Shown here: positions 1 to 57,624 of the stretch, piece after piece
How positions within the stretch are numbered: position 1 is the stretch's first letter
How the letters are laid out: each line of letters starts with the position of its first letter
Source: a virus
Taxonomy: Duplodnaviria; Caudoviricetes
Virus record (IMG/VR): IMGVR_UViG_3300030397_000335
Location: 1 to 57,624 of that record
DNA length: 57,624 nt
Strand: one strand, 5' to 3'
Program-made: the position numbers and the translations under genes
The notes under the pieces: generated by a model
Seen by the model: the letters and a program-made list of their open reading frames with translations, nothing else
Database searches by the model: none
What the model was told of the DNA's origin: nothing

Positions 1-126
1 CTTGGGGGGCTTTGATGAGGATGCGATTTTTGAAGCACTTTGGTTTACCAATCAAACCAGATGTGAAATACCAGGCCCCGAAGAAAATATAAGGGATCTT
101 GCCAAGTCTATTTGTAGACAGTACCC
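1..126. repeat. Terminal direct repeat, left copy (assembly overlap of a circular genome)
   Basis: 1-126 equals 57499-57624 except position 4 (G vs T at 57502); the primase ORF reads through the join in frame. Confidence 0.95.
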
Positions 127-1372
127 ACAAGGAAACGAATCTATGCACACCTTCATAGCTAATGTTATGAAAGGTGGCATCATTGAGGAGATTGAAACAG
201 AGGATACTGAACCAGAAGATGAAGCTGATGAAATCGAATTATTGCTTCAAAAGGGATTTACTGCTACTGAACTTCTAGGAATGGAGCTGCCTGACATCAA
301 GTGGGTAGTCCCTGGAGTACTACCAGAAGGTGCAACTCTACTAGTTGGCAAGCCAAAAACTGGCAAGAGTTTCTTTGCTTTGAATCTTGCAGTGTCTGTC
401 TCATCAGGTGGCTATGCGCTTGGTAACATCAAGGTTAACAAAGGAAGGGTTTTATACTTAGTTCTAGAGGGATCAAAGAAGGGATTAAAGAAGCGCCTTG
501 AGGCATTAATGGCTGGCGCAACAGAAAACAAAGATCTTCACTTCTACCCTGAATGGCCTAAAGTCGATAATGGCGGCTTAGACCAGCTACGGCTTTGGTT
601 GGGTTTCTTCAAGGATACAGAGCTTGTAATAATTGATACGCTCAAGATGATTCGCGGCAGGGACACAAATCGTAATGTTTACGAGCGCGACTATGACAGT
701 GTTAACCCGTATGCTCATTTAGCAGAAGAATTTGACACTTCTATTCTGATTATACACCATACCAACAAGATGCCGGAAGCTGACGACCCTTTCGATATGG
801 CATCGGGGTCTACTGGCTTAATGGGGGCAGTAGATCAGGGCATGGTCTTGAGGAGATCTAATAAGCATGAGGGTGTAGACCTATATGTTAGGGGCCGCGA
901 CATAGAAGATGTCGAGATGGCCATGACTTTCGATCAGCAACTTCTTACATGGATTAACCAAGGGGATTCGGCAGAGTTCGGGATGAACAACACGAAAGCA
1001 GAGATACTTTCCTGTCTACAATCGCTTGATATCAACGAGTCAATAGGCCCCAAGGAAGTGTCTGAAAGAACAGGGATTAAGTACGATCTGGTCAAGCAGA
1101 CTTTGGGACGCATGTTGGGTGATGGGACAGTGACAAAGAGGCAAAGGGGCATGTATATGCTAAACCCTGTCACTTCTGTCACTTCTGTCACTTCGTCTAG
1201 TTTTGCAGACAATAAAAAGGTGACAGCACCTCATAAAGATACAGAGCTGTCACCTTTGCTGTCACTTTCAGAATCGCCAAATAAAGCCCAGAATGGGCAC
1301 ATTTCGCCCCAAAGTGACAAAGGTGACAGAAGTGACAACCTTTTCAATCCTACAGACGAGGCCCCCTTTTGA
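2..1372 (+). CDS. Primase-helicase, C-terminal part (primase C-terminal region, AAA_25/RepA-like helicase, C-terminal winged helix); continues from 56864
   Basis: Walker A GKPKTGKS, Walker B LVIIDT, IIHHTNK and ASGS motifs; in frame with the Prim-Pol ORF at 56864, giving about 668 aa in total. Confidence 0.9.
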   Translation: MGGFDEDAIFEALWFTNQTRCEIPGPEENIRDLAKSICRQYPQGNESMHTFIANVMKGGIIEEIETEDTEPEDEADEIELLLQKGFTATELLGMELPDIKWVVPGVLPEGATLLVGKPKTGKSFFALNLAVSVSSGGYALGNIKVNKGRVLYLVLEGSKKGLKKRLEALMAGATENKDLHFYPEWPKVDNGGLDQLRLWLGFFKDTELVIIDTLKMIRGRDTNRNVYERDYDSVNPYAHLAEEFDTSILIIHHTNKMPEADDPFDMASGSTGLMGAVDQGMVLRRSNKHEGVDLYVRGRDIEDVEMAMTFDQQLLTWINQGDSAEFGMNNTKAEILSCLQSLDINESIGPKEVSERTGIKYDLVKQTLGRMLGDGTVTKRQRGMYMLNPVTSVTSVTSSSFADNKKVTAPHKDTELSPLLSLSESPNKAQNGHISPQSDKGDRSDNLFNPTDEAPF

Positions 1373-1404
1373 AAAGGTGACAATGAAAGTGACAAAAGGT
1401 GACA
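1130..1404. promoter_or_regulatory. Putative replication origin with iterons
   Basis: 13 copies of GTGACA/TGTCAC at 1130, 1168, 1177, 1186, 1220, 1248, 1260, 1314, 1323, 1332, 1377, 1389, 1399, in both orientations with 9-12 bp spacing inside clusters, at the 3' end of the primase-helicase gene. Confidence 0.8.
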
Positions 1405-1412
1405 GCTACTAA

Positions 1413-1823
1413 ATGAAACAGCTTTTTACCATACCAAAAGACCTCTGGGGGCCTCGTCCCTGGCACGTAGCGCGAATGGAGCTTCAAGGCTTCGTCAAGC
1501 AGAACCGTGGTGCCCTAGATGAGCATGAGGTGGAGTTTGCGCGCTGGCTCTACGGACACTTCGAGATGGCGGAGCATCACACGCCGCCGTGGTCGGCTAA
1601 TAGTCCGGCCTACGTCGAATCAGTCTACAACTTCATCAACACTCAGATAACAGACATGGAAAAGCATGAGGCAGCTATAAGAAAGCTCTACAAGGAAGGC
1701 ACTACTGAACCTGAAGAGATAAAAGAATCACTTGTAGCTGATGGCCTGCGGAAGTTAACCGCTGCTTACATCCGGTCTGTAATTAGAATTATCAACAACG
1801 AGCAGCGCAAAGCTGCTGCATAA
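1413..1823 (+). CDS. Hypothetical protein
   Basis: 136 aa ORF in operon context; ends KAAA. Confidence 0.75.
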   Translation: MKQLFTIPKDLWGPRPWHVARMELQGFVKQNRGALDEHEVEFARWLYGHFEMAEHHTPPWSANSPAYVESVYNFINTQITDMEKHEAAIRKLYKEGTTEPEEIKESLVADGLRKLTAAYIRSVIRIINNEQRKAAA

Positions 1824-1841
1824 ACATACGAGGCTTTTATA

Positions 1842-2264
1842 ATGGCACGTGGAATAAACAAAGTAATCTTAGTAGGCAACCTGGGACAAGACCCTGAACT
1901 ACGCTACACAGGGAGCGGAACCGCCGTGTGCAACATGAGGCTTGCCACTAATGAATCCTACAAAGACGCTAGTGGCGAGATGGTGGACAAGACGGAGTGG
2001 CACAGCATCGTGGCCTGGAGCCGACTTGCAGAGATCTGCGGGGAGTACCTGAAGAAAGGCTCTCAAGTCTACTTCGAAGGATCATTGCAAACGCGGTCTT
2101 ATGACGACAAGGACGGAAATACCAAGTGGGTGACTGAGATCAAGGCGCGGGAGATGATGATGCTTTCAGGGCGTGAAGGAGGCGGGATGCATGCCACTAA
2201 GGAGCAACCAGCGAAGGCAGCACCATCGGGTAACTTTACTCCAGACGACGATCTCCCCTTCTAG
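1842..2264 (+). CDS. ssb: Single-stranded DNA-binding protein
   Basis: [29 protein letters not shown] motifs and acidic tip DDDLPF. Confidence 0.97.
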
Positions 2265-2266
2265 TC

Positions 2267-2617
2267 ATGAGCACAGCACGCAAACTAATACTAAACCCTG
2301 TAGGCTATCCTAAGCACTTCGCCATGACCGTTGACCGTACTTGGCGTGTCAGGCGAGGTGCTGCGCCTAAAGATGGCAAGAGGCTTCACAAGATCGAGAG
2401 GTGGAATAAAGATTCAGAGCGAGAATTGTGTGTTGTCTACAAGGGTAACTTCCTCGGCTTACTGGAGAAGCTAGAAGATCTGATGGGACAGAAAGTGAAC
2501 CTCTACAAAGAATACAATGGACACATGGTTCGCATCTGCGGGGAGTACAACATCCCCCCAGACGACACCCGCACCTACGACGAATACCTGAAAGATTTAA
2601 CCGGGAAAGCAGCATGA
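2267..2617 (+). CDS. Hypothetical protein
   Basis: 116 aa; ATGA overlap with the next gene. Confidence 0.75.
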   Translation: MSTARKLILNPVGYPKHFAMTVDRTWRVRRGAAPKDGKRLHKIERWNKDSERELCVVYKGNFLGLLEKLEDLMGQKVNLYKEYNGHMVRICGEYNIPPDDTRTYDEYLKDLTGKAA

Positions 2618-2958
2618 AAGATTTACTTGAACGATGGGCAGAGACTGAACCAAATCGGTGTGAAATACACACGGATGGCCTCTACTATTCGCTTAACACA
2701 TTCCCTAACGTGCTTGTGATAGAAACAAGGCGCTGGCACTTACCGATTATCCAAGGCGCTGTCCAGGAGGCAATCGAGGCGCGGGATGGACTCCGGTGGC
2801 ATATCGGATTAGGTGGTGAAACTATTAATTGGTGGTATGCGCAGATTGACAAAGATGGTAAGGTGATAGGGTCATGGGAAGCTGAAAGTAGCAACTCCCC
2901 AGCCGAGGCCCTGCTAACCGCATATCTAAGCGCACTAGAAGCACAGGTGCCAGCATGA
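2614..2958 (+). CDS. Hypothetical protein, phage ABA-sandwich-like (paralog 1 of 3)
   Basis: C-terminal SPAEALLTAYLSALE; similar to 5751 and 6158 proteins. Confidence 0.7.
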   Translation: MKDLLERWAETEPNRCEIHTDGLYYSLNTFPNVLVIETRRWHLPIIQGAVQEAIEARDGLRWHIGLGGETINWWYAQIDKDGKVIGSWEAESSNSPAEALLTAYLSALEAQVPA

Positions 2959-3119
2959 ACAAGCTAACCAAAACGCACTACCCGGAAAGCAGGGGCAAGC
3001 GCATCGGCATGTACTTGCTAATGCTGGCTGTCTTCGCCCTTACGGCGTTCATGTGCTACATCGGCTACAAGTACGCCATAGCGCTGAAATCTGAGTACGG
3101 GACGGAGGTAGCGAGATGA
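2955..3119 (+). CDS. Small membrane protein (54 aa, below ORF-track cutoff)
   Basis: MNKLTK...IGMYLLMLAVFALTAFMCYIGY...EVAR; ATGA overlaps on both sides. Confidence 0.7.
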   Translation: MNKLTKTHYPESRGKRIGMYLLMLAVFALTAFMCYIGYKYAIALKSEYGTEVAR

Positions 3120-3445
3120 CTGACGCAGACCGCACAGCGCTCCAGGCATTCGTAGCTGGCGAGCTAAAGCCGCACGATCTACCGCAGCACATGCAGGAGA
3201 CCTTAGCCAATCCGACCGAGTACAGGGCGAACCCTGCCCACTGCTTCAAGGGGTGCAGGCATGTTGACGGGACGTTCACTCCCTACCCCAGCATCGACGC
3301 TATGCAGGCGGACTACCAGTACAGCAAGAACATCACCGGGACGGTTGACCAGTTCCGCTTCTGGGTGTGGGTGCCCGTCACGCTGGCGATGCATGGGCTG
3401 TGGCCTGTTGCTAGTGGACAAATGGAATTGAGGTTGGCGGCATGA
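3116..3445 (+). CDS. Hypothetical protein
   Basis: 109 aa; SD GGAGG; ATGA overlaps. Confidence 0.75.
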   Translation: MTDADRTALQAFVAGELKPHDLPQHMQETLANPTEYRANPAHCFKGCRHVDGTFTPYPSIDAMQADYQYSKNITGTVDQFRFWVWVPVTLAMHGLWPVASGQMELRLAA

Positions 3446-3837
3446 GAGAAAAGCATGTAAAACTATTCCCTGTTCGTGGTCAATTTGATGGTTGGCACAA
3501 CTTCAGCGTTGGGCCGCGTCCCGTCAGAGCTAAATCTGCCCTACCTTTCTTTGCAACTCGCAGAATGAGCAGGTTTCATAGGGTCAGATCACTGACCACG
3601 TTTTACCACTGGGATAAATACGATTCATTCAAAAATCCCTATGTACACCATGTCTCTGTACATGCTTGGTGCGGTCAGGCTACAAGCTTAGATAAAGGGG
3701 CGATGCTCCGAGAAGAACCACTGGATTCGTGGCCTGTGTGTGCAATGTGCGAGGCTAAAGCTATGGGTGCTGGACAGGTAGACTCAAAGACACTCACAGG
3801 AAGAACTTTAATCTTCACACCACGGAAAGCAGCATGA
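3442..3837 (+). CDS. Hypothetical protein, possible Zn-binding
   Basis: H...WCG...CxxC pattern; ATGA overlaps. Confidence 0.7.
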   Translation: MREKHVKLFPVRGQFDGWHNFSVGPRPVRAKSALPFFATRRMSRFHRVRSLTTFYHWDKYDSFKNPYVHHVSVHAWCGQATSLDKGAMLREEPLDSWPVCAMCEAKAMGAGQVDSKTLTGRTLIFTPRKAA

Positions 3838-4034
3838 AATACAACGCTCACAAGCTGAAGGCAGACCTGGCAGAGCGCTGCCGCGTGGTCATGTACGCAG
3901 ACCATGTGCGGATGGCTGAACTGCACGCCTACTACCTGTCCCTGCTGCCTAAGCGCATGAAATCCACCGTGCTTGTGGAATCACGGATTAACAACGACCT
4001 GCGGAAAATTAGACCGATGAGGAATGCGGCATGA
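3834..4034 (+). CDS. Hypothetical protein
   Basis: 66 aa; ATGA overlaps. Confidence 0.7.
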   Translation: MKYNAHKLKADLAERCRVVMYADHVRMAELHAYYLSLLPKRMKSTVLVESRINNDLRKIRPMRNAA

Positions 4035-4414
4035 ACAACCCGAACGACGACTTTTTGAAATCACTGGACGACATTCCGCCACTTGCACCCCCAATCCAGA
4101 AAGGCCCTTGGCCTCCTTATAGTCCAAGCAATGGTAGTGAAGGATGCATTTTTGAGGCAAAGTTCTGTGATAGATGTGCGCATGAAGACATTGAGACCGA
4201 GCGCTGGTGCGACATTCATACGAATGCACTTTTCTACTACACCAACCAGGAAGGCTTTCCGGCTGAGTACTGGGTGTACTTCAACGGCGAACCAACATGC
4301 CTTGCATTCAAAGACAGGGACGATGGGCTAAATGGCCGTGCGCCTATCCCCTTCGATGACCCAGCACAACTCGATATGTTTTTGGAATTACCAGTTGTTG
4401 AGGTAGCGCAATGA
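4031..4414 (+). CDS. Cys-rich hypothetical protein with a clamp-binding-like motif
   Basis: PSNGSEG, CDRC, C..C pattern; QLDMF near the C-terminus. Confidence 0.75.
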   Translation: MNNPNDDFLKSLDDIPPLAPPIQKGPWPPYSPSNGSEGCIFEAKFCDRCAHEDIETERWCDIHTNALFYYTNQEGFPAEYWVYFNGEPTCLAFKDRDDGLNGRAPIPFDDPAQLDMFLELPVVEVAQ

Positions 4415-4773
4415 GCCAGTTAGAATTACTTCCAATCAAAAGCACCATGAAGCTCAGGACGGGCAAAAGCATAACTCTTGCCCGCGCCAAAGAAGAGTAC
4501 AGACAGCTAAACAGAAAGTGGGAGAAGCATAAGAAAGAAAAACCACTGTCATCGCTTGAGCCTAAAGATCAAGCAACAAGACTAATCCTTGATGGAGAAT
4601 TATCAAGAGGAGAAGCCATTGATTTTCTAGTAAAGCGAGGTTGGTCTGAAAATGATGCGCTTTCATGGGCCCTACAGACTTTCACAGGTACCTATTCCAA
4701 CGATTCATCAGCAACAATCATCAAAGCGCGCACCCTTCCTGTGGGGCGCTCAGCACGGAGGAAAGCAGCATGA
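4411..4773 (+). CDS. Hypothetical protein
   Basis: 120 aa; ATGA overlaps. Confidence 0.7.
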   Translation: MSQLELLPIKSTMKLRTGKSITLARAKEEYRQLNRKWEKHKKEKPLSSLEPKDQATRLILDGELSRGEAIDFLVKRGWSENDALSWALQTFTGTYSNDSSATIIKARTLPVGRSARRKAA

Positions 4774-4919
4774 AACTGAATTTTGGAGAAGCAATGACAT
4801 TGATGCTTGTTGGCCTCAATGTAACAGGACTGGCAGACGTGAACTGGTTTCTAGTCTTTCTGCCATATGCATCCTATATCGGACTTTTTGCAATTGGTGT
4901 CTTAGCAAAAGAATCATGA
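4770..4919 (+). CDS. Small membrane protein (49 aa)
   Basis: Start at ATG 4770 (ATGA overlap); hydrophobic, with NWFLVFLP motif. Confidence 0.65.
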   Translation: MKLNFGEAMTLMLVGLNVTGLADVNWFLVFLPYASYIGLFAIGVLAKES

Positions 4920-5173
4920 GAAGACTAACAACCAAACAAGAGCGGGTGCTTAACTACCTGCGGCGATACATAGCCGCCCACGGCAGCTTCCCAACATACA
5001 GGCAGGCAGCGGAAGACCTAACGCTTAAGTCTCCCAACACCTACACGCAATACCTCCAAGCACTAACCCAAAAGGGCTACGTGATGGGTAAAGGCAGAGA
5101 TAGGATATTGATCGCCGATAGGTGTTGCCCCCACTGCAATGCGCGCATGAGTGTGCAGAGGATGGCGGCATGA
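4916..5173 (+). CDS. LexA-type DNA-binding domain protein with C-terminal CPHC knuckle and no peptidase domain
   Basis: LTTKQERVLNYLRRYIAAHGSFPTYRQAA...KSPNT..YLQAL.QKGY matches the LexA N-terminal wHTH; real start ATG 4916. Confidence 0.8.
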   Translation: MRRLTTKQERVLNYLRRYIAAHGSFPTYRQAAEDLTLKSPNTYTQYLQALTQKGYVMGKGRDRILIADRCCPHCNARMSVQRMAA

Positions 5174-5754
5174 AGAAAACGTGGGATGATATCGTACTGG
5201 AACGTGGGGATGTGAGCTACACAGAACCGTCCAAATTGCGGAAAGTCGATTTTCCCGCAGGCGTACGATCTGACGCTGATAGGCCGAGGAATACGACACA
5301 GCACCTCTGCGTCGATTCTACCCCCCTTAGCGTGCGCCTGGTGGAAGATCTGGATACATCCGAACCCCAACCAAAGTCGCAACTTTTCAAAGTACCTGAT
5401 ATCGGCCCCAGCCTCAACGAGTACGACCGTGCCCACTACACCCGCAGAAAAGGGTGGGTTGATAGGTGGCACAGGCTGGTATCGGTAGAGGCAAAAAGGC
5501 AGGGCTTAACACCCGTTGTTCAGTACCCAGTACAGGTAGTTGTCGAGTGTTACTTTGGCGATGGTAGAAAGCGGTTTGACTGGGATAACCTATCCCCTAC
5601 TCCTAAGCTGATTCAGGACGGGCTAGTACATGCTGGCATTCTTGAGAATGACTCGGCAAAGTATGTGGAGAGTGGGACAATGAAAGCCCTGAAAACAAAG
5701 GGAGAATCTTACACACTTTTTATGATAATTGAACCAGTGAGGCAAGCGGCATGA
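5170..5754 (+). CDS. RusA-like Holliday junction resolvase
   Basis: PSLN, DWDN...K...DGL..AGILEND acidic catalytic pattern of the RusA family; start ATG 5170. Confidence 0.75.
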   Translation: MKKTWDDIVLERGDVSYTEPSKLRKVDFPAGVRSDADRPRNTTQHLCVDSTPLSVRLVEDLDTSEPQPKSQLFKVPDIGPSLNEYDRAHYTRRKGWVDRWHRLVSVEAKRQGLTPVVQYPVQVVVECYFGDGRKRFDWDNLSPTPKLIQDGLVHAGILENDSAKYVESGTMKALKTKGESYTLFMIIEPVRQAA

Positions 5755-6161
5755 AGGACTTTAAAACTCTAATCGAAAAATGGAGCGCAATAGAGCCACA
5801 GCGGTGTCGCTTCCTTGGCACGGTCGGCATGTGGGTTGGAGATATTAAGAAGGTGGAAGATGGGAATCACTCGCTCTTTGAGTTCATTAAGTTTGGAACG
5901 TTTGAGAATGGCTTTAATGAGTATAGTGTTCAAGGCATTTTACAGAAGGCTATCATAGCACACGGATGGTACTACAACCTAACCATTGCACGTGAAGCCA
6001 AAGACAAACCGCTCACTTATGTCTGCCAGGTCTACACATGTAGCTGGGACGGACTCCACAGTGGGCAAACAACCCAAGGCCCTGCCCATGCTATGATGGA
6101 GGCTTATGTGAAAGCGCTGGAGGCTGTTAAGAAGCTAGAAGCTGAGGAGGTGGTGGTATGA
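5751..6161 (+). CDS. Hypothetical protein, ABA-sandwich-like (paralog 2 of 3)
   Basis: EKWSAIEPQRC...QG.LQ.AI...GPAHAMMEAYVKALE. Confidence 0.7.
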   Translation: MKDFKTLIEKWSAIEPQRCRFLGTVGMWVGDIKKVEDGNHSLFEFIKFGTFENGFNEYSVQGILQKAIIAHGWYYNLTIAREAKDKPLTYVCQVYTCSWDGLHSGQTTQGPAHAMMEAYVKALEAVKKLEAEEVVV

Positions 6162-6523
6162 ACCTAACAGAAGCAATGGAGCGGATAGTGGCGGTTGACG
6201 GGGAGTGGATGAAGTATAATGAGGAAGACGACTTTTACTACGTGGCTACATACCCAATTAAATTTGGATCAGACTCCCCTATGTCTATGCATGTACTCTT
6301 CGGCGCACTCTGTGAGCGGATAGAGACCAAGAAAAACTGGACTTACAAGGGTGGGTCTCGAATAGGTAGAGATGGCTACTGGTTTCAAATATTCTCCTTT
6401 GGATTGGCAAAGCTTCCCGTTCAATGCACATCGGACGAATCCTTGTGTCACGCCGCCGCCCTAGCTTACCTGGAGGCTTTAGAATCTGTTGAAAAGACAG
6501 GGGCCAAGGAGGTGACAGCATGA
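6158..6523 (+). CDS. Hypothetical protein, ABA-sandwich-like (paralog 3 of 3)
   Basis: SLCHAAALAYLEALE; SD GAGGAGG. Confidence 0.7.
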   Translation: MNLTEAMERIVAVDGEWMKYNEEDDFYYVATYPIKFGSDSPMSMHVLFGALCERIETKKNWTYKGGSRIGRDGYWFQIFSFGLAKLPVQCTSDESLCHAAALAYLEALESVEKTGAKEVTA

Positions 6524-6654
6524 AACCCATCTGGCAAATCCTCAGCGCCCTAGTCATCACTGTGGTACTGTTATTGATCGGCGGTGCTATCGACAGCCAC
6601 TACCAGGCGGTGCAGCGGATCGCTGCTCAGTGTGAAACTACTCCCCTGCCCTAG
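6520..6654 (+). CDS. Small membrane protein (44 aa)
   Basis: MKPIWQILSALVITVVLLLIGG; SD GGAGG and ATGA overlap. Confidence 0.6.
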   Translation: MKPIWQILSALVITVVLLLIGGAIDSHYQAVQRIAAQCETTPLP

Positions 6655-6671
6655 CAAAACGAGAAAAGACA

Positions 6672-6959
6672 ATGGATAATAACTTCATATCATTTAATCC
6701 TAGAGGCTTCTTGGAAGCCATTGAGTCAACAGTAGCTAATACTTTTGATCGTAAGATTGCGGACGTTAAAGCGCTAAAGCAAAAGACGTATTCCGACAAG
6801 ACGTGGCTAACTGAAGAAGAGACGGCTGAGTACTTGGGGCTAAAAAAGGGAACCCTACAGGAAAAGCGCCGAGAAGGACTTATTGAGGCCAAAAAGAAAG
6901 AGAAAAATTACTACTACCACATCGACGCCATACACGCATACATAGAATCAGATGATTAA
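6672..6959 (+). CDS. Excisionase-like HTH_17 protein
   Basis: WLTEEETAEYLGLKKGTLQEKRREG; convergent with the integrase. Confidence 0.8.
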   Translation: MDNNFISFNPRGFLEAIESTVANTFDRKIADVKALKQKTYSDKTWLTEEETAEYLGLKKGTLQEKRREGLIEAKKKEKNYYYHIDAIHAYIESDD

Positions 6960-8173
6960 TCCCAGAGCTTTTTTACCTTGTCGTCCAAGTAGTCGGCAAA
7001 GTCAAAGCCTCTTAGGTATGTCTCAGTCTGCTTAATAGACGAATGACCAAGCGCCTTAGAAATATCATAGATCGTCCATCCCTCGGAAATCAGTTTTCCG
7101 GTGATACTGTGACGCGCTATATGTGTGCTAACATTCGTGGTTACATCTGCCAGTTCCATAACCTTTTTAAGTTGATCGTTGATAGCTGCGGTTCTGGACT
7201 CAATAGCACTTCTCTTAGACCATTCATTACTTATGTCATACCCCTCAAGTGCAGGGAATATGAAACGTCCTGTTTTATAAAGATCCATTATCTCACGGGC
7301 CGGGCGCATAATGAGAATGCCGTGGTTCTTTTCAGTCTTGTCCATCTCGAATTTGGCGCGTTCATCATCCCCGTCTTTAATGATGTTTTCTGGCTTAAGC
7401 TGCAACACATCAGATATGCGAATGCCAAACATGTAGTAGGCAAACATAAAGTAGTTTCTAGCATCCCAAATAGCCGAACCTTTAGTGAGATCAAGCGCAA
7501 TAATTCTGTCGATCTCCTCTTGCTTGAGATGCTCTTTGATTACATCTTTTGTCTTCAGCTTTACGTGGAAAAACGGGTTCTTGTCCTGCGAGAATTGCCC
7601 TTCTCGGATAGCAGCATAAAGAATGGTTCTGATCTTAGAGAGATTTTTGCTTCGCGTATTGAGATTATTGCCGTACTTCTCCCTAAGATGCACATCGAAT
7701 CGCCTGAGAAACTCGGGAGTGATATCATCGAAGGAAAGACCAGGCATAAACTTCTCAAGCTTGTTAAGAACAACCGTATTGCTCTTATATGTGCTAACCT
7801 GATTTCCTCGTTTGTAATCTTCTACAAACGACCTTGCATAAGTCATAAAGTCCCCGCCAGATCCCTGAGGCTTGATTCTTTCAACTACCCTGTTTCTGAT
7901 TCTGTCGCTAGTAATATCAAGGTTCTGCTTTGCAAGCTCAGTGAATACCTCATTGGCAACCTGAAGCACAGTTTGCAGATAGTCATTAAACGAACCCGAA
8001 CCTTTCATAGATTGGCGCACTGCCCTTTTCTTGTCGTTCCAGTGCCGAGGGGCTATCTTTTTGTCAAGGGGAACGTATCTACGCACGTTTTTGTGAGATA
8101 TCCTAAGCCTAAGTGGTGCCCTTCCCTCTTGGTCTTTTTGATCCTTTCTTATTTCAATTCTAAAGGTTGGCAT
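6956..8173 (-). CDS. int: Tyrosine integrase (arm-binding, SAM-like and catalytic domains)
   Basis: GIRISD (R), KT (K), HIARHS (HxxR), LGHSS, TETY; N-terminal P..LRI...W arm domain. Confidence 0.95.
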   Translation of the reverse strand: MPTFRIEIRKDQKDQEGRAPLRLRISHKNVRRYVPLDKKIAPRHWNDKKRAVRQSMKGSGSFNDYLQTVLQVANEVFTELAKQNLDITSDRIRNRVVERIKPQGSGGDFMTYARSFVEDYKRGNQVSTYKSNTVVLNKLEKFMPGLSFDDITPEFLRRFDVHLREKYGNNLNTRSKNLSKIRTILYAAIREGQFSQDKNPFFHVKLKTKDVIKEHLKQEEIDRIIALDLTKGSAIWDARNYFMFAYYMFGIRISDVLQLKPENIIKDGDDERAKFEMDKTEKNHGILIMRPAREIMDLYKTGRFIFPALEGYDISNEWSKRSAIESRTAAINDQLKKVMELADVTTNVSTHIARHSITGKLISEGWTIYDISKALGHSSIKQTETYLRGFDFADYLDDKVKKLWD

Positions 8174-8190
8174 ACCGAACGCTCAAATAT

Positions 8191-8410
8191 CGGTGCAGTT
8201 TTCGGTGCGTTACTTTCACGGTTCTTAATTGGTTTCGATTCGTTTCAATATAGCGTGGTAGATTTAGAACTGAAATACGCTGTAAACGTATATATTACAA
8301 GCACTTATTATTCCGCCCCTGACCACGACAGACTACCCGTAAGTGCTTATTTTGCTAGCATTTACGGGTTTTTTCATTTCTCCCCGGTGTGGTTTTCGGT
8401 GCGGTTTTTT
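8191..8410. other. attP region: core ATTCCGCCCCTGACCAC (8310-8326) with flanking arm-type repeats
   Basis: Core resembles the T-arm/acceptor 3' end of tRNA-Phe; CGGTG(C/T)(A/G)GTTTTCGGTGCG at 8191-8209 and 8385-8403; inverted repeat AAGCACTTA/TAAGTGCTT at 8299/8340. Confidence 0.75.
8336..8374 (+). terminator. Rho-independent terminator downstream of the att core
   Basis: ACCCGTAAGTGCT-loop-AGCATTTACGGGT followed by a T run; positioned to terminate the reconstituted tRNA. Confidence 0.75.
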
Positions 8411-8434
8411 ACTGCAACTCTACTAAAACGCACT

Positions 8435-8863
8435 ATGCCGATATATAAACCCTGTGAGGAATGTGGGACTATTTATCCTGCTCGCCCCTACCGCGTACGC
8501 CAAGGAAAAGCCCGATTTTGTAGCCGCGCCTGCCTTGCTAGGTGGATCGCCCGTGAAGTAACACCCAAAAGGGATCAGCGAGGAGATAAAAACCCAAACT
8601 GGAAAGGCGGAATATCCCAGAACCATTACCACTATAAGAAGCTTCAGAAGGAGCGCTACCCAGAGCGGGTAGAAGCAAGACGCAAGGTTCTGAGAGCTGT
8701 TCAGTCTGGCAGGTTAACACGTCTCCCCTGTCAAGATTGTGGGTCTACTGAAAATATCCAGGGGCACCACGAAGACTATTCAAAACCCCTCGAAGTTGTC
8801 TGGCTGTGCGCAAGCTGCCACCGCAGCAGACACGATGGGATGAAGTTCAACAAGGCAGCCTAA
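8435..8863 (+). CDS. Zn-finger/HNH-like endonuclease (142 aa)
   Basis: CEECG...FCSRAC, NPNWKGG, CQDCG...HHEDY.KPLEVVWLC.SCH; real start ATG 8435 inside the tracked 7043-8863 ORF. Confidence 0.85.
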   Translation: MPIYKPCEECGTIYPARPYRVRQGKARFCSRACLARWIAREVTPKRDQRGDKNPNWKGGISQNHYHYKKLQKERYPERVEARRKVLRAVQSGRLTRLPCQDCGSTENIQGHHEDYSKPLEVVWLCASCHRSRHDGMKFNKAA

Positions 8864-8951
8864 ACCCCTAAAACCATGACCACAGTAATCGTAATCCTAA
8901 TCGTGGGATGGGGATTAATCCTGCACAGAGATCTGAATGAGATCAAAAAAG

Positions 8952-9197
8952 CTATAGAAAAGAATCAGTCTCCTCCCCTGCCCCATAGTGCTCCCAGTAA
9001 CCAGGAACGTCAATCTCAATCAGCATGATGGCGCACCAGTGGCGTGCAGCCTCGTAGCTATCGGTGGTGAAGCCGCGGTCACCCCAGATCTCCCAATGGA
9101 GGCTATACCATCCCTGGCTGTGCTCGGTGGGCTCTGGGCGCTTTAGCTGGTGCTGCTGGCAGAAATCTATAACCTTGTCAACCTCTTCCCTAGTCAT
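8952..9197 (-). CDS. Hypothetical protein
   Basis: 81 aa ATG ORF filling a gap. Confidence 0.55.
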   Translation of the reverse strand: MTREEVDKVIDFCQQHQLKRPEPTEHSQGWYSLHWEIWGDRGFTTDSYEAARHWCAIMLIEIDVPGYWEHYGAGEETDSFL

Positions 9198-9255
9198 CGA
9201 TATGCATATTAGATGAGGAAAGAAGATAAAGCCGCGAGGGGCTGTTTCAAATTAT

Positions 9256-9477
9256 ATGAAAGAGATTACTGACCTAACAAAATTAAACGAGTGGGTTCTA
9301 GGTGCTGAGATGCTATGTGCAATAAGAGAAGAAAGATATAGAGCAGCAGAGCGAATAAGGCTAGAAATCAAAAGAAGAATTGATAATGGCTCTATTGATG
9401 GACAGCTTTTTGGCGAAATGGTAAGAAGTAATAAATTCTCTGATACCATTGATCCGGTGTGTTTCTTTCAGGAGTAA
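9256..9477 (+). CDS. Hypothetical protein (UVR-like helical hairpin)
   Basis: AIREERYRAAERIRLEI pattern. Confidence 0.55.
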   Translation: MKEITDLTKLNEWVLGAEMLCAIREERYRAAERIRLEIKRRIDNGSIDGQLFGEMVRSNKFSDTIDPVCFFQE

Positions 9478-9491
9478 AATCAGCTAGATAG

Positions 9492-9872
9492 ATGAACAAA
9501 GTAATATCAGAAATCAAAGTACTTAGGAAGCGGATCAGTGAAAAGCTTGCTCAGAAAAAGGCACAACTAGCCAAAGTCAAGGAAGAACAGCGTGCACTTG
9601 CGGTTATCGAATCTGATTTAGAGAAGCTTCAAGAACGGGAGAAAGATTTATCTGTTGAGCGCCCAATTGGTGTAATAGATCATGCTGTTCTCAGATACAT
9701 AGAGCGAATTGATGGTGTGGACGTAAAAGCTGCTAAGTCTAAGGTTCTCCCCGAAGACCACCCAATTCGAGAAGCAATAAAAACTCTTGGTGGATCAGGT
9801 ACCTTTCCTATTGGCACATCTCACAGTATCGTGATGAAAAACTGGAAAGTGGTTACAGTAATCCCGCAATAG
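9492..9872 (+). CDS. Coiled-coil protein with a RelE/DUF4258-like C-terminal domain
   Basis: N-terminal coiled coil; DHAVLRYIER...VVTV. Confidence 0.65.
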   Translation: MNKVISEIKVLRKRISEKLAQKKAQLAKVKEEQRALAVIESDLEKLQEREKDLSVERPIGVIDHAVLRYIERIDGVDVKAAKSKVLPEDHPIREAIKTLGGSGTFPIGTSHSIVMKNWKVVTVIPQ

Positions 9873-9946
9873 TAAAGCCCCCACCCCACCCGCTGGCTAG
9901 CAGTGGCAGAATGAGGGCTTGTGGTGGTTGAGTTAAATGTGACCTG

Positions 9947-10138
9947 TTAAGCTTTGGATCTTTGGCGTTCCCATCTCTTTCGATGGGTAGCATTCTGAAA
10001 CTTCTTACCAGCGCGGGGGCTTACGATTGCTTCACCACATCCACACTGACACGTTGAGTACTTGCGCTTTCTGCGCCTGGTCTTACGAGGTTTGCGAGTA
10101 GAAACCTTTACGGTACTACTCCCCTCCCCTGCCTCTAC
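9947..10138 (-). CDS. Predicted -1 frameshift extension (63 aa, basic, CQCGCG...H) of the 10135-11106 protein
   Basis: Open -1 frame after A_AAA_AAG with no start codon of its own. Confidence 0.65.
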   Translation of the reverse strand, partial: VEAGEGSSTVKVSTRKPRKTRRRKRKYSTCQCGCGEAIVSPRAGKKFQNATHRKRWERQRSKA

Positions 10139-11106
10139 TTTTTTGTAGTCTTCTTGGTGCCTTTAGGCTTATATCCCTCAATGTGCTTGCCTACTTCTTT
10201 TCTTCTTGCTTCCACCTGTGCAACAGCTTGATCTTTAGCCTCCCCCCATCCCCAAAAGGTACCATACAGCGATGCGATTACTGAAACCTTCATCCGGTGA
10301 ATCTTGGTAGCTAGACTACCCATAAGCCGCGCTTTCTCTTCAGATTTGATCTTATCTAAGGGTGCTTGTTGTCTGCTCATCGCTTCAGCGTGTTTCCTTT
10401 TCTCCTCTATCGACGATAACACCCTTGACCTGCGCTTCTTGGTGTTTAGTAGTTCCATGCTCTTAGCAACCAGAACTACAACAGGCCCCGTAAGCGGCGC
10501 GAAGATCATGAAGTAGAACTGAGCGAAGTCCTGATTGAACCGCACAAACCCACCTCCTAGTTCATCAAGAAAGACCCATACCATCATTGCAACAACGACA
10601 AACTTATCTATACCGTTGAAGGCTCCCGCCTTCAGTCCGTCGTAAGCCGTTTTCAGGAACCACGCCCCCACTATAAGACCTATACTCGTGGAGATTGCCC
10701 ATACCCAGTTAAGCCAATCAAGCGCGGGATCTGTGAAGGCTTTGTGCTGGAATGCATACGATATACCCATCGTGCATCCAGCGATGATTATCGCAACGAT
10801 GCCCCAATTACCAATCCAGTTGAATGACTTGTACGCCTTTTCAACCTTGCTCTTGTTCGCGTTAGAAAACTCCTCTGCTTCCTGTGTCGCTTCGGCTACT
10901 AGTTCGTCTGATGTTTTGGGCTTTTTGTAGGCCGATCCGTCAGCCTTAAGAATTGTACCTGCCCCCTGACCGTGGAGCTTTACTTGTTGTCCTGGCTTAA
11001 CCTTGAAGCCGTCGTTAATCGTGATTGTGGGTGTGCTCGTTTGTCCGTCTCCTCCTGTTTTTTCGAGGTCACGATTTAGCTTTCTAGATGATTCAAAGAA
11101 AGACAC
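10135..11106 (-). CDS. Multi-pass membrane protein with a basic coiled-coil tail
   Basis: About 4 hydrophobic segments; SD GGAGGA before the GTG start. Confidence 0.85.
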   Translation of the reverse strand: MSFFESSRKLNRDLEKTGGDGQTSTPTITINDGFKVKPGQQVKLHGQGAGTILKADGSAYKKPKTSDELVAEATQEAEEFSNANKSKVEKAYKSFNWIGNWGIVAIIIAGCTMGISYAFQHKAFTDPALDWLNWVWAISTSIGLIVGAWFLKTAYDGLKAGAFNGIDKFVVVAMMVWVFLDELGGGFVRFNQDFAQFYFMIFAPLTGPVVVLVAKSMELLNTKKRRSRVLSSIEEKRKHAEAMSRQQAPLDKIKSEEKARLMGSLATKIHRMKVSVIASLYGTFWGWGEAKDQAVAQVEARRKEVGKHIEGYKPKGTKKTTKK

Positions 11107-11120
11107 TGGGGATATCCTCC

Positions 11121-11304
11121 TGCGGTTAACTTAACCGCATCCTTAAATTCCCGTACCGCCCCACTTTTGCACGTCTCGAAAACGTCCGAAGCATTTGTAG
11201 GGAGCTACCCTAAAAGAGGCTCACGGAAGCGAGACGAATACGGGATAATCAAAGATAAATTCAGCCACGGTCTTTACGTCTGCCGTGACCTATTCGAGAT
11301 TGCA
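11121..11304 (-). promoter_or_regulatory. Structured 5' leader RNA
   Basis: Nested inverted repeats TCCCGTA/TACGGGA, CGTCTCG/CGAGACG, TAGGG/CCCTA; hairpin TGCGGTTAA-C-TTAACCGCA next to the SD. Confidence 0.55.
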
Positions 11305-11417
11305 GAAATGTAATATGCACACCAAGAAATAGAGTTGCAAACTGTCACGCCTTGTGCTGGCTAAATGTCACGGATTACAACTAGCTGCTTTAAGATGGAA
11401 AAGCGTGACATCTTAGC

Positions 11418-11666
11418 TTACACCAACCACCCCTTAGCCAACAGCCACACAGCGACCCAAAGTGTTAGAGTTATGAGCACCATCCCGATCCCCATGTACA
11501 CGGCTTCAGGTGGCATGAGAGGTACTTTTTTGTCAACAATTACGTAACGCTCGTGAGCGTAAGACATACGGGAAAGCACCTTGTGTTTCGGGACGTGTAC
11601 GAGCGTACCGTCTTCCTGTATTTCGTACACGTCGCCAATTATCTTGTACCTGGATATGTCATCCAT
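11418..11666 (-). CDS. Small protein with a C-terminal TM helix
   Basis: 82 aa; hydrophobic C-terminus. Confidence 0.6.
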   Translation of the reverse strand: MDDISRYKIIGDVYEIQEDGTLVHVPKHKVLSRMSYAHERYVIVDKKVPLMPPEAVYMGIGMVLITLTLWVAVWLLAKGWLV

Positions 11667-11722
11667 AGAGGGGTGCGCTTTTCAGGGCGCATTCGTGAGA
11701 GGGGAGGGAAGTGCTTGCAGTG

Positions 11723-12556
11723 TTACTCAGCGCGTTCAGCGCTCATGTAAACCTTGTTGCTTCTTACTGTAAACTTTAGCCACCAGCCGCCAAGGGGCTT
11801 GGGAGGAAATTCCTTTTCGTTAGCCCATCCCATAGCGCCCGTGCCGATCTCGTCTTTGTAGGTAGGGCACTGGATGTGAAGCTGCTTCTTGTGACCGATC
11901 TTGTGCTGGTCATTGAGTGAGAATTGCTGGTTTTCTAGTACCCACGATTCGTGTATGTGACCTGATACCACAATATCGACATCGCGCACTATTGTTGCTC
12001 TGCGGTTGTGCTTACCAACGCCCTTGGTTACAGGGCCGCCGCCGCTGAAGCATCCTAGATTCCTGCATAGCATCTTAATCATGTCCACGTTGTTGCGCTT
12101 AAGTACGCTGGTCTCATGGTTGCCGTAGCCGATGACAGCTATGAGGTGTTTGTAAGGATCAAGGAACTCAATCGCATCTTCTAGTATCGCCCCGAAATAG
12201 TCGTCCGTCTTGTACTGGGGGAGGAGAGCGTCATAAGACTTGCGTGGATCATACTTCCCCTGCATGAGACATAGCAGGTCACCATGTATGATAATAGGCG
12301 CTTGGCGCTCTAGTGCCTGGTCTAAGTGCTTCTTGAAGAGTGTCCGGTTGCAATTGGCGTTATCGAAGTGAACGTCAGAAGCTAGAAGTATATACTGCTC
12401 CCAGCCTGACTTGTGATTCATGCGAATTACATGGACATTCTCGCTTTTCTCCTCAATACTCCACGGCAGTTGGCTCGCCTTTTGTGTATCTGTTGTCTGT
12501 AATGCTTCCGCGTCGGCAAGTTTAGGGTCTTGTCGGCGCTTTTTATTTCTTGCCAC
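11723..12556 (-). CDS. Calcineurin-like metallophosphoesterase
   Basis: SDVH, GD, GNHE and GHIH motifs. Confidence 0.85.
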   Translation of the reverse strand: MARNKKRRQDPKLADAEALQTTDTQKASQLPWSIEEKSENVHVIRMNHKSGWEQYILLASDVHFDNANCNRTLFKKHLDQALERQAPIIIHGDLLCLMQGKYDPRKSYDALLPQYKTDDYFGAILEDAIEFLDPYKHLIAVIGYGNHETSVLKRNNVDMIKMLCRNLGCFSGGGPVTKGVGKHNRRATIVRDVDIVVSGHIHESWVLENQQFSLNDQHKIGHKKQLHIQCPTYKDEIGTGAMGWANEKEFPPKPLGGWWLKFTVRSNKVYMSAERAE

Positions 12557-12582
12557 TTTTCCGTACGGGCTTATGAGAGTAG

Positions 12583-12699
12583 CTAGTCTATAATCTCAGG
12601 CTGCTTCTTTCTTGCTGTGCTCATTAGCCATCCAATGAGGAAAGCCACGATACACCACACAACAAGGGCCGCAGCCCCTATGGGTATCCATGGAGGCAT
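12583..12699 (-). CDS. Small membrane peptide (38 aa)
   Basis: MPPWIPIGAAALVVWCIVAFLIGWLMSTARKKQPEIID. Confidence 0.6.
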   Translation of the reverse strand: MPPWIPIGAAALVVWCIVAFLIGWLMSTARKKQPEIID

Positions 12700-12701
12700 G
12701 G

Positions 12702-12791
12702 TTACGCTGGTTTAGATTTGATGTACATGCGAAGCACTATCAATACCGCTGATATCAGCATGATTGTGCTTAATAGCTGCGCCCAGTTCAT
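12702..12791 (-). CDS. Small membrane peptide (29 aa)
   Basis: MNWAQLLSTIMLISAVLIVLRMYIKSKPA; strong SD GAGGAG. Confidence 0.55.
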   Translation of the reverse strand: MNWAQLLSTIMLISAVLIVLRMYIKSKPA

Positions 12792-12867
12792 TGTTTATCT
12801 CCTCGATCTTAACACACAACCAGGCAACGATCGCTGGTACTGCCGTTAAAAAGATTAGCTTTAGCAT
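12712..12867 (-). CDS. Small membrane peptide (51 aa)
   Basis: MLKLIFLTAVPAIVAWLCVKIEE...; overlaps the 29-aa ORF in another frame. Confidence 0.45.
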   Translation of the reverse strand: MLKLIFLTAVPAIVAWLCVKIEEINNELGAAIKHNHADISGIDSASHVHQI

Positions 12868-12942
12868 AGTAGGGTAGGGGTAGTGCCGGGTGTTATGTCC
12901 AACAGACCTGCGAAGAAACGCTAAGAAGTCCCAGCGCCACCC

Positions 12943-13572
12943 CTAGTTTGTAAATATCTTTTCCATCAGCTCTAGGATATCCCCAAAGCCGCCTGTAATG
13001 AATAGGTAGAATGATAGGAGCACGAAGAACAGCGCAGTAACTACGCCGCCAAGCCGCTTAGTCTTCCTAAGCTCTTTTAGTGCGCTAATTACAAAGCTTC
13101 CTGAAGTTGATTCGCTTTCTTCTTTCATCTTACCGTTGCTGTTCTTGAGGGGCTGGACAACTGCAATTGTTGTCCTAATTGTACCATCATCCTCACGGAT
13201 TACCATCACCTGAAGCACACCTGTTACCCTGTGCCCACGCTTGCTAATCCATGTCTTTGTGATCCAGTAGTCATTGCGATGACCGTCAATGATTTCCTGA
13301 AATAATTCTGTATCCCGTTCCTTGTCCTCGTCTGCGGTAATTTCCCTGAAGTGCATCTTCCTAAGCTCGTTTTCTGAGTACTCAAGAAGCCGTTCCAAAG
13401 CACGGTTGGCATGTACTGGCTTACCATCGAAGCCAACAATAGCCATTGGCACATCAAGCTTGTAAAAGACATCATCTAGAAATGCACCACCAAATGACGA
13501 TTTAAAGTTTGCTACCATTGTGGCAATGCCGGTTAGAATGGCGATCAGAAAACCACCATAGGGGGATGTCAT
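12943..13572 (-). CDS. Membrane-anchored PAS/PAC domain protein (TM-PAS-TM)
   Basis: F..LDVPMAIVGFDG....ANRAL.RLLEYS..EL....FREIT..ED...K.W..K.G...L.V.VIR..DG PAS S-box; hydrophobic N- and C-termini. Confidence 0.9.
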   Translation of the reverse strand: MTSPYGGFLIAILTGIATMVANFKSSFGGAFLDDVFYKLDVPMAIVGFDGKPVHANRALERLLEYSENELRKMHFREITADEDKERDTELFQEIIDGHRNDYWITKTWISKRGHRVTGVLQVMVIREDDGTIRTTIAVVQPLKNSNGKMKEESESTSGSFVISALKELRKTKRLGGVVTALFFVLLSFYLFITGGFGDILELMEKIFTN

Positions 13573-14063
13573 GTGTCACCTTTGAATCTATCCAGCTTTC
13601 CACGAAGCTCAGAGATAGTGTCTTCAAGCTTTTTCTTATCCTTCTCCAGATTATTGACAGTGCTTTCTAGAAGCTTGTAAGCCTCTAAAGCAGGGAATTT
13701 GATAAGGCTAAAAATGATCGGCCAAACAGCAATTGCAACAGGTACAGATATGCACGCCATAATGACTTTGGCAACTGCTACAGCAGGGTAGATACCATTG
13801 AAAACAGATACCACCAAGAGACCATGAACAATGCCACAAGACAGAATGAAAAGTCCAAAAGCAGGGATTATCCAACTTTTCTGTATATCGTGTCTTTTGT
13901 GGTAGAAGTAGACAAGGGCAATAAAGTCTGACAGGTAAGCAATGGTTGTCAGGCTATCACTTATGACGTAGCTCCAGAAAATCCACGGCTCCCACATGAA
14001 GCAGTGTCCGTGCGGCATATACATGCCCATTGTCTCGAATATTTCTCTTAAAGCCTCAATCAT
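13569..14063 (-). CDS. Stand-alone ethylene-receptor-like (ETR1-type) three-TM sensor domain with coiled coil
   Basis: MPHGHC..W, ISD...IAY, FGLFILSCGIVH (ETR1: FGAFIVLCGATH), AKV..A.IS. Confidence 0.85.
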   Translation of the reverse strand: MIEALREIFETMGMYMPHGHCFMWEPWIFWSYVISDSLTTIAYLSDFIALVYFYHKRHDIQKSWIIPAFGLFILSCGIVHGLLVVSVFNGIYPAVAVAKVIMACISVPVAIAVWPIIFSLIKFPALEAYKLLESTVNNLEKDKKKLEDTISELRGKLDRFKGDT

Positions 14064-15589
14064 TACCAGTTGGCAAACTTGGGAATTTCCATCCCGTTGT
14101 AACTATCAGGCATCGCGTCGATATCACCCTGGATGGCCCAGCGGTTATTGTTGCCGTTCGATGCATACCTGATGTTTATAAACTCGTTGTTACCGGAGTC
14201 GCCACGCGGTTCACGCTGCTTCTTGTAGTAGACAGCGCCATCAGCGTTACCGTGAATCTGTAGGTTCTCGAACGTGTACCCAGTCACCGACCCTTGTATC
14301 TGAAGACCTGAACCTTCCCAGCGGTTGTGAGCTTCATTCCAGAACTTCCTCGTCCCGCGTATCATCCCGTTAGCTACCACGCCGTTCTGTGAGTGGTGCT
14401 CTATATGCACGCCAAAGGTGCTGTTGTTGTCGATATGGAAGCCATCTAGCACCGTGGCGTAATTGTGTATGTCTAGCCAGAAGCCAGCGCCGTTGTTATT
14501 AACCGCTGTGTAGTCTTTGAATAGGCATTCATTAACGCCGTACTGACCCTTGAAGCCGCCAGCGTGCCAGAGCGGGTCAACGCCGTATCTCCAGACGTTG
14601 TGGGATGCTTCGCAGTCGATTACCTGCGTCTTATAAAGCCGCTCAGCAGCAATGCCCACGTGGCCGTGACGGTTAAAGAAGCACGACTGCACAAGATGGT
14701 TATTTCCGCGGAGTCTGATGCCTTCGCTCATGGAGTCGAGCACCATGAGGTTGGTCAGCTTCCAGAAGTCACTCTTTGTTGGCATGTGGATCGCTCCATG
14801 CACGCCAGTGTTCGCACAGTACTGGAGAACCAGGCCGTCTATCTCAACACCATCCGTATCGTCTGTAATCGTTTTCACTAGGTACTGAGAAATACCTAGC
14901 TCGACTCGCCCTGGAGTAGGGGTATCAGAAAACTTGGCCCACAATCCCTTTGGACTTTCGCTAGTGCCTTCTAAGAAGAACTCACCAGCGTTCAGCGTAC
15001 CAGCGCTATACACAGGCTGCATCGGTTTGCCATCCCACACCAGCATGTGTGGCTGCATAGCTGCACGGTGCGCGAGGCCGCGTGGAGAGGCTCCGTTACC
15101 GTGCTCATCAGCGCCATGCACGCGCTTGGCCTCGTGTTGATGGAACGTGTAAGAGAGCGGCTTAAACCACACCTCACCATTCTTTGTCCAGCCATCGCCC
15201 CAGTCAATCGTGCCCTTGATGCGTGCCTTATGCGGGTTGATAGCCTTGATTCTCGTACGTCCGCGTACCATAATGGGTTCGTAGTCGCCGTCCTTGAGCC
15301 AGATCTGCTGGCCGTTGGCATCATTAACCGCTTCCTGAGTATTGTCATCAGGGCCGATGGTGATGCCTTCACGCTGCGGAGGATTGGCAGGAGGCAGTTC
15401 GATTGGCGGGCCTGGTTCTATTGGCTTTGGCTCGATAGGTGGGGCGGGGGTGCTGCTCAGTATCTCCGCAACCCTACGTTTTAGGTCATCGATATCCGCC
15501 TCAACGTCAGAGATCCGTAATTCGTGGTTATCCACGCGCTGCTGTGATGCTAGCGGGTATGCTTTGCCGTCTGTGGTTATCTGGAGCAT
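14063..15589 (-). CDS. Right-handed parallel beta-helix protein (pectin-lyase-like fold)
   Basis: Repeating G.(I/F).. N-rich strands, GGFK, GFWLD, GVHIEH; N-terminal coiled coil and Pro-rich linker. Confidence 0.75.
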   Translation of the reverse strand: MLQITTDGKAYPLASQQRVDNHELRISDVEADIDDLKRRVAEILSSTPAPPIEPKPIEPGPPIELPPANPPQREGITIGPDDNTQEAVNDANGQQIWLKDGDYEPIMVRGRTRIKAINPHKARIKGTIDWGDGWTKNGEVWFKPLSYTFHQHEAKRVHGADEHGNGASPRGLAHRAAMQPHMLVWDGKPMQPVYSAGTLNAGEFFLEGTSESPKGLWAKFSDTPTPGRVELGISQYLVKTITDDTDGVEIDGLVLQYCANTGVHGAIHMPTKSDFWKLTNLMVLDSMSEGIRLRGNNHLVQSCFFNRHGHVGIAAERLYKTQVIDCEASHNVWRYGVDPLWHAGGFKGQYGVNECLFKDYTAVNNNGAGFWLDIHNYATVLDGFHIDNNSTFGVHIEHHSQNGVVANGMIRGTRKFWNEAHNRWEGSGLQIQGSVTGYTFENLQIHGNADGAVYYKKQREPRGDSGNNEFINIRYASNGNNNRWAIQGDIDAMPDSYNGMEIPKFANW

Positions 15590-15858
15590 TAATCAAAGCG
15601 GACATCTTTAATTGTCCACCCCTTAGAGTTTAATGGTTCTGTTACAGAATCATACCAGGCAGAAGTAACTTGCCACGGCTGCTCAGTTGTTGTTGGAGAC
15701 ACTGTTGGGTAGTACGTCCAGTTCAACTTGCTACCATATTTTAGATCAAGCAGGTTGTATAGCTCTTGAGCCTCATTGTCCGTTAATTCAAGTTTTCTAC
15801 TGTCTGAAATCTCGAATACTAATTTTGTCAGTTTTACTGGTTTGTTTTTCTTTGCCAT
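15589..15858 (-). CDS. Hypothetical protein
   Basis: 89 aa; TAATG overlaps. Confidence 0.7.
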   Translation of the reverse strand: MAKKNKPVKLTKLVFEISDSRKLELTDNEAQELYNLLDLKYGSKLNWTYYPTVSPTTTEQPWQVTSAWYDSVTEPLNSKGWTIKDVRFD

Positions 15859-16286
15859 TAGCTAACCGATTCTAAAACGTACAAGAGAAGCTCTTTAGTA
15901 AAGGCATCGCCTGGACAGGCTGTTTGCCGCTTCTCCCTATGCATAAAAATATCTTCGTGGGTCATGCCGTGGGCTTTCATCGTTGGTAGTATCCAGTCCC
16001 TACAAGCCTTCTGTAGCATTGGCAGGGGCGGGGGATCATTCATGAAGTTGCCCACAAAGCAGAATCCCGCCGCGCTGGTATTCATCCCTGGACAGTGAGC
16101 GCCGTTTTCCGTTAGTTTGCGACCGTACCGAATGACGAAACGGCCATCCACACGCTCAATCCCTGCATGGTAACCTATGTCTTTCCACCCGCGTTCTTCC
16201 TTATGAAAACGTCTGATAACTTCCCAGTTACTCTCCTCACCGTTTACCGTCGCTGAATGGTGTATTACGATGTGCCTGCAAACCAT
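15858..16286 (-). CDS. Endolysin, N-acetylmuramoyl-L-alanine amidase (Amidase_2)
   Basis: IVIHHSA, GW.DIGYH, GAHC, HRE...TACPG. Confidence 0.93.
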   Translation of the reverse strand: MVCRHIVIHHSATVNGEESNWEVIRRFHKEERGWKDIGYHAGIERVDGRFVIRYGRKLTENGAHCPGMNTSAAGFCFVGNFMNDPPPLPMLQKACRDWILPTMKAHGMTHEDIFMHREKRQTACPGDAFTKELLLYVLESVS

Positions 16287-16353
16287 ATACTACCTCGGTT
16301 TGTATGGCTTAATATACTGAAAATAAAGGATTTAAGCTTCCTTCAAAAAGTAA

Positions 16354-16429
16354 CCCCGCGCCCTGGATCTGCCCCCCAGCAAATAAGATCCGGTTGTGTA
16401 TGTGAGTATAACAACGATAGGGCGCGGGG
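16354..16429 (-). terminator. Branched hairpin/terminator between the holin-like gene and the endolysin
   Basis: 11-bp stem CCCCGCGCCCT/AGGGCGCGGGG enclosing two inner hairpins; T run follows on the minus strand. Confidence 0.55.
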
Positions 16430-16439
16430 ATGTCGTTGG

Positions 16440-16676
16440 CTATGCTTCTGGAGCTTTGCCCATCACTGATAAAATCTGGTCGCGTACTGGCTTAGAGATG
16501 GCTACTAGTATGCTGCCTAGAAATGCCACTAGCTCAGCAAACGTGATGTCACCATCGGCAAGCCAAGAAAGGTCAAGGCCCAATCCATCAGCGCCGATGG
16601 CTGGCAGGATAACAGACACTAGAGAGAAGATGATTGCTACCGCTAAGCCGCTGAGAAGAACTTTATTGGGTATCAT
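16440..16676 (-). CDS. Putative holin (two TM helices)
   Basis: 78 aa, two hydrophobic segments, directly upstream of the amidase. Confidence 0.6.
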   Translation of the reverse strand: MIPNKVLLSGLAVAIIFSLVSVILPAIGADGLGLDLSWLADGDITFAELVAFLGSILVAISKPVRDQILSVMGKAPEA

Positions 16677-16725
16677 TGTTTTCGCGGGTAATCCGCTGTT
16701 TGGTTGCTAAAAGTGGGAGTGATCC

Positions 16726-19374
16726 CTAGTTAAATCCTGTACAAATCCACTCGATATCGGGATGGCTACCAACGCCAGGATCAAACACAGTCTGTTCGTC
16801 TGTCTCTGCGTAGGTATCCCACGCTATATCGCCGTTGGTTGTCGTTGGGTAGAAGATGCGGCCTCGACTCCTATCGATAGCAAGGCCCCACGCATTAATC
16901 CCGTCTGTATTCGTTTTCCATACTGTCTCGCTCCCGCTACCGGGGAAGGGGTAGTGCGTTGTCTTGACGTTGCTGCCATCAGGGCCGGTGAACCATACTT
17001 TGCCTTCCGTGGTGTCGATGACAAAGCGGCTATCTTCTCCCGATCCGTCCTGATTGAAGTCTGAATAAATCTCAAAGTCGGTACCGTCAGAAACAGTGAC
17101 CCTCAGTATCTTCTTGCTGCTACCCAGTACATCAGCAAGCACCATGTAGGTCTCTGTCTCATCAAAGGCAATCGCCTGTCCTGCCGTGCGTCCGCCCTGG
17201 CTTATGATGGTACCGTCTGCCGTGCCGTCATACTCGTAGGTTTTAACCTCGTAGTTATTGCCGCTCGTTGGCGACTGAAGCACCACAACAGCAACTCGCT
17301 CCGCTATGCGCTGAAGGGACATTGCCCACCCTTGAGGGTCAGTGCCTGACGTGTCCCACTGCAAGAGTTCTGTCAGGTTGGATCCGTCAAGGTTGCGACG
17401 CATCAGGTAGTTGAGGTTGCTTGTGGTGTTTACCTCAAGCGTGAAGATGTAGCCGTTAGACTGATCTACAGCACCATTCCTGAACTCCCTACCGCTAGTG
17501 ATAGAAGTAATCGTTTCTGGTGTCCACGGATAGCTTGTGGTGTTGATCGGTGCTTTCTTGATATCACCGTCACTATCTCCCCAGAAGATGTGAGTTGGAG
17601 CTACAGGAATTGACACCAACGCACCAAGCAGCTCCTTACCTGCTGAACGGGAGTGAATCTTTGCGTTTCGGCTATAAGTCTTCTCTACAAAGGTAGGTAT
17701 ATAAACTTGTCCCGCACCCTGGTTTTCTAGGTCAAACGCTACACCTTGATGAAGGTCAATATCCTCACCAAACTTGTGCGATACCTCGATTGTGCGTAGC
17801 CGCTGCTTTAGCTGGTCGTGCCGCGAAGTCATCCGCAGTTCGTGGTAGCTCTGACCAGATCCATCCCAATCGGTAGTCTTTAGCCAGTCGGTGCCATCGA
17901 AATATTCCATAACACCTGGGGCAATATGGTCATCATTGCCATCGCCGATGATGAACTCGTGGCTTTCAATATCTCCTAGTTCGCCAGTCTCTAACCCAAA
18001 TACCTGCTCTGTGGGGCGGGGTGGCTCTTCGTCGTCCTCTGGCCTGAGGTGCGTTATCTGATATTCAACGTGAGTGATAGAAGTCACCCAAGCATTAGCA
18101 CCAATCAAAGGCTCAAAGATCAGCTTGAGTGTGCCACCCATCGGGTCGAATGGAAAATCCGCTGAAGTGAATGATCCGTCGTACACCGTTGTAGGATTAG
18201 ATGAAGCTGTTGCTAGATCCGCAATGTTGTACTTGAGCGTGGTTTCAGTGCTATTCCATCCTCCTGTTGCATCTAACCAACGCTCATTGCCAGCGAGGTC
18301 AATAAACTTAAATATCCCATATTCAATATCACCCGCACCCGTAGCTGCCCCGTCAATTTCAACACTGAAATTAAAGGTTAGGTTAACGCGGTCTCTGTTG
18401 GTAACAGTCGTCTGCCTAAAGGTTAAGCCAACTTCCTGCTCAAGAGATTCGCTCGTTTCGTCTAGCTTGCGTCCCGTCGCTACTTCCTCGCTATTCGAAT
18501 CACTCCAATGCCTAGCACCTTGCGAGAAATCGCCATTCCTTAAGCCTGTTTCTACGTATGTATGGACTGACTCAATGCGGGACTTGGCAGGCCACACGGA
18601 AGAGAAGGATGTTTCACGGTGCAGAAGGGTGGTGTCTGCCTTGTATATGTAGTCTACCGTTGCCTTTGTGCCACTTGTGCCGTTAGCGTTCACCACATGC
18701 TTGGTCATGTCAGCGCCCCTTAACGAGCGCTGCATGAAGAACCACTCACCATTCCTTTGAAAGAACTGAGCGTTGTAGTACTCACAGAGCGTTATGAGCG
18801 CATCGTAGTAAGTGCCGCCATCAAGCAAGCTTTCCATGCGGAGCCTGAGTGCGTCAGGCGCTTCCGTTGATGCGTCCGCGCCGTCCTCCTTATCCTCAAA
18901 AAAGATGTTTGTGACAAGGGATAAGCCAATCTTATTGGCAATATTGTAAATCTGCTCTCTGACCGTCTGGTTGCCACCTTGATCGTAGTCGATACCCTTA
19001 AGACCAGCAACACCATCGTAAGCAGAAACGCGGAAGGACGGATTTGATTTGTAGATGAGGGAGCGCTGAAATTCGGGGACGACGTAGCCCTTGAAAATCG
19101 TGCTGCCATCCTCGGTAAACTCCAGAACAATGTCACCAATCTGCTTACCCAGCAGTGCATCACTGAACAGCTTGCTGTTGTCCCGTACTGTGAAATTTAT
19201 CTGGCTTTCTAGGTGCGGCTCTAGCGCCTCGTAGTTGATATCGCCTTTACGCAAGCGGATAGGGGAGACAATGCTTATTGCATTCTCCGTAACGGTTGCA
19301 CCTGGCTCAGTGACCTTAATCACGTACGCCTTACCATCAGCGCTCCATGTTTCCTGTCCTATGATATCAGCCAT
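16726..19374 (-). CDS. Minor tail/hub protein with C-terminal beta-propeller-like region
   Basis: Follows the tape measure gene; acidic, beta-rich; C-terminal repeats AID...GRIF(Y/W). Confidence 0.75.
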   Translation of the reverse strand: MADIIGQETWSADGKAYVIKVTEPGATVTENAISIVSPIRLRKGDINYEALEPHLESQINFTVRDNSKLFSDALLGKQIGDIVLEFTEDGSTIFKGYVVPEFQRSLIYKSNPSFRVSAYDGVAGLKGIDYDQGGNQTVREQIYNIANKIGLSLVTNIFFEDKEDGADASTEAPDALRLRMESLLDGGTYYDALITLCEYYNAQFFQRNGEWFFMQRSLRGADMTKHVVNANGTSGTKATVDYIYKADTTLLHRETSFSSVWPAKSRIESVHTYVETGLRNGDFSQGARHWSDSNSEEVATGRKLDETSESLEQEVGLTFRQTTVTNRDRVNLTFNFSVEIDGAATGAGDIEYGIFKFIDLAGNERWLDATGGWNSTETTLKYNIADLATASSNPTTVYDGSFTSADFPFDPMGGTLKLIFEPLIGANAWVTSITHVEYQITHLRPEDDEEPPRPTEQVFGLETGELGDIESHEFIIGDGNDDHIAPGVMEYFDGTDWLKTTDWDGSGQSYHELRMTSRHDQLKQRLRTIEVSHKFGEDIDLHQGVAFDLENQGAGQVYIPTFVEKTYSRNAKIHSRSAGKELLGALVSIPVAPTHIFWGDSDGDIKKAPINTTSYPWTPETITSITSGREFRNGAVDQSNGYIFTLEVNTTSNLNYLMRRNLDGSNLTELLQWDTSGTDPQGWAMSLQRIAERVAVVVLQSPTSGNNYEVKTYEYDGTADGTIISQGGRTAGQAIAFDETETYMVLADVLGSSKKILRVTVSDGTDFEIYSDFNQDGSGEDSRFVIDTTEGKVWFTGPDGSNVKTTHYPFPGSGSETVWKTNTDGINAWGLAIDRSRGRIFYPTTTNGDIAWDTYAETDEQTVFDPGVGSHPDIEWICTGFN

Positions 19375-21657
19375 TTATCCCGCCGTGTTGCCGATTCGTC
19401 TTTGCTGGTTGTTGTGGCGCTTCCTGCCGTCCTCTAGATCGAAGTAGTTAAGCCGCACCTCCATCTGCTCAATCCTATCACCAAGCATCTGCATCCCCTC
19501 AGATAAAGCCCTTGTCTGCGAATTGATAGCGCTGCTAAAGTCATTGCCAGTACCCGCGCCGCTACCCTGTATGGCACCCACCAGCTTCTCTGTGTTCTCG
19601 TTGGTAATTACGTTGCTGCCCTGTGGCAAGCTTACTAGCTCGGGGCCTCGCTCGCCAACCATCGCCACGCCGCCGCCGAAGTTGGTTACTCCGGTTGCGA
19701 ACTGGGGGATGAGGTTGTTAAGGGCTAGACTAGAAGCCGCCTGAGCAATTGGCCATAATGCGAGGTTGAACGGGAATCCTACTTTAGGAAGTGAATTTGC
19801 AATCAGCACAGCGATCTGCGCTTGTATCGCCTGTCTAGCAGCATCCGCTGCAGCGTTGGCCAGGTCTTTACCTGATTGGATTGACAAATCCACAGACATG
19901 AGCTGCTGTTCAACGAAGTCACGCTCTGCCTGCTCAAGCTCTCTTTTTGCTGCAGCGCGGCGCTGATCCGCTTCAATTTCTTCTTTCGTACTTTGCAATA
20001 CGGCGTCCCTGCGCCGCTCCCATGCTGCTACTGCTTTGTCTACGCTCTGAACCTCAAGCTCCGCAGCTTCGACTGCCTGAATGGTTGCACCTTCTCTTAC
20101 AAACGCACGCTCTCGTTCAAGCTGATTGATTCGCGTTGTTAGCGTTATGAGGCGCTCTGTAATTTCGCCTTTCTGAATAAGTTCTTCTCGTTCTTTCTTT
20201 AGTGTTGAGAGAAAATCATCAGAAGTCCTTGTTCTACCGCTACCACCACCGCCTGTATTGCCCGTACCCGTACCACCGCTCGGCACATCCGTAGAACTGC
20301 CCGTCCCACCGTCCCCTATAGGCCCTGCGAGTCGTCCTAGCTGGCTAACACCAGCCTGTGTGATGGTGTCGCCTAGTTCTCCACTGGCTCCGAAAAACCG
20401 CATTATTTCACCAAACCCAGTGCCTAGCTGGATCTTCATCGCAGCCAGTGCGGGAGCAAGTCCTTTTTGCGAGAACTCAGAGAACCGATTCATACTAAGG
20501 GCAGCGCCATCAATGGCAAGCTGTAAGTCCTCAGAAAAGGTGTCAAAAAGCGTAATCTTCAGATCATCCGTTGCGCTGTTTAAAAGCTTAATTGAGCCTT
20601 CAAGCGTGTCAATCTGTTTTGCGGCAACCTCCTCGGCTGTACCTCCTGCATTTTCTAACTCCTCGGTAAACTCCCTCAGCTTTTCGCTACCAGTACTGAT
20701 AAGCGTAGTGAAACCTGATGCAGCCTCTTGTCCAACCAGCACAGAAAGGGTAGAGGTGCGCTGCGCATCCGTCATGCCCTTTGTACGTTTTTCTAAATCC
20801 GCGACAACTTCAGCAAGGCTTTTAGTTGACCCGTCAGCCTTGGTAAAAGAGAATCCAAGTTCATCCATCAAAGCACGCTGCTGCTTTGATGGCGTAGCAA
20901 GTTGTAAGAGAGATCCCCTGAGCGAAGTACCGGCTCTTGTTGCTTGGATACCAGCATCGCCCAAAATACCCGTTGCTGCTGTCAGTTCTTCAAGCTCAAG
21001 CCCTAAAGATGCTGCAACAGGAGCGACGAATTGCATAGACTGGCCAAGCCCCTCAATAGTGGTATTGCTGCTAATGGATGCCTTGGTAAGCACATCTGCA
21101 ACACGGCTCGATTCCGCTGCTGTAAGCCCGAACCCAGAAAGCACGTTTGATGTAATATCTGCAGCGCGCCCTAAGTCAATTTGCCCTGCTGCTGCTTGAT
21201 CCAAAAGCCCCGGCATTGCTTCAATTACCTGATTGGTATCAAAGCCCGCCATTGCAAGGAACTGCATACCCTCAGCGGCTTCAGTGGCACTAAATACGGT
21301 TGTTGCACCTAGTTCACGCGCCGTTGCGGTAAGTCTGCTCAGTTCGTCTCCTGTAGCCCCAGAAAGCGCTCCCACACGCGCCATTGATGACTGGAACTTC
21401 ATGCCAGTATCAATGACTGCCTTTGTGAGCGCTCCAAAAGCAACGGCTGCGCCGCTTGCGATACCAGCAGTGCCAAAAGGACCGAGAAACTTCTTTGCAG
21501 AGGTGCCCATCCGCTGGAAACTACGCGAAGACTTTCGCTCAACACGTTGGACGGTATTGTCTAGCTTATGAAGCTTCCCCTCTAAATCTTTGACTTTAAT
21601 ACTACCGTCTTTGGTGTCAAAGATTAGCTGTACTTCGACGGTTCTTTTTTTAGCCAT
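19375..21657 (-). CDS. Tail tape measure protein (TP901-like core)
   Basis: ARELGATTVFSATEAAEGMQFLAMAGF, AGTSLRG, FATG...MVGERGPELV. Confidence 0.95.
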   Translation of the reverse strand: MAKKRTVEVQLIFDTKDGSIKVKDLEGKLHKLDNTVQRVERKSSRSFQRMGTSAKKFLGPFGTAGIASGAAVAFGALTKAVIDTGMKFQSSMARVGALSGATGDELSRLTATARELGATTVFSATEAAEGMQFLAMAGFDTNQVIEAMPGLLDQAAAGQIDLGRAADITSNVLSGFGLTAAESSRVADVLTKASISSNTTIEGLGQSMQFVAPVAASLGLELEELTAATGILGDAGIQATRAGTSLRGSLLQLATPSKQQRALMDELGFSFTKADGSTKSLAEVVADLEKRTKGMTDAQRTSTLSVLVGQEAASGFTTLISTGSEKLREFTEELENAGGTAEEVAAKQIDTLEGSIKLLNSATDDLKITLFDTFSEDLQLAIDGAALSMNRFSEFSQKGLAPALAAMKIQLGTGFGEIMRFFGASGELGDTITQAGVSQLGRLAGPIGDGGTGSSTDVPSGGTGTGNTGGGGSGRTRTSDDFLSTLKKEREELIQKGEITERLITLTTRINQLERERAFVREGATIQAVEAAELEVQSVDKAVAAWERRRDAVLQSTKEEIEADQRRAAAKRELEQAERDFVEQQLMSVDLSIQSGKDLANAAADAARQAIQAQIAVLIANSLPKVGFPFNLALWPIAQAASSLALNNLIPQFATGVTNFGGGVAMVGERGPELVSLPQGSNVITNENTEKLVGAIQGSGAGTGNDFSSAINSQTRALSEGMQMLGDRIEQMEVRLNYFDLEDGRKRHNNQQRRIGNTAG

Positions 21658-22285
21658 TAATCACACCGTTTCTTGAAGTACCACAGCCCAATATCTGGCA
21701 GTGGGGCATTCATCAAAGAGTTGTATTCGTCATAACTGGAAACACTGCGCACGATCAGCGCTTCAAAACGCCATAGGTTTTCTTTGTAGAGGTTGCTCGA
21801 TATGTCCCTAAAGTCTCTCAAGTAAGCATCCTCTTCTACTGGTCTCCCGTCTGAGTCTCTGCGCCGATATTCCCGACTGGAGCGGTCAGGGAGTTCCTTA
21901 GTGAGGCTAATAAAGCTTTCTGCCTTCTGTGCCTCGGCTCGATAAAATTTAGAAAGGCATTTAGCCCCTCCTCGACTTCCGAGTAGTCGATTTCATCCAT
22001 GTTGTCAGAAACAGGGGCAGAGGGAAACAGGAGCTTTGCTACCTCATCACGAAAATTATCCGTGCTCAGTTCAGGTTCAGTGATCTCGAAATTGATTGAC
22101 TCTTCGGTGCGCTCTTCTTTTGTAATGAATCCTTTTAGGCACTGCTCTTTTGAAATGGCGTATCTTTCAAGATCCGTGTAGTATGCCGAACTTGCCTGTA
22201 ACAACCGCAGGGCCTTCACTGTACGGGCTGTACATTTAGCCAGCTCGTACGCCTCTTCTTGATTTGCTAATACTTTGTATTTCAT
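21657..22285 (-). CDS. Tail assembly chaperone G (21836-22285) and -1 frameshift product GT (to 21657)
   Basis: In-frame A_AAT_TTT slippery site (21944-21950); -1 frame stays open to a TAA overlapping the tape measure ATG. Confidence 0.8.
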
Positions 22286-22299
22286 GTCTGGGGTGCTTT

Positions 22300-22656
22300 A
22301 TGAAAAAATCTGCCTTTATTATTATTCCGACACTTCTCTTGGCGCTTTACCTGGCACAACCTTCACAGCCCGAAACCATATCCAACAATGAGAGCCTTAT
22401 TGAGATAAAAGACCTTTCTCTTGAGCTTGGCAGATCCGTTGCAACCGTAAGGGGCAGCGTGACAAATCATGCACAAAAAGAGTTTAGAGCCGTTATCATG
22501 GATATTGAGTTTAGATCTGAGGATAGTTCTTTGGTTGATGTCACAAAGGTTGCCGTATGGGACATCGAAGCGGGTCAAACAAAAGCATTTGAACACCATG
22601 TTTCCCCTAAAAACATCACATCAGTTACTATTACAGACCACAAAGTAACCGAGTAA
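22300..22656 (+). CDS. Secreted/membrane-anchored FxLYD-like protein (moron)
   Basis: Signal-like N-terminus from ATG 22300; V.GSVTN...V...F....LVD...I.AGQTK.F. Confidence 0.7.
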   Translation: MKKSAFIIIPTLLLALYLAQPSQPETISNNESLIEIKDLSLELGRSVATVRGSVTNHAQKEFRAVIMDIEFRSEDSSLVDVTKVAVWDIEAGQTKAFEHHVSPKNITSVTITDHKVTE

Positions 22657-22657
22657 C

Positions 22658-23086
22658 CTAAGCCCCATAATGCGGCCTCATATCAGCGATGCCAGTAGAC
22701 GTGGAATCGTCCTCCTGGTACACCGACTTGCTAATCAGCCTAAGCTCAACGCTTTCCTTGTGCGTCCCTTTGGCAACTTCCACGAACCGTGGTTGATGCC
22801 TAAAATCTGGCATAACGATATAGCTTGTTGAGTCGTCTGTATCGCTCTTGAAAGTGACTTCCGCACCACCAAGCAAGTCTAGCCAGAGATCGTTGACATT
22901 CTTGGTGCTTGCACCTACCTGCTCCCATATACCCTTGACAGATATCTGGTACTCTATATCCTGAAAGTCCTGATCGAGATCACCAGAAATAAGCCGCTCC
23001 TGCCTGCCCGTTACCTGCGGGGTGACAGTAAGCTGATCCACGTAGTACGTGTAGGTCGTGACGCTATATGTGAAGCTACACTGCAT
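22658..23086 (-). CDS. Putative tail protein
   Basis: Position in the tail operon; beta-rich. Confidence 0.6.
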   Translation of the reverse strand: MQCSFTYSVTTYTYYVDQLTVTPQVTGRQERLISGDLDQDFQDIEYQISVKGIWEQVGASTKNVNDLWLDLLGGAEVTFKSDTDDSTSYIVMPDFRHQPRFVEVAKGTHKESVELRLISKSVYQEDDSTSTGIADMRPHYGA

Positions 23087-23982
23087 TAGTTGTCGATAAA
23101 CGTAGTGCCTCCATCCACCCTTAAAGCCGGATAACCGCCTATCACATCATCCGATGTGGTGACGCCGGTAGGGGTAAGGACGGGAAGCACGCGAATCGTG
23201 TAGACGGTGTTGCCTGTGCCCATTGAGAGCGTTGTCGATGCTCTTGACGAGCTACTGTCCACCTCCGAAGATATCTCTGTAGCACCGCCAAACTGCTTAC
23301 CCTCGATTCTTACCGTTGACGTTGACGTGTCCGTATGCGTCTCTACAATGTCAGCAGAGAGCGTAAGCCCGATGCCCGTAAGGTTCACAGGAAAGACGAT
23401 ATCCGCATAGATGCCGTGGTCGGGCGCGTTGTGCGTGATGCTCTGGCTTTCTGTGAGGTCAACCCACAGCGCCGTACCCGCGCCCGTTGAAGTGTAGCCC
23501 TTGGCAAGCTCTGTCGAGCCCTCCTCTTGCCACGAAGTCTGTCCTAAGCCTCCTAAGTGTGCTAAGAGGTTGGCCTGCTGGTAAATCGAGTGTTTACCAT
23601 GACCCTCGCGAACCATCTCAAAGGTGTAGATATCACCGCGCCCCTGAGCCATACCGCTGAGGCTATTCCTGCGCAGAACAAAGTGGTCTTTCTCGTACCA
23701 CTGAACGCAGACGGAATGCCCCACAGCCACCATAGAGACCCGCGTACGGGCGCTGCGCCAGGTATAAAGCTGGTTGGCAATAGTACCATCATCAATGAAC
23801 TGGAAACGGCATGCGGAGCTATCCGCTTGATCTAGGACGTTACCCATCGGGCCGCGCTCACCTAGACCAAGCGGCTGCTTCGTAAAGTCGAAGGTGTTAG
23901 CCACAACCTTTGCAATCTGCACACTAGTGCCGGTTACAGGGTCGTAAATGGCTACCGCCCGTATGCCGTTAATAACAGCCAT
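23086..23982 (-). CDS. Putative tail protein
   Basis: Position; Thr/Ser/Gly-rich beta C-terminal domain. Confidence 0.6.
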   Translation of the reverse strand: MAVINGIRAVAIYDPVTGTSVQIAKVVANTFDFTKQPLGLGERGPMGNVLDQADSSACRFQFIDDGTIANQLYTWRSARTRVSMVAVGHSVCVQWYEKDHFVLRRNSLSGMAQGRGDIYTFEMVREGHGKHSIYQQANLLAHLGGLGQTSWQEEGSTELAKGYTSTGAGTALWVDLTESQSITHNAPDHGIYADIVFPVNLTGIGLTLSADIVETHTDTSTSTVRIEGKQFGGATEISSEVDSSSSRASTTLSMGTGNTVYTIRVLPVLTPTGVTTSDDVIGGYPALRVDGGTTFIDN

Positions 23983-23990
23983 CGGTTCGC

Positions 23991-24407
23991 TTACGCAGTC
24001 GTTTCCGTAATCTTGTCTTTAGGGACAGAGATCATTAGCCGGTAGCGATCACCGCGCCCGTCCTGCTTGCCAGTAACGGTAGCAGGTACTAGCTGCGCTG
24101 GCAGAACACCGATGTTGGTAGCGTGTAGCTCGTCGTTGTCGAGCGTCCAGCGGAAGTACGTGTCTGTATCCGCATCGTGAAAGCCCTTGAGTGTGTCGAA
24201 GATTGTCCGGTTCAGAAACTGGCAATCGTATTCACGAAACTCCGGGTAGCCATAAGAGCCGCCGTATGAAGTCTGCGCTTCAGCGTTGTTCTCAAGGAAT
24301 CTGATTTCTGAGTTGTTGGCTTCCAGCTTGGTAATCTCTACCCACGTAGAATTGTCAGTAGAGTATTCCAGCTTGGTAATGCCGTTAGTTAGCCGTGGAC
24401 TTGGCAT
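23991..24407 (-). CDS. Putative major tail (tube) protein
   Basis: GITKLEYSTDNSTWVEI...YFRWT; size and position. Confidence 0.55.
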   Translation of the reverse strand: MPSPRLTNGITKLEYSTDNSTWVEITKLEANNSEIRFLENNAEAQTSYGGSYGYPEFREYDCQFLNRTIFDTLKGFHDADTDTYFRWTLDNDELHATNIGVLPAQLVPATVTGKQDGRGDRYRLMISVPKDKITETTA

Positions 24408-25194
24408 CGTCGTTTACCTTCTTGTTTGATGCCTTCCTAGTCCTTTTCGCCGATTGTCCATCGGCAGACTTTCCGCTAAGAGTGGAAGGCGTTAAGTTGA
24501 ATCCAGGGAAATGCGTGAAAACAAGCTGGGGATTGTCCACAAATTCGTGTAGGAGCGGCTCTAGCTGAATCGCTCTTTCAAAACTGTTAATCTCATCACC
24601 CGACTTAAGGGCGATCATGGGGAAGGCTTCGCATGCCTTTAGCATGTACCACGGGTAGCACCAGCTTCTAAGGCGTATGTCGATGCCTGAGTCTATCGTG
24701 CTTCCATCTTCGTTGTAGAGCGTCTTGCCTTCCTCTAAATGGGGCTTTACCTTCTCTGGCATGAAAGCCAGTGCGAACTGCTTAAGCCGGTGCAGGGCAA
24801 GCTTGCCAGATGGCACGTCGTAGATGTAGAAGCCTCTTAGCTCCCAATATCCTTCATGACCAATCTCTGCGCGCCTTGCTACCTCATTTATCAGGGCAGG
24901 GGATAGGATATCGTCAGAGCCTATGCGAAAAACAATGTCCGCTCCTGAGTCAATAGCCCGCTGCATTCCTGTGTTACGCTTAGCACCAACGTTATCGTTA
25001 GGAGCCTCGACGTAATCCCACCCGTGCGCCTCTGCAGCGTCTCTGTCCTTCTTGGATGAGCCAACAGCAACAAGGCTTAATTCATGCCCCTTGATAGACA
25101 GGCCAGCGTAGTACGCCAAGACGGCGCTGTCAACTGCGCGTCTCTTTTCGCTGGCGTTTGCCATGTTGAGGCAATTTGAAATAGCTATCTTCAT
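24385..25194 (-). CDS. Glycosyltransferase-like protein (GT-A fold)
   Basis: KIAI..., YVEAPN..VGAKRN.G, IGSDD (DxD-like). Confidence 0.65.
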   Translation of the reverse strand: MKIAISNCLNMANASEKRRAVDSAVLAYYAGLSIKGHELSLVAVGSSKKDRDAAEAHGWDYVEAPNDNVGAKRNTGMQRAIDSGADIVFRIGSDDILSPALINEVARRAEIGHEGYWELRGFYIYDVPSGKLALHRLKQFALAFMPEKVKPHLEEGKTLYNEDGSTIDSGIDIRLRSWCYPWYMLKACEAFPMIALKSGDEINSFERAIQLEPLLHEFVDNPQLVFTHFPGFNLTPSTLSGKSADGQSAKRTRKASNKKVNDDAKSTAN

Positions 25195-25622
25195 GAGCTA
25201 AAATCCTCTACTGTAAACCGCGATAGCGTCGCAGTGATGAACCAGCCCTCAACGTGCCCCCAGTGGCTTGTATAATGCCGCATGTCCTCGATGCGCCACG
25301 GGTATGTCTTGGCAGCTTTGGTAAGCGCAAAAAGCTTAGAGAAGTACGTATTGCGCACCGTCACCACCTCAGACTCCAAGCAGTCCCGATCTAGCACCAT
25401 GACGATGTTGAAATCGTATCGCACATCGTAGCATTCTTCGTGCGGATCAATCTCTTGGATCTCGTCTGTATCAATGCCGTCAAGCGTTGAGAACAGGTTC
25501 AGGTCTTCCTCGCCAATCTCCGTAGGCTCTCTGTCGAAAGTCGTCCTGAAGATTGCTGGAAGGGCATCCGCAGCCGCTTTCAAGTCAGCCTTGCTTTCTG
25601 ATATGGTGCGGTTCGTTGCCAC
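25191..25622 (-). CDS. Putative tail terminator
   Basis: 143 aa acidic protein after the gp10-like gene. Confidence 0.5.
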   Translation of the reverse strand: MATNRTISESKADLKAAADALPAIFRTTFDREPTEIGEEDLNLFSTLDGIDTDEIQEIDPHEECYDVRYDFNIVMVLDRDCLESEVVTVRNTYFSKLFALTKAAKTYPWRIEDMRHYTSHWGHVEGWFITATLSRFTVEDFSS

Positions 25623-26146
25623 TATGCTCGTGCGTTAAAGCCTCGGTTGAAAGCATCCTGCATCCTAGATGCAAACTTGTCTTTGTGCTTGTTTATAGCG
25701 AAGTCAAGGAAGGGTCTGCCTATCGGCCCCTGTGCGCTTCTTGGTTGCCCCTTCATCGAAGTGCCGCGCTCCTTAATGGACTTGGCGATTGCATAGGCAG
25801 CGCTCTTGATCTCGGCTTCCTCCACGATATTTAGCTTCTTGCGTACCCAGTAGCGAATTGGCTCGATAGGGGGAAACTTGTCGCGCTTCTTAGTCCCATC
25901 GTGCACCCACTCGGCATGTTTAGCGCCTGCACCTACCGTTAGCTTGGCAGCGAGACCATTCAGGAAAAGTTCAACCTCGGAGTCCAAAGACTTCTTAAGG
26001 TCCCCATCCATGTTGACCTTGTGTTCATCCAAGTAGCCAGCGGCATCCTTCACCATCTGAAGCCCCAGAATCCCCATCTCCCGCTTCACCTCTGCCATGC
26101 CGCGCCGGAAGTCCTCGTTGAGATCAAAGTTGCGACGAAAGGGCAT
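25622..26146 (-). CDS. HK97 gp10-like tail-completion protein
   Basis: GDLKKSL, HAEWVHDGT, PP..PI..WV, RPFL. Confidence 0.8.
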   Translation of the reverse strand: MPFRRNFDLNEDFRRGMAEVKREMGILGLQMVKDAAGYLDEHKVNMDGDLKKSLDSEVELFLNGLAAKLTVGAGAKHAEWVHDGTKKRDKFPPIEPIRYWVRKKLNIVEEAEIKSAAYAIAKSIKERGTSMKGQPRSAQGPIGRPFLDFAINKHKDKFASRMQDAFNRGFNARA

Positions 26147-26607
26147 TACAACACGAAGGTTGATCCAACACGGTTATCACTGGTGATAATGCCGTGATAG
26201 ATGATTTCCTGCACCAGAAGCTTTGCCTGCGCATTGATGTCCCGCACGTAGCTGTCAAGCTCCCGCTTACCCATGAATGAGTTCATGCTCTCAGCGAATC
26301 CGGTGGACTTAACAAGCCCGCCTTTCTCTCTTAAATGCATGTTCAAGCGGGGCAGGGCAAGGGCAAAAGCTAGAAGTGATTCAGCTTCAACAACATTAGT
26401 GTACTCGGTGTCGGCATACTCACGGTTAGACTCAGCCACCTTATAGGCCGCTGCTGTATCTACAGCTAGCATGTCCTCGTACTTCTCGTCACCAATCCAC
26501 CTGCGCATCTGCTGTTCGGCTCGGTTGAGGTACTTCTCAACCTTGGCCCCAACATCGTAGGTCAGATCGTTGTTTTCGATGATATCTTGAAGCTTCGCCA
26601 GAGGCAT
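26146..26607 (-). CDS. Putative head-tail adaptor
   Basis: Helical 153 aa protein after the capsid gene. Confidence 0.55.
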   Translation of the reverse strand: MPLAKLQDIIENNDLTYDVGAKVEKYLNRAEQQMRRWIGDEKYEDMLAVDTAAAYKVAESNREYADTEYTNVVEAESLLAFALALPRLNMHLREKGGLVKSTGFAESMNSFMGKRELDSYVRDINAQAKLLVQEIIYHGIITSDNRVGSTFVL

Positions 26608-26768
26608 TACTTAGCCGATTTTGGTTTTGCTGGTACTGCCTGAGGTTCGGCTTTTGGAGCAGCTTTCTTCTCGCTATAAAGCTTGTGCTTGCCCTTGTCA
26701 AAGTCCGCCTTGTTGATGATAGCGTACCCGCCATCAGCCACGATCTTTACTGTTTCACAGGTTGCCAT
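26607..26768 (-). CDS. Small post-capsid protein (53 aa)
   Basis: MATCETVKI...IINKADFD..KH; TAATG overlap with the next gene. Confidence 0.7.
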   Translation of the reverse strand: MATCETVKIVADGGYAIINKADFDKGKHKLYSEKKAAPKAEPQAVPAKPKSAK

Positions 26769-26790
26769 TTGCTCTCTGTTTTGAGTGAAC

Positions 26791-26822
26791 CTCTGGTAGC
26801 CCCCGTGAAGAGGCTACCAGAG
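26791..26822 (-). terminator. Hairpin after the major capsid gene
   Basis: CTCTGGTAGCC/GGCTACCAGAG 11-bp stem; weak U tract. Confidence 0.5.
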
Positions 26823-26831
26823 AAATTCAGC

Positions 26832-27941
26832 TTATCCAGCCACACGGGTAGCAAGCTCGGGACGGATCGTTTTGACACCGTAGAGGATGTCAAAAGACCA
26901 GTTCGTCTGCTTGTGCTGGCGGCTCACTTCAAGGCGAAGTGCGATACCGGAGACCGGATCGACTGCGCTCTGAATGATTGAGCCTAGCCCGTTTGCGCTG
27001 TCATTGAGCGGACGAGAAGCAAATGCGAAAGCGTCGCGGTGAAATGCCAGGTTGGAGACGTGCGTTGCTTTAAAAGTCAGCGCCGCGTTGTCAGCCCATG
27101 CTACCTTTGCGTTAGGAGCAAAGCTGAGCGTGCCACCACTGTATGAGCTTACAACGTAGGTCTGCGTATCGCCTGCAACGGTGAACACGTCACCTGCTGC
27201 GGGATCGCCAGAGCCTGTGTCGATAGCTACAGAGCTGTCACCAACAGCTACAGATGCGCTATTTACAAGCCAGCCCGCGCCACCTGAGTTGGTGTGTGTT
27301 GGCACCTGCTGGTCCATTGCCCACGCAAAGCCAAGCTTGCGGTTGATCTGACCTTCCTGAATGGCCGCCGCGCTTCCTGAGAAGCTGGCATCCTGAAATG
27401 CACGCAGGTCCAGGGCGTTGGCTTCCGCATCAGGGTCGATGACGAAGTAACGAGGGTTGAGCGGTGCCTTCTGGTTGTTCAGTGTCTTGCGTGCCGCTGT
27501 AGCGTCTGACGTGTCAGAACCGAAAGGCGTGGTGGCTGCCGTTCCTACGTAGCCATACACGTCTTTGTAGAGCGCGAAGATGTCGCTGTTTACCTGATCT
27601 GCAAGAGAAGAAACAGCGCTTGATACCTGCATAGGAATCGTGCCGTCCATTGCCTCCATCATGTCCTTATCTGTCAGGTAGAAAGGCGCTTCATACCACT
27701 TATCAAGCGTGATCGTGGTTTTAGTCGGTGTGATGTCAGGAGACGCTACCGGAGTAACGCCAGGAGCCACCGTACGCGCCGCTACAGAAGCAGGAAGGGG
27801 AACGTCAATAGACGAGCCTTTAGAAGCCGCATCGCGGCCATAGTTGGAGTTTACAAGGCGAGGCATCACGTTCATGTTGCGCAGCGCCATAAGTCCCTGA
27901 GCTAGAATCTGAGGGATTACATCGGTTAATGTGTTTGCCAT
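26832..27941 (-). CDS. Major capsid protein (P22 coat-like, HK97 fold)
   Basis: MANTL, NLAFHRDAFAFASRPL, FDILYGVKTIRPELA. Confidence 0.92.
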   Translation of the reverse strand: MANTLTDVIPQILAQGLMALRNMNVMPRLVNSNYGRDAASKGSSIDVPLPASVAARTVAPGVTPVASPDITPTKTTITLDKWYEAPFYLTDKDMMEAMDGTIPMQVSSAVSSLADQVNSDIFALYKDVYGYVGTAATTPFGSDTSDATAARKTLNNQKAPLNPRYFVIDPDAEANALDLRAFQDASFSGSAAAIQEGQINRKLGFAWAMDQQVPTHTNSGGAGWLVNSASVAVGDSSVAIDTGSGDPAAGDVFTVAGDTQTYVVSSYSGGTLSFAPNAKVAWADNAALTFKATHVSNLAFHRDAFAFASRPLNDSANGLGSIIQSAVDPVSGIALRLEVSRQHKQTNWSFDILYGVKTIRPELATRVAG

Positions 27942-28024
27942 TTTGCTAAGAATGGAAGTGCGATCTTAGCGCTATCTTGGCGCATCAATCGCTGGCAAAC
28001 AGTAGTGCAGATATGGTATCTGCT

Positions 28025-28834
28025 TTATCCTGTTACTCTGAGAGTGCCATTGGCAATCTTCTCAAGCTGGTCACCGCTGATCTGGCCGGTCGAGAATGCT
28101 TCTCTTGTGACCTTACCACCGATAACCGAACCGCCATTCTGAGAAAATCCGCTACCTTGCTGCCCTTCAATCTTGAAAAACTGGCTGTAAGCAGGGTCTT
28201 TCTTCAGCATAGCGATGTGAGAGTCGATGTCCAGCAGGGGAGCTTCGCGCGTACCGTTGGGGTTGAGCGCGAAGCCCTCACCTTCACGAACCGCAAAAAC
28301 GCCATGATCTTTTGCAAAACTGTAGTTTGCCGCTATCATGTTCTCCCAGAAGGTTGGCGAGTTTGGTGCCTTAGAGACAGGTTTTAAATACTGTTCACTA
28401 ACACCGTGCTTGATCGATGCCTTCATAATGTCAGAACTTTTCTTTGAGTCGAGTAGGACTTGATTAAATCCTTTCAATTCATCGTTCTCTGACTTCAAGG
28501 GGTCGCCAATCTCGCGTATGACCTGATCTCTCAGGGCGTCAAGATCAACCTCCTTTGCTGGCTTAGGAAGTACAGGCTTTCCGTCCTCACCGTATTGGAT
28601 ACCTGGTACGTTCGCTTCAATGATTTCGCGGATATACTCGGCATCGCCTTTTAGCGATTTCTTCTGCCTTGCTAGACGGTCCTTAACGGATGCGTCGAAC
28701 ACTTCCTGCTTGACGTAGCCATCTGGAATCTGCTGCTGTCCATCAGAGATTGAAAACCCCTCTGGAAGATTGATTGCATCAAATGCTACCTCAAGATCAC
28801 CGTGTTCAGGATGTTTTACTGTTGCCTTATTCAT
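28025..28834 (-). CDS. Capsid scaffolding protein
   Basis: Likely start ATG 28834 (MNKATVK); coiled coil and C-terminal QGSG; directly upstream of the capsid gene. Confidence 0.7.
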   Translation of the reverse strand: MNKATVKHPEHGDLEVAFDAINLPEGFSISDGQQQIPDGYVKQEVFDASVKDRLARQKKSLKGDAEYIREIIEANVPGIQYGEDGKPVLPKPAKEVDLDALRDQVIREIGDPLKSENDELKGFNQVLLDSKKSSDIMKASIKHGVSEQYLKPVSKAPNSPTFWENMIAANYSFAKDHGVFAVREGEGFALNPNGTREAPLLDIDSHIAMLKKDPAYSQFFKIEGQQGSGFSQNGGSVIGGKVTREAFSTGQISGDQLEKIANGTLRVTG

Positions 28835-28950
28835 ATTTGATTTGATCCTGGCTGTTTGGCGCTGCCAGTGAGCTTGTTGCCTGATTTGCCGCCTTGCTTT
28901 CCGTATCTGTCTGCGCTCGGCGTAAGCGCTGCCCCGATAGCGTAAGGACA

Positions 28951-29054
28951 TAAAAAAACGGGGCACCTACCGTAAGCCGTAGCTTTGGCAAGTGCCCCGT
29001 TCGGGGTTTAGCCCCACTGGGATATAGCGCTTAATTACGCTGCGTCCCAGTGGG
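28951..29054 (-). promoter_or_regulatory. Two hairpins in the scaffold/capsid leader, one terminator-like
   Basis: CCCCACTGGGA/TCCCAGTGGGG and AACGGGGCAC/GTGCCCCGTT with a T run on the minus strand. Confidence 0.5.
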
Positions 29055-29111
29055 GAGGTATGTATAGGCATTGCTGCCTAGTTCATAATATACGGGTTAA
29101 GTCGTTTAGTT

Positions 29112-29378
29112 TCAATTGGATAGATACTCATTCATTTCAAGCTCAATAGCTTTAGCTCGACGTACAAGCGCCTGTATGATTTCAAAATCACTATTAACAC
29201 CACCAATGAATATCAAAGGTAAGTTCTTTAGGTCAATCTGCCAGTTTGCGATCTGAATCATACACTCCTCAAGCTGCTTCTCTAGTGCCGCCTCACGGCT
29301 TAGGGTATCGCGCGGAAAGTCTGTCATGCCAGGCTGTAGAATATTGCTGTAAGTGATCCGGTTAGGCCTGTCTTCCAC
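29112..29378 (-). CDS. Hypothetical protein
   Basis: Probable start at the internal ATG (MTDFP) overlapping the upstream stop. Confidence 0.55.
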   Translation of the reverse strand: MEDRPNRITYSNILQPGMTDFPRDTLSREAALEKQLEECMIQIANWQIDLKNLPLIFIGGVNSDFEIIQALVRRAKAIELEMNEYLSN

Positions 29379-29701
29379 TGCAGTTCGTTTGCGTTGGATG
29401 TCACGAAGAACTCGCGTACGCCGCCTGATGGCACAGCATACTCGGTGCCCGAACTGCCATAGCGTACCGTGCCCTCAACGAGGGAGGGGTTGAACACGGC
29501 CACCACCTTACATGCCTGGCCAGATAGCGCCCCGAAAGTTGTGCTGCTAGTATCGTCACCGCCCTCGGGCTGGCGCGCTGATGAAGACGCCTGCTGGTTG
29601 CTGATTACGGTATCTAGCTTAGCCGAGATCTGCCGTAGACACCAGTAGGACCGCGCCCCTGTTTCGTCCTGTATTAAATCACTCGCTTGTGGTTCTGCCA
29701 T
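29324..29701 (-). CDS. Hypothetical (possible virion) protein
   Basis: 125 aa; SD GAGGAG. Confidence 0.7.
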   Translation of the reverse strand: MAEPQASDLIQDETGARSYWCLRQISAKLDTVISNQQASSSARQPEGGDDTSSTTFGALSGQACKVVAVFNPSLVEGTVRYGSSGTEYAVPSGGVREFFVTSNANELQWKTGLTGSLTAIFYSLA

Positions 29702-29703
29702 TT

Positions 29704-29901
29704 TTACTCCTCTTTAAAATCTTTTGTAAAGCCCCACCAGAAGCCGCCGTGTTGCCCCTTCTGGACTACCGCTGTGCAGTTCGTCTTACGGATACGCTTG
29801 AGCGCCTTGATAGCCTGGGCAATCTCTTTATCGCTAGGCTCGCACTCTAGGCTGTACATAAGCGGCTTATCTATCTTTAATGCTTCTGTTTGATTACTCA
29901 T
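29704..29901 (-). CDS. Hypothetical protein
   Basis: 65 aa. Confidence 0.55.
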   Translation of the reverse strand: MSNQTEALKIDKPLMYSLECEPSDKEIAQAIKALKRIRKTNCTAVVQKGQHGGFWWGFTKDFKEE

Positions 29902-29929
29902 AAAAAGTAAAATTATTTTGTCTCACATA

Positions 29930-29959
29930 TTGCATACATATAAGACTTATTCTTATACT
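29930..29959 (+). promoter_or_regulatory. Sigma70-like promoter for the inverted gene pair
   Basis: TTGCAT-18-TATACT in an AT-rich gap. Confidence 0.55.
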
Positions 29960-29992
29960 TAGATAGTTAGTTAATCAAAACCCAACAGCACG

Positions 29993-30190
29993 ATGAAAGA
30001 CAACTTCCTAGGACTCGAAAACAACGAATTTGCAACTTTTCACTTCGAGAAGGGCTTCGGCGCTTGTGACGGTGTGTATACGGGCATCGTTAAGAAGGAG
30101 ACTAAAAAGGATGATATCAAGCTTGATGCTCGGAAATTAGCAGCTACGCTTACACATCGTGATTACGTTAACCAGCTCATGGGATTCTAA
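29993..30190 (+). CDS. Hypothetical protein (moron)
   Basis: 65 aa, opposite strand, own promoter. Confidence 0.65.
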   Translation: MKDNFLGLENNEFATFHFEKGFGACDGVYTGIVKKETKKDDIKLDARKLAATLTHRDYVNQLMGF

Positions 30191-30397
30191 ATGAGAGCCA
30201 AAGATCTAGAGGAAGTCCTGGGAGACTTTTACAAGCTTCTGGTACACCCTGCGTATTCCGAGGATTACCTCTACGTGGCACGCCACAACAACGCCAAAGT
30301 GTCTAAAAAGCGCATTGAAACAATACGCAAAACGATTAACCAACGTATCAAAGAACTACAGGAAATCGATAAACAGCTACGCGATCACAATACGTGA
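30191..30397 (+). CDS. Hypothetical protein (moron)
   Basis: 68 aa, abuts the previous gene. Confidence 0.6.
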   Translation: MRAKDLEEVLGDFYKLLVHPAYSEDYLYVARHNNAKVSKKRIETIRKTINQRIKELQEIDKQLRDHNT

Positions 30398-31309
30398 GCG
30401 GCATCTACCATGAAAGGGGGGCATCATAACCCCTGAACGTGCTAAATCCTTAGGAAACTTACTGAGCACCGTTTTAGGGCTTCTCCATGGCATAATCTCT
30501 TTAGCTTCCTCTGGCGTCTCCGCCTCAATCATCCTATCCCTAATCTTAGCAGCATCCGCCACATCAAAGCGCCGCTCGTGCTCCTTAAGCTGCAATACCT
30601 CCTTCTCACCTTGCTCATTCGTCACCTCAACCTCCTTACCACCAAGATACAGGCAGATATCACTAGTTCTGTGATCGTCTACGATGCTGATTATGTAGCG
30701 CTCAACGCCAAGCTCCTCAAAGGCAGCGATATTGCTAAAGCTTCTAGCGCGGGTCGTGATAGCATCCGCTGTTAGCTCCCAGTAGGCTGCATCTCTTTTC
30801 AGTTCCTCGCCAATCGTACGGGCAAAGAACTTGCCCGCATCCCGCCTTGACATGCCGCTACTGATTGCCTGATCTGCTAAGCGCTTGATGCGCTCCGTTG
30901 TGTGGCTGCTGTAATGGTTCAGCGACCAGTACATGTGGTGATCGTGAATGAAGCTGATGGCCCGCTGATCTACGAGTGTAAAGCTCTTAGAAAGTCCCGC
31001 CCGTATCTCATCAAGCCCCTTGCCATAGGCGCTAATCGTTGCCTGCTGCACAACGGGGTTAAGATTCGTCCCGAATGCCGTGCGCATCGACTGATCGGCA
31101 ATGCGGTCTATCTCCTCGAAGTCCTTTAGCGTGAACTTACCCGTACCGCTCAGAAAGCTTGCTATGTGCTCCAGAATGTCGTCACCGGCCATTAACCACA
31201 GCTCAGTGATTACCTCGGCTAAGCGGTCAGAGAAGCCGCCAAAGCGCCTCTGACGAAGAACGCGCTGAATTAGCTTCTGCTGGTCTGATATGGATAGGGG
31301 AGGTTGCAT
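30377..31309 (-). CDS. Minor head protein (SPP1 gp7/Mu F-like)
   Basis: D.RTS.IC and PPFHGRCRS motifs. Confidence 0.88.
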   Translation of the reverse strand: MQPPLSISDQQKLIQRVLRQRRFGGFSDRLAEVITELWLMAGDDILEHIASFLSGTGKFTLKDFEEIDRIADQSMRTAFGTNLNPVVQQATISAYGKGLDEIRAGLSKSFTLVDQRAISFIHDHHMYWSLNHYSSHTTERIKRLADQAISSGMSRRDAGKFFARTIGEELKRDAAYWELTADAITTRARSFSNIAAFEELGVERYIISIVDDHRTSDICLYLGGKEVEVTNEQGEKEVLQLKEHERRFDVADAAKIRDRMIEAETPEEAKEIMPWRSPKTVLSKFPKDLARSGVMMPPFHGRCRSRIVIA

Positions 31310-31521
31310 TAATCTCGCTTAACAACCTCAATCACAACCAATTTTTTCTTGACAACTCTTAGCTCCCTAGTCTCCATCTCTTCTTTTATTATTTCATCGA
31401 GCGTGCTGAAGGCAAGCTCTTTCTCAAGAAAACCGCCATCAACAGTTTCGTCTCCGCTAATATTCCAATCTAACCACTTCCCATCGTGTAGGGATTGTAT
31501 GTAGTAAATCTCCACAATCAC
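31309..31521 (-). CDS. Hypothetical protein
   Basis: 70 aa; coupled on both sides. Confidence 0.6.
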   Translation of the reverse strand: MIVEIYYIQSLHDGKWLDWNISGDETVDGGFLEKELAFSTLDEIIKEEMETRELRVVKKKLVVIEVVKRD

Positions 31522-31751
31522 ACCTCCTTGCTTTCAAATTGGATGCAGCCGAAATAGGGATGAGTTCTAATACTTATTTCTAATGCCATATTATCTAGCA
31601 ATTTCTGGTCTTCTTTTGATTCCGCATTGGCATATGGATAGGCCATTTGAAATCTACTATGAGACCAAGCATAGCACTCACCGTTGATTCCATTCTTTTC
31701 CATTTCAGCCTCTTTCCAAAACTCACAATCCTTGCATTTACCGTATTCCAT
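31518..31751 (-). CDS. Small Cys-rich protein
   Basis: CKDCEFW...GEC...FGC..F. Confidence 0.65.
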   Translation of the reverse strand: MEYGKCKDCEFWKEAEMEKNGINGECYAWSHSRFQMAYPYANAESKEDQKLLDNMALEISIRTHPYFGCIQFESKEV

Positions 31752-31772
31752 TTTCGCTGGGGATTAAATGAA

Positions 31773-33329
31773 TTAAAGCTCCTCAAATACCGGCTCACCT
31801 GTAGCAGCACCATCGCCGCCGATGCCTAGCCTGCGAGTAACACCACCACGAGCATCGAGAAACGAGCGCACCTCCGTGCGCAGTAGCTCTGTTTCTTCCT
31901 CATCAAGCTCGCCAAACCGCCGCTCATGCAGTTCCTTGGCGGCATCAAGCAGCATGTTCTCTGTTGCTGGTATAGCATCAGCACTAAAATACATCTCGCG
32001 CAGCATTTTGTCCTTTTCGTCAGGATCTGCTGGCAGGAAGTCTGTAGAGCGCTGCGCCATCGCATGGCCCCACATATCGGGCTTGCCAGGAAACTCAATC
32101 TGCTCCCTCAGGAATAGCGCCTTATTCTCCGCTTCATCCAGCGTGGTAGACACAAGTGACAAATAAGCCTCAACGCCGCCGCGTGACTGCTGGCGTATCT
32201 GCGTAGCCGTTACCTGAGCCGCCTGGTCGTTTAGCTGCTGGTAGGCTACCCTAAAGAAGTTCTCGCGCTTCTCCTTGATGATCTCCCTGTTTTCCTTCGC
32301 GGGGTCCATAGGTGGAGAGGCAAAGTAGAGCTTGCTGCCAGGGTCGTAATTGTGCGTATACTCACCCTCACGCTGCTGCATCTTGTGCTCTTCATAGACA
32401 GCAGGGGAGGACTCATCCACCTTGGTAATTAGCGAGGCATAGCGTACCAGATGGTCCCGCTCGCTCTCCTTGCCCATCAGCCGCATGGACTTAACGGCTA
32501 GTAGGTAAGCCAAGTACTGATCCATCGGGATTTGGACGCAGAAGATGGGCAATGTTTTCCGCTTCTTTTCTTTCGTCTCGTAGAACTCATAAGAGCCTTC
32601 CGCTAACTGATCGCCTGCAAAATCATCTGTCCACTCATCACGGCCATTTTCATCCTTCTCTTTTCGATACCGCTTCCAACCATCCAAATGATAGATTGTC
32701 CTCTTTTCCACAATCTTTTGATCCGAATCAGGCTCTTCGCCGCCCTCCATCTCCTTATGCGACACCATCACCCACGTCTTGCGGCCGTTCTTCGTACCGA
32801 AGCGGGGCACCTTCTGCGGGTCGATGAAGTGTATAGAGGGTTCCTTCTCTACTCGCTTGCCCTTTTCATCCTCGACAATCTTTTTTCCATCGACATACAC
32901 CCACATCGTCATGTAGTACATGAGCTTCGTGGTGAAGGTGCGCCAGTGAACGGGGTAGTTCAGTCCATCACCATCTGCATTGCGCCACATCTTACCTGCT
33001 GGCGTCGCTGCGTCCTGCCAGAGGCCCAAGCCCTCAACACCTTCCGGCTGGCTTACACGCACCATCTCGGGTTCTATAGCGTGAATCTGACCCGCTAGAG
33101 AGCCAATCAGCATAGGGAAGAGCATTTCAGGATCAACGTTCTTCACGCGGTCGTCGTAACTTTCCTTGCTTTCTCCCTGGGCTCTCTTAGGAAGGAATTT
33201 CTTAATGTTGTCAGGGTCAAAATACTTCCCAGTGTAGACTTGGTGGGTGTACTCCCACATGTCTACCATCTCATCGTACCAGGGGTCGGTACGGTCTCGC
33301 CAGTCTGTCTTTTGTGGTACTGCATTCAT
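31773..33329 (-). CDS. Portal protein
   Basis: 518 aa after terminase; FLP....E...Y..R, NADG.G, TATQ. Confidence 0.85.
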   Translation of the reverse strand: MNAVPQKTDWRDRTDPWYDEMVDMWEYTHQVYTGKYFDPDNIKKFLPKRAQGESKESYDDRVKNVDPEMLFPMLIGSLAGQIHAIEPEMVRVSQPEGVEGLGLWQDAATPAGKMWRNADGDGLNYPVHWRTFTTKLMYYMTMWVYVDGKKIVEDEKGKRVEKEPSIHFIDPQKVPRFGTKNGRKTWVMVSHKEMEGGEEPDSDQKIVEKRTIYHLDGWKRYRKEKDENGRDEWTDDFAGDQLAEGSYEFYETKEKKRKTLPIFCVQIPMDQYLAYLLAVKSMRLMGKESERDHLVRYASLITKVDESSPAVYEEHKMQQREGEYTHNYDPGSKLYFASPPMDPAKENREIIKEKRENFFRVAYQQLNDQAAQVTATQIRQQSRGGVEAYLSLVSTTLDEAENKALFLREQIEFPGKPDMWGHAMAQRSTDFLPADPDEKDKMLREMYFSADAIPATENMLLDAAKELHERRFGELDEEETELLRTEVRSFLDARGGVTRRLGIGGDGAATGEPVFEEL

Positions 33330-33332
33330 GGC

Positions 33333-34928
33333 TTATATGGTTTGCACGCGGCGCTTAGGGAGATGAGGCACATGGAATGCGTAAACAACTCCATCGGCCA
33401 TATCTGGGGATCTGCCAATACGCTCTTTTATACTATCTTTGGGTTCTATTTGAATACCTGTCTTGACAACCTTGAATGTAGGTGCGCATAGCTCTTGCCT
33501 GAGTCTGCTATTGTCTGGAAGCGCCACCTCATAATCACTATCAGGATCAAGCATTTCCCGTAAATGCCAATAGGCTGCGGCTCGCTTATTCACGAAACCA
33601 AACTTGCCACTACTATCACGCCTTAGGCTTTTCTCAGAAGCATTGAACGGCACACAGGGTAATGATAGCTTTGCACTATCATAAGCAGAAGCCCCATAGC
33701 CGATAACATCAACAATCACCGTTGCATTGTCCCTGTGGTGCGCTACCATATACCCAGCCGCTACGTGCCCATCAGGAACCGCCTTCCCTGGGTACTCAAT
33801 GATCTCTGGTACGTAATCGCCAAAGCGGGGCACAATAACCGTTGAATCACGTCCGCCACGCGAAGGGTCAACGCCCATAGCTGTCATTGGCACATTGGGC
33901 ACAAAGCCTTCTGACTGTAGCTTTTTCCAGCGCTCCTGTGCCGCTCTGGCCCATGCTGTAGGGATAACCTGAAGTGGGTTAGCAGCAAGGCCCGTCTTGA
34001 AGTCGCCTTCCTTAAAGGCTTCTCTAAGCTCTGCAGGCAGGGCATCAAGCACCTTATCGTAACCAGTGTCAACGAGATATGGGTTATCTGATAGCTTTGC
34101 CGGTATGAACGTGCGACTTTTAAAGTCCCGCATCTTACCGTCTATCTCAACAGGTCCCGGCTCCTTGAACCACAGAAGCTCATCCTGCTTACCGTAGGTG
34201 TAATATCTGATCTCCCCAGGTTTGGCTGGATCTGGAAACTCAGGATCTAGCCACGGTGCCCACTCATCAATCACCCATGACTCATCATCGGTAATAGGAG
34301 GGTTGGTAGTGGCTACTACCCTGCAGCGCTGTCCTGGGATACTGGTACGGTTCCAAATAATCAGAAACCTGTACTGGCTTCTGGTAAACTCTGTAAGCTC
34401 ATCAAAGCACTTCAAATCATGCGGACGCCCCTTGTACTTGTTCTTGCTGTGCTCATGCGGAACACCAGCGAACTCAAGGTTACGGCCACCAGGTAGGCCA
34501 CGCCAAACGTAGTCAGAGCGGTTAAGCCTATCATCATCACCCACAATTTGCACAGATCGTTCAATGATGCCATCAGCACCTTTCATCTGCGCTAGTTCGC
34601 GCCGGAATATGATACTTGTTTTGTGTGCTGTAAGAGATAAACCAAGAATCAAATCCGTCTTACCACCACCAGCAGCACCACCGTATAGAAGCTCGTCAGC
34701 CTCACATTCAAAAGCTGCGGACTGAGGGCCTTCTAAAGGTTGCCAATCAATAAGTGAATGAACGTTATTCTTCCCTTGCTGGCTCGAAAGCCGAAAGGAT
34801 TCTGGTAAGCTTGTCTGAGATGACACCGTGAAGGGTAGCGAGAGAGGCGGCGTCCTGTTTCTGGACGTATTCTGGTCTTCTAACTTCCTGAAGTTGAGCC
34901 GTAAGTGTCTCAAGTCCTTCACAGACAT
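33333..34928 (-). CDS. terL: Terminase large subunit (start uncertain)
   Basis: YGGAAGGGKT Walker A, FDELTEF Walker B, TTNP, GVDPSRGGRD, RSPDMAD. Confidence 0.93.
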   Translation of the reverse strand: MSVKDLRHLRLNFRKLEDQNTSRNRTPPLSLPFTVSSQTSLPESFRLSSQQGKNNVHSLIDWQPLEGPQSAAFECEADELLYGGAAGGGKTDLILGLSLTAHKTSIIFRRELAQMKGADGIIERSVQIVGDDDRLNRSDYVWRGLPGGRNLEFAGVPHEHSKNKYKGRPHDLKCFDELTEFTRSQYRFLIIWNRTSIPGQRCRVVATTNPPITDDESWVIDEWAPWLDPEFPDPAKPGEIRYYTYGKQDELLWFKEPGPVEIDGKMRDFKSRTFIPAKLSDNPYLVDTGYDKVLDALPAELREAFKEGDFKTGLAANPLQVIPTAWARAAQERWKKLQSEGFVPNVPMTAMGVDPSRGGRDSTVIVPRFGDYVPEIIEYPGKAVPDGHVAAGYMVAHHRDNATVIVDVIGYGASAYDSAKLSLPCVPFNASEKSLRRDSSGKFGFVNKRAAAYWHLREMLDPDSDYEVALPDNSRLRQELCAPTFKVVKTGIQIEPKDSIKERIGRSPDMADGVVYAFHVPHLPKRRVQTI

Positions 34929-35133
34929 AATTAATTAGGAGGTTTTCGAGGGACTCTCTTTTTTTAGATTCAACCTTATCCAGACTAGGTCGGGGGATAG
35001 CTTTCTTTATCCTACTCACAGTAGGTTGTGGAACCCCCAGGTCTTCAGCAACTTTCGTAACTCCCTGACCTTGCAGAAGGGCAGCAATTACCTGCGCCCT
35101 TACCTCATCTGATATACGCTTACCTCTAGCCAT
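34765..35133 (-). CDS. Putative terminase small subunit (HTH)
   Basis: N-terminal HTH VTKVAEDLGVPQPTVSRIK; directly upstream of terL. Confidence 0.7.
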   Translation of the reverse strand: MARGKRISDEVRAQVIAALLQGQGVTKVAEDLGVPQPTVSRIKKAIPRPSLDKVESKKRESLENLLINYVCEGLETLTAQLQEVRRPEYVQKQDAASLATLHGVISDKLTRILSAFEPAREE

Positions 35134-35265
35134 CCTATCTACTTACATACCGCCACCCCGTATCATCACTTACACGCAGGTAGCTGCTAGATTGAAATGT
35201 TATGTTGCCCCAGCTGTCCAGCACCACGAAGTAGCTGTAGCCTTTGGGGTCTCTGTAGGTGCGGA

Positions 35266-35475
35266 TCATCTTTTTTGCTCCTTAATCGCTCTCTCGATAC
35301 CAAATAACTTAGACATTAATAGCATCATCAATCCAACCACAACACCATCCTTACCGCCGAAGAAAATGCAGACTATGCCTAGCAAGATGAAATAATACTC
35401 CCAGCGCATCTCGTAAAAGCTGGATGCCTTTAGCTTGCGCACATAAGTAGATAATTTACCTACATCAATCATCAC
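35266..35475 (-). CDS. Small membrane protein
   Basis: Two hydrophobic segments. Confidence 0.6.
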   Translation of the reverse strand: MMIDVGKLSTYVRKLKASSFYEMRWEYYFILLGIVCIFFGGKDGVVVGLMMLLMSKLFGIERAIKEQKR

Positions 35476-35738
35476 GCTGCCCCATTAAGCTGCTGCTGCT
35501 TCCACTGGGAGTGGGGGATTACCTTTGGCTCTTCTGGTACCATGTACTCCTGCTCGTACTCATTACGGAAGGCTTTCACCTGCACCACCAGTTCTTCTAG
35601 TGTTGACCCGAACGATTCGTAGTTAGTGCCCATAAACAGGACACCATCACAGACGCTCTTGATGTGCGCTGCCAGGTCTTTGATTAGGGCGTGATGCCTG
35701 CTCTGCTTTCTTGCTTTTAGTTCTGCTGGTAAGCTCAT
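35472..35738 (-). CDS. Hypothetical protein
   Basis: 88 aa. Confidence 0.65.
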   Translation of the reverse strand: MSLPAELKARKQSRHHALIKDLAAHIKSVCDGVLFMGTNYESFGSTLEELVVQVKAFRNEYEQEYMVPEEPKVIPHSQWKQQQLNGAA

Positions 35739-35739
35739 A

Positions 35740-35982
35740 TCACTGTGTTAAGTAGATCAAGCGATTATTCATACACTCCAGAAGCAGAGACTCAAACTGA
35801 TCGAAGTCAAAACAGATAGCATACTTATCACCGCTATAGGTCGTGACTATCGGGCAGTTAGAATCTATTGCCTGATAAACAGACTCTACGCGGTACATGT
35901 CGAGAATAGCTACCGTTTCCTGAACGTCTGCAAACTCTCCATCACCATCAAGTACTTTGATGTTGAACTTCTGGAATTGCAA
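35740..35982 (-). CDS. Hypothetical protein
   Basis: 80 aa, TTG start. Confidence 0.6.
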   Translation of the reverse strand: MQFQKFNIKVLDGDGEFADVQETVAILDMYRVESVYQAIDSNCPIVTTYSGDKYAICFDFDQFESLLLECMNNRLIYLTQ

Positions 35983-36178
35983 AGTGCTATGATCTTCGGC
36001 AGGCTAGAAGCGCCTGCCCGTTGCTGGGGAATTGCTTCGCTGATAAATCAGCTTACCGTAATATACTGAAAAACTTAGACTTAGTTTACTTTGGTGTTAG
36101 ATGAGGCTAAATCTAATATTACAGTAATGATTTGCGATATTACAAAACCTACTTGCGATATAGCAGGGAAGGGTGTTT

Positions 36179-36472
36179 CTACGCCGGTAGAGAATTAGTC
36201 TCTGATCTACTTAACCAAACAACGATATTTCCACGCTCCCTTGCTGTTTCCTCAATAACAAGGATCAGTGACCTTAGTGTAATTGGTATCAAATCTTCGT
36301 TAGGGTATCTACTAAAGTATGAGTCAAAGACATCCTGCGAAAACTTGAGTGTCGCAGTTGGGTTTTGCGGGAGTCTTTGTGAATTACCTCTGGACTCGGC
36401 AGATCGCTCTCTAAGCACGTTCAGTGTTATAAGAAAGCCGCCAACGGCGTATGTGAGTAAAGTTATCATCAC
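36179..36472 (-). CDS. Hypothetical protein
   Basis: 97 aa; coupled to the upstream gene. Confidence 0.5.
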   Translation of the reverse strand: MMITLLTYAVGGFLITLNVLRERSAESRGNSQRLPQNPTATLKFSQDVFDSYFSRYPNEDLIPITLRSLILVIEETARERGNIVVWLSRSETNSLPA

Positions 36473-36702
36473 CCAGCCTCCGGTGTGCCTGGTTGTTCTA
36501 AGTATCCACGCTTTCTCATCTCTTCAGCTAACCACATTGTGACAGGGTATTCTCCTGGTTCTTGAATCCGCTTGGCGATAAGCTCCATTCCTTCCTGTAC
36601 AGGGACGATATCCCATATGTACGAGTTCTTAAATTGATTCCGTGCGTGCAGTAGCACAATCAACTCGTCTATTACCTTACATGCTTTCTGTAATTCGTTC
36701 AC
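36469..36702 (-). CDS. Hypothetical protein
   Basis: 77 aa; SD GGAGG. Confidence 0.6.
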   Translation of the reverse strand: MNELQKACKVIDELIVLLHARNQFKNSYIWDIVPVQEGMELIAKRIQEPGEYPVTMWLAEEMRKRGYLEQPGTPEAG

Positions 36703-36830
36703 CAGCTAATCCCTCCGCCGATCATCGGCTTTTGCTAAGGCTTTTGTTTATAATGCTTTGTTAAAGTCCAATAAGGCGTTTTTTGCGGACGTAAAGTCCG
36801 CGTTATCGGGCACGATGATTTTACGCGGCA

Positions 36831-37064
36831 CTAATCCTGAGGCATTGTTGGAGAAAATAATACCCTTTTAAATTGTGATTTGAGGTCTTCCAGGGCTTCT
36901 AGTTTACCTTTATGTTCTCCCGTAAATTCTTCACAGTCCATCCACTTCTGGATTTCTTCGTTCACCATTTCCAGCGCTGCGTCGGCAGCATATTGATAGC
37001 CAGTCACCCAACCATTAGCCGAACCAATCTGTCTGCCAATATTGATGAGCTTTTCGCCTTCCAT
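36831..37064 (-). CDS. Hypothetical protein (resembles 42646-42909)
   Basis: Start MEGEKL; GY...A...EM.....LE.LK pattern. Confidence 0.6.
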   Translation of the reverse strand: MEGEKLINIGRQIGSANGWVTGYQYAADAALEMVNEEIQKWMDCEEFTGEHKGKLEALEDLKSQFKRVLFSPTMPQD

Positions 37065-37121
37065 CGTCGAATCTCGTTTAATGGTTTTAGAATAAGAGGG
37101 GTGGTTTCTCAACTTGCGATT

Positions 37122-37361
37122 TCAATATGTGCTTGGCGCGTAATTCGAAATAGTAAACTCAGACACAGAACCTCGCAGCTTGACACGTTTTCCGCAGTCG
37201 ATACAGGCGCCGTATGTAGGTCTTTTTTTGACTCGGCTTGTATCTGTGTTTTCTTGTCCATGCCCCCAATTGGCTATGTAGTGAAGCACTAAACCATAGT
37301 CTTTCCACTCCAGGCCAGAATCTCCGCCGCAATGAGGACAACAATCATTTAAGTTTTGCAT
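37122..37361 (-). CDS. Zn-ribbon protein
   Basis: CPHCG...CIDCG. Confidence 0.7.
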   Translation of the reverse strand: MQNLNDCCPHCGGDSGLEWKDYGLVLHYIANWGHGQENTDTSRVKKRPTYGACIDCGKRVKLRGSVSEFTISNYAPSTY

Positions 37362-37387
37362 TTTATCTCAGTTCTAGGGGTGGTTTC

Positions 37388-37609
37388 TCAACTTACGGTT
37401 TCAGGTAGTATAACGTCGAATGCGTCACCTCCTGGGGTAGGGAAGACACATCCGCTTGAAGCCCACTCCCATCCATGCTCAACTCGTAGCCAGTAACCAC
37501 CCATCAAGGCACAAGCCTTCGTTCCAAGCGGGTAATCCTTCCACGGTCTATCGGCTTTCTGTTTGCGACTTTGTTCCTTGTGTCGTCTTGTCCAAAAATC
37601 ATCTTGCAT
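37388..37609 (-). CDS. Hypothetical protein
   Basis: 73 aa; SD GAGG; stop lies inside the repeat. Confidence 0.7.
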   Translation of the reverse strand: MQDDFWTRRHKEQSRKQKADRPWKDYPLGTKACALMGGYWLRVEHGWEWASSGCVFPTPGGDAFDVILPETVS

Positions 37610-37641
37610 AACTTTTCCTCTTTAGCTCCGGGGGTGGTTTC

Positions 37642-37887
37642 TCAATTGATAAAGATCAACTCTTCAGATAATGCAGCTTGTAAACTGCCGTCTTTGAGTT
37701 CACAGACCCAAAGCTCTGAATAGGTTTTATCATCAACTGGAAAGTTATCATCCATTAAGTCGATCACGGTTGCAATTTGGCCGCGTGCTTTCATGTCTTG
37801 CGGATCGTCTGAGTCAGGCCACGCATCGGGCTTGATTAAAACCATATTTGGGGCAACTATCAGCATAGTTCTTTTTGTTTTTCTCAC
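37642..37887 (-). CDS. Hypothetical protein
   Basis: 81 aa; stop lies inside the repeat. Confidence 0.65.
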   Translation of the reverse strand: MRKTKRTMLIVAPNMVLIKPDAWPDSDDPQDMKARGQIATVIDLMDDNFPVDDKTYSELWVCELKDGSLQAALSEELIFIN

Positions 37888-37902
37888 CTGTAGGGGCGGT
37901 TT

Positions 37903-38103
37903 CTACTGGTGTTCAAATCCTACCGACTTTCCACACTCAGCGATATAGAAACCGAGTTCATGGAGTTTTCTGAGCAGGTCGCTTGCTAGTTCCATCGGGT
38001 CTTCTAGTTCGTAGTCTTGTTCTTCGTTAACCTGGTGTAAGGCCGTGATTAAGGCACAGTCCTGTATATGATCGACGGGTGTGAATTGATCTGGTAATTC
38101 CAT
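37903..38103 (-). CDS. Hypothetical protein
   Basis: 66 aa; stop lies inside a repeat variant. Confidence 0.65.
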   Translation of the reverse strand: MELPDQFTPVDHIQDCALITALHQVNEEQDYELEDPMELASDLLRKLHELGFYIAECGKSVGFEHQ

Positions 38104-38142
38104 GTTAACTCCGCTTGCCCACCTCAGCGGGTGGGGTGATTT

Positions 38143-38346
38143 TTATGATACGATTCGTTCCTCGCCGACATTTACATAAGCGATTGTCGAAGCTGTTAAT
38201 GCCATAATGCAAAGCGAAGCAACAAACCATGTCCATCCTTTTGCTAGAGCAAAAAACATCATTACGAACCCACCAAAAAAAGCAACAGCACAACAGATGC
38301 TAATAACAGCCCGGAGCTTCTTGTTTGTTGGTTTCAACTCACCCAT
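38143..38346 (-). CDS. Two-TM membrane protein (paralog of 42915-43127)
   Basis: PTNKKL.A.I...C...AYVN. Confidence 0.7.
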   Translation of the reverse strand: MGELKPTNKKLRAVISICCAVAFFGGFVMMFFALAKGWTWFVASLCIMALTASTIAYVNVGEERIVS

Positions 38347-38347
38347 A

Positions 38348-38635
38348 TCACACCTCTTTTGGTTGGTTAATGAGCCTGTTCATCCATGCCCTAAATACCT
38401 TCTTCGATTCTCTTACAAGATCTCGATATGCTGCGTGCTTATTACTAAACTTTGTCAGTATCTCACGCTCGTCATTCAGTACCGCATAGGGATATCTATC
38501 ATCACTCCAATCACGTTCAATTCTTACGGGCAGCTCTTTAGAAGCATTAAGGGTGTCCCGTTCATCCTCAAGTCTTTCAATAAGCCTGTTTATTTCGTCG
38601 ATTCTTTCAATCGATTCTTGGATTCCCATATTCAA
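38348..38635 (-). CDS. Hypothetical coiled-coil protein
   Basis: 95 aa. Confidence 0.65.
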   Translation of the reverse strand: MNMGIQESIERIDEINRLIERLEDERDTLNASKELPVRIERDWSDDRYPYAVLNDEREILTKFSNKHAAYRDLVRESKKVFRAWMNRLINQPKEV

Positions 38636-38685
38636 CCCTCTATTGTTCGTGTACTACTATGTTCGCACCTTCTCTGGTTTGGGGG

Positions 38686-38874
38686 TTATTTTTTGAAAAA
38701 GGTCTTTGCTATATCTAGGGCTTGGTCAACCTTCTCTTGTTTTACCAGCCCACCAAATACTAAAAGCTCAAAGGCTTTTTTATAATGCCACAACTCTTCT
38801 TGAGCCTTGTGTAATGTGGCTTCACGATCAGTAAGTTTTTTTAAGCTTTCTGGCGTGCCGTCATTCATGCTCAT
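38686..38874 (-). CDS. Hypothetical protein
   Basis: 62 aa. Confidence 0.6.
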   Translation of the reverse strand: MSMNDGTPESLKKLTDREATLHKAQEELWHYKKAFELLVFGGLVKQEKVDQALDIAKTFFKK

Positions 38875-38892
38875 ACCTACAACCCCAATCGT

Positions 38893-39117
38893 TTAGTTGT
38901 CGTTTTCTATTAGTGACTGCTCATGCACAGTGGCACTGTCAATCCATGCATTCTTGTAGTCGTTTGAAAAATCTTCATGCACTACCTCAGTGTCGAGATA
39001 TTCGGCAACATGCTTGCCCTTAATAGCTCTTGCTTTCTTCTCTGCTTCCTCGTTTGAGTCGGCATCTATCTCAAGATCAAACTCAACCGTGCATGATACC
39101 AGTACTTTGTATCTCAT
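38893..39117 (-). CDS. Hypothetical protein (DpnD/PcfM-like pattern)
   Basis: YKV.V...V...EIDADSNEEAEKKA. Confidence 0.6.
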   Translation of the reverse strand: MRYKVLVSCTVEFDLEIDADSNEEAEKKARAIKGKHVAEYLDTEVVHEDFSNDYKNAWIDSATVHEQSLIENDN

Positions 39118-39175
39118 TGTCTTTCTGGTTTAAAATCGCTCAACACCTCATAAGTGTTATTCTAAGGTGTAGGAT

Positions 39176-39835
39176 TTACTCGTATTTGACGTGAGAAAGA
39201 TTAGCTTCTACGGATATAAGTCTAAGATTTGCATTCTTCTTGTGATATCTACTCCATTCGTCAGCGAGCAACTTATCGCTAAACTCTCTACCATAGCTAT
39301 TGTCTTCCGTACCCTTGATGCCAATGTCGCTAAAGCCTATCTCTTTGGAATCCATCCATCTAGACACAAGCATATGGAATGTATCTGGCGGTACATGGTC
39401 AACGTGAGAATTCTTTTCATCAAGTTTTGCTTTTGTATATGGACATATTGGGTCACCTGATAAAACCATGCGCTTAAACTCGATTATTTGCCACTTGACA
39501 ATACTTCGCATCGCAGCCAATACGTCAGACCGATGCGAAGACCCATCTATGCAAGTATGCCAACTAAAATCAGTTGAGCTATTATCTACACGATGAACAA
39601 CAAAATGGCGTGTCCTTTTCCATTCTGAGTCTAACTCGACAGTAAAAAAGTCTATACCTGCACCAATCTTTGATTCAGATTCAGGATGCTTGCTCAATAG
39701 GTCTACTAAAAAGCTGTGGTCAGGCTCGCTAATAGGCTCAAACTCGTTAACACTTTCTATAATATCCCTCACATACTGCTTAGCGGCCTTTTTTGTAGGG
39801 AACTCATAATCCCCAATAGTCACTGGTTTTGCCAT
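39176..39835 (-). CDS. DCL/DUF3223-like domain fused to an HNH-like region
   Basis: FPTKKAA, HPE...KIG.GI, F...R.D.S..DFS...C; HVDH..P...NL. Confidence 0.7.
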   Translation of the reverse strand: MAKPVTIGDYEFPTKKAAKQYVRDIIESVNEFEPISEPDHSFLVDLLSKHPESESKIGAGIDFFTVELDSEWKRTRHFVVHRVDNSSTDFSWHTCIDGSSHRSDVLAAMRSIVKWQIIEFKRMVLSGDPICPYTKAKLDEKNSHVDHVPPDTFHMLVSRWMDSKEIGFSDIGIKGTEDNSYGREFSDKLLADEWSRYHKKNANLRLISVEANLSHVKYE

Positions 39836-39839
39836 AATT

Positions 39840-40799
39840 CTATATCCGTATATAATCCACACCCGAATCAGCGAGCTTGTCCCGCTGGTGGCTGTAGACC
39901 GTTGTTGTTTGTAAGCTGCTATGACGCAGCACGGTCTTTACCTTGAGCACATCAGCGCCGCCATCGAGCATTAGCATGGCCGACGTGTGACGCAGCGTAT
40001 GTGCTCCAATTTCGCTTTGCAGCCCCGCCTTCATTACCAGGCGCTTGATAAGCCTGTAGACTGCATCGGGGCTAATCGGCTTATCCCTGTTGAAGTTCGA
40101 GAACGACAGAAACAGCGGCCCCGATGCTATCCCGTATTCCGCCTTGTGCTGCTCGATAGCCTGAATCAGATGCGCTGGCACCTTCACGCTCTGTCCCTCA
40201 CCGCCTTTCGTGTACGGCAGCATCAACACGTTATAAGCGCCCTGCATCGTGAAATGCTCACAGCACACAGCAGCAAGCTCGGATCGCCTAAGCCCCAAAT
40301 ATACCAGCATCTTCACAATCAGCTCGTCGCGGGTGTGCTCGCAGCAATCCAGCATCGCCCGCACCTGATCTTTCGACAGAAACACAACCGACGCCTCACC
40401 CTTATTCACCTTGATCTGCTGCACATCACCGTCGAAAGGGTTTTCATCGGCGCTGATTAGCTTTTTCTTTCTAAGCCAGGTGTAGAAGCCACGAATAGCG
40501 CTCATCTTCTGCGCTTTCGTGTTCTGGCTTGATGGCTCCCCCCTGTGGTTCGTTAGCTTGTTGAAATAGTCATTGACCATCTCATCAGACACGCCTATGG
40601 CCGCGCTTACATCAACCTTTTCAGTACCGAAGAAATGAACCAGCGCGTTGTAATAGGCAGAGTACGTGTTAGGCTTCTTTCTGTAGCGAACAAGGAACGC
40701 AGCAATCAAGTCACTCGACTGGTTCAGGTACTCCCGTTGTGACTGCTGTGCTGATGTTCGCCGCTGGATAGCTGTGTTATGCTGCTGGAGGTTGTTCAT
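39840..40799 (-). CDS. Second tyrosine recombinase (XerC/D-like, no arm domain)
   Basis: GLRRSE, TKGG, HTLRHT, LRHSS..TT..Y. Confidence 0.92.
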   Translation of the reverse strand: MNNLQQHNTAIQRRTSAQQSQREYLNQSSDLIAAFLVRYRKKPNTYSAYYNALVHFFGTEKVDVSAAIGVSDEMVNDYFNKLTNHRGEPSSQNTKAQKMSAIRGFYTWLRKKKLISADENPFDGDVQQIKVNKGEASVVFLSKDQVRAMLDCCEHTRDELIVKMLVYLGLRRSELAAVCCEHFTMQGAYNVLMLPYTKGGEGQSVKVPAHLIQAIEQHKAEYGIASGPLFLSFSNFNRDKPISPDAVYRLIKRLVMKAGLQSEIGAHTLRHTSAMLMLDGGADVLKVKTVLRHSSLQTTTVYSHQRDKLADSGVDYIRI

Positions 40800-40858
40800 T
40801 GGGATTTGGTGCGTTTCGACTTGATTTCTAGCTCCCGATACCTTTCACGTATCGGTAG

Positions 40859-41173
40859 TTATGATGTATGTCTTTTCGGCGTAATAAACTCCACACCCTT
40901 TGCTGTTAATCCGCGAAAGATGCAGCGGCCCGTCTCACTGTCCAGATCAATCACGCCGTACTCGATTTTAGAATAGCACCGGCTTAAGCGATCAGTAACA
41001 CGCTCCCACCACTCAGGATTAGACTCAGCGAGTTCAGGAATCCGCTTGTAGTATTTGCGGGTGCTGATCTTGCCCTCAGGCGCTATCATGGTTTGATACG
41101 GCCTAAGCACATGGCGCAGCACGAAATCTCTGTACTGGTCATTTCTTAGCGTTTGTCCACCTTTGTAGCTCAT
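40859..41173 (-). CDS. Hypothetical protein
   Basis: 104 aa; SD GGAGG. Confidence 0.7.
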   Translation of the reverse strand: MSYKGGQTLRNDQYRDFVLRHVLRPYQTMIAPEGKISTRKYYKRIPELAESNPEWWERVTDRLSRCYSKIEYGVIDLDSETGRCIFRGLTAKGVEFITPKRHTS

Positions 41174-41199
41174 ACCTTCAAACCTCCTTATGGTGTTGG

Positions 41200-41430
41200 T
41201 TAATTCCTGCTATACATTTCAAACTCAACATGCTGCTTTATCGTCTTTTCTTTTGATTCCACACCTTTTCCAGTCTGCATTACAATCACGTTTCCATAAT
41301 CCCTAAGATGCACACCTTTTCCTGTCTGAATGGATAATGCAACATCCCCATTGTCTCTACGAGTCAGGGTAACACCTGTAATTAGTCCATCTACAAGGCG
41401 GTGAAGTTCGTTATTCTCTGAGCTTGCCAT
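41200..41430 (-). CDS. Hypothetical protein
   Basis: 76 aa; same 17-nt start context GGAGGTTTGAAGGTATG as the 41173 gene. Confidence 0.7.
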   Translation of the reverse strand: MASSENNELHRLVDGLITGVTLTRRDNGDVALSIQTGKGVHLRDYGNVIVMQTGKGVESKEKTIKQHVEFEMYSRN

Positions 41431-41484
41431 ACCTTCAAACCTCCATTAGTTATCCCCGCCCGTGGGATGGGGGTTGGTTATTAG

Positions 41485-42708
41485 AACTTTTAGCCTCCCG
41501 TTACATACAATGAACATATGGTCGTGGCTGGCTACAAATACCGATTTTACCCTTCTCCGAGTCAGGAAAAGTCCCTTCTCCAAACATTTGGATGTGTCCG
41601 ATTTGTATACAACAAAGCTCTTGAGACGAGAAAAAGGCATTTCGAAGAAACGGGAGAAGGAATCTCTTACAATCAAAGCTCTGCGCTTCTGACGGGCTGG
41701 AAAAAAGAAGAACCATACAAGTGGCTTAATGAGGTGTCTTGTATCCCACTTCAACAATGCCTTCGCCACCTGCAAACAGCTTATCGAAACTTCTTTGAGA
41801 AGCGTAGTGGCTACCCCAATTTTAAAAACCGACGCTATAAGCAAAGCGCTGAGTTCACTAAATCGGGGTTTCGTCTTAAAGGAGATATGAGCCAGCCACT
41901 CGTGTATCTCTCTAAACAGGCGAGGCCCCTCAAAATCCGCTGGAGCCGCCCTCTTCCAGGCGAAGTATCTAGTATCACAATTACAAAAGACTCTGCCAAT
42001 AGATACTTCGTCGTCTTTAAAGTTAAGTTTATTCCCCAATCCTATAAGCCGAGAACCAAAGCTGTAGGATTGGATTTGGGACTTGCTCATGCCGTCATAA
42101 CATCTGACGGTGTTAAATACGACAATCCCAAATGCTTCAAAAAAGAGTTGAGTAGACTGAAAAAGGAACAAAAAAAGCTTTCTCGCAAGACAATTGGTTC
42201 TCAGAACCAAAAAAAACAGCGCGTCAAAGTTGCACGCATTCACGCGAAAATAAAAGATCAGCGACAAGATTGGATACATAAAGTCACGACACAACTTGTT
42301 CAAGAGTATGGTACCATTTGTATAGAGACGCTTAAGGTTTCTAACATGATGAAAAACCGTAGGCTTTCCCGTGCTATCGCCGACGTGTCGTGGTATGAGA
42401 TTCGCCGACAACTGGAGTACAAAACAAAATGGTACAATGGAAAAGTTGTTGCTATAGATCAGTGGACCCCAACAAGTAAAACTTGTAGTGAATGCGGGAC
42501 GATTAGGGGCGATATTCCACTTCAGGTTCGGGGATGGGCTTGTGAATGCGGTGCTGTACATGATCGTGATATTAATGCTGCTCGTAATGTTTTAAGGGTA
42601 GGAACTACCCAGCTAGCCTCTGGAGAGACTATAATTCCTGATCAGTTAGCTGCTTAGGTTCGTCTCTGTGAATGAGGAATCACTGCTATTTTCAGCAGAG
42701 AAGTTCAA
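41485..42708 (+). mobile_element. IS200/IS605-family TnpB-only element (IS1341-like)
   Basis: Right end has hairpin CTGCT/AGCAG then TTCAA (42704-42708); left junction follows TTAT/TTAG; removing the element restores an ORF. Confidence 0.8.
41518..42657 (+). CDS. tnpB: RNA-guided endonuclease TnpB
   Basis: YKYRFYP, FGCVRFVYN, GLDLG (D), IETL (E), Zn ribbon CSECG/CECG, HDRDINAARN (D). Confidence 0.96.
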   Translation: MVVAGYKYRFYPSPSQEKSLLQTFGCVRFVYNKALETRKRHFEETGEGISYNQSSALLTGWKKEEPYKWLNEVSCIPLQQCLRHLQTAYRNFFEKRSGYPNFKNRRYKQSAEFTKSGFRLKGDMSQPLVYLSKQARPLKIRWSRPLPGEVSSITITKDSANRYFVVFKVKFIPQSYKPRTKAVGLDLGLAHAVITSDGVKYDNPKCFKKELSRLKKEQKKLSRKTIGSQNQKKQRVKVARIHAKIKDQRQDWIHKVTTQLVQEYGTICIETLKVSNMMKNRRLSRAIADVSWYEIRRQLEYKTKWYNGKVVAIDQWTPTSKTCSECGTIRGDIPLQVRGWACECGAVHDRDINAARNVLRVGTTQLASGETIIPDQLAA

Positions 42709-42909
42709 TCTGGTTTTGAGTTCTTCGAGTACGCTTATTTGCGTGGAGTAAATGATTGACATTTTCTCAGTCAAATTTTCTACAGGATCTACGTAAAGAA
42801 TTTTGTTTGCATCGTCTATCATCTCCTCAACCTCCGCCAGCCACTCGGCATCCCTAGCTTCATATCCGCTTACAAATGCCTGCAATCCTGTCTGCTTCTT
42901 TTCAGTCAT
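42646..42909 (-). CDS. Hypothetical protein with its C-terminus replaced by IS sequence
   Basis: Native to ...EELKTR; the last 20 aa are encoded by the IS right end. Confidence 0.7.
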   Translation of the reverse strand: MTEKKQTGLQAFVSGYEARDAEWLAEVEEMIDDANKILYVDPVENLTEKMSIIYSTQISVLEELKTRLNFSAENSSDSSFTETNLSS

Positions 42910-42914
42910 AATCC

Positions 42915-43127
42915 CTACCTCTTATCCCCGGCCTGCGGGGGTTGGTTAGTGTCCGTGTTAACGTAGGCCAGTATGCTCCCGCCTATCATGCCGCATGCAA
43001 AAGAAAGCCCACCAAACAACCAGCTTCCCTGAACATTTGCAGCAATCAGAAAGACAAACGCTGCAAACAGAAAGCCACCGCACCATACATTGATAGCAGC
43101 TATCAGCTTCTTGTTAGTTGGCCTCAT
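42915..43127 (-). CDS. Two-TM membrane protein (paralog of 38143-38346)
   Basis: Start MRPTNKKL at 43127. Confidence 0.7.
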   Translation of the reverse strand: MRPTNKKLIAAINVWCGGFLFAAFVFLIAANVQGSWLFGGLSFACGMIGGSILAYVNTDTNQPPQAGDKR

Positions 43128-43264
43128 CGCCACCACCCCGCCCACAGGCTCATCACGGCTTCCTCGTTGGCGGCTGCTACGGTCACTGCCATAAGTAGCA
43201 ACCAGAAGGCGAATACCAGTAGTTGTTGTAGTTTCTGTTTCATTGTGCTGGGGTTGTTGCTGGG

Positions 43265-43492
43265 TTATGCTGTAAGCTCTTTTCTGCGTTCCATAATGGC
43301 ATTTAAGACATACTCACTGCCTTCATTCTTCGGATTAGCTAGGCATCGCAAAATCCACTTAGCCGCCGCTACCCGCTCAGACTCATTCCAGATCACAAGC
43401 TCATATTTCTCGTAATCATTCATGCCCCCCACGCCTAGTATCATGTCTTCTGCCCACTTCGCAATGTCAAGTACTTCAGTATCAGGCATCAC
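43265..43492 (-). CDS. Hypothetical protein
   Basis: 75 aa; SD GGAGG. Confidence 0.65.
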   Translation of the reverse strand: MMPDTEVLDIAKWAEDMILGVGGMNDYEKYELVIWNESERVAAAKWILRCLANPKNEGSEYVLNAIMERRKELTA

Positions 43493-43725
43493 ACCACCTC
43501 CCTAAGTCTCGGAACCACAAACCGCCTTTGATTCGCGTTCCAGGTTAAAAGTATTGTTTCATCTAGCTCCCACCACATATCGCCGCTCTCATCCTCATAC
43601 TGCACCAGCAATCCCGCTATAGCCATCTTCAACAAGTCCAACCGCTTGATGCCGCGCCCCTCCCATGCGGCCCTGTACAGCCGCTCTTCGATTTCCGTTG
43701 GCGTTGGCTGGGGCGGGTTGGTCAT
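43489..43725 (-). CDS. Hypothetical protein
   Basis: 78 aa; ATGA overlap. Confidence 0.65.
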   Translation of the reverse strand: MTNPPQPTPTEIEERLYRAAWEGRGIKRLDLLKMAIAGLLVQYEDESGDMWWELDETILLTWNANQRRFVVPRLREVV

Positions 43726-44138
43726 TGCTCCGCTACCTCTGCTTCAACTTTCTTCTTGGCCTTCTTGTATTCAGTGCGGAAAATGCTGTAACCGGCCCAC
43801 CAGAAAAGCCACATAACGAATCCAAACCACCACCCCTTTAAGACATAGACCACCACCACGAAAAGGAAGGACAACCGCCAAACATACCTTTTAAGGTCGC
43901 CAGCAAACATCTTTTGCTTGTTTCGGGCAAGGTCCTTTAGCTTCTCCTGAAAATCCTCATCATCACTGTTCATTGCAAAGATTATCAGTAATACAATACC
44001 TATCAGACCGTACACCAACGCAATAACGTTCAGGACATTAGAAAAGCCTGAAAACTTCAGTAATTCAGGTCTGTACGCTGTCACATAAACCATAACAGCA
44101 AACAAGGGCATTGACCACCAAGTGAATAAGTATTTCAT
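43722..44138 (-). CDS. Multi-pass membrane protein
   Basis: About 4 TM segments. Confidence 0.75.
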   Translation of the reverse strand: MKYLFTWWSMPLFAVMVYVTAYRPELLKFSGFSNVLNVIALVYGLIGIVLLIIFAMNSDDEDFQEKLKDLARNKQKMFAGDLKRYVWRLSFLFVVVVYVLKGWWFGFVMWLFWWAGYSIFRTEYKKAKKKVEAEVAEQ

Positions 44139-44419
44139 TGCCCCTCCCCTTTCGGTGTTTTGATTTTGGTTTCTATGAGCACCTTCTTTTCAGCCTCATA
44201 TCCAAGACACTGAAGCACAGCAACCAATATCTGCGGATAGTCTTCCGTCGTCAGTGCAAGATGCAGCGTTGCCCTTGTCCTGTTGATGCATTCGCAAATC
44301 TTAGCCTGCTTAAGACCAGATTCCTTAATCAGTCTTCTGATCGTTTTCTGTGCTAATGTAATGTCCATTGTGCCTAGCTCTTCTTTGGCTATCACCAGAG
44401 GATCTTTCTTTTCGCTCAT
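44135..44419 (-). CDS. XRE-like HTH regulator heading the accessory operon
   Basis: IRRLIKESGLKQAKICECINRTRATL. Confidence 0.7.
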   Translation of the reverse strand: MSEKKDPLVIAKEELGTMDITLAQKTIRRLIKESGLKQAKICECINRTRATLHLALTTEDYPQILVAVLQCLGYEAEKKVLIETKIKTPKGEGQ

Positions 44420-44447
44420 ATCCGATACTCATGAATTATGCAGTTTT

Positions 44448-44490
44448 AATATACAATACCTCGATACATTTGTCAAGTCATAGCTTGACA
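44448..44490 (-). promoter_or_regulatory. Sigma70-like promoter with overlapping palindrome
   Basis: TTGACA-17-TATATT on the minus strand; TGTCAAG-6-CTTGACA at 44471-44490. Confidence 0.7.
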
Positions 44491-44589
44491 TTTTATACAC
44501 TAAACGACTTGACACACCGGAGTGAAGACAAATGAAGAAACCCACCCCCTGCAACAAGGAGTGGGCTAGTTTCTACGGGCAGAGAGAGA

Positions 44590-44814
44590 CTACAGTGTGT
44601 AAGACGCGTCCAGCAAATTGCCTTCTGAATCTGTATACCAATACTCTCCATTACCATTCCACCAGATGTAATATGAAGTAGTGTCACTGCCTGCGGGTAT
44701 TTCCATTGCAACAGGCACCTCATCAGCTATAGGCTTAATTTGCTCCTGCTGCATTAGCCGCCCCACCAGCGGCAACCCAGCCAGCAGCCCTAAGAATTGT
44801 CTACGTGTTTTCAT
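44590..44814 (-). CDS. Small protein with a twin-arginine-like N-terminus
   Basis: MKTRRQFLGLLAGLPLVG; ATGA overlap gives start 44814. Confidence 0.65.
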   Translation of the reverse strand: MKTRRQFLGLLAGLPLVGRLMQQEQIKPIADEVPVAMEIPAGSDTTSYYIWWNGNGEYWYTDSEGNLLDASYTL

Positions 44815-45011
44815 AATGTGCCCGTTCTTTTTAATCTTTCCATAGCCCATCCCATCTGCCAAGCATTTGCTTTCTTGGCCCAATCATCAATAGTCTCCCC
44901 TGTTGATGCTGGCATGTTCTCGATTAGATAGTACGGATTCCTGCCCGACTTATTCAGTCCAATAGCAAAAGAATTAGCGCCTTGTCTCTGTATTTCATCT
45001 AGTGTTTTCAT
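44811..45011 (-). CDS. Rmf/CrpP-related small protein
   Basis: IQRQGA...NPY...MP..TGE....W..K..AW..GW. Confidence 0.6.
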   Translation of the reverse strand: MKTLDEIQRQGANSFAIGLNKSGRNPYYLIENMPASTGETIDDWAKKANAWQMGWAMERLKRTGTL

Positions 45012-47122
45012 GCTTTCACCAGCTCATGCTTATAAGGCCCAGATATCGTATACCGCACAGACCCAGCATCCTTAATGTCGATATGCAGCGGCACGCCCCG
45101 CTCCCTACCGCGCTGGTAGCTGGTGAGCCATACAGGGCCAAGATAGGCGGCATATGGCTGCTCAAATTCGATCTTTATGAGATGATTGTTTCGCCACAAA
45201 GAAACCGCCTCTACCTCGGACGGTTCGTTTGTGAGCAAATACCAACACCCGCCCTGTAGTGCATGTATGCGAGGGTACGGAGGATCCTGGTCGTTGCCAT
45301 TATACTCATCCCCCAGCCACAGCGGGATTGCAGCGAATAAGGATTGCCACCCGTTCACCTGTGACGCTTCGATTGTTACCTGCACCCGCTCGCTGTTTAT
45401 ATCAAAAACTTTCCTGCACTGCCCAGGCAACGGATGAAGATTAGACTCAATGGTAATTACCGCGTTCTCCCTGTCAATACCGGGAGTGATTACAGGATGT
45501 TCAGCCCTTGCCGTTGATCCAACATTACCCAGCGCATCTGTGCCGTGTACGTGTTCCACCATCCACGAATCAATATTATCCCAGGTATCCGGCGTCGAAC
45601 CCTGACTGCCACGAGAACGCCCTAGTATGCCAATGCCGCCTTTCTCCGTCCAGAAGGCTGCTAAGGAGCCACCAGAAAGCCCACACAACCCTCCGTTGTC
45701 ACGGTCAGGGTACCAGCTCAGACCGCCCGTATGGATAGCACCACCCATACCGTGCAACTGCCAAGTTACAAAGTCTTCTCCATGTTGCTCTATATAATAA
45801 TCGCTACCATAAACAGTGACAGGTTTATTGATTGTATCAGGTATTTTTTCACTCCAGAACCCCTCTGGATAGTAATCCCATTCAAGCTGCGGGATATCCA
45901 GATGCCATGACGGCTGCCAGATCTTAGGCGTTTCGCCTAGTGGCCTTGTCCACGTGCCATAAGTGTCGTTAGCCTCTTGCTCGTTAGCGCGCCGTGTCCA
46001 GACCTCAATATCTAGGAGCATCTCACCGGGCGTCTTCAGACCGTAAGGCTGATCCCAGCTATTCAGGTTGCGCCCTGTGTACCTGAGATAAGCCGCCTCA
46101 TCAGTCAGGTAGCTAACCGCAACGTCCCGTCCAAACGACCAGTGCTGGTCTCTAGGGCTTCCGTCTGCGGTTGCTGTTGCCATGCTAGACGGGCCGTAGA
46201 ACTTGTACAAGCCTTCATCGGTGGGTTCTGGGAATGTCAAGTGAGCCTTTAGTTTACTCATCTTACCAAGTGCATCAATAACAAAGTCCCAGCCTGTTGC
46301 GTGTGCTAGCCAAGCCATGTACTTCATTGACACGCCGTTGTAAGACGGGTCGAACCCGCCGCCGTGGTCTATGTAACCTGCTTCGTTGAAGTGTTTTTCG
46401 AAGAATGTACGGGCATAACTGTTGTGAACTGGGTTGTCGTGATACGTGTAGTGCATCCCAATCAGGACGGGTAAATCCATGTCGGCTTGAATGCCTGTGG
46501 GCCCTGTAGCAACAAAAGCATCGTAAAAGCTGACAAGAGCTTCTTTGTAGGCCACCCTAGCATCATTCGCCTCTACATTAAGGCGCGCAGCAAATACATC
46601 AAACACATAAGCCCAAGACGCAAAAGCAGATCCGTACGTCTGAGAAAGGTATTTCTGCCTGTTAGCAAATTCCTCGTCTGTCTCTCCCTCCCGCTGCTCC
46701 ATGATGTCATCATATGCCATCATCATGTCCACCATGCACGCCACCAACGCCCTGTTAGCTACCTGCTCGTTCTGGTGGTACGGGTTGCCGGGGTAGTCCC
46801 AGCTATACAGCCACGCCATCGCCGCTGGCTCCACGTTGGCATAGAGGCGCATGTAGATTCCGTCTTCCGCCTCTATCTCCTCAAGCGTGTAGCAGCAGGG
46901 CGCTATCCGCACGCCATTGATGTTAGCTATCCGCCGCCCTAAGTCCTCAAAGGTTATCCAGGTGCGGTAGATGTCGTCGTCTTTTAGTCGTTCTCCATCT
47001 TCGAAGTATGTTTTATTAAATGAAAGACCAGGCAGGCCGCACTCAAAATCGGATTCGTCCTTGCCTACAATCCAATTTCTAAGCGTGACCTGCCAGTCGT
47101 GATTCTGGGGTAATGTTACCAT
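45008..47122 (-). CDS. Large hypothetical protein, possibly glycan-lyase-like
   Basis: 704 aa, aromatic/acidic; helical N-half and beta-rich C-half; function not established. Confidence 0.6.
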   Translation of the reverse strand: MVTLPQNHDWQVTLRNWIVGKDESDFECGLPGLSFNKTYFEDGERLKDDDIYRTWITFEDLGRRIANINGVRIAPCCYTLEEIEAEDGIYMRLYANVEPAAMAWLYSWDYPGNPYHQNEQVANRALVACMVDMMMAYDDIMEQREGETDEEFANRQKYLSQTYGSAFASWAYVFDVFAARLNVEANDARVAYKEALVSFYDAFVATGPTGIQADMDLPVLIGMHYTYHDNPVHNSYARTFFEKHFNEAGYIDHGGGFDPSYNGVSMKYMAWLAHATGWDFVIDALGKMSKLKAHLTFPEPTDEGLYKFYGPSSMATATADGSPRDQHWSFGRDVAVSYLTDEAAYLRYTGRNLNSWDQPYGLKTPGEMLLDIEVWTRRANEQEANDTYGTWTRPLGETPKIWQPSWHLDIPQLEWDYYPEGFWSEKIPDTINKPVTVYGSDYYIEQHGEDFVTWQLHGMGGAIHTGGLSWYPDRDNGGLCGLSGGSLAAFWTEKGGIGILGRSRGSQGSTPDTWDNIDSWMVEHVHGTDALGNVGSTARAEHPVITPGIDRENAVITIESNLHPLPGQCRKVFDINSERVQVTIEASQVNGWQSLFAAIPLWLGDEYNGNDQDPPYPRIHALQGGCWYLLTNEPSEVEAVSLWRNNHLIKIEFEQPYAAYLGPVWLTSYQRGRERGVPLHIDIKDAGSVRYTISGPYKHELVKA

Positions 47123-47187
47123 ATTTCCGCTGCACTAGTATGTTAGATTTGCAGCTACAATATACGGCTTGTCCCCTAGTCAATCTT

Positions 47188-47511
47188 TTACGCAGGCCGA
47201 TACTGAGCAAGCATACGGATACGCCAAAAGGCATCAATCCCGCCCTGTGCTGCCGTAATCTCAAGGAAATAGCTCACCCCGTCAGATACTGATACAGCCT
47301 TGTCAATCGTACCACTGTAATTACCGTTGGATGCTGCCTCATAGGACAGGGTGAGCGGCCATGATACACCGCTCACCTCTGTTCCAGACTGATCCTTCAG
47401 CGTAGCTGTAACAGTGGCAGAATTGAGGTAAGAGCTATCGGCAGCGTTCTGAAGGCCACTAACGTCTATCTGCGTGTCGTTGCTGATATATATATTTCCA
47501 CTAAGCGCCAT
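47188..47511 (-). CDS. Putative virion Ig-like protein
   Basis: ATVTATLKD.SG..V....GNY.G. Confidence 0.6.
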   Translation of the reverse strand: MALSGNIYISNDTQIDVSGLQNAADSSYLNSATVTATLKDQSGTEVSGVSWPLTLSYEAASNGNYSGTIDKAVSVSDGVSYFLEITAAQGGIDAFWRIRMLAQYRPA

Positions 47512-48070
47512 CGTCAGCCATAGTAAAGGTTGCCGTTACATCAAGCGTATCATTGTCGTCTAGCGACTTATCCCCACCCGAGAAAGCGCCAACGCTGTAA
47601 AGCGTGCCAGTCGTGCCGCTCTTTGTGTTGTTGCTTGTCAGAAACGCACCGCCAACCGTCGTACTGTTGGTTGAGCAGGTAAACGTAGCTGTTGATGCGC
47701 TATTCGTAACGCTTTGGCTCGATACGCCAGCATCTGTCCACGTAACGCGGTTTGCTTCGTCGTATGCCGTTACTTCTGTCCAGCCTGCGTGGCTAGACAT
47801 AGTATCGCCAGCGGCTACCGTTGGCGTACCGTCTGTTAGACCCACATACCATGTGGTAATCTGCGTGCCGCCTGATAGCGTAACATCTAACAAGTGATCG
47901 AGACCAGCATTCACAACGATGTTGTGGATCTCGTCTTCCCACTTGATATTCCCATCTTTATCACGGCAAACAATCTTATAATGCCCATCTACGCGGGCAC
48001 CGCTGCGTAAGCCGTTTCTTTTTGTTACCGAAGCGCCATAATCAGCGCCCGCTTTTCCATTTGCGTTCAT
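47501..48070 (-). CDS. Putative virion/tail-fibre-associated protein
   Basis: Thr/Gly/Ser-rich; N.VVN.GL..LLD, WYVGL, DTL.VT. Confidence 0.65.
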   Translation of the reverse strand: MNANGKAGADYGASVTKRNGLRSGARVDGHYKIVCRDKDGNIKWEDEIHNIVVNAGLDHLLDVTLSGGTQITTWYVGLTDGTPTVAAGDTMSSHAGWTEVTAYDEANRVTWTDAGVSSQSVTNSASTATFTCSTNSTTVGGAFLTSNNTKSGTTGTLYSVGAFSGGDKSLDDNDTLDVTATFTMADDGA

Positions 48071-50994
48071 TAGTCTGGTTTGATGTTGATTGTGCCGTTA
48101 ATTGCATTGTAAATATTGATAGTAGCAGTGATGTAGCCTAGGCTTGGATAGCTAAACGTATCACTGGCGGAAGCCCCTTCCGTCACTGATGCCGAGAGTC
48201 CTGTAGTGGCTGTCCACGTATCACCAGCTACCGCCCCTTCGCTTATGCTCGCCAGCGCTGCGAGTGATGCCGCGAATGACTCGCCCGCATCCGTCCCTTC
48301 CGCTATCGCCCCTGTTGCTGCCCCTGTTATGACAGCGGTAAACACATCTGTTGCGGTAGCCCCTTCCGATAAGCTTGATAGCTGCGCTGAAACCGCTAAC
48401 CACGTGTCACCAGCATCTGCGCCGTCTGATAGCGCCCCTGTTTCACCTGCGCCCGTAACAGCGCTGAATGCATCGCCAGCAGAAGCGCCTTCTATTATCG
48501 CTGCTGCTCTAGTGATTACTGTTGCCCACGTCTCTCCTGCTGATGCGCCTTCCGTTATAGCTGCAAGCGCGGCCATCGTCACGGCGAATGTATCGCCAGC
48601 ATCAGCACCATCCGTTACAGTACCTGTTTCACCGCTTGTCGGCGTGGTGACAGAGAACGTATGATCCCAAAAAGTCTCGGGGTCGTTCTGGTTATTGTAC
48701 TGCGTGAGCGCTAGATCAGAAGCCTCGCTGTCCACGTCATTACGTAGGCGCATCGCTGCCAGCGTGTCCTCGAAGTAGTCACTTCTTGCTCCGCCATCCC
48801 ACTCCTGTCCCCACGTCCATTTTCTACCACCAGATACGCTGCCTATGGTGACACCTGTATGTGTCTGCGTCTCGTCAAGCACACCATCCTTGTACCACTT
48901 AACGATAGTGTCACCGCTTGACTCCTCTACCGTCACGTACCAGTGATGATCGCCCGTAACCGATGTCCCTGTATTCTGAAGGCTAGATGCGCCAACAATT
49001 GACGCTAGGCTACCAGCAGACGAGAAGAGAAGCACAAACTGATTCGCTCCTGTGCCGTCGTGCTTGCCTATAATCGCATACTGAGTGGTTGTGTTGGGGA
49101 TGTTTGCCCAGAACTCAACCGTGATGTTGTTCTCAACATCGAAGTCGCTTAGTTCTATCTCGTCATTGGATGCATCGAAATCAAAGGCTTTCCAAATACC
49201 GCCAGGGCCGCTAACCAGCGCACCCATTGTACCGATGCTGGTACCGTCGTCAGTGCCTGTCGAATCTGGGACATCCCCGCTATTCCCTGTTGGGTCGTAC
49301 TTGGCGTTATACACGTTGCGGTAGACAGCATGCGCCCGCTTCGAGCCTAGCCAGCTATCACGCGGCGCTGCGGACTTCGTAGCGTCACCCCACCAGGCGT
49401 AAATGTCCTCACCATTAGTAGCATCAGCATCCGTTGTGTACGTCCATAGCTCCGCTGTGCCTCCCGTTGATGATGGCTGGAACGTCGTAATGTCCAGCGG
49501 TATCATGTCGGTACCAGCCTCGTCCTTAGAAAAACGAAGGCTGGGTGCTCCCCAGACTTCTGCTGTGGATTCGTCAGAGTCGATTAAAGCCGCTGGCAAT
49601 TGCCCCTCACGGATGATCCATGATGATGCGTTGACCGTGCCTGTGCCTGATATCTGAGCGGCTTTCGCCTGAAGCTGCACCCTGCGTGCGCTGCTGTTGT
49701 CTACATAGTCTAGTTCCAGTTCCGACTTAAAGGTCGCTCCTGTGCCGCTGTTGTAGTCATCTGAAAGCTCAGTAGATGAGAACAGGCCGCCGCGCCTGAA
49801 ATTAGCCTGGTCGATTAGCCCATCGAAATAGTTACCAGCGCCTACGGAGCCAAGAGACCATGAAGTGCCACGCGGCTCCGGTGTATCTCCTGATGTAGTC
49901 AGCGTCTCTGCCGTACCGTTGTTGATACGAACGCCCATCTCATTGTTGGTCTTGTCGTGGTAGAATGAGATGTGGCTCCACGTGTTGATAGCTACCGTCC
50001 CTGTGGTATCTAAAGTCTTTGCTCCTCCGGAGGTATTCAGCCTAAACCTGATAGCGCCTGTGGAGCGCAATTGAAGCGAATAACTGTTGTTATCCTGCCC
50101 CATGAGGCCATCATTCGCTAGGGCGTGCGGGTATATCCAAAGCTTCCCACAAAAGTCCTCATCCTCAATGTACTTGTAAATGTGGTCGTCGGATGACACG
50201 TACTCGCTAGACCCTGAAAGCTCAACGCCGTTGCCTACTTTGCCGGTGGTATAAGTAGGCGATCCAACCTCAGTGAGTACATCGTGCCTATCGCCGCGCT
50301 TCTCGTATACGTCCTCTAAATCGTAATAGGTCTCAGTCTCCCCAGTAGCTTCAAAGTAGCCGTAGATGCTACCTGAATTGTAAAGCTCTGTTATCTCGCT
50401 AGATGATGGGATATAGCCTTTATAAATCCAGACCTCGCCAATATCGCCTTCCATCAGGCTGGACGTATTGTGGCCGCCCACCCTGAACGTCGTGCTACGC
50501 GCACTAACATCATCAGTAACGCTAGTTGTGGACTCGCTGGTGTCATCAACGCGTATGCCTATCGTCTGCGTACTAGCTACAAACCACGCAAAGACGTGAT
50601 ACCACGTGCCGCTACTGTGCGTTGCCGCAATCTCGGCATTTACAGCGCCGCCGCTCGCCTTGTTTACCTGAAAGCGGATGCGCTCATTACTTCTCTTCTG
50701 GATGAGCCAGTCGGTGTTCTCTAGCCCAATAACCGAAACCTCAGAACCTACATCCCCCGCCTCGAACTTGAACCACAAAGAGATTGCCCAGTCAACGTCA
50801 CCAATTTGAAAAGCGTGGTTAATCCCTGTGGATAGGGACAGGTAATCAGTGGAGCCGTCAAAACTAGCCGCATAACCGCCGTTCGCTGAAGCGTACGTTG
50901 GCGTTCCGTTCTCAGTGAGGTGATACCTGTAGACATGGCTGTCTTCCTCGTCATGGAAGCGATAAGCCGCCTGAAGGTCCGTAAGTACTGACAT
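48070..50994 (-). CDS. Multi-LamG/concanavalin-like domain protein with C-terminal ~23-aa repeats
   Basis: Three LamG-like blocks (FDG..DY, W.H, G.I.E...LYNSG) and repeated EGA.AGD.(F/W) units. Confidence 0.8.
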   Translation of the reverse strand: MSVLTDLQAAYRFHDEEDSHVYRYHLTENGTPTYASANGGYAASFDGSTDYLSLSTGINHAFQIGDVDWAISLWFKFEAGDVGSEVSVIGLENTDWLIQKRSNERIRFQVNKASGGAVNAEIAATHSSGTWYHVFAWFVASTQTIGIRVDDTSESTTSVTDDVSARSTTFRVGGHNTSSLMEGDIGEVWIYKGYIPSSSEITELYNSGSIYGYFEATGETETYYDLEDVYEKRGDRHDVLTEVGSPTYTTGKVGNGVELSGSSEYVSSDDHIYKYIEDEDFCGKLWIYPHALANDGLMGQDNNSYSLQLRSTGAIRFRLNTSGGAKTLDTTGTVAINTWSHISFYHDKTNNEMGVRINNGTAETLTTSGDTPEPRGTSWSLGSVGAGNYFDGLIDQANFRRGGLFSSTELSDDYNSGTGATFKSELELDYVDNSSARRVQLQAKAAQISGTGTVNASSWIIREGQLPAALIDSDESTAEVWGAPSLRFSKDEAGTDMIPLDITTFQPSSTGGTAELWTYTTDADATNGEDIYAWWGDATKSAAPRDSWLGSKRAHAVYRNVYNAKYDPTGNSGDVPDSTGTDDGTSIGTMGALVSGPGGIWKAFDFDASNDEIELSDFDVENNITVEFWANIPNTTTQYAIIGKHDGTGANQFVLLFSSAGSLASIVGASSLQNTGTSVTGDHHWYVTVEESSGDTIVKWYKDGVLDETQTHTGVTIGSVSGGRKWTWGQEWDGGARSDYFEDTLAAMRLRNDVDSEASDLALTQYNNQNDPETFWDHTFSVTTPTSGETGTVTDGADAGDTFAVTMAALAAITEGASAGETWATVITRAAAIIEGASAGDAFSAVTGAGETGALSDGADAGDTWLAVSAQLSSLSEGATATDVFTAVITGAATGAIAEGTDAGESFAASLAALASISEGAVAGDTWTATTGLSASVTEGASASDTFSYPSLGYITATINIYNAINGTINIKPD

Positions 50995-51214
50995 ATAGCG
51001 CGCTTGCTAAGAGTGAGACGATGAATCGTCTGGCGCGCATGACTAGTGCGATTTGCGTTAGCCGCTGGGGATGCGTGCTAAGAGAGACCAGCGGGGGCGG
51101 TAATGATGCACATTAAACCCACCCCCACTATCCCAAAAGGGGTACAATGAAGTAATGAAATATACGAAAAAGCCCACACATGTTCCATTGTCACCTATAA
51201 GGATATGAGGCAAC

Positions 51215-51247
51215 AAAAAAGCCCCGGCCTTGCGTGAAGCCGGGGCT
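51215..51247 (-). terminator. Rho-independent terminator
   Basis: AGCCCCGGC/GCCGGGGCT stem followed by T6 on the minus strand. Confidence 0.75.
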
Positions 51248-51689
51248 GTGCGCATTAAGCGCTCCTATCTGATTCCTTAAGATGTGCCTGTTTACCTGCC
51301 TATGACCCACCGAATATAGGCAAGGTAAGGAGATGTGCCTTTTTGGAGATGACTCTTCTATTCCGAATTGCCATCAATCTACACACATATATCTAACCCT
51401 GCAACGCACATACAAAAGAGGGACAGAATGACTACAGAATTGTGACAAGAAAAAAGCCCGCCCCAAAAAAGAGGTAGGCTGGGTCAGCACTATTTAAGCA
51501 AATGCTTACTTGTAAAAATGTATGTAGGTCTTGACTGTTATTGTTGGTTAGGTAATATTTGATGCCCCACAACCGTTCTTAGCATCTAATTGAACGGATT
51601 TCCGTCTACCCCTAAGCGGCACAAATAGATCACAGTCTTGCGTGCCACAGAACCGTGAAAGGTGGAGGACCGATCTCCACCTGTAGCGG

Positions 51690-52670
51690 TTAGGCTCTCG
51701 GTTTAGGCTGAGAGCCTTTCTCGTTAGAGGGACCTTCCAAAGGCTTGGCATTAACCCTCAGACTGATTTGGTAGGGTCTGTCCCCCACTTTCTTCACTAC
51801 GTCTATCCTGACAGCTTCTACCGTGTCGTATCCCTCACTTGTTGCATTAAACACCATGTCTAATACCTCAAAGTCAATGAGTGATACAATAGCATCGACT
51901 AGATGCTTTGGGAGCACCCTGCCCCCACTACTATCTACGTAATTTCTTATTAAACCTTCATCGTCATTTTGGACGCTCTCTATGTGGGTAGTTTCACCTA
52001 CATCGGGTGAGACATTGTATAAAAAGGCTGGTTTAGTGTCATCCTGGTAAGCGACATTAGCAACAGCTTCAACCTGATCCCTACTTGTACCAGTACTAAC
52101 AATCGCCAGCCACCCCCCTAGCTCCTTAGACTGTACATAGTACCACGGTTTCGAACGCCACGCCAACCACATGGGAATACCGTTCGGCTCGTAGTACCTG
52201 GCTTCCAGCCTCGTTGATGGGTTACCAGAAAGCAGTGAACGCTCGTACTCTAAAGAATCCTCATTGGTGAAGACCTCACTGATCTTCTTGCCTATCAGTG
52301 GCACATGCTCTTCAATCTCGAACGTCTTTATATAGGCATCGGTAGCCAGGATAAAGCGCGCCTCCTTATCAAACATCGCAACGCTGTAAGGATTCTCAGC
52401 CAAGAAGGCTTCGTAGTACGGTAACGATTCGCCGTTCTCTAGTGGATATACCTCGCTCTCGTTCTGGATGTGTCCGAGCTGCTGCTTTGCCCTGTACTTG
52501 CCGTAACTAGCTTTTTCTATTAAACCTTCATGCATCATCCTCACCACTAGCTGTCTTACCTGATTCCCACCTATCCCCGTCGCCGCTGAAATCTGCTTAG
52601 GCGACATAGCACCTCCCCTATCAGCTAGTAGCTCTAATATAGCATCTTTGTGTGTTTTGTCTTCCTGCAT
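51690..52670 (-). CDS. Winged-helix + PAS domain regulator in the repressor position
   Basis: N-terminal wHTH (SPKQISAATGI...G.Y); PAS F...P.SVAMFD...IG....EVF...W..W...PW...GG; divergent from the early operon. Confidence 0.85.
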   Translation of the reverse strand: MQEDKTHKDAILELLADRGGAMSPKQISAATGIGGNQVRQLVVRMMHEGLIEKASYGKYRAKQQLGHIQNESEVYPLENGESLPYYEAFLAENPYSVAMFDKEARFILATDAYIKTFEIEEHVPLIGKKISEVFTNEDSLEYERSLLSGNPSTRLEARYYEPNGIPMWLAWRSKPWYYVQSKELGGWLAIVSTGTSRDQVEAVANVAYQDDTKPAFLYNVSPDVGETTHIESVQNDDEGLIRNYVDSSGGRVLPKHLVDAIVSLIDFEVLDMVFNATSEGYDTVEAVRIDVVKKVGDRPYQISLRVNAKPLEGPSNEKGSQPKPRA

Positions 52671-52697
52671 GTAACTGTTACACCATCGTTACAAGAA

Positions 52698-52741
52698 TGC
52701 TACTTGCAACTATTGACAAGTGCTACTAGCATTCGTATTAT
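52698..52741 (+). promoter_or_regulatory. Early promoter with two operator-like palindromes
   Basis: TTGACA (52713)-17-TATTAT (52736); TGCTACTTGCA (52698) and TGCTACTAGCA (52721). Confidence 0.8.
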
Positions 52742-52773
52742 GTGTCCGACACTATCAGTGACAATATAAAGCA

Positions 52774-52956
52774 ATGACACTCAAGGACAAACTAACGGAA
52801 AAGAAAACGGAGAGATTAGATGTTCGTGTCCCTGTCCACTTGATGGATAGAGTTAGGGCAATTGTAAATGCATCAGATGCTAACAAATCCGATGTTGCTC
52901 GAACAGCGCTTGAGTTGTGCCTCCCTAAGATAGAAAAGGAGTTCAACCTCGCATAA
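52774..52956 (+). CDS. Ribbon-helix-helix regulator (Cro-position)
   Basis: RLDVRVP..L..RV......NKSDVARTAL. Confidence 0.8.
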   Translation: MTLKDKLTEKKTERLDVRVPVHLMDRVRAIVNASDANKSDVARTALELCLPKIEKEFNLA

Positions 52957-53031
52957 CCTCTCCTAAATAAATGAAGCTCCAGGGCCGTCGTCGAAAACTT
53001 CCCCAGAGCTTCTGAAAACTTACATTTTCAG

Positions 53032-53394
53032 ATGAAAACTAAGCATTTATCTACGATAGACGCAACTCCCCCGGCTACAAAAAGACAGAGCGTTCTGCTC
53101 GTCTTCAAGAACACAAGATTGCCGCAGTACCCAGCATTCATGCTCCTGCGGTTCGTTCACGCCACATTCCCTAATGATAAGGCTGTCAACTACGTCGAAA
53201 TGGTTCGCACCGGACTGCGAATGCCTAAAGACCGATTCGATTTGTACGTAGCAGACGGTACGTTCGTACCTGCACCTACTACCGCCGTTCTTCTGGGAAG
53301 GGTTAAGCCCTCAACCAAATTTGAGATCATGCATAGCGAGACCTACGAGTCTCCGCGCATGGTAGACATGCACCGCTACCTCGAAGCGGCATAA
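53032..53394 (+). CDS. Hypothetical protein
   Basis: 120 aa; ends LEAA. Confidence 0.65.
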   Translation: MKTKHLSTIDATPPATKRQSVLLVFKNTRLPQYPAFMLLRFVHATFPNDKAVNYVEMVRTGLRMPKDRFDLYVADGTFVPAPTTAVLLGRVKPSTKFEIMHSETYESPRMVDMHRYLEAA

Positions 53395-53553
53395 ACACCT
53401 CTTGAAATCATGGAAGCATTACCAATGGCTACTGTCATCAGTAGCACGGTTGCCGCTGGCACTTCGCTAGTCACGCTTGGAGCAACCGCAGTCTATTTCT
53501 CGCAGCGCATTTGGCGCACGTTCACCCAGTTTGAAGGATTCAGGAGGTAGGTT

Positions 53554-53880
53554 ATGCGAATACCTAAACCATCAGAGCTTACAGGCAACCTGTTTGGCTC
53601 TCCGTTTGGCAAAAGAGAAAATGAGCAGGTAGCAAAGAACCTGCGAATCGTGGCAAAACTACGGGGTGATAATTGGCTCCCTTTCACATGGATTGACTAC
53701 ACAGAGCACTGCACACACACCGTAACAGAAAGCGAGCATAGCGTCATAAATAGGTTTGTAGATGATGATTTGCTGATAGAGCAAGAAGGAAAATACTACT
53801 TCACCAGCAAGATGATTGGATTCTATATGTACTGTGGAGAAGGAACTGTGATTGACCCTGAAAAACCAGTGATGAGGTAG
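53554..53880 (+). CDS. Hypothetical protein
   Basis: 108 aa; SD AGGAGG. Confidence 0.75.
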   Translation: MRIPKPSELTGNLFGSPFGKRENEQVAKNLRIVAKLRGDNWLPFTWIDYTEHCTHTVTESEHSVINRFVDDDLLIEQEGKYYFTSKMIGFYMYCGEGTVIDPEKPVMR

Positions 53881-53884
53881 CGCA

Positions 53885-54124
53885 ATGCACGGACAGGACG
53901 GACAATACGAACCCCCTGAGTATCCAGATGACCGCGATGAAGCGGATCGGTGGGAGTGGCTCACGACGCACAACTGCCCGATGGACGAACTGGCTTACGA
54001 TTACAGTCGCACAGTCTACGAGGATGTGCAAGAGATCAAGGTATGTCCCGCGTGCTGGGAGAAGGTTTGGAAACACGCTGGAGGCATCATGCGCCTACAC
54101 CAGCACAGCAAGATAGCAGCATGA
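53885..54124 (+). CDS. Hypothetical protein, possible Zn-binding
   Basis: CP...CPAC; SD GAGG. Confidence 0.65.
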   Translation: MHGQDGQYEPPEYPDDRDEADRWEWLTTHNCPMDELAYDYSRTVYEDVQEIKVCPACWEKVWKHAGGIMRLHQHSKIAA

Positions 54125-54321
54125 CCGAAGACGGACTCATACTAACCCTCAGCAAGAACCACGACGGTGACTGGGTTCTCAGTCTGGACGACGAGATCTG
54201 GGAGTGCGCCATAACAATCGAAGGGGTCATTGAGAAGTGGAATAAGGCGAAATCAGCCGAATATGGCACTGCTAAAGCCCCTGAAAGCATCACATTGATA
54301 CTGCCCTTTGACAATGAATAG
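54121..54321 (+). CDS. Hypothetical protein
   Basis: Start MTEDG at the ATGA overlap. Confidence 0.65.
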   Translation: MTEDGLILTLSKNHDGDWVLSLDDEIWECAITIEGVIEKWNKAKSAEYGTAKAPESITLILPFDNE

Positions 54322-54424
54322 CGACGAACAGCACGGATGCCGTGTGCTCATAGCGGTCTTTATATGGCTCTTTTGCATACTGCTCTTCATAGGCGTTGTC
54401 GTGACAGGGCTTAGTTCTTTATAA
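54314..54424 (+). CDS. Small membrane peptide (36 aa)
   Basis: MNSDEQHGCRVLIAVFIWLFCILLFIGVVVTGLSSL. Confidence 0.55.
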   Translation: MNSDEQHGCRVLIAVFIWLFCILLFIGVVVTGLSSL

Positions 54425-54432
54425 GATTGACT

Positions 54433-54779
54433 TTGGGTTGTGGATGGATCGTAGCCAGTCCAAACGCCTATCCCCGCTGGTACCGAGCGGCACAGGTGCA
54501 GAGGATGCACAACCCAATCCCATTGGAGCACCGGATACAACGAGCATCGCCCATCAGGGCCGTGCGAGTCGTAGTTCGAAGGATGGTGAATGGCAAATTG
54601 CCAACAAGTCGCAGCGAAATGCTGTGCCCGGTGCTCCAACTCTTTGTCCGGTGAATCGTCCTCGTGCGAATCTTAGAGAAGACCGGACAACACAGAAAGC
54701 GGTGGGTGATTGAGCATCACCTAAGAGCACCGCTTTGCTGATCCATAGGGGCGGGGCTTAAACGCCATGCCTCCGCCCC
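54433..54779 (+). ncRNA. Putative array of structured non-coding RNA elements
   Basis: Five consecutive closed stems of 9-12 bp, three with clear inner hairpins; no convincing ORF. Confidence 0.55.
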
Positions 54780-54798
54780 GCCCTCCTAACTGGCAGTA

Positions 54799-55059
54799 AT
54801 GCCACAAGCTAGTACAGACATGTTAACAAAGATATTCCAACACCCTGAAGCAACAGCGCTCGAAATGCAGCGGCTCCGCCGTGATAATGCGCGCTTACAG
54901 GAAGAAAACGACCGCCTATTTCAAGAAGTCCAGGCGAACCGCAGGCTTGCCCAGCTTGGCAACCAGATGGCAAACGAGCGGGATGCAGTGATTAAAGGCG
55001 TAATCGGTGATCTTAATATCGTCACCACATATGAGCTTGATAATGGAAGTGCAGCTTAG
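54799..55059 (+). CDS. Coiled-coil hypothetical protein
   Basis: 86 aa; ends GSAA. Confidence 0.65.
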   Translation: MPQASTDMLTKIFQHPEATALEMQRLRRDNARLQEENDRLFQEVQANRRLAQLGNQMANERDAVIKGVIGDLNIVTTYELDNGSAA

Positions 55060-55243
55060 CGGACTCGCCCATTTTAGCCTGCTGGTGATCGTGTTCATTG
55101 CTGGCTACCTGTTCTGCCTATTCTCGCAAGGGCCTAACGACCCGCCAGAAAACGGTGATTACCTGATGACTACCAAGGAGCAGCTTAACCAGTTTTTGCA
55201 GCGTGCGCAGGGGATGGTGACTAACAATTTAACTACAGCTTAG
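55043..55243 (+). CDS. Small membrane protein
   Basis: Start MEVQL; one TM helix. Confidence 0.55.
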   Translation: MEVQLSGLAHFSLLVIVFIAGYLFCLFSQGPNDPPENGDYLMTTKEQLNQFLQRAQGMVTNNLTTA

Positions 55244-55245
55244 AT

Positions 55246-56262
55246 ATGCAGAATTTATTTCAGAAAGCAACAAAAGAAGCCGCCAAGCTACGCATGGCAA
55301 TCAGCGGCCCCAGTGGTTCAGGTAAGACTTTTACTTCACTTGTCCTTGCCAGGGAACTTGGTGGCAAGACAGCCTACATTGACACGGAACACGGCAGCGC
55401 TTCTAAGTATGCAGACCTTTTTGACTTTGACGTTATCAACATGGATGCGCCCTACAGCCCCACGCGCTTTGTCGAGTTTATGAAGATGGCTGAAGACGCT
55501 GGATACGACGTGCTAATCATTGATAGTCTTTCGCACGCGTGGAACGGCAAGGGTGGTCTTCTTGAGATCGTGGATGAGGAGATGGCGCGAAAGAAAACCA
55601 ACAACTCTTTTGTTGGGTGGAAGAAAGCAACACCGATGCATAATGATATGATCGAAGCTATCATATCTAGCAAGATCCACATTATTGCTACCATGCGCAG
55701 TAAGCAAGAATATGTGATCGAGAAGGACAGCAAAGGGAAGACGCAGATCAACAAGGTGGGCATGGCTCCTATTCAGCGTGACGGGATGGAGTACGAGTTT
55801 GATGTGTGGGGAGAGATGGATGTTGAGAATCGAATGCTGATAAGCAAAACAAGGTGTCCACAGCTGGCGGGTAAGGTATTGCCGAAGCCAGGCAAGAACC
55901 TTTCAGCACCACTGATAGAATGGCTTAAAGGCGTTGAGCCCAAGCAGAAAAGAGAACTACCACAGCAAACCGAGTCAGCACCTACAGCTCCCGAACCAGC
56001 GGTGTCAACACCACCTTACTCAGATCAGGAGCGCACCCAGTTTCATGCTATCGGTGGCGAACTCTATGGTAGTCAGTGGGATGAGAAGCGCCGCAATCTT
56101 GTGAAGCATGCAAGCAATGAAAGAACCGACTCCATGAAGGAACTGACTGCCGAGGAGTTTCAGCGCATATTTGCGGGATTGAAAAAGAGACAGCAGGAAG
56201 CTAAGAAGCCGCAAACCAAAGGCGAGGTGAGTGAAGCGCTATACAGCAGGCAAGCGGCATGA
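55246..56262 (+). CDS. AAA_24 ATPase (Sak4-like recombinase family)
   Basis: GPSGSGKT, IDTE, IIDSLSHAW, EYEFD, KTR. Confidence 0.85.
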   Translation: MQNLFQKATKEAAKLRMAISGPSGSGKTFTSLVLARELGGKTAYIDTEHGSASKYADLFDFDVINMDAPYSPTRFVEFMKMAEDAGYDVLIIDSLSHAWNGKGGLLEIVDEEMARKKTNNSFVGWKKATPMHNDMIEAIISSKIHIIATMRSKQEYVIEKDSKGKTQINKVGMAPIQRDGMEYEFDVWGEMDVENRMLISKTRCPQLAGKVLPKPGKNLSAPLIEWLKGVEPKQKRELPQQTESAPTAPEPAVSTPPYSDQERTQFHAIGGELYGSQWDEKRRNLVKHASNERTDSMKELTAEEFQRIFAGLKKRQQEAKKPQTKGEVSEALYSRQAA

Positions 56263-56867
56263 CAAAAAAAGAGGAGATTGATAAGGCCAAAGAATCAGAT
56301 AGACATCTCTTATCCGCAAGGGTATCCCATCTCTACGGGGTGCCAGAAAGTGAAATACAAAAGATGGTTTCAGACACTCTTTCTAAATATTTCCATGTCA
56401 GACGTGAAGTACTGAGTGAAGATGGATCAAGCCGGATTGATGTGATTGCAGTACATAAATCGGACAATAATGGCAATTTTCCTATAGGGATTGAGATTAA
56501 AGCGGTTGGTAAAAAGCGTGGTGTTGAAATAGGCGATTGGATAAACCAAGCATATAAGTATAGTCAACTTCCTTTCAGAGGCTTTGGTAAAGTTGCAGTC
56601 TTTCTCTTTCCACAAATAAGCGGTCTTTATTTAGAAGAAGGATCTGAAGTGTCTAGACACAACTTGACTGGACGCCAAATATGGGAAGGCGGGCATCACA
56701 ATGTAGCTACTATGCTTAGTAGCTTTGACCTTGGTGAATTGCAATTCTACAAGACATGGAAGGGAAAGTGGAGATTGAGGCTGGTTTATGCCGCAAAAAG
56801 AATATGGGAACAGCACAATGACATCTTTCAGCCTAACAATCTTACTAACCTTAAGAAGGCAGCATGA
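56259..56867 (+). CDS. Putative PD-(D/E)XK nuclease
   Basis: REV...RID...GIEIK...QA..Y. Confidence 0.65.
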   Translation: MTKKEEIDKAKESDRHLLSARVSHLYGVPESEIQKMVSDTLSKYFHVRREVLSEDGSSRIDVIAVHKSDNNGNFPIGIEIKAVGKKRGVEIGDWINQAYKYSQLPFRGFGKVAVFLFPQISGLYLEEGSEVSRHNLTGRQIWEGGHHNVATMLSSFDLGELQFYKTWKGKWRLRLVYAAKRIWEQHNDIFQPNNLTNLKKAA

Positions 56868-57624
56868 GCGCAGAGAAGAAAATATCATTTAAGTCGGAAG
56901 CACAGGCCCTCGCTAAAAGAGGCATCCATGTGTTTCCGATTAAGCCGAGAAGCAAAGACCCTCTTGGACAGCTTGTACCACATGGATGCCTTGATGCTAC
57001 AACAAACCCTACAAAAATTGGGGATTGGTGGTTTGCAATCCCTTCAGCTAACATCGGGATTGCTACTGGAGAAAAAAGTGGATTCTTTGTAGTTGATGTC
57101 GATCCCAAGAATGGTGGTGACGAAAGCTTTAAAGACCTTGTTCAAAACATTGGAAGCTTTAGGGGTACACTTACTGCAAGAACTGGATCAGGAGGTTTTC
57201 ACTATCTATACAAAATGCCCGAAAAGGGCGATATAAGGAATAGTGCAGGCAAGATTGCCCCTGGAATCGACATTCGCGGAACAGGTGGCTACATAGTAGC
57301 TCCACCATCCATCCATCCTAACGGGAATGTTTATGAATGGATCAATGACAAGCCGATAGCTGATGCACCTCTGCCCTTACTAGATCTGATAAGCGAGAAA
57401 AGAAAAGCTAAAAAAGATCTAGTCAGACTTAAAGATGGTGATATGCTAGTTCATGGCGTGCAGCATGACACCCTCTTTTACATGGGAAGCACGATGCGCT
57501 TTGGGGGCTTTGATGAGGATGCGATTTTTGAAGCACTTTGGTTTACCAATCAAACCAGATGTGAAATACCAGGCCCCGAAGAAAATATAAGGGATCTTGC
57601 CAAGTCTATTTGTAGACAGTACCC
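56864..57624 (+). CDS. Primase-helicase, N-terminal Prim-Pol domain (absent from the ORF track; wraps to 1372)
   Basis: VFPI, ATT, NIGIATG, VVDVD, RTGSGGFH, GIDIRG.GGYIVAPPSIHP.G..Y.W. Confidence 0.93.
   Translation, partial: MSAEKKISFKSEAQALAKRGIHVFPIKPRSKDPLGQLVPHGCLDATTNPTKIGDWWFAIPSANIGIATGEKSGFFVVDVDPKNGGDESFKDLVQNIGSFRGTLTARTGSGGFHYLYKMPEKGDIRNSAGKIAPGIDIRGTGGYIVAPPSIHPNGNVYEWINDKPIADAPLPLLDLISEKRKAKKDLVRLKDGDMLVHGVQHDTLFYMGSTMRFGGFDEDAIFEALWFTNQTRCEIPGPEENIRDLAKSICRQY
57499..57624. repeat. Terminal direct repeat, right copy
   Basis: Matches 1-126 with one mismatch. Confidence 0.95.

Follow-up and report, generated by a model that had tools for sequence, protein, structure and literature searches.

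A candidate phage replication origin at the 3' end of a primase-helicase gene and a related winged helix in a PAS-domain protein

SaPI Rep is described as binding, through its C-terminal winged helix, 6-12 penta- or hexanucleotide iterons that lie directly downstream of rep, with opposite orientation to either side of the origin (PMC9371898). For P4 alpha and pRN1 ORF904, the accounts in PMC2777425 and PMC4234260 give the order primase, helicase and winged helix in one polypeptide. The DNA analysed here, a virus record of 57,624 bases taken over its whole length (the window), encodes a primase-helicase that resembles these initiators. As described for SaPI Rep and PriRep5 of Staphylococcus aureus, a primase-helicase fusion carries a C-terminal winged helix, and hexanucleotide iterons are located at the 3' end of the gene (PMC9371898; bioRxiv 10.64898/2026.10.17.759575); as in ORF904, the protein has a Prim-Pol domain (PMC2777425). 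The helicase core sets it apart: SaPI Rep is a superfamily 3 (SF3, AAA+) protein in the published description, and P4 alpha and ORF904 likewise have SF3 cores, P4 alpha together with a DnaG-type primase (PMC2777425), whereas the window protein has a RecA-type core of the AAA_25 family. Also in contrast to SaPI Rep as described, 10 of the 13 iterons are located inside the coding sequence of a disordered tail (within the ORF that ends at 1372), and the array lacks a clear AT-rich centre, the top AT content per 40-nt window being 0.62-0.68. A fused primase, a C-terminal winged helix and opposed 3' iterons were all found, but not the SF3 core that also belongs to the functional class; because of this difference in the core, the window protein would work like these initiators without being a homologous member of their group. 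Binding repeats inside the initiator's own coding sequence are known from Lambda O (ori-lambda), and the window shares this arrangement; Lambda O itself is neither helicase nor primase and recruits the host DnaB through P.

We consider it reasonably likely that the region 1130-1404 is an origin read by the winged helix-turn-helix (wHTH) domain of the primase-helicase, and that a second wHTH protein of this phage, which also carries a PAS domain (wHTH-PAS), is a separate switch regulator with its own operators. In the proposed mechanism, 1130-1404 would serve as the replication origin of a temperate phage, where the wHTH of the primase-helicase would read the 13 iterons. The protein would act as a self-loading initiator that binds at the 3' end of its own gene and melts and primes the DNA there, and the iterons would be housed in the coding DNA of the disordered tail.

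The virus record is classed as 'linear' and 69% complete. The first 126 bases of the window recur as its last 126, with one mismatch at base 4, so that the record can be taken as circular and closed, with a length of about 57,498 bp. The window ends split the primase-helicase gene, and joining 56864..57498 to 1..1372 gives, by arithmetic, 668 codons. A rightward early operon runs from 52774 across this junction to about 6959, while the minus strand carries the structural genes. The presence of an integrase gene (6956..8173, minus strand) and of a gene for an excisionase-like HTH_17 protein (6672..6959) indicates that the build of the phage is temperate. Cumulative GC skew tracks gene orientation and is uninformative on the origin. 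The coordinates of the features discussed below are collected in Table 1.

Table 1. Features of the primase-helicase gene, the iteron array and the wHTH-PAS locus (positions in the window)
Feature	Position	Strand	Basis or remark
Prim-Pol N-terminal part of primase-helicase	56864..57624	+	PF09250; last 126 nt duplicate 1-126
AAA_25 core, C-terminal wHTH and tail	1..1372	+	stop codon 1370-1372
Primase-helicase C-terminal wHTH	962..1156	+	aa 321-385 of the 456-aa part; domain HMM
Disordered C-terminal tail, ends ...TDEAPF	1169..1372	+	coded across iterons; 70 residues
GTGACA iteron array, candidate replication origin	1130..1404	none	13 copies; kept in L006
GTGACA sites	1130; 1220; 1314, 1323, 1332; 1377, 1389, 1399	+	
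GTGACA sites	1168, 1177, 1186; 1248, 1260	-	
wHTH-PAS protein (putative regulator), 326 aa	51690..52670	-	Pfam, phmmer, AF2, Foldseek
wHTH of PAS protein	aa 7-61, nt 52488-52652	-	AF2 model, Pfam
PAS domain	aa 82-219, nt 52014-52427	-	phmmer, Foldseek, AF2 model
Divergent promoter (switch) region	52671..52773	none	between the wHTH-PAS gene and the small RHH-like gene
Small 60-aa protein, weakly CopG/RHH-like	52774..52956	+	first gene of the rightward early operon

The Prim-Pol domain scores 154.4 bits in Pfam (PF09250, aa 13-169) and lies in the same ORF as the helicase. This N-terminal part matches PHROG DNA primase families and is 63% identical to residues 1-252 of the homologue P0002 (671 aa), with which both gene pieces are colinear in alignment. 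The helicase core matches AAA_25 (PF13481, 106.5 bits, aa 92-256, about nt 275-769), the DnaB_C match is weak, and no SF3 (D5/P4-type) family was reported in the Pfam scan of the primase-helicase. The 'P4 alpha-type' label given in the initial annotation is therefore apt for the layout but not for the catalytic domains, which are Prim-Pol and AAA_25 rather than a DnaG-type primase and an SF3 helicase. A word-indexed search gave 125 helicase homologues at E<=0.001, the best 120 of which were used. The closest listed homologues, P0002 (66% identity), P0003 (54%) and P0004 (53%), have the whole C-terminal half in common with the window protein, tail included, and P0004 carries a Toprim primase in place of Prim-Pol. 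The origin reading is well supported by comparison, and the module would extend a known design to another helicase superfamily, namely AAA_25 with a Prim-Pol or Toprim primase. Other collections gave more distant relatives: a scan of GTDB genomes yielded three distant helicase loci, and the helicase matches in the INPHARED phage collection were distant only. Among IMG/VR viral contigs, no close relatives were found of the primase part, P0002, P0003, the PAS protein, P0122 or P0123.

In the AF2 model of the last 156 residues, the wHTH is built from three helices and a beta hairpin, with a block-mean pLDDT of about 86-94, and its predicted recognition helix is encoded at about nt 1082-1123. Foldseek searches with this model returned generic wHTH folds only (best E 6e-3), and the winged helix of P4 alpha (1ka8) was not among the matches listed to rank 50. 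The tail behind the wHTH has a pLDDT of 46-62 and is modelled without secondary structure. Its repeat-coded peptides in the window protein are PVTSVTSVTS and SDKGDRSDN, and the tail is also present in P0002 to P0004; a C-terminus ending in PF is found in 7 of the 120 homologues.

Thirteen GTGACA/TGTCAC repeats at the end of the primase gene had been reported in the initial annotation, and the site count agrees. Counting both strands, the window holds 41 GTGACA sites, 13 of them within the 275 bp of 1130-1404; the remaining 28 are scattered over 57 kb, where shuffles of the whole window give 27.1 +/- 5.2. The iterons have the consensus AA(A/G)GTGACA(A/G), and of the 21 copies of the 8-mer RGTGACAR in the window, 13 are in the array. 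Two opposed triplets, 1168/1177/1186 (minus strand) and 1314/1323/1332 (plus strand), each with 9-bp spacing, make up a 26-nt inverted repeat with 92% complementarity; three more copies are found between them. Since the spacing corresponds to three codons, the triplets are translated as (VTS)3 and SDKGDRSDN, and such repeat-dictated residues would be tolerable because the tail is disordered. The first iteron (1130) falls in the part of the gene that encodes the wing of the wHTH, and the last three (1377, 1389 and 1399) sit between the stop codon and the next gene start at 1413.

Two metagenome loci, L006 and L007, supplied DNA of the P0002 type, whose protein is 66% identical to that of the window. 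In L006, which we refer to as the sister phage, 12 of 15 GTGACA sites are located at 7167-7412, the same place in the gene. When the DNA of the window and of L006 is aligned, 40 consecutive columns are invariant over the triple repeat and its flanks, and the coding DNA is otherwise diverged; such invariant islands point to selection on the DNA itself. The recognition helices of the two proteins are alike over columns 39-51 except for K/R at column 43 (YDLV[K/R]QTLGRMLG). P0003 and P0004, by comparison, have the recognition helix YDVAAQTLKRLVE, and in their tails PVNSVNFV and QVDKVDRVD take the place of the PVTSVTSV and SDKGDRSD of the window. Back-translated on both strands, these tails fit, and would imply, a GTTGACA repeat, which is deduced from the protein only. 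Covariation of iteron and recognition helix, which had been proposed as a check in the initial annotation, is accordingly seen on the primase side, where helix and repeat change together in P0003 and P0004, although the repeat there comes from protein only.

A domain HMM seeded with the wHTH of the window protein (helicase-wHTH HMM) detected the domain in 114 of the best 120 of the 125 homologues and in 53 of 80 metagenome loci. Repeats were counted in the 39 of these 53 loci that offered at least 400 bases of sequence from the wHTH onward. Over 710 bp from the wHTH onward, 22 of these 39 loci have a hexamer in seven or more copies, while a same-size upstream control inside the helicase gene reaches this number in 2 of 39 loci; with three near-duplicate pairs of loci each counted once, the figure becomes about 19 of 36. 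The repeat sequence varies by locus, many repeats having a GT-N-AC-like core (examples are GGTACAC, CCTCACA, CGCGTTC, GCGTTAC, AGTTACC, CATAACA and GTTGCA). Among 18 distinct helicase loci with a clear repeat, the top hexamer is common to 3 of 153 pairs; for pairs below 50% domain identity, this is the case in 1 of 149. It thus appears, from these counts, that a wHTH sitting on iterons at the 3' end of its own gene would be a common design in uncultured phages and elements. As each locus combines a small DNA-binding domain and the site that it presumably binds, the collection may provide a data set for the wHTH recognition code.

That the wHTH of the primase-helicase itself reads the GTGACA repeats is supported by inference, because the sister phage keeps both helix and iterons, both change in P0003 and P0004, the layout is family-wide, and SaPI Rep and P4 alpha offer precedents. 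The array could instead be a partition site, a packaging signal, or a set of operators for the genes from 1413 on, which we regard as unlikely. A partition role might be suggested by the best match of the primase wHTH among solved sequences, the centromere-binding protein AspA (17 bits), but this match is not significant (E 0.05), and the integrase and excisionase point to an integrated rather than a plasmid prophage. Packaging is at odds with the position of the terminase genes, about 30 kb from the array. Operators would fit the last iterons, which lie 8-36 nt 5' of the next start codon and include the Shine-Dalgarno-like string AAGGTG; the layout as a whole, however, is that of origins of initiator helicases and recurs beside helicase genes in the 22 of 39 loci mentioned above, which argues for an origin.

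The second wHTH protein of the phage is encoded on the opposite strand from the early operon. Its AF2 model comprises the wHTH, a linker, the PAS domain and a poorly modelled C-terminal third of low confidence, for which all Atlas neighbours are under the level that counts. Pfam gives the PAS domain 13.4 bits in the window protein, under the cutoff. The PAS fold is confirmed by three other lines: phmmer gave 934 matches through aa 85-205 to PAS-bearing sensors, two relatives (P0158 and P0198) pass PAS_4, and the top Foldseek matches are PAS domains (E 2e-6), with IclR-type regulators also found. The wHTH matches DUF7343 (29.8 bits) and HTH_IclR (28.2 bits, cutoff 22). In its layout the protein is similar to IclR-type one-component regulators, but the C-terminal effector family of IclR was absent from the Pfam scan, the sensor being a canonical PAS, and the HTH_IclR score is far under the 53.4 bits that the same protein reaches with the helicase-wHTH HMM. 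Neither an XRE/CI HTH nor an S24 peptidase or equivalent was detected by Pfam.

Among the 150 best matches listed from 1.84 billion representatives, the same architecture is found in the window's own protein (P0121) and five others. The relatives of the PAS family are singletons (with one cluster of two members) on contigs of 2.4-11.9 kb, the INPHARED phage collection held no match, and a word-indexed search with the PAS wHTH alone returned the query itself only. In one member of the family, P0125, the wHTH is replaced by an XRE HTH, which indicates that the DNA-binding domain is exchangeable within the family. VqmA of vibriophage VP882 has its PAS domain first and then a LuxR-type HTH, whereas in the window protein the wHTH precedes the PAS domain and an extra C-terminal region follows. 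VqmA is described as a phage transcription factor with a PAS-type sensor and a DNA-binding domain, and by analogy with that account, the window wHTH-PAS could likewise tie lysis-lysogeny to a small molecule (PMC8284805).

The initial annotation had noticed by eye that the wHTH of this protein looks like that of the primase-helicase, with about 18 identities in 54 positions. A hand alignment reproduces this figure (18 identities in about 54 positions, with one 2-residue gap), and BLASTP of the two domains gives 14/39 identities, 32 bits and an E of 2e-5 for the pair; overall, the PAS wHTH is 35% identical to the window primase domain. A search of the 280 ORFs of the window (>=50 aa) with the helicase-wHTH HMM singled out two proteins, the primase-helicase at 65.4 bits and the PAS protein at 53.4 bits (E 3.9e-16); the latter score falls in the range of true members, and the next ORF reaches 8.4 bits. 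The five wHTH-bearing PAS relatives score 31.9-42.4 bits against the same HMM. In the reciprocal direction, a profile built from these five relatives, with the window protein left out, matches the primase (27.1 bits, E 4e-8) and no other window ORF above 5.3 bits, and it matches 151 of 160 distinct helicase domains at E<=1e-3. With hhalign, the probability is 99.4% and the E is 5.8e-22.

Generic wHTH resemblance or chance could in principle account for such similarity, the more so as several generic Pfam HTH families are weakly matched by both domains and Foldseek aligns the primase model with generic wHTH folds. The scores refute this explanation, to which we attach next to no probability. 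Against the 53.4 bits to the helicase-wHTH profile, the PAS wHTH reaches at most 29.8 bits with any Pfam family, and the matches to the 177,635 PDB sequences do not exceed 18.5 bits (the best PDB match of the primase domain; 14.5 bits for the best solved winged helix of the PAS wHTH); the leave-one-out profile, in turn, recovers the primase and nearly all helicase domains. The reciprocal comparison against generic wHTHs has thus placed the similarity above that to unrelated wHTH families. The wHTH of the PAS protein and that of the helicase would accordingly belong to one specific wHTH family, beyond generic likeness, and their homology is real and worth recording.

Homology of the domains probably does not carry over to a common binding site. 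The initial annotation had suggested that the wHTH-PAS protein recognises the same repeats; in such a model it would bind the GTGACA iterons and, depending on its ligand, compete with or handcuff the initiator helicase. This model, which we judge improbable from the sequence comparisons, has some weaker points on its side. The two domains are of the same subfamily, the pattern of Q44 with R/K43, R48 and M49 is common to both recognition helices, and the PAS wHTH is 40% identical over 57 aa to the primase domain of L006 (rank 15-16 of 160), which itself sits on GTGACA iterons. A single iteron-like site, CAGTGACAAT at 52757-52766, moreover extends into the -35 hexamer of the promoter predicted for the regulator.

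The ranking of the helicase domains speaks against the model. By BLAST, the primase of the same phage is only the 44th closest of 160 helicase domains to the PAS wHTH, and for the PAS relatives it ranks between 32 and 101; with 43 helicase domains closer than the phage's own primase, nothing points to a special pairing of the two domains in this genome. The residues in common are mostly those of the family, 13 of the 18 having a frequency of 0.37-0.98 (for example I 0.77, L 0.77, P 0.72, G 0.64, V 0.56, M 0.75, G 0.88, G 0.97 and Y 0.98). The V(K/R)Q...RM match in the recognition helix, which the initial annotation had singled out, does consist of shared residues, but with frequencies of V 0.56, R/K 0.77, Q 0.19, R 0.37 and M 0.75 it is largely family scaffold. 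Q44 is the sole non-scaffold residue of the recognition helix in common, and L006 has it too. At the variable helix positions 38-41, 45, 47, 50 and 51, the PAS wHTH and the primase differ in 8 of 8. Two pairs of helicase wHTHs with 59-63% identity already differ in their iterons, and below 50% identity, as noted, a top hexamer is hardly ever shared.

The sister phage gives a further indication. Its iterons are kept, no PAS homologue was found in the 13 kb examined of its 53.7-kb contig, and the equivalent slot holds a 231-aa XRE/CI-type HTH protein (HTH_3, 25.4 bits); the replacement of the wHTH by an XRE HTH in P0125 points in the same direction. Recognition of the same repeats by wHTH-PAS is consequently not supported, and the competitor mechanism is unlikely. 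In a wider variant, the wHTH-PAS proteins would be a small family of regulators that took their DNA-binding domain from initiator helicases, with the protein of this phage binding both the iterons and the site at its own promoter, so that the PAS ligand would license or block origin firing. If true, this would add an origin-level checkpoint alongside the transcriptional switch; we hold it to be quite improbable.

The preferred reading, with an origin served by the primase-helicase and a distinct role for wHTH-PAS, is in line with the position of the PAS gene. In this phage with an integrase, the PAS gene and the early operon are transcribed away from each other, a strong rightward promoter (TTGACA-17-TATTAT, near-consensus with 11/12 matches) lies in the gap, and this position is that of a phage repressor. 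The wHTH-PAS protein is therefore best read as a ligand-sensing one-component regulator of the lysis-lysogeny switch. It would stand apart as a one-component regulator in the repressor slot, and its PAS domain would sense a ligand or signal that sets the DNA binding of the protein. It would most likely read its own operators in 52671-52773 and would not act at the iterons. If wHTH-PAS is such a switch regulator, the choice between lysis and lysogeny would depend on a signal sensed through PAS, in place of DNA damage or in addition to it. The first gene of the operon encodes a 60-aa protein that matches CopG_antitoxin in Pfam under the cutoff (E 0.065), and a role for it can be suggested from its position only.

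One iteron-like site is present in the 103-bp switch region, where the background of 28 sites would lead one to expect about 0.05. Its GTGACA at 52758, the only one there, is overlapped by the predicted leftward promoter TTGTCA-16-CATAAT, and the overlap with the -35 hexamer may explain the presence of the site. A convincing operator for the PAS protein was not found in 52671-52773. Three GTTACA sites at 52670-52693 were considered and set aside as a weak candidate, as some hexamer occurs three times in 337 of 5000 shuffles and in 42 of 528 genomic windows. Two further operator candidates are a 14-nt imperfect inverted repeat around the -35 and the palindrome GTGTCCGACAC.

Most of the related AAA_25-wHTH helicase genes in metagenome DNA are followed by their own array of short repeats, with 7-19 copies per array (loci L008, L012, L031, L033, L040, L041, L044, L046, L048, L052, L053, L069, and L078, among others). 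The sequence of these repeats varies from locus to locus, and a GT-N-AC-like core is frequent. Such loci represent a ready collection of domain/site pairs, the binding itself being presumed. At 1396-1415 of the window, the last iteron (AAGGTGACA) contains a Shine-Dalgarno-like AAGGTG, located 11 nt upstream of the start codon (ATG at 1413) of the gene that follows. Binding of the initiator could therefore also affect the translation or transcription of that gene.

In the homologue P0004, a Toprim primase replaces the Prim-Pol and is joined to a C-terminal half (helicase, wHTH, and tail) that is 53% identical to that of the window protein, and on this comparison the primase module is exchanged within one close family. 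The C-terminal tip of SSB recruits replication proteins, and the last residues of the primase-helicase resemble those of the phage SSB encoded two genes downstream (features are listed in the table below). The tail may mimic the SSB tip and recruit host replication proteins, for which T7 gp4 offers a parallel. A terminal PF is found in 7 of the best 120 of 125 homologues, including P0002 to P0004, P0010, P0091, and P0092. Among the window genes scanned, none was recognised as a DNA polymerase.

Features of the window and of the sister phage locus L006
Feature	Position	Strand	Remark
Primase-helicase tail end	1352-1372		last residues ...TDEAPF
Phage SSB gene	1842-2264		last residues ...DDDLPF
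173-aa early protein	4652-5173	+	match to PF01726 (LexA-type DNA-binding winged helix), 51.7 bits
Integrase ORF	6956-8173	-	
606-aa ORF	7043-8863	+	HNH endonuclease match
XRE/CI-type HTH protein, 231 aa	L006 928-1623	-	occupies the position of the window's wHTH-PAS gene

In the comparison with L006, the replication module is conserved between the two phages, whereas the switch module is mosaic. The 173-aa LexA-type protein lacks a peptidase domain and is predicted to be a second wHTH regulator, encoded in the early operon and unrelated to the first. Further downstream, the integrase ORF and the 606-aa ORF overlap nearly completely; because the HNH endonuclease match of the latter is confined to about its last 80 residues, the real start codon probably lies far inside this ORF.

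The record is classified as linear and 69% complete. Since its first and last 126 bases (1-126 and 57499-57624) are identical save one mismatch (base 4, G vs T), the sequence is complete and circular (about 57,498 bp), and its junction falls within the primase-helicase gene.

Follow-up and report, generated by a model that had tools for sequence, protein, structure and literature searches.

Antiholins and lysis-inhibition regulators, such as lambda S107 and T4 RI and RIII, are non-enzymatic proteins, some of them membrane bound, that are encoded near lysis genes, bind the holin, and set the time of lysis; T4 RI couples this control to a signal, and lysis inhibition is on record for both T4 and N4. 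PAS and ethylene-binding domains are usually taken to feed kinases or c-di-GMP enzymes. A cellular protein that joins the two domains is the ethylene-binding AzoEtr1, for which PMC11819568 gives an EBD-PAS-kinase architecture and the residues D35, C75, H79, and K98. The copper site of such domains, according to PMC10266040 and PMC11819568, comprises a Cys and a His in helix II, an Asp in helix I, and a Lys in helix III.

Here, we describe a phage locus in which a PAS protein and an ETR1_N (ethylene-binding-domain-like) protein occur as small, output-less membrane proteins that are chained to lysis genes and behave like a cassette. The PAS and ETR1_N domains themselves are well known; what is new is the phage-borne pair, output-less, membrane-tethered, and paired. 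In our literature search, phage ethylene-binding domains were the subject of no paper, and no paper placed PAS proteins in phage lysis cassettes, linked PAS with phage-encoded holins, or described a PAS-containing lysis regulator.

The locus lies in an IMG/VR virus sequence of 57,624 bp, the full extent of which is the window analyzed. Terminase, portal, major head, and tape-measure genes identify a siphovirus-type phage, and the tyrosine integrase at 39840-40799 makes it a temperate one. CheckV estimates the record to be 69% complete. Despite this estimate, the record is probably a complete, permuted genome, since joining its ends creates a single open 710-aa PrimPol-helicase frame (PrimPol/AAA_25). 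The phage is present in three aquatic-metagenome runs, all from one study, and neither the region nor the PAS and ETR1_N proteins had a match in 50,697 phage records (blastn and tblastn). The genes around the pair are as follows.

16440 to 16676, minus strand: small protein (78 aa, two hydrophobic stretches) whose gene immediately precedes that of the amidase (translation; no family)
15858 to 16286, minus strand: Amidase_2 endolysin (PF01510, E 5.3e-11; phrog_822 [amidase, lysis], E 5.2e-21)
15589 to 15858, minus strand: 89-aa protein of no known family, with a 1-base overlap with both neighbors (open reading frame, Pfam, PHROGs)
14063 to 15589, minus strand: right-handed beta-helix protein of 508 aa, tail fiber or depolymerase-like (PF13229, E 2e-9)
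13569 to 14063, minus strand: stand-alone ETR1_N protein of 164 aa, the first gene of the pair (PF25487)
13569 to 13572, minus strand: ATGA, in which the stop codon of the ETR1_N-like gene overlaps the PAS start codon (sequence)
12943 to 13572, minus strand: gene of the TM-PAS-TM protein, 209 aa (open reading frame, PAS profiles, HMMER, family alignment, model)
12712 to 12867, minus strand: 51-aa protein with an N-terminal hydrophobic segment (translation; no family)

The minus-strand order is thus tape measure, an 882-aa protein, the 78-aa protein, Amidase_2, the 89-aa protein, the beta-helix protein, ETR1_N, and PAS, followed by the 51-aa membrane protein, a metallophosphoesterase, and two further membrane proteins of 82 and 323 aa. 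Many of the proteins encoded in region 10135-16676 are membrane proteins. The 78-aa protein is a candidate holin by position only. From the amidase gene to the PAS gene, which closes the string, stop and start overlap at each junction, and at the beta-helix/ETR1_N junction the overlap reads TAATG. The ATGA coupling of the PAS gene to an ETR-like gene, noted in the original prediction, is present in the sequence, and the upstream gene is indeed an ETR1_N gene. The description of the surroundings as a lysis operon fits more loosely: the overlap chain back to Amidase_2 is unbroken, but the 89-aa and beta-helix genes separate the amidase from the pair. The 51-aa gene starts 75 nt downstream of the PAS gene, beyond the cassette borders described below.

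The PAS protein has the anatomy that had been proposed for it, with hydrophobic segments on either side of a PAS core, the N-terminal one being the weaker.

13504 to 13560, minus strand: N-terminal hydrophobic helix (residues 5-23), moderate TM or membrane-associated, rich in G/A/S/T (Kyte-Doolittle, model)
13147 to 13470, minus strand: PAS core (residues about 35-142; Pfam stretch 35-141, pLDDT, Foldseek)
12994 to 13053, minus strand: C-terminal TM helix (residues about 174-193; Kyte-Doolittle, model helix 174-193)

Pfam alone is marginal on the PAS call: PAS_4 (23.1 bits) and PAS (22.6 bits) both land exactly on their cut-offs, at E about 1e-4, and PAS_3 and PAS_9 fall slightly below theirs. 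The call gains support from phmmer, run exhaustively against 1.84 billion representatives: 12,554 of them match the protein at E≤1e-3, and 1,095 do so at E≤1e-10. The AlphaFold2 model, made with the family alignment as input, reaches a pLDDT of 87-95 over residues about 40-140 and has five strands (43-46, 52-55, 101-109, 115-126, and 132-141), and Foldseek aligned it with solved PAS domains (3mjq, 3olo, 2gj3, and 8px4) at a probability of 1.0 and a target-normalized TM of about 0.8. Both hallmarks of the PAS superfamily, a profile match and a five-stranded antiparallel sheet with helices, are found here, and on the predicted structure the PAS fold is real.

The C-terminal hydrophobic segment (174-192) has a Kyte-Doolittle mean of 2.39, with 5 K/R before it, in a basic juxtamembrane helix, and 3 D/E after it, in a short acidic tail. 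By the positive-inside rule, these basic residues would put the PAS domain in the cytoplasm, with the acidic tail on the far side of the membrane. Hydrophobicity is lower in the N-terminal segment (5-23; mean 1.62), whose helix (4-21) is modeled at a low pLDDT of 44-56 and is followed in the model by a PAS N-cap helix at residues 28-38. No enzymatic or DNA-binding output domain and no cofactor motif were recognized in the protein. LOV photochemistry requires a conserved, adduct-forming cysteine in a flavin-binding PAS domain, and because the 209 residues include zero cysteines, such photochemistry is impossible here.

Nor does the genome supply a kinase, receiver, or GGDEF output. The original prediction had noted that no kinase, GGDEF, or receiver domain is encoded anywhere in it, and HMM searches of all six frames agree: HATPase_c, HisKA, Response_reg, and GGDEF were each absent from the record, while the control genomes gave positives, 12-14 genomes of them for the kinase and receiver domains. 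Neither the protein nor the record has the HisKA and HATPase_c domains with a cognate receiver that make up a two-component system, and the GGDEF domain of c-di-GMP signaling is found nowhere in the record.

The short architecture is shared by a family. Among the best 150 of the 12,554 matches, 11 are short proteins of 162-252 aa (P0002, P0019, P0023, P0040, P0050, P0054, P0055, P0065, P0069, P0082, and P0091), and the other 139 are sensors of at least 509 aa. The 11 align across nearly the whole query at 33-71% identity, and a further search contributed P0162 and P0163. Both hydrophobic segments occur in 8 of 11; P0040, P0054, and P0091 have the C-terminal one only, and P0002, the nearest relative (71% identity), stops short of the C-terminal TM. 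All 11 full-length members have a strong C-terminal TM, the same Kyte-Doolittle scan found the N-terminal segment in 9 of 12 family sequences, and 2-5 K/R lie within 15 residues ahead of the C-terminal TM in 10 of 11 members (P0040 has none). The family has no name, and its members come from metagenomic assemblies only, on contigs of up to 65 kb; that length is reached by the contig of P0069, and the contigs of P0055, P0002, and P0091 measure 48, 24, and 22 kb. Judged from the 33-71% identity among its sequences, this phage family looks old and diverse, and it seems long resident rather than freshly captured.

Cellular PAS domains stand at a greater distance, with identities of 22-35% for the long sensors listed and 27-41% for the matches of a prokaryotic genome scan. 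In that scan, which took one genome per species, all 31 PAS loci lay within open frames of 302-1,320 aa, and the short TM-PAS-TM layout was found in none of the 31. Whether the query was either single protein or one of the alignments A1 (ETR1_N) and A2, IMG/VR pattern scans returned no match, and an IMG/VR scan with the PAS family alignment returned three distant PAS-TM loci only. A search of solved structures gave two weak PAS matches for the PAS family alignment and none for the ETR1_N alignment, and the ESM Atlas gave generic PAS clusters only, the nearest feature-based neighbors being stand-alone PAS proteins.

The partner matches ETR1_N (PF25487) at E 5.1e-20, with 72 bits against a cut-off of 27; its match to Phage_holin_2 is below threshold (18.1 bits against a cut-off of 32). 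Its model has TM helices at 26-56, 65-89, and 92-120 and a C-terminal coiled-coil helix of 37 residues (126-162). Eight short stand-alone relatives (139-179 aa) share 46-64% identity with it, while among the matches listed from a metagenome scan with the ETR1_N alignment there are only cellular fused sensors, at 28-42% identity. Its D36, C76, H80, and K99 are spaced identically to D35, C75, H79, and K98 of AzoEtr1. Within the nine-member phage-type family, the Cys and the His are found in 9/9, the Asp in 7/9 (with Asn in the other 2/9), and the Lys in 8/9. The family departs from cellular proteins at positions 46-47: I-P stands there in every one of the 80 cellular ETR1_N proteins compared, and [DN][FY] in all nine short phage-type proteins. 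This Ile-Pro pair of helix I is reportedly, in work of Wang et al. in 2006, among the seven residues that AtETR1 needs for ethylene binding. Its replacement raises the prospect that the ligand of phage-type ETR1_N proteins may differ from that of the ethylene receptors.

The outputs of the ten cellular ETR1_N proteins that we checked include HK, GGDEF, EAL, and HD-GYP; a PAS domain directly follows ETR1_N in four of them, and two consist of ETR1_N-PAS only and one of ETR1_N only. The phage gene order, ETR1_N then PAS, therefore mimics that of cellular sensors. The histories of the two genes are separate, however: of 80 cellular ETR1_N proteins, no more than 2 gave any match to the phage PAS (best E 8.1e-5). 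An ETR1_N-like domain was likewise found in none of the 150 best PAS matches. With its PAS domain not specially related to the PAS domains that are linked to ETR1_N in cells, the pair is not simply a split host sensor.

Two candidate origins can be rejected. One is a host sensor gene split in two, as the PAS domains of the 80 cellular ETR1_N proteins barely match the phage PAS; the other is recent capture of part of a host kinase, as identity to cellular PAS domains stops at about 41% and those linked to ETR1_N barely match.

The assembly data suggest that the pair moves as a unit. We compared Logan contigs of the three runs over 12700-14100 and found graph branches close to both ends of the pair.

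14035 to 14064, no strand: right cassette border, where the assembly graph branches (X1 and X2 unitigs)
12893 to 12922, no strand: left cassette border, where the assembly graph branches (X1 unitigs)

The graph of run X1 contains a unitig that covers exactly 12893-14064 at a depth of 963, and another, of depth 9.7, departs at 12922. What the minor X1 unitigs have in common with the record is limited to the 30-mers at the borders or the last part of the beta-helix gene. On the right, unitigs of depth 21.7 and 63.6 (X1) and 11.7 (X2) share only 14035-14064 or 14063-14100 with the record and then diverge, the branch at 14063 in run X2 having a depth of 11.7 against 397. The right-border divergence is therefore seen in two of the three runs (X1 and X2), and the left-border branch, with the unitig restricted to 12893-14064, in X1 only. 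No repeats flank the borders. These branches indicate minor phage variants in which the pair is absent or replaced, and graph branching at its borders suggests that the ETR1_N/PAS pair is an exchangeable accessory cassette. Over 12700-14100, the pair junction included, the three runs have zero base differences or indels; they may be the source of the record itself and are then not independent samples of it.

Related genes in other phages bear on the function of the pair. Locus L117, on a 54.8-kb IMG/VR record, encodes a stand-alone ETR1_N protein (149 aa, E 9.5e-15) followed by an overlapping gene for a TM and coiled-coil protein that has weak PHROG matches to "hol-like" and "Rz-like spanin" families; this partner has no PAS domain and is not homologous to the short-PAS family. 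Ahead of the ETR1_N gene, the same locus has a muramidase/PG_binding endolysin, a ParE/HTH pair on the opposite strand, a 128-aa membrane protein, and a 92-aa protein whose N-terminus reads as lipoprotein-signal-like. In L119, also from IMG/VR, P2-type tail genes are followed by a stand-alone ETR1_N protein, a TM and coiled-coil protein, and a Phage_lysozyme2 protein, an enzyme that may belong to the virion instead of serving as an endolysin. In L117 and L119, the ETR1_N gene lies within about 2 kb of the muramidase endolysin or the Phage_lysozyme2 protein. The two ETR1_N proteins are 53% identical, and because the loci are related they amount to little more than one independent case.

PAS-TM genes occur elsewhere too. 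A complete 45.5-kb phage (L084, rated 100%) has a 168-aa PAS-TM gene directly before DUF5675 and membrane protein genes, with no ETR1_N in its record, and L082/L083 encode a 234-aa PAS-TM-coiled-coil protein beside baseplate gp25. In hhalign, their PAS cores matched the short-PAS family at probabilities of 99.7 (L084) and 99.3 (L082/L083) over 117 columns. Closer to home, the PAS-family protein P0082 and the ETR1_N-like P0005 are each encoded on a 42,513 bp contig, very probably the same one, which would make a second co-occurrence of PAS and ETR1_N. An association with lysis genes in other genomes, the absence of which was to count against the signal-gated holin/antiholin-like timer of the original prediction, is accordingly seen in part: L117, L119, and L084 display it, and L082/L083, with their baseplate neighbor, do not.

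Our preferred reading, held tentatively and at somewhat less than even confidence, sees the PAS protein as the cytoplasmic subunit of a membrane sensor without a kinase; this sensor would influence late membrane events, of which lysis timing is the likeliest. The PAS protein would be tethered to the inner membrane, cytoplasmic, and non-enzymatic, and together with the ETR1_N protein it would form a sensor without a kinase in that membrane. The ETR1_N protein would provide the membrane input, or a metal or small-molecule input, and the PAS protein would act as a cytoplasmic input or adaptor. The output would be a protein-protein contact in the membrane, not phosphotransfer, and its most likely target would be the moment of holin firing, in the manner of antiholin-like modulation. 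We infer the physical contact between the two proteins, like any ligand and any effect on lysis, from domain content and gene position; a structure-based interaction prediction between the ETR1_N and PAS families scored 0.00, which counts neither way.

The unbroken overlap chain from the amidase to the PAS gene speaks for lysis timing, as does the repeated occurrence of phage ETR1_N genes near peptidoglycan hydrolases. Several observations count against it. The partnership is not universal, L084 having no ETR1_N and L082/L083 lying beside a baseplate gene; a candidate holin already adjoins the amidase; and the sequence of P0002, the closest relative, stops ahead of the C-terminal TM. Morons unrelated to lysis, moreover, classically sit where a late operon ends.

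Among the alternatives, interference with host signaling survives best, although we consider it unlikely. An output-less PAS protein, ETR1_N protein, or both would form mixed oligomers with host PAS or ETR1_N sensor kinases or c-di-GMP enzymes and silence or mis-activate host sensors, late in infection or in the lysogen. The PAS domain does match thousands of sensor-kinase PAS domains; cellular ETR1_N proteins do drive the HK, GGDEF, EAL, and HD-GYP outputs listed above, with PAS directly behind in four of ten; and the phage proteins keep dimerizing elements (the PAS N-cap at 28-38 and the coiled coil at 126-162) where outputs are absent. Yet identities of 22-35% and 27-41% to cellular PAS domains and of 28-42% to cellular ETR1_N domains make for poor mimicry if a specific heterodimer is to form. 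The conservation of the family on phage-like contigs, where it seems long resident, also weighs against host interference, and tight coupling to late genes better fits a late membrane role. The idea of a decoy that poisons host kinases, put forward in the original prediction, is weakened by this distance from cellular PAS domains (only 27-41% identity) and by the age and diversity of the phage family.

Quite unlikely, in our estimation, is a moron that serves the lysogen, in which sensing by the pair in the membrane would serve superinfection exclusion, abortive defense, or lysogenic conversion, with no tie to lysis timing and possibly with the neighboring small membrane proteins involved. The phage is temperate by its integrase, the pair, placed where the late operon ends, behaves like an exchangeable cassette, the region from 10135 to 16676 is rich in membrane proteins, and the corresponding neighborhood of L117 holds a ParE/HTH toxin-antitoxin pair. 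On the other side, none of the eight local proteins, the pair included, matched any PADLOC defense family. A consensus scan for promoters and terminators found such sites no more often than in shuffled sequence; no terminator-like site lies at the cassette borders, and the only minus-strand promoter-like site there falls inside the ETR1_N gene. The overlap of the ETR1_N start with the beta-helix stop also points to late co-expression rather than expression from the prophage.

A more specific version of the preferred reading is a long shot. The pair would be a "lysis clock input," in which an altered-pocket copper ETR1_N domain and the PAS domain read an external gas or small molecule and the state of the cell and gate the holin. 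If it were true, signal-dependent antiholins of this kind would form a class of their own, new to science, and ethylene-binding-type domains would gain their first function in viruses.

That the PAS protein is itself a holin or pinholin, its hole formation gated by the PAS domain, is very improbable. Both of its ends carry a hydrophobic helix, and its gene belongs to the overlap chain that includes the endolysin, but no holin family in Pfam or PHROGs matches it, the 78-aa protein with two hydrophobic segments occupies the usual position of a holin, and the variability of the cassette speaks against an essential lysis gene. The protein does not look like a hole-forming holin, with a folded and presumably cytoplasmic domain of 110 residues between its hydrophobic segments; to our knowledge, no known holin class combines such a domain with so weak an N-terminal segment. 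The pair is even less likely to be a decaying, functionless fragment of a captured host sensor split by a frameshift, for although its gene order mimics fused cellular sensors, other contigs encode stand-alone ETR1_N-like proteins (139-179 aa) as well as short PAS proteins whose N-termini match, the junction has no indels or differing letters in the three runs, and the architecture is kept at 33-71% identity.

Should the pair tune lysis, as we tentatively favor, it would give a phage a new way to couple its release to an environmental or metabolic signal, and it would offer a minimal, two-protein system in which to study enzyme-free signaling by sensor domains.

Set against known systems, the pair most closely recalls AzoEtr1 of Azospirillum brasilense and SynEtr1 of Synechocystis, which, as PMC11819568 describes them, have the same order of a three-TM ethylene-binding-type domain, a helical linker, and a PAS domain. 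These are fused EBD-PAS-histidine kinases (PMC11819568), whereas the phage domains are on two proteins in a record with no kinase or receiver, and the phage PAS, unlike that of AzoEtr1 and SynEtr1, has membrane anchors of its own. Stand-alone bacterial PAS proteins and short LOV proteins likewise have helices on either side of a lone PAS domain, lack an effector domain, and act through protein contacts; the phage protein differs from them in being membrane-tethered, phage-encoded, and cysteine-free, and short LOV structures appear among its Foldseek matches as general PAS fold matches only. The PAS-TM proteins of L084 and L082/L083 also have a linker, a single C-terminal TM, and no output domain, but they have neither the N-terminal hydrophobic helix nor an ETR1_N partner in their records. 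With lambda S107 and T4 RI and RIII, the phage PAS protein has no sequence or fold relation that we could find, and the comparison is drawn from gene position only.

When the ends of the window are joined (56864-57624 followed by 1-1372), a Prim-Pol ORF left open at its 3' side runs in frame into an AAA_25 ORF, the two together encoding a 710-aa protein. This single frame across the junction indicates that the record probably represents a whole, circularly permuted genome, although CheckV estimates completeness at 69%; no terminal repeat was found in the record. Since it encodes a tyrosine integrase, the phage is temperate. The integrase gene and other genes outside the ETR1_N/PAS region are as follows.

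39840-40799, minus strand: tyrosine integrase (Phage_integrase, E = 2.8e-22)
39176-39862: DUF3223 protein, directly downstream of the integrase gene
45008-47122, minus strand: 704-aa protein with no family match
48070-50994, minus strand: 974-aa protein with Laminin_G_3 (concanavalin-like) repeats
7043-8863, plus strand: 606-aa protein whose C terminus carries an HNH endonuclease domain

The genes for the 974-aa and 704-aa proteins are among those on the minus strand that separate the integrase gene from a regulator-like gene (51690-52670). A 405-aa ORF overlapping the HNH gene on the opposite strand is probably spurious.

The overlapping genes for the stand-alone ETR1_N protein and the TM-PAS-TM protein have the following neighbors, and many of the products encoded downstream (10135-12867, minus strand) are membrane proteins without a known family.

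14063-15589, minus strand: 508-aa protein with a right-handed beta-helix and an N terminus that is coiled-coil and proline-rich
Within 10135-12867, minus strand: 51-aa membrane protein, no known family
Within 10135-12867, minus strand: 82-aa membrane protein with a C-terminal TM segment, no known family
Within 10135-12867, minus strand: 323-aa multi-TM membrane protein, no known family
Within 10135-12867, minus strand, among the membrane-protein genes: SbcD-like metallophosphoesterase (phrog_7339)

The 508-aa beta-helix gene follows the endolysin and precedes the sensor pair, and its product may be a depolymerase or tail fiber sited after the lysis gene. At both borders of the pair (12893-12922 and 14035-14064), alternative low-depth unitigs diverge from the main assembly path in two of the sequencing runs that contain the record (X1 and X2), pointing to minor variants that lack the pair or carry something else in its place. 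In L117, another phage record with a stand-alone ETR1_N gene, a toxin-antitoxin pair made up of ParE and an HTH antitoxin (1527-2222, minus strand) is flanked by the endolysin on one side and by a membrane-protein/ETR1_N cluster on the other.

The phage-type stand-alone ETR1_N family, comprising the window's protein (13569-14063, minus strand) and its relatives P0004 to P0011, keeps Asp, Cys, His, and Lys residues, and all members have an N-terminal M-P-H-G-x-C motif. Where 80/80 cellular ETR1_N relatives have an I-P pair in helix I, all nine phage-type members have [DN][FY] instead. Forms lacking an output domain were also found on three cellular contigs.

L011, 10001-10981: output-less ETR1_N-PAS protein of about 326 aa
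L019, 2740-3717: output-less ETR1_N-PAS protein of about 326 aa
L003, 1266-1910: ETR1_N-only protein of 215 aa

Kinase-less ETR1_N forms are therefore not exclusive to phages but occur in cells as well.

What the first reader, a model, noticed from the sequence alone, without database searches (positions are those of the whole stretch)
13569..14063. Phage-encoded stand-alone ethylene-receptor-like domain: candidate gas/metal-sensing lysis module
Seen: three TM helices with ISD......Y, FILSCGIVH and AKV, then a coiled coil and stop. Known: ETR1-type domains bind ethylene through Cu(I) with D25, Y32, I35, P36, I62, C65 and H69, and bacterial versions (Synechocystis Slr1212) are fused to PAS/GAF/kinase domains. 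Here D, Y, I62, C and H are kept but SIP is SDF, so the ligand may differ. The usual EBD-PAS order is preserved but split into two coupled genes with no kinase, in one run with the amidase (amidase, 89 aa, beta-helix, EBD, PAS). Inference: a phage sensory system controlling lysis or intercepting host signalling. I know of no described example.
Basis: partly seen in the sequence, partly recalled or inferred. Interest (0 to 1): 0.9.

Follow-up and report, generated by a model that had tools for sequence, protein, structure and literature searches.

The report
Phage kinase-less ethylene-receptor-like membrane protein
A temperate phage from an aquatic metagenome encodes a small membrane protein that is only the copper-binding sensor part of plant and bacterial ethylene receptors, with no kinase, set among its tail and cell-lysis genes; similar stubs occur in other phages, some right beside their lysis enzymes, which hints at an undescribed kind of lysis-control protein.

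Summary
ORF 13569-14063 (-) encodes 164 aa that match Pfam ETR1_N almost end to end (72 bits, cut-off 27). The model shows three membrane helices and a C-terminal coiled coil, with no output domain. It overlaps the next gene, a membrane-tethered PAS protein, by 4 nt. It closes a run of five start/stop-overlapping genes that begins with an Amidase_2. It belongs to an 11-member clade of short proteins, separated from cellular relatives by a long, fully supported branch. The clade keeps the copper-site residues: ETR1 C65 and H69 in 11/11, D25 in 9/11, K91 in 10/11. It replaces the Ile-Pro pair (Ile 85/89, Pro 89/89 in cellular relatives) with D/N/G-F/Y in 11/11, so ethylene is a doubtful ligand. 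The case is not isolated. Nineteen IMG/VR contigs and the cultured Maribacter phages Molly/Colly carry ETR1_N proteins, and 16 of the 19 are short. Three sit directly upstream of an endolysin and two lie near a separate PAS gene. My best reading (0.4) is a metal-site-bearing lysis-cassette membrane protein that is a holin or regulates one. Interference with host signalling is the main rival. No paper describing this was found. No function was tested.

The parts
13569..14063 (-). Gene for the 164-aa stand-alone ETR1_N (ethylene-binding-domain-like) protein with C-terminal coiled coil
14031..14060 (-). N-terminal short helix (residues 2-11), conserved in 7 of 11 clade members and in cellular relatives
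14001..14012 (-). H18-G19-x-C21 motif in the loop before helix 1; H18, G19 and C21 are invariant in 100 of 100 aligned sequences
13896..13988 (-). Membrane helix 1 (residues 26-56). It holds D36 (ETR1 D25), Y43 (Y32) and D46-F47 in place of Ile-Pro (I35, P36). It is less hydrophobic than helices 2 and 3.
13797..13871 (-). Membrane helix 2 (residues 65-89) with I73, C76 and H80 (ETR1 I62, C65, H69: the Cu(I) ligands)
13701..13790 (-). Membrane helix 3 (residues 92-121) with K99 (ETR1 K91)
13578..13688 (-). C-terminal helix or coiled coil (residues 126-162). It corresponds to the helix that links the domain to PAS or kinase parts in cellular relatives.
12943..13572 (-). Gene for a 209-aa PAS protein with hydrophobic segments at 5-23 and 174-192; its start overlaps the EBD stop (ATGA)
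14063..15589 (-). Gene for a 508-aa right-handed beta-helix protein (probable tail spike or fibre); its stop overlaps the EBD start (TAATG)
15589..15858 (-). 89-aa gene of unknown function, overlapping both neighbours
15858..16286 (-). Amidase_2 (N-acetylmuramoyl-L-alanine amidase), matching PHROG lysis families
16440..16676 (-). 78-aa ORF with two hydrophobic segments just upstream of the amidase. It is the positional holin candidate of this phage and has no family match.
12712..12867 (-). 51-aa ORF with an N-terminal hydrophobic segment, downstream of the PAS gene

Best explanation
The gene encodes a real, selectively maintained, kinase-less ethylene-receptor-type membrane domain. It has three helices that keep the Cu(I) site (Asp, Cys, His, Lys) and a dimer-type C-terminal coiled coil. 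It lies in the late tail-lysis gene run of a temperate siphovirus-like phage. It is one member of a wider, so far undescribed set of short phage ETR1_N proteins. Most likely it acts in the inner membrane as a lysis-cassette component. It would either be a holin-type protein or bind and regulate the holin, with its oligomeric or conducting state set by the buried metal site. In this phage it would work together with the co-translated, membrane-tethered cytoplasmic PAS protein. What is shown: the domain identity, the lack of an output domain, the conservation pattern, the gene coupling, and the recurrence next to endolysins and PAS genes in other phages. What is inferred: copper binding, oligomerisation, any effect on the membrane or on lysis timing, and any contact with the PAS protein. 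Ethylene itself is an unlikely ligand for this clade.
For: Identity: ETR1_N at 72 bits, a confident 3-helix plus coiled-coil model, and 11 of 11 clade members matching ETR1_N.

Maintained, not decaying: 28 columns are invariant in 11 sequences of 45-63% identity. The clade is one side of a branch with SH-aLRT 100, and its members are 0.5-0.9 changes per site apart. In a scan of 1.84 billion representatives, the two clade members score 249 and 234 bits and the next hit 134 bits.

Metal site kept: C76 and H80 in 11/11, D36 in 9/11, K99 in 10/11. In ETR1 these residues bind Cu(I) and couple it to helix 3 (PMC10266040, passages).

Stand-alone form is typical of viruses: 16 of 19 viral ETR1_N ORFs are at most 269 aa. 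By contrast, only 3 complete short ORFs were found among 160 cellular or metagenome loci.

Lysis link:
- In the window, five genes from the Amidase_2 to the PAS gene have overlapping start and stop codons.
- In Maribacter phage Molly the ETR1_N protein (60.9 bits) ends 4 nt before the Amidase_3. The phage's authors list no holin for it (PMC8776804, passages).
- In L183 the ETR1_N ORF is followed after 227 nt by a Phage_lysozyme.
- In L184 it is followed after 58 nt by a Peptidase_M15_4.
- In L181 a sub-threshold M15_4 match lies just upstream.

Plant ERS1 and ETR1 are reported to conduct cations, and OsERS1 does so independently of Cys65 (PMC13261662 and bioRxiv 10.1101/2025.10.20.683334, passages).

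The long stem branch and the clade-specific loss of the otherwise near-invariant Ile-Pro pair argue for a new role rather than mimicry of a host protein.
Against: In the window the gene is not next to the amidase; the 89-aa and beta-helix genes lie between. A 78-aa two-segment ORF holds the classic holin slot. The amidase sits among tail genes and could be a virion lysin.

No holin profile matches. Phage_holin_2 reaches 18.1 bits against a cut-off of 32 and appears in 1 of 11 members. PHROGs gave only one sub-threshold hit to a family of unknown function (phrog_1009, E 0.084).

Of the 19 viral records, 13 showed none of the seven endolysin families searched, and many of these are fragments. 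In 3 records the endolysin is far from the ETR1_N gene.

The endolysin-adjacent proteins (Molly, L183, L184) belong to other, more divergent lineages. They have Asn at the D25 position and no Lys at K91, so their role may not transfer to this clade.

Strict retention of D, C, H and K fits a sensor better than a plain hole-former.

The gene contexts of the other ten clade members could not be fetched. Two related proviruses (capsid 54-57% identical) lack the gene, so it is accessory. No experiment exists.
Confidence: 0.4

Rival explanations
1. Interference with host signalling. The stub keeps exactly the parts of an EBD histidine kinase that make the dimer (membrane domain plus signalling helix) but has no kinase. 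It would pair with a host EBD kinase or cyclase and silence or redirect it, and the PAS protein would do the same for host PAS partners.
For: The C-terminal helix aligns with the linker helix of cellular EBD-PAS-kinases (36% identity over 144 residues to P0010). Its first part is conserved in the clade (P124 invariant; Y129, N137 and L139 in at least 90%). The best-matching cellular EBDs found are kinases of Betaproteobacteria, Methylococcales, Acidobacteriota and others. The best phage matches of the terminase infect Acidovorax, Bordetella and Limnohabitans. The gene is accessory and the phage is temperate (integrase). Stubs without kinase are the rule in viruses.
Against: The clade is at most 44% identical to any cellular EBD that was found and sits on a long stem branch. 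A mimic should stay close to its target. The Ile-Pro pair is near-invariant in cellular forms (Ile 85/89, Pro 89/89) and is lost in the clade. The host is unknown, so no target is known. The late-operon position fits a late function better than early takeover.
Confidence: 0.2
2. This is a two-protein ethylene (or other small alkene or gas) receptor, EBD plus PAS, that tunes a phage decision such as lysis timing or induction in response to the gas.
For: Five of the seven ETR1 ethylene-binding positions and K91 are kept. A separate PAS gene lies beside stand-alone EBDs in three viral lineages: the window, L175 (PAS match 120 nt after the EBD stop) and L173/L174 (about 1 kb downstream). Bacterial EBDs do bind ethylene; AzoEtr1 residues 1-130 suffice (PMC11819568, passages). 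Four short viral forms (L168-L171) and the kinase-like L167 keep all seven positions.
Against: The positions of I35 and P36 are D/N/G and F/Y in 11/11 clade members. D25N alone lowers affinity about 100-fold (abstract of PMC11971883), and two clade members have N there. The PAS partner is not conserved with the clade. No output domain is known.
Confidence: 0.12
3. A copper-handling accessory gene (moron). It would be a small Cu(I)-binding membrane protein that alters copper tolerance or delivery in the lysogen or the infected cell, unrelated to lysis.
For: The Cys-Gly-x-x-His motif of helix 2 is the only polar feature kept in all 17 distinct viral forms and in Molly. H18-G19-x-C21 is invariant in 100/100 sequences. 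The phage is temperate. The cassette has a lower G+C (0.42-0.45) than its neighbours (0.50-0.54). Contig ends in one run break exactly at the gene's upstream boundary.
Against: No promoter or terminator signal sets it apart from the late operon (11 promoter-like sites against 8.1 +/- 2.8 expected). Overlapping stops and starts tie it to late genes. This reading does not explain the endolysin or PAS neighbours.
Confidence: 0.1
4. A decaying fragment of a host sensor kinase picked up by accident.
For: It corresponds to the N-terminal fifth of proteins such as P0010 (769 aa).
Against: There are eleven members of similar length, 28 invariant columns, an intact start, clean overlaps with both neighbours, and a long independent history. 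Short forms recur in 16 of 19 viral loci.
Confidence: 0.02

Closest known systems
Ethylene-binding domain of plant receptors ETR1/ERS1 (Pfam ETR1_N, PF25487)
   Same: Three membrane helices. Cys and His in helix 2, Asp in helix 1 and Lys in helix 3 have the same spacing (D to C 40 residues, C to H 4). A following coiled-coil helix is present. Profile match is 72 bits.
   Different: No GAF, kinase or receiver part. The Ile-Pro pair of helix 1 is replaced by Asp-Phe. The helix 2-3 loop gives 19 residues from His to Lys, as in bacterial forms. The N-terminal motif is HGxC rather than the plant Cys4/Cys6 pair (the plant pair is as described in PMC13261662). The host of the gene is a phage.
Bacterial EBD sensor kinases (SynEtr1/Slr1212 of Synechocystis, AzoEtr1 of Azospirillum; nearest found here P0010, EBD-PAS-HisKA-HATPase, 769 aa)
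   Same: 36% identity over the domain and linker helix, the same MPHGxC...W start, and the same order of EBD then PAS.
   Different: The cellular forms carry PAS, GAF or kinase parts on one chain and keep Ile-Pro (Ile 85/89, Pro 89/89). They score 122-137 bits against ETR1_N where the window's protein scores 72. The window's PAS is a separate, membrane-tethered protein with no specific similarity to P0010's PAS.
Phage holins and antiholins (for example three-helix class I holins such as lambda S, or the T4 RI antiholin; these examples are recalled, not from a call)
   Same: Small size, three membrane helices, a charged cytoplasmic tail, and a place in or beside the lysis genes. In Molly, L183 and L184 an ETR1_N protein sits exactly where a holin is expected.
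   Different: No sequence or profile similarity to any holin family. A conserved buried metal site. No functional test. In the window another small ORF holds the holin slot.
Phage-encoded receptors taken from host signalling, for example VqmA of vibriophage VP882 (a PAS-containing receptor of a host autoinducer)
   Same: A phage carrying a sensory domain of cellular origin. A PAS domain is involved. The phage is temperate (PMC8284805, listing and start of abstract only).
   Different: VqmA-Phage is a soluble DNA-binding regulator with a known ligand and output. Here the parts are membrane proteins with no DNA-binding or enzymatic output.
Ethylene-receptor-type histidine kinases of giant viruses of algae
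   Same: A virus-borne member of the same domain family. These are mentioned in PMC7700396 (passage) and in the reference list of PMC6944256.
   Different: Those are full hybrid kinases in eukaryotic viruses. Here there are kinase-less stubs in tailed phages.

Membership tests
ETR1_N / ethylene-binding domain (PF25487) | Profile match above the curated cut-off over most of the domain | tested here: met
   72 bits against 27, profile positions 2-96 of 97. 11 of 11 clade members match.
ETR1_N / ethylene-binding domain (PF25487) | Three transmembrane helices at the N-terminus | tested here: met
   Model helices at 26-56, 65-89 and 92-121, pLDDT 91.7. Hydropathy alone finds only helices 2 and 3.
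ETR1_N / ethylene-binding domain (PF25487) | Cu(I) ligands Cys65 and His69 in helix 2 | tested here: met
   C76 and H80 are invariant in 11/11 clade members and 89/89 relatives. Their role is described in PMC10266040.
ETR1_N / ethylene-binding domain (PF25487) | Asp25 (helix 1) and Lys91 (helix 3) polar pair | tested here: met
   D36 and K99 are present. In the clade D is found in 9/11 (N in 2) and K in 10/11 (M in 1).
Functional ethylene receptor (ETR1-type ligand binding) | All seven residues needed for ethylene binding in ETR1 (D25, Y32, I35, P36, I62, C65, H69). The papers I read confirm only that there are seven. | tested here: not met
   Five of seven are kept. The I35 and P36 positions are D46 and F47, and D/N/G plus F/Y in 11/11 clade members, against I in 85/89 and P in 89/89 relatives.
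Functional ethylene receptor (ETR1-type ligand binding) | Saturable binding of ethylene and of Cu(I) | not testable with these tools
   Needs radioligand and copper-competition assays such as those in PMC11819568 and PMC10266040.
Two-component sensor kinase with EBD input | Output domain (HisKA/HATPase, GGDEF or the like) on the same chain | tested here: not met
   The protein stops after the coiled coil at residue 164 and has no further Pfam match. All 11 clade members are 139-179 aa.
Holin | Small membrane protein with one or more transmembrane helices and a charged C-terminal tail | tested here: met
   (tail with 9 K/R and 9 D/E).
Holin | Gene adjacent to the endolysin gene | tested here: inconclusive
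   In the window it lies two genes downstream of the amidase in one overlapping run. It is directly adjacent in Molly, L183 and L184, which belong to other ETR1_N lineages.
Holin | Match to a known holin family profile | tested here: not met
   Phage_holin_2 reaches 18.1 bits, below the cut-off of 32, in 1 of 11 members. No PHROG holin match.
Holin | Lethal, timed permeabilisation of the membrane that releases the endolysin | not testable with these tools
   Needs expression and complementation tests.
PAS domain (neighbour gene 12943-13572) | Profile match above cut-off | tested here: met
   TIGR00229 at 49.7 bits against 22.9. Pfam PAS_4 at 23.1 and PAS at 22.6, each exactly at its cut-off. 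Atlas structure rows name PAS.

The most novel reading that the evidence does not exclude
Tailed phages have repeatedly taken the transmembrane domain of ethylene receptors, stripped of its kinase, and turned it into a new class of lysis protein. This would be a metal-site-gated holin or viroporin ('sensor holin'), in some phages paired with a PAS protein. Through it the moment of lysis would answer to copper, redox state or a small unsaturated ligand in the host membrane.
Probability: 0.2. Interest if true: 0.85.

Novelty: new variant of a known kind. Interest (0 to 1): 0.68.

Why it matters
It matters for three reasons.

First, it extends the ethylene-receptor domain to tailed phages in a form not described in the papers I could search: kinase-less stubs of 127-190 aa. 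These are the usual form in viruses and the exception in cells. Any model in which this domain only feeds a kinase is therefore incomplete.

Second, the repeated position next to endolysins, together with recent reports that plant receptors conduct cations, makes a concrete hypothesis cheaply testable. The hypothesis is that the domain can itself act on the membrane.

Third, no experimental structure of this domain was found in the PDB copy, by sequence, by profile or by fold. The papers read here describe full-length and truncated plant receptors as hard to crystallise. Natural minimal versions that fold confidently in silico are attractive targets for structure determination and for copper- and ligand-binding studies.

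Tried and rejected
The weak Pfam hit to Phage_holin_2 (18.1 bits) is rejected as composition bias. Only 1 of 11 clade members shows it.

'Split of one host EBD-PAS kinase' is not supported by similarity.

Complex prediction of EBD (A1) with the PAS protein (A3) returned 'no answer', score 0.00 against a mark of 0.32. This is evidence neither way.

The AlphaFold2 model of the PAS protein from a 2-row alignment had pLDDT 38.4 and was unusable.

Foldseek against the PDB gave nothing at E <= 0.001. Against BFVD the best hit was one unnamed 289-aa viral protein (E 1.1e-3, TMq 0.60). It has the same length as Molly1_65 but its identity was not checked. Sequence and profile searches of the PDB found no EBD.

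The promoter and terminator scan showed no excess over shuffles. No tRNAs were found. PADLOC gave no hits for 9 neighbourhood proteins.

tblastn of the window's EBD, its PAS protein and its beta-helix protein against 50,697 phage records gave no match.

IMG/VR scans with the protein, with A1 and with the beta-helix protein found no relatives.

They returned only cellular kinase forms of 28-44% identity. Absence of clade members there is therefore not shown. P0004 alone against genome contigs found nothing.

The host remains unknown. The terminase's best phage matches (Acidovorax, Bordetella, Limnohabitans) and the taxa of the best-matching cellular EBDs are only hints.

No RNA holder was listed for the region. 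The three DNA runs are from one study and may be the source. No variants were seen in the gene, so no population-level selection estimate was possible. dN/dS was not done because there is no DNA for the other clade members.

L077's neighbours gave no phage match, so whether that contig is viral is open.

Seven endolysin families were searched in the 19 viral records. The GH19 search rang nowhere, not even in the controls, so it says nothing.

Supplements were closed. The residue alignment figures of the receptor papers and the gene table of the Molly paper (SI file 7) were not seen and may bear on the seven-residue list and on Molly1_65.
Full report
**What is there.**
The window is a 57,624-bp linear IMG/VR virus record, estimated 69% complete. 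It carries a terminase, portal, major head protein and tape measure and an integrase, so it is a temperate siphovirus-like phage. Its DNA is held by three aquatic-metagenome runs of one study, which may be its source.

ORF 13569-14063 on the minus strand encodes 164 aa. These match Pfam ETR1_N at 72 bits (cut-off 27) over profile positions 2-96 of 97. A model built from 100 aligned sequences is confident (pLDDT 91.7). It shows a short N-terminal helix, three long helices (26-56, 65-89, 92-121) and a C-terminal helix at 126-162. No other domain follows.

**The gene run.**
On the minus strand the order is:
- tape measure
- 882-aa tail protein
- 78-aa ORF with two hydrophobic segments
- Amidase_2
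- 89-aa ORF
- 508-aa beta-helix protein
- the EBD gene
- a 209-aa PAS protein
- a 51-aa membrane ORF
- a metallophosphoesterase

The four junctions from the amidase to the PAS gene are overlaps: TAATG three times, then ATGA. The five genes are therefore probably translated as one unit. Promoter-like and terminator-like sites are no more frequent than in shuffles.

Assembly is not the cause. Contigs from three runs bridge PAS-EBD-beta-helix without a mismatch and at the same depth as the flanks.

The PAS assignment is sound: TIGR00229 at 49.7 bits and structure-based look-alikes named PAS. The protein has hydrophobic segments at 5-23 and 174-192, so the PAS fold is tethered to the membrane at both ends.

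**The family.**
The word-indexed search found eight further proteins of 139-179 aa at 46-64% identity, making 9 hits among 50 candidates with the query itself.

The exhaustive profile scan of 1.84 billion representatives found 7,260 relatives. Only two, of 157 and 178 aa, scored like the clade (249 and 234 bits). The third scored 134 bits, and the rest are mostly long sensor proteins.

In a tree with 80 named cellular domains, the 11 short proteins form one side of a branch with SH-aLRT 100. The stem is about one to two changes per site, and the donor lineage is unresolved ('quick' method, 125 columns).

Twenty-eight columns are invariant among the 11. This is a maintained gene, not debris.

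**Which receptor features are kept.**
From passages of PMC10266040: in ETR1, Cys65 and His69 of helix 2 and Asp25 of helix 1 hold Cu(I), and Asp25 pairs with Lys91 of helix 3.

In the clade and in 89 cellular relatives the equivalent columns are as follows.

| ETR1 position | Window residue | Clade (11) | Cellular relatives (89) |
|---|---|---|---|
| C65 | C76 | 11/11 | 89/89 |
| H69 | H80 | 11/11 | 89/89 |
| D25 | D36 | D 9/11 (N in 2) | D 86/89 |
| K91 | K99 | K 10/11 | K 86/89 |
| I35 | D46 | D, N or G 11/11 | Ile 85/89 |
| P36 | F47 | F or Y 11/11 | Pro 89/89 |

The Ile and Pro columns lie ten and eleven residues after the Asp, as I35 and P36 do after D25.

PMC11819568 and PMC6944256 confirm only that there are seven.

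So the copper site looks intact while the ethylene pocket is altered. Ethylene is a doubtful ligand for this clade.

An H-G-x-C motif before helix 1 is invariant in all 100 sequences.

**It is not a one-off.**
A canonical stand-alone domain used as query against 50,697 phage records hit eight records, all Maribacter phages Molly and Colly.

Their protein Molly1_65 (289 aa) matches ETR1_N at 60.9 bits. It overlaps a preceding one-helix coiled-coil ORF and ends 4 nt before the Amidase_3 gene. The paper describing these phages lists only the amidase as a lysis gene for Molly and names no holin (PMC8776804, passages).

A scan of IMG/VR with an alignment of canonical domains returned 19 contigs (17 distinct). 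All carry ETR1_N matches over the cut-off, at 51-126 bits. In 16 of the 19 the ORF is at most 269 aa when counted from the most upstream start. The other three (371, 389 and 271 aa) continue into what I read as kinase-like sequence, which was not tested.

Among 160 cellular and metagenome loci, only 3 complete ORFs were short.

The protein atlas also lists clusters of 146-162-aa ETR1_N proteins whose few labelled members are often tailed phages (a lead only).

**Neighbours of the viral stubs.**
Seven endolysin families were searched in six frames in the 19 records.

An endolysin-type match was found in six records:
- In L183 a Phage_lysozyme ORF starts 227 nt after the stub. It scores 46.8 bits when one in-frame TAG is read through.
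- In L184 a Peptidase_M15_4 ORF starts 58 nt after it (40.9 bits).
- In L181 a sub-threshold M15_4 match (18.5 bits) lies just upstream.
- In two jumbo records and in one record with a kinase-like form, the endolysin is tens of kilobases away.
- Thirteen records, many of them fragments, showed none of the seven families.

With Molly and the window, this gives four or five cases within two genes of an endolysin. By my own rough arithmetic, using about one gene per kb and Molly's 200 annotated features, random placement would give about 0.4. This comparison does not correct for the general tendency of membrane-protein genes to lie near lysis genes.

A separate PAS gene lies about 1 kb downstream of the stub in L173/L174 (47.6 bits) and begins 120 nt after the stub's stop in L175 (29.8 bits).

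In a Pfam scan of 148 neighbouring ORFs from 14 loci, PAS was the only family group hit twice. Both hits are probably the two L173 ORFs. The list shows only 25 families.

The endolysin-adjacent forms (Molly, L183, L184) have Asn at the Asp25 position and no Lys at the Lys91 position. All 17 viral forms keep the I62, C65 and H69 positions.

**How it most likely works.**
The comparative pattern points to the membrane side of lysis. Two papers report that plant ETR1 and ERS1 conduct cations, and one of them that OsERS1 does so independently of Cys65. The domain can therefore, in principle, act on a membrane by itself.

I commit, at 0.4, to this reading: the protein is a lysis-cassette membrane component, either holin-type or binding and regulating the holin. 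In the window the holin candidate would be the 78-aa ORF.

In this reading the protein dimerises through its coiled coil. Its state depends on the retained metal site, and the co-translated PAS protein acts as a cytoplasmic partner.

None of these steps is shown. Against it: the two intervening genes, the absence of any holin profile match, the fact that the adjacent cases belong to other lineages, and the unknown contexts of the ten closest relatives.

**Rivals.**
- Dominant-negative pairing with host EBD kinases (0.2). This fits the retained linker helix and the accessory, temperate setting. It fits poorly with the long stem branch, the at most 44% identity to any cellular domain found, and the loss of the near-invariant Ile-Pro pair.
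- A true ethylene or alkene sensor with PAS (0.12). This is weakened by the same substitutions and by the PAS partner not travelling with the clade: its one homologue was reported with a longest contig matching none of those reported for the clade members.
- A copper-handling moron (0.1). This explains the universal C-G-x-x-H but not the neighbours.
- A decaying fragment (0.02). This is nearly excluded.

**Novelty.**
Three full-text searches for phage-borne ethylene-binding domains found nothing relevant. Full receptor kinases in giant viruses of algae are mentioned in reviews.

The domain family is known. Its kinase-less phage form, its association with endolysin and PAS genes, and the Ile-Pro-less clade appear undescribed. 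I therefore rate it a new variant of a known kind.

Noticed in passing
L183:6636-7064 (+): The Phage_lysozyme gene next to the viral ETR1_N stub is interrupted by one in-frame TAG. Read through as Q it gives a 142-aa lysozyme at 46.8 bits. This could be stop-codon reassignment, a suppressor, or a pseudogene.
   Followed up: partly
L077:1563-2835 (+): A 3.2-kb metagenome contig carries a canonical stand-alone ETR1_N protein (137 aa from the MEFMPHG start, 125.5 bits). It overlaps the end of a 286-aa ORF with a sub-threshold PAS_4 match (17.3 bits). Whether the contig is viral is unknown.
   Followed up: partly
L071:101-1206 (+): A complete 201-aa stand-alone ETR1_N protein (136.6 bits) starts in overlap with the stop of a response-regulator receiver gene. 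This is a cellular-looking kinase-less arrangement.
   Followed up: no
window 14001-14012 (-) and the same column in A2: An H-G-x-C motif (followed by W three residues on) before helix 1 is invariant in 100 of 100 bacterial and phage sequences. It differs from the plant Cys4/Cys6 pair. It may be a second metal or disulfide site. I found no mention of it in the passages read.
   Followed up: partly
window 14035-14063 and 14200-15000: In run X2 two contigs match the beta-helix gene but diverge exactly at or near the EBD start (14035, 14063). Summed depth over 14.2-15.0 kb is 3-15 times that of the flanks. Related phages in the sample seem to share the beta-helix gene but not the EBD-PAS cassette. 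There is one contig for each breakpoint.
   Followed up: no
window 16442-16693 and 12555-12713: Low-depth contigs (about 22-31x, roughly 90% identical) skip 250 nt that cover the 78-aa two-segment ORF. They also replace 157 nt between the 51-aa ORF and the phosphoesterase gene with 144 other letters. A sister strain may lack the positional holin candidate.
   Followed up: no
window 12712-14063: The EBD, PAS and 51-aa genes have lower G+C (0.42-0.45; GC3 0.42-0.48) than the flanking beta-helix (0.54; 0.63) and phosphoesterase (0.50; 0.58) genes. This is within the spread of other genes of the phage.
   Followed up: partly
loci L168-L185 (neighbour ORFs, alignment A6): Among the ORFs within 1.8 kb of viral ETR1_N stubs, one matches the anti-CBASS protein Acb1 (E 1.1e-32) and one matches RF-1. 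Which loci they come from was not determined.
   Followed up: no
window 39840-40799 (-), 39176-39862 (-), 48070-50994 (-): An integrase (79.7 bits) lies next to a DUF3223 protein. There is also a 974-aa protein with three Laminin_G_3 (concanavalin-like) stretches. Neither was examined further.
   Followed up: no

Follow-up and report, generated by a model that had tools for sequence, protein, structure and literature searches.

The Switch Region and Its Genomic Setting

The window analysed here is the whole 57,624-nt viral record IMGVR_UViG_3300030397_000335. Near its right end, the gene for a 326-aa regulator stands back to back with an early operon, in the slot where a master repressor normally sits, and the operon opens with the gene for a 60-aa protein (table 1). 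Both ORFs, and the way the regulator gene diverges from a strong early promoter, agree with the sequence-only reading that this analysis followed up.

Table 1. Features of the switch region and of related genes in the window
Feature	Position	Strand	Basis or remarks
Regulator gene, 326 aa, wHTH-PAS-CTD, candidate CI-analogous repressor	51690..52670	-	ORF; start agrees with relatives P0002 and P0003 in alignment
Winged helix-turn-helix (wHTH) DNA-binding domain, aa 7-61	52488..52652	-	Pfam above cut-off, AF2, VIA-align
PAS domain, aa 82-200	52071..52427	-	phmmer, family profile, AF2, Foldseek, VIA-align
Family-specific C-terminal domain (CTD), aa 205-326, no fold match	51693..52058	-	Conserved in 7/7 members; predicted dimer interface
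Early promoter (PR analogue), TTGACA-17-TATTAT, near-consensus sigma-70	52713..52741	+	11/12 consensus; best of 8 sites in 50900-53200
Possible regulator promoter, TTGTCA-16-CATAAT; -10 overlaps early-promoter -10	52737..52764	-	10/12, consensus match only
Candidate operator A1, TGCTACTTGCA	52698..52708		One mismatch from palindrome; 5 bp upstream of -35 box
Candidate operator A2, TGCTACTAGCA	52721..52731		Perfect 5-N-5 palindrome in -35/-10 spacer of early promoter
13-bp perfect palindrome TGTAACTGTTACA overlapping regulator start codon	52670..52682		Second class of candidate site
Perfect palindrome GTGTCCGACAC over predicted early transcription start	52742..52752		Third class of candidate site
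Intrinsic terminator of regulator transcript	51210..51247	-	11-pair stem, 8 GC pairs, then TTTTTTGTT
Probable ribbon-helix-helix (RHH) protein, 60 aa, first early-operon gene, Cro analogue by position	52774..52956	+	
Early operon, first part: small ORFs without family, AAA_24/Sak4-like ATPase, start of PrimPol gene	53032..57624	+	
Early operon continued across record ends: PrimPol-AAA_25 helicase part, SSB, LexA-DBD-only, Xis-like	1..6959	+	
LexA-DBD-only protein, 86 aa	4913-5173	+	LexA DNA-binding domain E 1.5e-14; late in early operon
Xis-like HTH_17	6672-6959	+	
Tyrosine integrase (Arm-DNA-bind_5, SAM_5, catalytic domains)	6956..8173	-	

The early promoter is predicted to drive the RHH gene and a replication operon (AAA_24, PrimPol-helicase, SSB, Xis). 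A reading frame across the record ends is open for 710 codons; CheckV gave a completeness of 69%, though the frame closes across those ends. The LexA-DBD-only protein recalls phage GIL01, a resemblance that counts against a CI-like reading of the regulator, and the presence of its gene in the early operon means that a link to LexA/SOS circuitry may exist.

The phage is temperate, judging by its integrase and Xis-like gene. Among 108 scanned ORFs, which include 98 of the 99 greedy ORF calls, no XRE-type CI, S24 peptidase, antirepressor family or other repressor family was found, as the earlier reading had held for CI and S24. The sole HTH_3 match (E 3.4e-4) belongs to a small-terminase-like ORF (34765-35133) adjoining TerL and was rejected as an XRE regulator. 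A second divergent pair lies beside the integrase (8952-9197, minus strand; 9256-9477, plus strand) and has no Pfam or PDB match; since many small ORFs, this pair included, have no family, one of them could encode an unrecognised small repressor. With neither an S24 domain nor an antirepressor family, no induction route is visible, which also counts against a CI-like reading.

Two further sensory-domain genes exist, as first read: a TM-PAS gene (12943-13572; PAS_4, E 9e-5) and an ETR1_N gene (13569-14063; E 5e-20). Rfam gave no matches in the window and ARAGORN no tRNAs. The best TerL matches are 41-45% identical and come from phages of Proteobacteria; the best plasmid matches of TnpB are about 50% identical and mixed, with cyanobacteria making up 6 of the 12 matches listed. 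Possible sources of the record are three DNA runs from one aquatic-metagenome study; no RNA run containing the sequence is listed, and run contigs over positions 1-12000 gave no interpretable integration junction.

Domain Architecture of the Regulator

The domain order proposed from the sequence, a winged helix followed by PAS and a third domain, was borne out. In Pfam, the winged helix matches PF24034 (29.8 bits, cut-off 27.6) and HTH_IclR (PF09339; 28.2 bits, cut-off 22) over aa 7-58, and its best matches are PHROG "transcriptional regulator" families, IclR and MarR. It is modelled by AF2 with pLDDT 90-97 and superposes on MarR, ArsR and Z-alpha winged helices (Z 9-10 in VIA-align), so that a profile score above the curated cut-off and the fold both place it among IclR/MarR-like wHTH regulators. 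Neither an HTH_3-type nor an S24 peptidase match was found in the regulator by Pfam.

As a single sequence, the PAS region falls below the Pfam cut-off (PF00989, 13.4 bits vs 22.6, E 0.083), yet its assignment survived profile search: the family profile finds a PAS structure, 3luq, with E 8.2e-15, and three of the seven family members match PAS_4 (best 3e-15). A phmmer search of 1.84 billion representatives returned 934 matches at E<=1e-3, 23 of them at E<=1e-10, and nearly all fall on regulator residues ~80-205, the matched proteins being long and aligning over more than one stretch; the closest are the repeated PAS domains of long cellular sensors. The AF2 model of aa 81-200 (pLDDT 86-96) resembles 3luq in Foldseek (TM 0.73, rmsd 3.0-3.4) and in VIA-align (Z 10.5), in keeping with the five-stranded antiparallel sheet and flanking helices of the PAS fold. 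Residues 82-200 are clearly a true PAS domain by profile, phmmer and fold, superfamily membership following by profile through the family and by fold through the model. The 326-aa regulator has no cysteine, which excludes a LOV-type adduct or thiol switch by sequence, and no cofactor motif is recognisable in it.

The C-terminal domain (aa ~205-326) has no Pfam match and yielded no Atlas lead (best score 0.89, TM <=0.37). Its pLDDT is 28-51 in the AF2 model; AF2 given the regulator sequence alone reached 40.6. The domain is nonetheless conserved across the alignment of all seven family members.

A Very Rare Family

The regulator family is very rare, its full-length members numbering about seven in some 15 billion proteins; phmmer recovered the full-length relatives P0002 (E 9e-46) and P0003 (E 8e-27). 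No member was found in cultured phages by tblastn of the regulator and two relatives against 50,697 phage records, and megablast of positions 45000-57624 against phages gave no match. Word-based protein searches recovered only the regulator itself or, with a profile, five proteins of which three were short. With the family alignment or single members as query, none of the relatives' loci was found in viral, metagenome or genome contigs.

In one of the seven members, which from our reading of its sequence appears to be P0005, an HTH_3 domain stands where the others have the winged helix, joined to the same PAS-CTD body. Exchange of a winged helix for an XRE-type HTH_3 is a swap expected of a repressor scaffold and supports a repressor function. 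P0002, the closest relative of the regulator, and P0153, a relative of the RHH protein, each map to one ENA contig 8020 nt long; the regulator/RHH pair is thus probably conserved.

A Predicted Homodimer

Modelled as a homodimer, the regulator reached an ipSAE of 0.50 (runs 0.45, 0.54 and 0.50) against 0.00 for the best of three controls, with contact agreement of at least 42% and partner pLDDT of at least 61. In calibration this mark was reached by 20 of 30 solved homodimers and one of 23 monomers, counts that hold only roughly because our own alignment was used for the dimer model. The predicted interface takes in CTD residues 253-311, and the PAS domain forms part of it. The PAS domain of VqmA is required for dimerisation, according to PMC8284805; taken with the modelled interface, this suggests that the regulator PAS may be an oligomerisation module only.

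Promoters, Palindromes, and the RHH Gene

The 103-bp intergenic fragment (52671-52773) holds three different perfect palindromes. A1 and A2 are two copies of an 11-bp palindrome (TGCTAnTAGCA), 23 bp apart and bracketing the -35 box, and only one other copy with at most one mismatch occurs in the window, at 48117. A palindrome with a second copy within 103 bp was met in none of 2858 genome windows and in 4 of 20,000 shuffles. The palindrome at the regulator start codon is its own only match with fewer than two mismatches in the window, and that over the predicted early transcription start occurs as a single exact copy; the latter is perhaps a candidate site for the RHH protein.

The minus-strand promoter is the only plausible one for the regulator gene. 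A1 and A2 lie downstream of it, implying negative autoregulation if they are bound; that the candidate sites would also shut this promoter counts against a CI-like reading. The terminator, recovered also in a separate fold, is ~440 nt past the regulator stop codon and upstream of a 974-aa LamG gene.

The 60-aa product of the first early gene had been read as RHH, and this identification stands as probable. In the Atlas it scores 0.94 against CopG-like/RHH clusters, sharing 176-178 features with them, and its only relative, P0153 (71% identical; 73% in the MAFFT alignment), keeps the strand-helix-helix pattern and the RLDVRVP strand motif. Profile matches are weak (CopG_antitoxin, E 0.065, below the Pfam cut-off; PHROG repressor family, 0.005, and Arc-like, 0.054), and a profile search against the PDB gave no matches.

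A Candidate Maintenance Repressor

The reading that we favor, and to which we give about an even chance, is that the 326-aa protein represses the early promoter and maintains lysogeny, as an analogue of CI. The protein would be a homodimeric one-component transcription factor, held together by its C-terminal and PAS domains, whose dimer would bind both TGCTAnTAGCA palindromes, A1 upstream of the -35 box and A2 filling the spacer. Once bound, it would silence the RHH gene together with the replication genes and Xis, and lysogeny would be maintained as with lambda CI, the 60-aa RHH protein serving as the Cro-like counterpart. The earlier proposal of a switch built from a wHTH-PAS protein and an RHH protein in place of CI/Cro stood as regards layout and a temperate gene set; the maintenance role is argued from gene position and predicted operators, and we likewise infer DNA binding at the sites, repression, and any signal input through the PAS domain.

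The one printed precedent that we found, a PAS-bearing phage transcription factor, activates lysis. The regulator might accordingly be an accessory sensory regulator like VqmA-Phage, activating or modulating the early promoter or its own gene on a PAS cue, with lysogeny kept by an unrecognised small phage protein or by host LexA and a phage co-factor as in GIL01. By our reading of the coordinates, the midpoint of A1 falls near position -45 of the early promoter, as for a class-I activator, whereas A2 in the -35/-10 spacer occupies a repressor position, and a promoter this close to consensus (11 of 12) should work without activation. GIL01 lacks a repressor of its own and its lysogeny relies on host LexA (PMC6182141), and here the early operon carries a LexA-DBD-only gene and small ORFs without family adjoin the integrase. 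However, the 108 ORFs include no antirepressor or other repressor family, and the regulator gene sits in the classical CI slot. We regard an accessory role as a serious alternative, though a somewhat unlikely one.

The regulator could also act in lysogenic conversion or on a late module, controlling host genes or the adjacent cluster of the 974-aa LamG-repeat gene, and have no part in the lysis-lysogeny decision. Its gene lies upstream of the gene block beginning at 50994, with which it shares the minus strand, other sensory morons (ETR1_N and TM-PAS) are present, and its PAS domain is nearest to those of long cellular sensors. This role is nevertheless quite improbable: a strong terminator separates the regulator from the LamG gene, the repeated palindromes are found only on the early promoter and not upstream of 50994, and the partner RHH gene appears to travel with the regulator. 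We give very little credence to the idea that the protein is not a transcription factor at all, its winged helix serving in origin binding, partition, or packaging and the palindromes forming an origin or iteron-like element. Weak RepL and DnaD_N-type matches do occur among the winged helices of the family, and three perfect palindromes within 103 bp lie beside replication genes, but the winged helix finds its best matches among transcriptional regulators (IclR, MarR, PHROG), the palindromes coincide with promoter elements, and PrimPol-helicase, SSB, and AAA_24 are encoded separately.

If the 326-aa protein is the master repressor, it might itself be a PAS sensor, in which a small molecule, redox state, oxygen, or a bound chromophore alters dimer geometry and frees the operators. 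Induction would then be gated by the host environment and not by RecA-driven cleavage or an antirepressor, and with the ETR1_N and TM-PAS proteins the phage would possess a small sensory network of its own. We consider this extension unlikely. The claim that the decision responds to a small molecule rather than to SOS found no support in any result: the protein has neither a cysteine nor a recognisable cofactor motif, its PAS domain takes part in the modelled dimer interface, and a LexA-DBD-only gene lies in the early operon.

Our search of the literature on PAS proteins in phage lysis-lysogeny decisions returned only VqmA-related work (PMC8284805, PMC12802170). A repressor with a sensor-type domain would, if true, make a compact, self-contained switch for which we found no printed precedent, a testable case of SOS-independent prophage induction in an aquatic phage, and a small orthogonal repressor-operator pair. 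The choice between dormancy and killing might then be tied to an environmental signal through the regulator PAS. If the PAS domain only dimerises, the regulator is one more non-canonical repressor fold, an ordinary outcome.

Comparison with Known Switches

The locus resembles lambda CI/Cro in that the regulator gene runs leftward, away from a strong early promoter that points rightward, the early operon begins with a gene for a probable small DNA-binding protein and goes on to replication genes, and repeated symmetric sites overlap the promoter and would serve a regulator dimer, here a predicted one. It differs in having a winged helix instead of an XRE helix-turn-helix, a PAS and a C-terminal domain without known fold as the oligomerisation part, and an RHH-like instead of a Cro-fold small partner. 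It also lacks the S24 self-cleavage domain and hence a RecA-driven induction route. Unlike at lambda PRM, the sites here would block the regulator's own predicted promoter.

IclR-family one-component regulators (TtgV, PcaR, HmgR) likewise begin with an IclR-type winged helix, have an alpha-beta sensor of PAS/GAF-like type after it, and match the full-length structure (Foldseek E 4e-5 to 3e-4; VIA-align Z 9-10.2), although overall superposition is poor (rmsd 6.5-16). The IclR effector-binding domain is absent among the nine Pfam families listed at E<=1 for the regulator, whose sensor part is instead a canonical PAS, related to the PAS repeats of histidine kinases, and which carries an extra C-terminal domain.

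The concept behind the small-molecule proposal is that of AimR in the arbitrium system of SPbeta-like phages, a phage regulator that binds the signal itself and sets the lysis-lysogeny decision. AimR combines an HTH with TPR, binds a phage-made peptide, and is not a maintenance repressor; we know of no homology between it and the 326-aa regulator. The GIL01 switch uses host LexA together with gp7, and its gp6 is a LexA-DBD-only late activator. An 86-aa LexA-DBD-only protein is encoded here too, but the switch has a dedicated regulator candidate.

VqmA-Phage of VP882 (PDB 7dwm) is likewise a PAS-bearing transcription factor encoded by a phage, and the sequence-only reading described it rightly: it binds DPO through PAS and activates the antirepressor gene qtip (PMC8284805). 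The two PAS domains superpose with Z 11.2 in VIA-align (rmsd 2.8, 118 residues aligned, 10% identity), a value less than 1 Z away from those of 3luq and others and so a tie, and VqmA chains match the regulator family profile weakly and over the PAS part only (E 0.45-0.48). VqmA is homologous to a quorum-sensing receptor of the host, has a known ligand in DPO, and activates an antirepressor gene beside a separate repressor, neither of which is visible here. In VqmA an N-terminal PAS precedes a C-terminal LuxR-type HTH, whereas the present regulator has the opposite order, with a winged helix as DNA-binding domain and an extra domain after the PAS.

Regulator domains and family

The 326-aa wHTH-PAS regulator and the 60-aa ORF divergent from it were both found where the sequence-only reading had placed them, and the regulator is a real, rare protein. 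Its winged helix (aa 7-58) scores above the cut-offs of PF24034 (29.8 bits against 27.6) and HTH_IclR (28.2 against 22), and PHROG 'transcriptional regulator' families match at 9.5e-6 and weaker. The same reading had named beforehand a failed PAS match on profile search as grounds for refutation; with the regulator alone PF00989 scored 13.4 bits, below its cut-off of 22.6 (E 0.083), but all deeper tests recovered the domain. A phmmer search against 1.84 billion representatives returned 934 proteins at E<=1e-3 (23 at E<=1e-10); among the matches listed (150 of 934), these were long proteins that matched in as many as 7 stretches, and the matched part of the regulator was almost always aa ~80-205. 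PAS_4 is matched by three of the seven family members (best 3e-15), and the seven-member profile matches 3luq, a crystal structure of a PAS domain, with E 8.2e-15. AlphaFold2 (19-row alignment) modeled aa 81-200 at pLDDT 86-96, for which Foldseek ranked 3luq first (TM 0.73), followed by the PAS domains of BvgS, Rv1364c, EcDOS, Aer2, and VqmA. VIA-align placed the domain against 7dwm, the phage VqmA structure (Z 11.2, rmsd 2.8, 118 aligned), and 3luq (Z 10.5, rmsd 2.9, 110 aligned), the two being tied within 1 Z. The third domain (aa ~205-326) belongs to no Pfam family, as had been claimed, gave no Atlas lead, and was modeled poorly (pLDDT 28-51), and it is kept in all seven family members.

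A word-based search of 5.8 billion clusters returned the regulator itself only. Exhaustive searching found six relatives matching beyond the PAS domain (P0002, P0003, P0005, P0038, P0058, and P0078), in clusters of one or two sequences each on metagenome contigs of 2.4-11.9 kb, the closest being P0002 (36% identity, E 9e-46). Profile searching added three short proteins only, and tblastn of the regulator and two relatives against 50,697 phage records found no member in cultured phages. In one of the seven members, by our own reading of the sequences P0005, an XRE-type HTH_3 is joined to the PAS-CTD part instead of the winged helix, a swap of the kind expected of a repressor scaffold.

The homodimer model reached an ipSAE of 0.50 (runs 0.45, 0.54, and 0.50), and the highest of three controls scored 0.00; contact agreement was 42% or more and partner pLDDT 61 or higher. 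During calibration the same mark was reached by 20 of 30 solved homodimers and by 1 of 23 monomers, counts that are approximate given the custom alignment. In the model, the N-cap helix (82-99) and the sheet (172-206) of the PAS domain form the interface together with the C-terminal domain (253-311). This supports a symmetric dimer of a kind that would match palindromic sites, and makes a dimerization role for the third domain plausible.

Genome organization and control region

The window is an entire IMG/VR record of 57,624 bp, labelled 'linear', which CheckV estimates to be 69% complete. It is probably a circularly permuted, essentially complete genome, because the PrimPol gene is in frame with an AAA_25 helicase ORF starting at base 2, giving a primase-helicase gene split by the record ends (56864-57624 + 1-1372) whose joined frame is open for 710 codons, and because contigs of three public sequencing runs add 1157 nt past base 1. 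Judged by its gene content (table), the phage is temperate. One contig of one run jumps from 3409 to 3987 (577 nt) and represents a variant without most of ORF 3442-3837. Word depth is roughly two to four times as high over 5400-7200 in all three runs, as if this module were common to other genomes in the sample. The TnpB is ~50% identical to plasmid copies, several cyanobacterial among the matches listed. The Laminin_G_3 gene opens the minus-strand block, next after the regulator, and its translation ends in a run of short Ala/Gly/Asp/Thr-rich repeats.

Features of the genome and control region
Feature	Position	Strand	Remarks
PrimPol gene	56864-57622	+	PF09250 E 4e-45; runs off 3' end
Early operon	52774 across ends to 6959	+	Pfam/PHROG scans of ORFs; RHH-like gene, small ORFs without family, AAA_24/Sak4-like ATPase, PrimPol-helicase, SSB, LexA-DBD-only protein, Xis-like HTH_17 protein
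LexA DNA-binding-domain-only protein, 86 aa	4913-5173	+	E 1.5e-14; late in early operon
Tyrosine integrase	6956-8173		convergent with early operon
Divergent small-ORF pair	8952-9477	-, +	81 aa (-), 73 aa (+); beside integrase
Long block	50994 down to 10135	-	TerS-like, TerL, P22-type coat, minor-tail/tape-measure, amidase, beta-helix proteins
PAS protein, 209 aa	12943-13572	-	hydrophobic segments flank PAS at both ends
ETR1_N protein, 164 aa	13569-14063	-	ethylene-receptor-type N-terminal membrane domain, E 5e-20
Accessory island	39176-42657		within minus-strand block
DUF3223 protein	39176-39862		in island
Second tyrosine integrase	39840-40799		in island
IS605-type TnpB	41518-42657		in island; strand opposite to neighbors
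Laminin_G_3 protein, 974 aa	48070-50994	-	three concanavalin-like stretches, E 2e-30
Terminator, strong	51247-51210	-	predicted end of regulator transcript
Regulator	51690-52670	-	326 aa
Regulator-RHH spacer	52671-52773		103 bp
Candidate palindrome TGCTACTTGCA	52698		11 bp; just 5' of -35 box
Early promoter-like site	52713-52741	+	TTGACA-17-TATTAT; 11/12 consensus, best of region
Candidate palindrome TGCTACTAGCA	52721		11 bp, perfect; fills -35/-10 spacer
Weaker promoter-like site	52764-52737	-	TTGTCA-16-CATAAT; -10 overlaps early promoter site
Perfect palindrome TGTAACTGTTACA			over regulator start codon; differs from 11-bp pair
Perfect palindrome GTGTCCGACAC			over predicted early transcription start; differs from other palindromes
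Probable RHH protein	52774-52956	+	60 aa

The two 11-bp copies are spaced 23 bp apart, and genome-wide just one further copy with <=1 mismatch exists, at 48117. None of 2858 other genome windows combines a perfect 5-N-5 palindrome with a near-copy inside 103 bp, whereas 4 of 20000 shuffled versions of the control region do; only 168 of 2858 windows hold even one perfect 5-N-5 palindrome. Three classes of candidate site would be consistent with two or more DNA-binding proteins acting on this region. The regulator transcript should end at the predicted terminator, leaving a structured 3' tail of ~480 nt (51210-51690, minus strand; z -3.05, with 0 of 100 shuffles folding as well) that holds no credible ORF between stop codon and terminator and has no Rfam match.

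The probable RHH partner and the sensory-domain genes

Profile support for a ribbon-helix-helix (RHH) fold in the 60-aa protein is weak (Pfam CopG_antitoxin, E 0.065; among PHROG families, 'transcriptional repressor' at 0.005 and Arc-like at 0.054), and its profile had 0 matches in the PDB. In the Atlas its feature score to CopG-like, YlcI/YnfO, and RHH_1 clusters is 0.94 (176-178 shared features). The one relative found for it, P0153, preserves the strand-helix-helix pattern, with 71% identity in BLASTP and 73% in the MAFFT alignment. P0153 and P0002, the closest relative of the regulator, are each on one ENA contig, 8020 nt long in both cases, from which we infer that the regulator/RHH pair is conserved.

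The ETR1_N gene overlaps the start of the 209-aa PAS gene by 4 nt, and the two lie moron-like where the late block ends. In the ETR1_N protein a predicted membrane helix contains a Cys-x3-His pair, as does the corresponding helix of ETR1. A literature search found no papers on an ethylene-binding domain in phages.

Role of the regulator

The best-supported reading, which we consider about as likely as not, is that the regulator is a CI-analogous repressor of the early promoter. In such a switch, a regulator dimer on the paired palindromes would block the near-consensus promoter, and the RHH protein would be the Cro-like counterpart. It is rather unlikely that the regulator is instead an accessory factor that modulates the switch as VqmA does, while a different repressor maintains lysogeny. 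The claim that no canonical CI lies elsewhere held: a Pfam scan of 108 ORFs, including 98 of 99 greedy ORF calls and omitting one antisense to the RHH gene, found no Peptidase_S24 or XRE-type CI (three alignment-mode scans, with 10, 4, and 12 families, complete at E<=0.01). The sole HTH_3 match belongs to the TerS-like ORF, which was rejected as an XRE regulator. Besides that ORF, the other DNA-binding proteins are the Xis-like HTH_17 protein and the 86-aa LexA-DBD-only one. Several small ORFs lack any match, so an unrecognized repressor is possible. These include the divergent pair beside the integrase, possibly a regulatory pair, for which Pfam gave no match to either ORF and a PDB search no credible match to the 81-aa one; a promoter-like site (10/12) lies within it at 9280-9251. 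Control of host genes or of the adjacent gene cluster is improbable, and a role other than in transcription is highly improbable.

That a repressor of this kind also reads a signal via its PAS domain is unlikely, though sensing, if true, would be its most interesting property. No result supports the earlier proposal of direct small-molecule control instead of SOS: the translated regulator has no cysteine and no recognizable cofactor motif, its PAS domain contributes to the interface of the dimer model, the PAS domain of VqmA is also required for dimerization (PMC8284805), and a LexA-DBD-only gene is present. In phage GIL01, gp6, a LexA homologue, activates the late genes and lysogeny depends on host LexA (PMC6182141); the 86-aa protein here parallels gp6.

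Literature searches pairing PAS with prophage repressors or lysis-lysogeny gave VqmA-related work only, and a cyanophage-oriented search nothing relevant. The proposed switch would work like lambda CI/Cro, although both defining features of lambda CI, the XRE HTH and the S24 domain, are missing from the regulator. IclR regulators have a similar layout, but the regulator is without their effector domain. VqmA-Phage shares the PAS domain, whereas its domain order is reversed, its DNA-binding fold is another, and the role predicted for the regulator is different.
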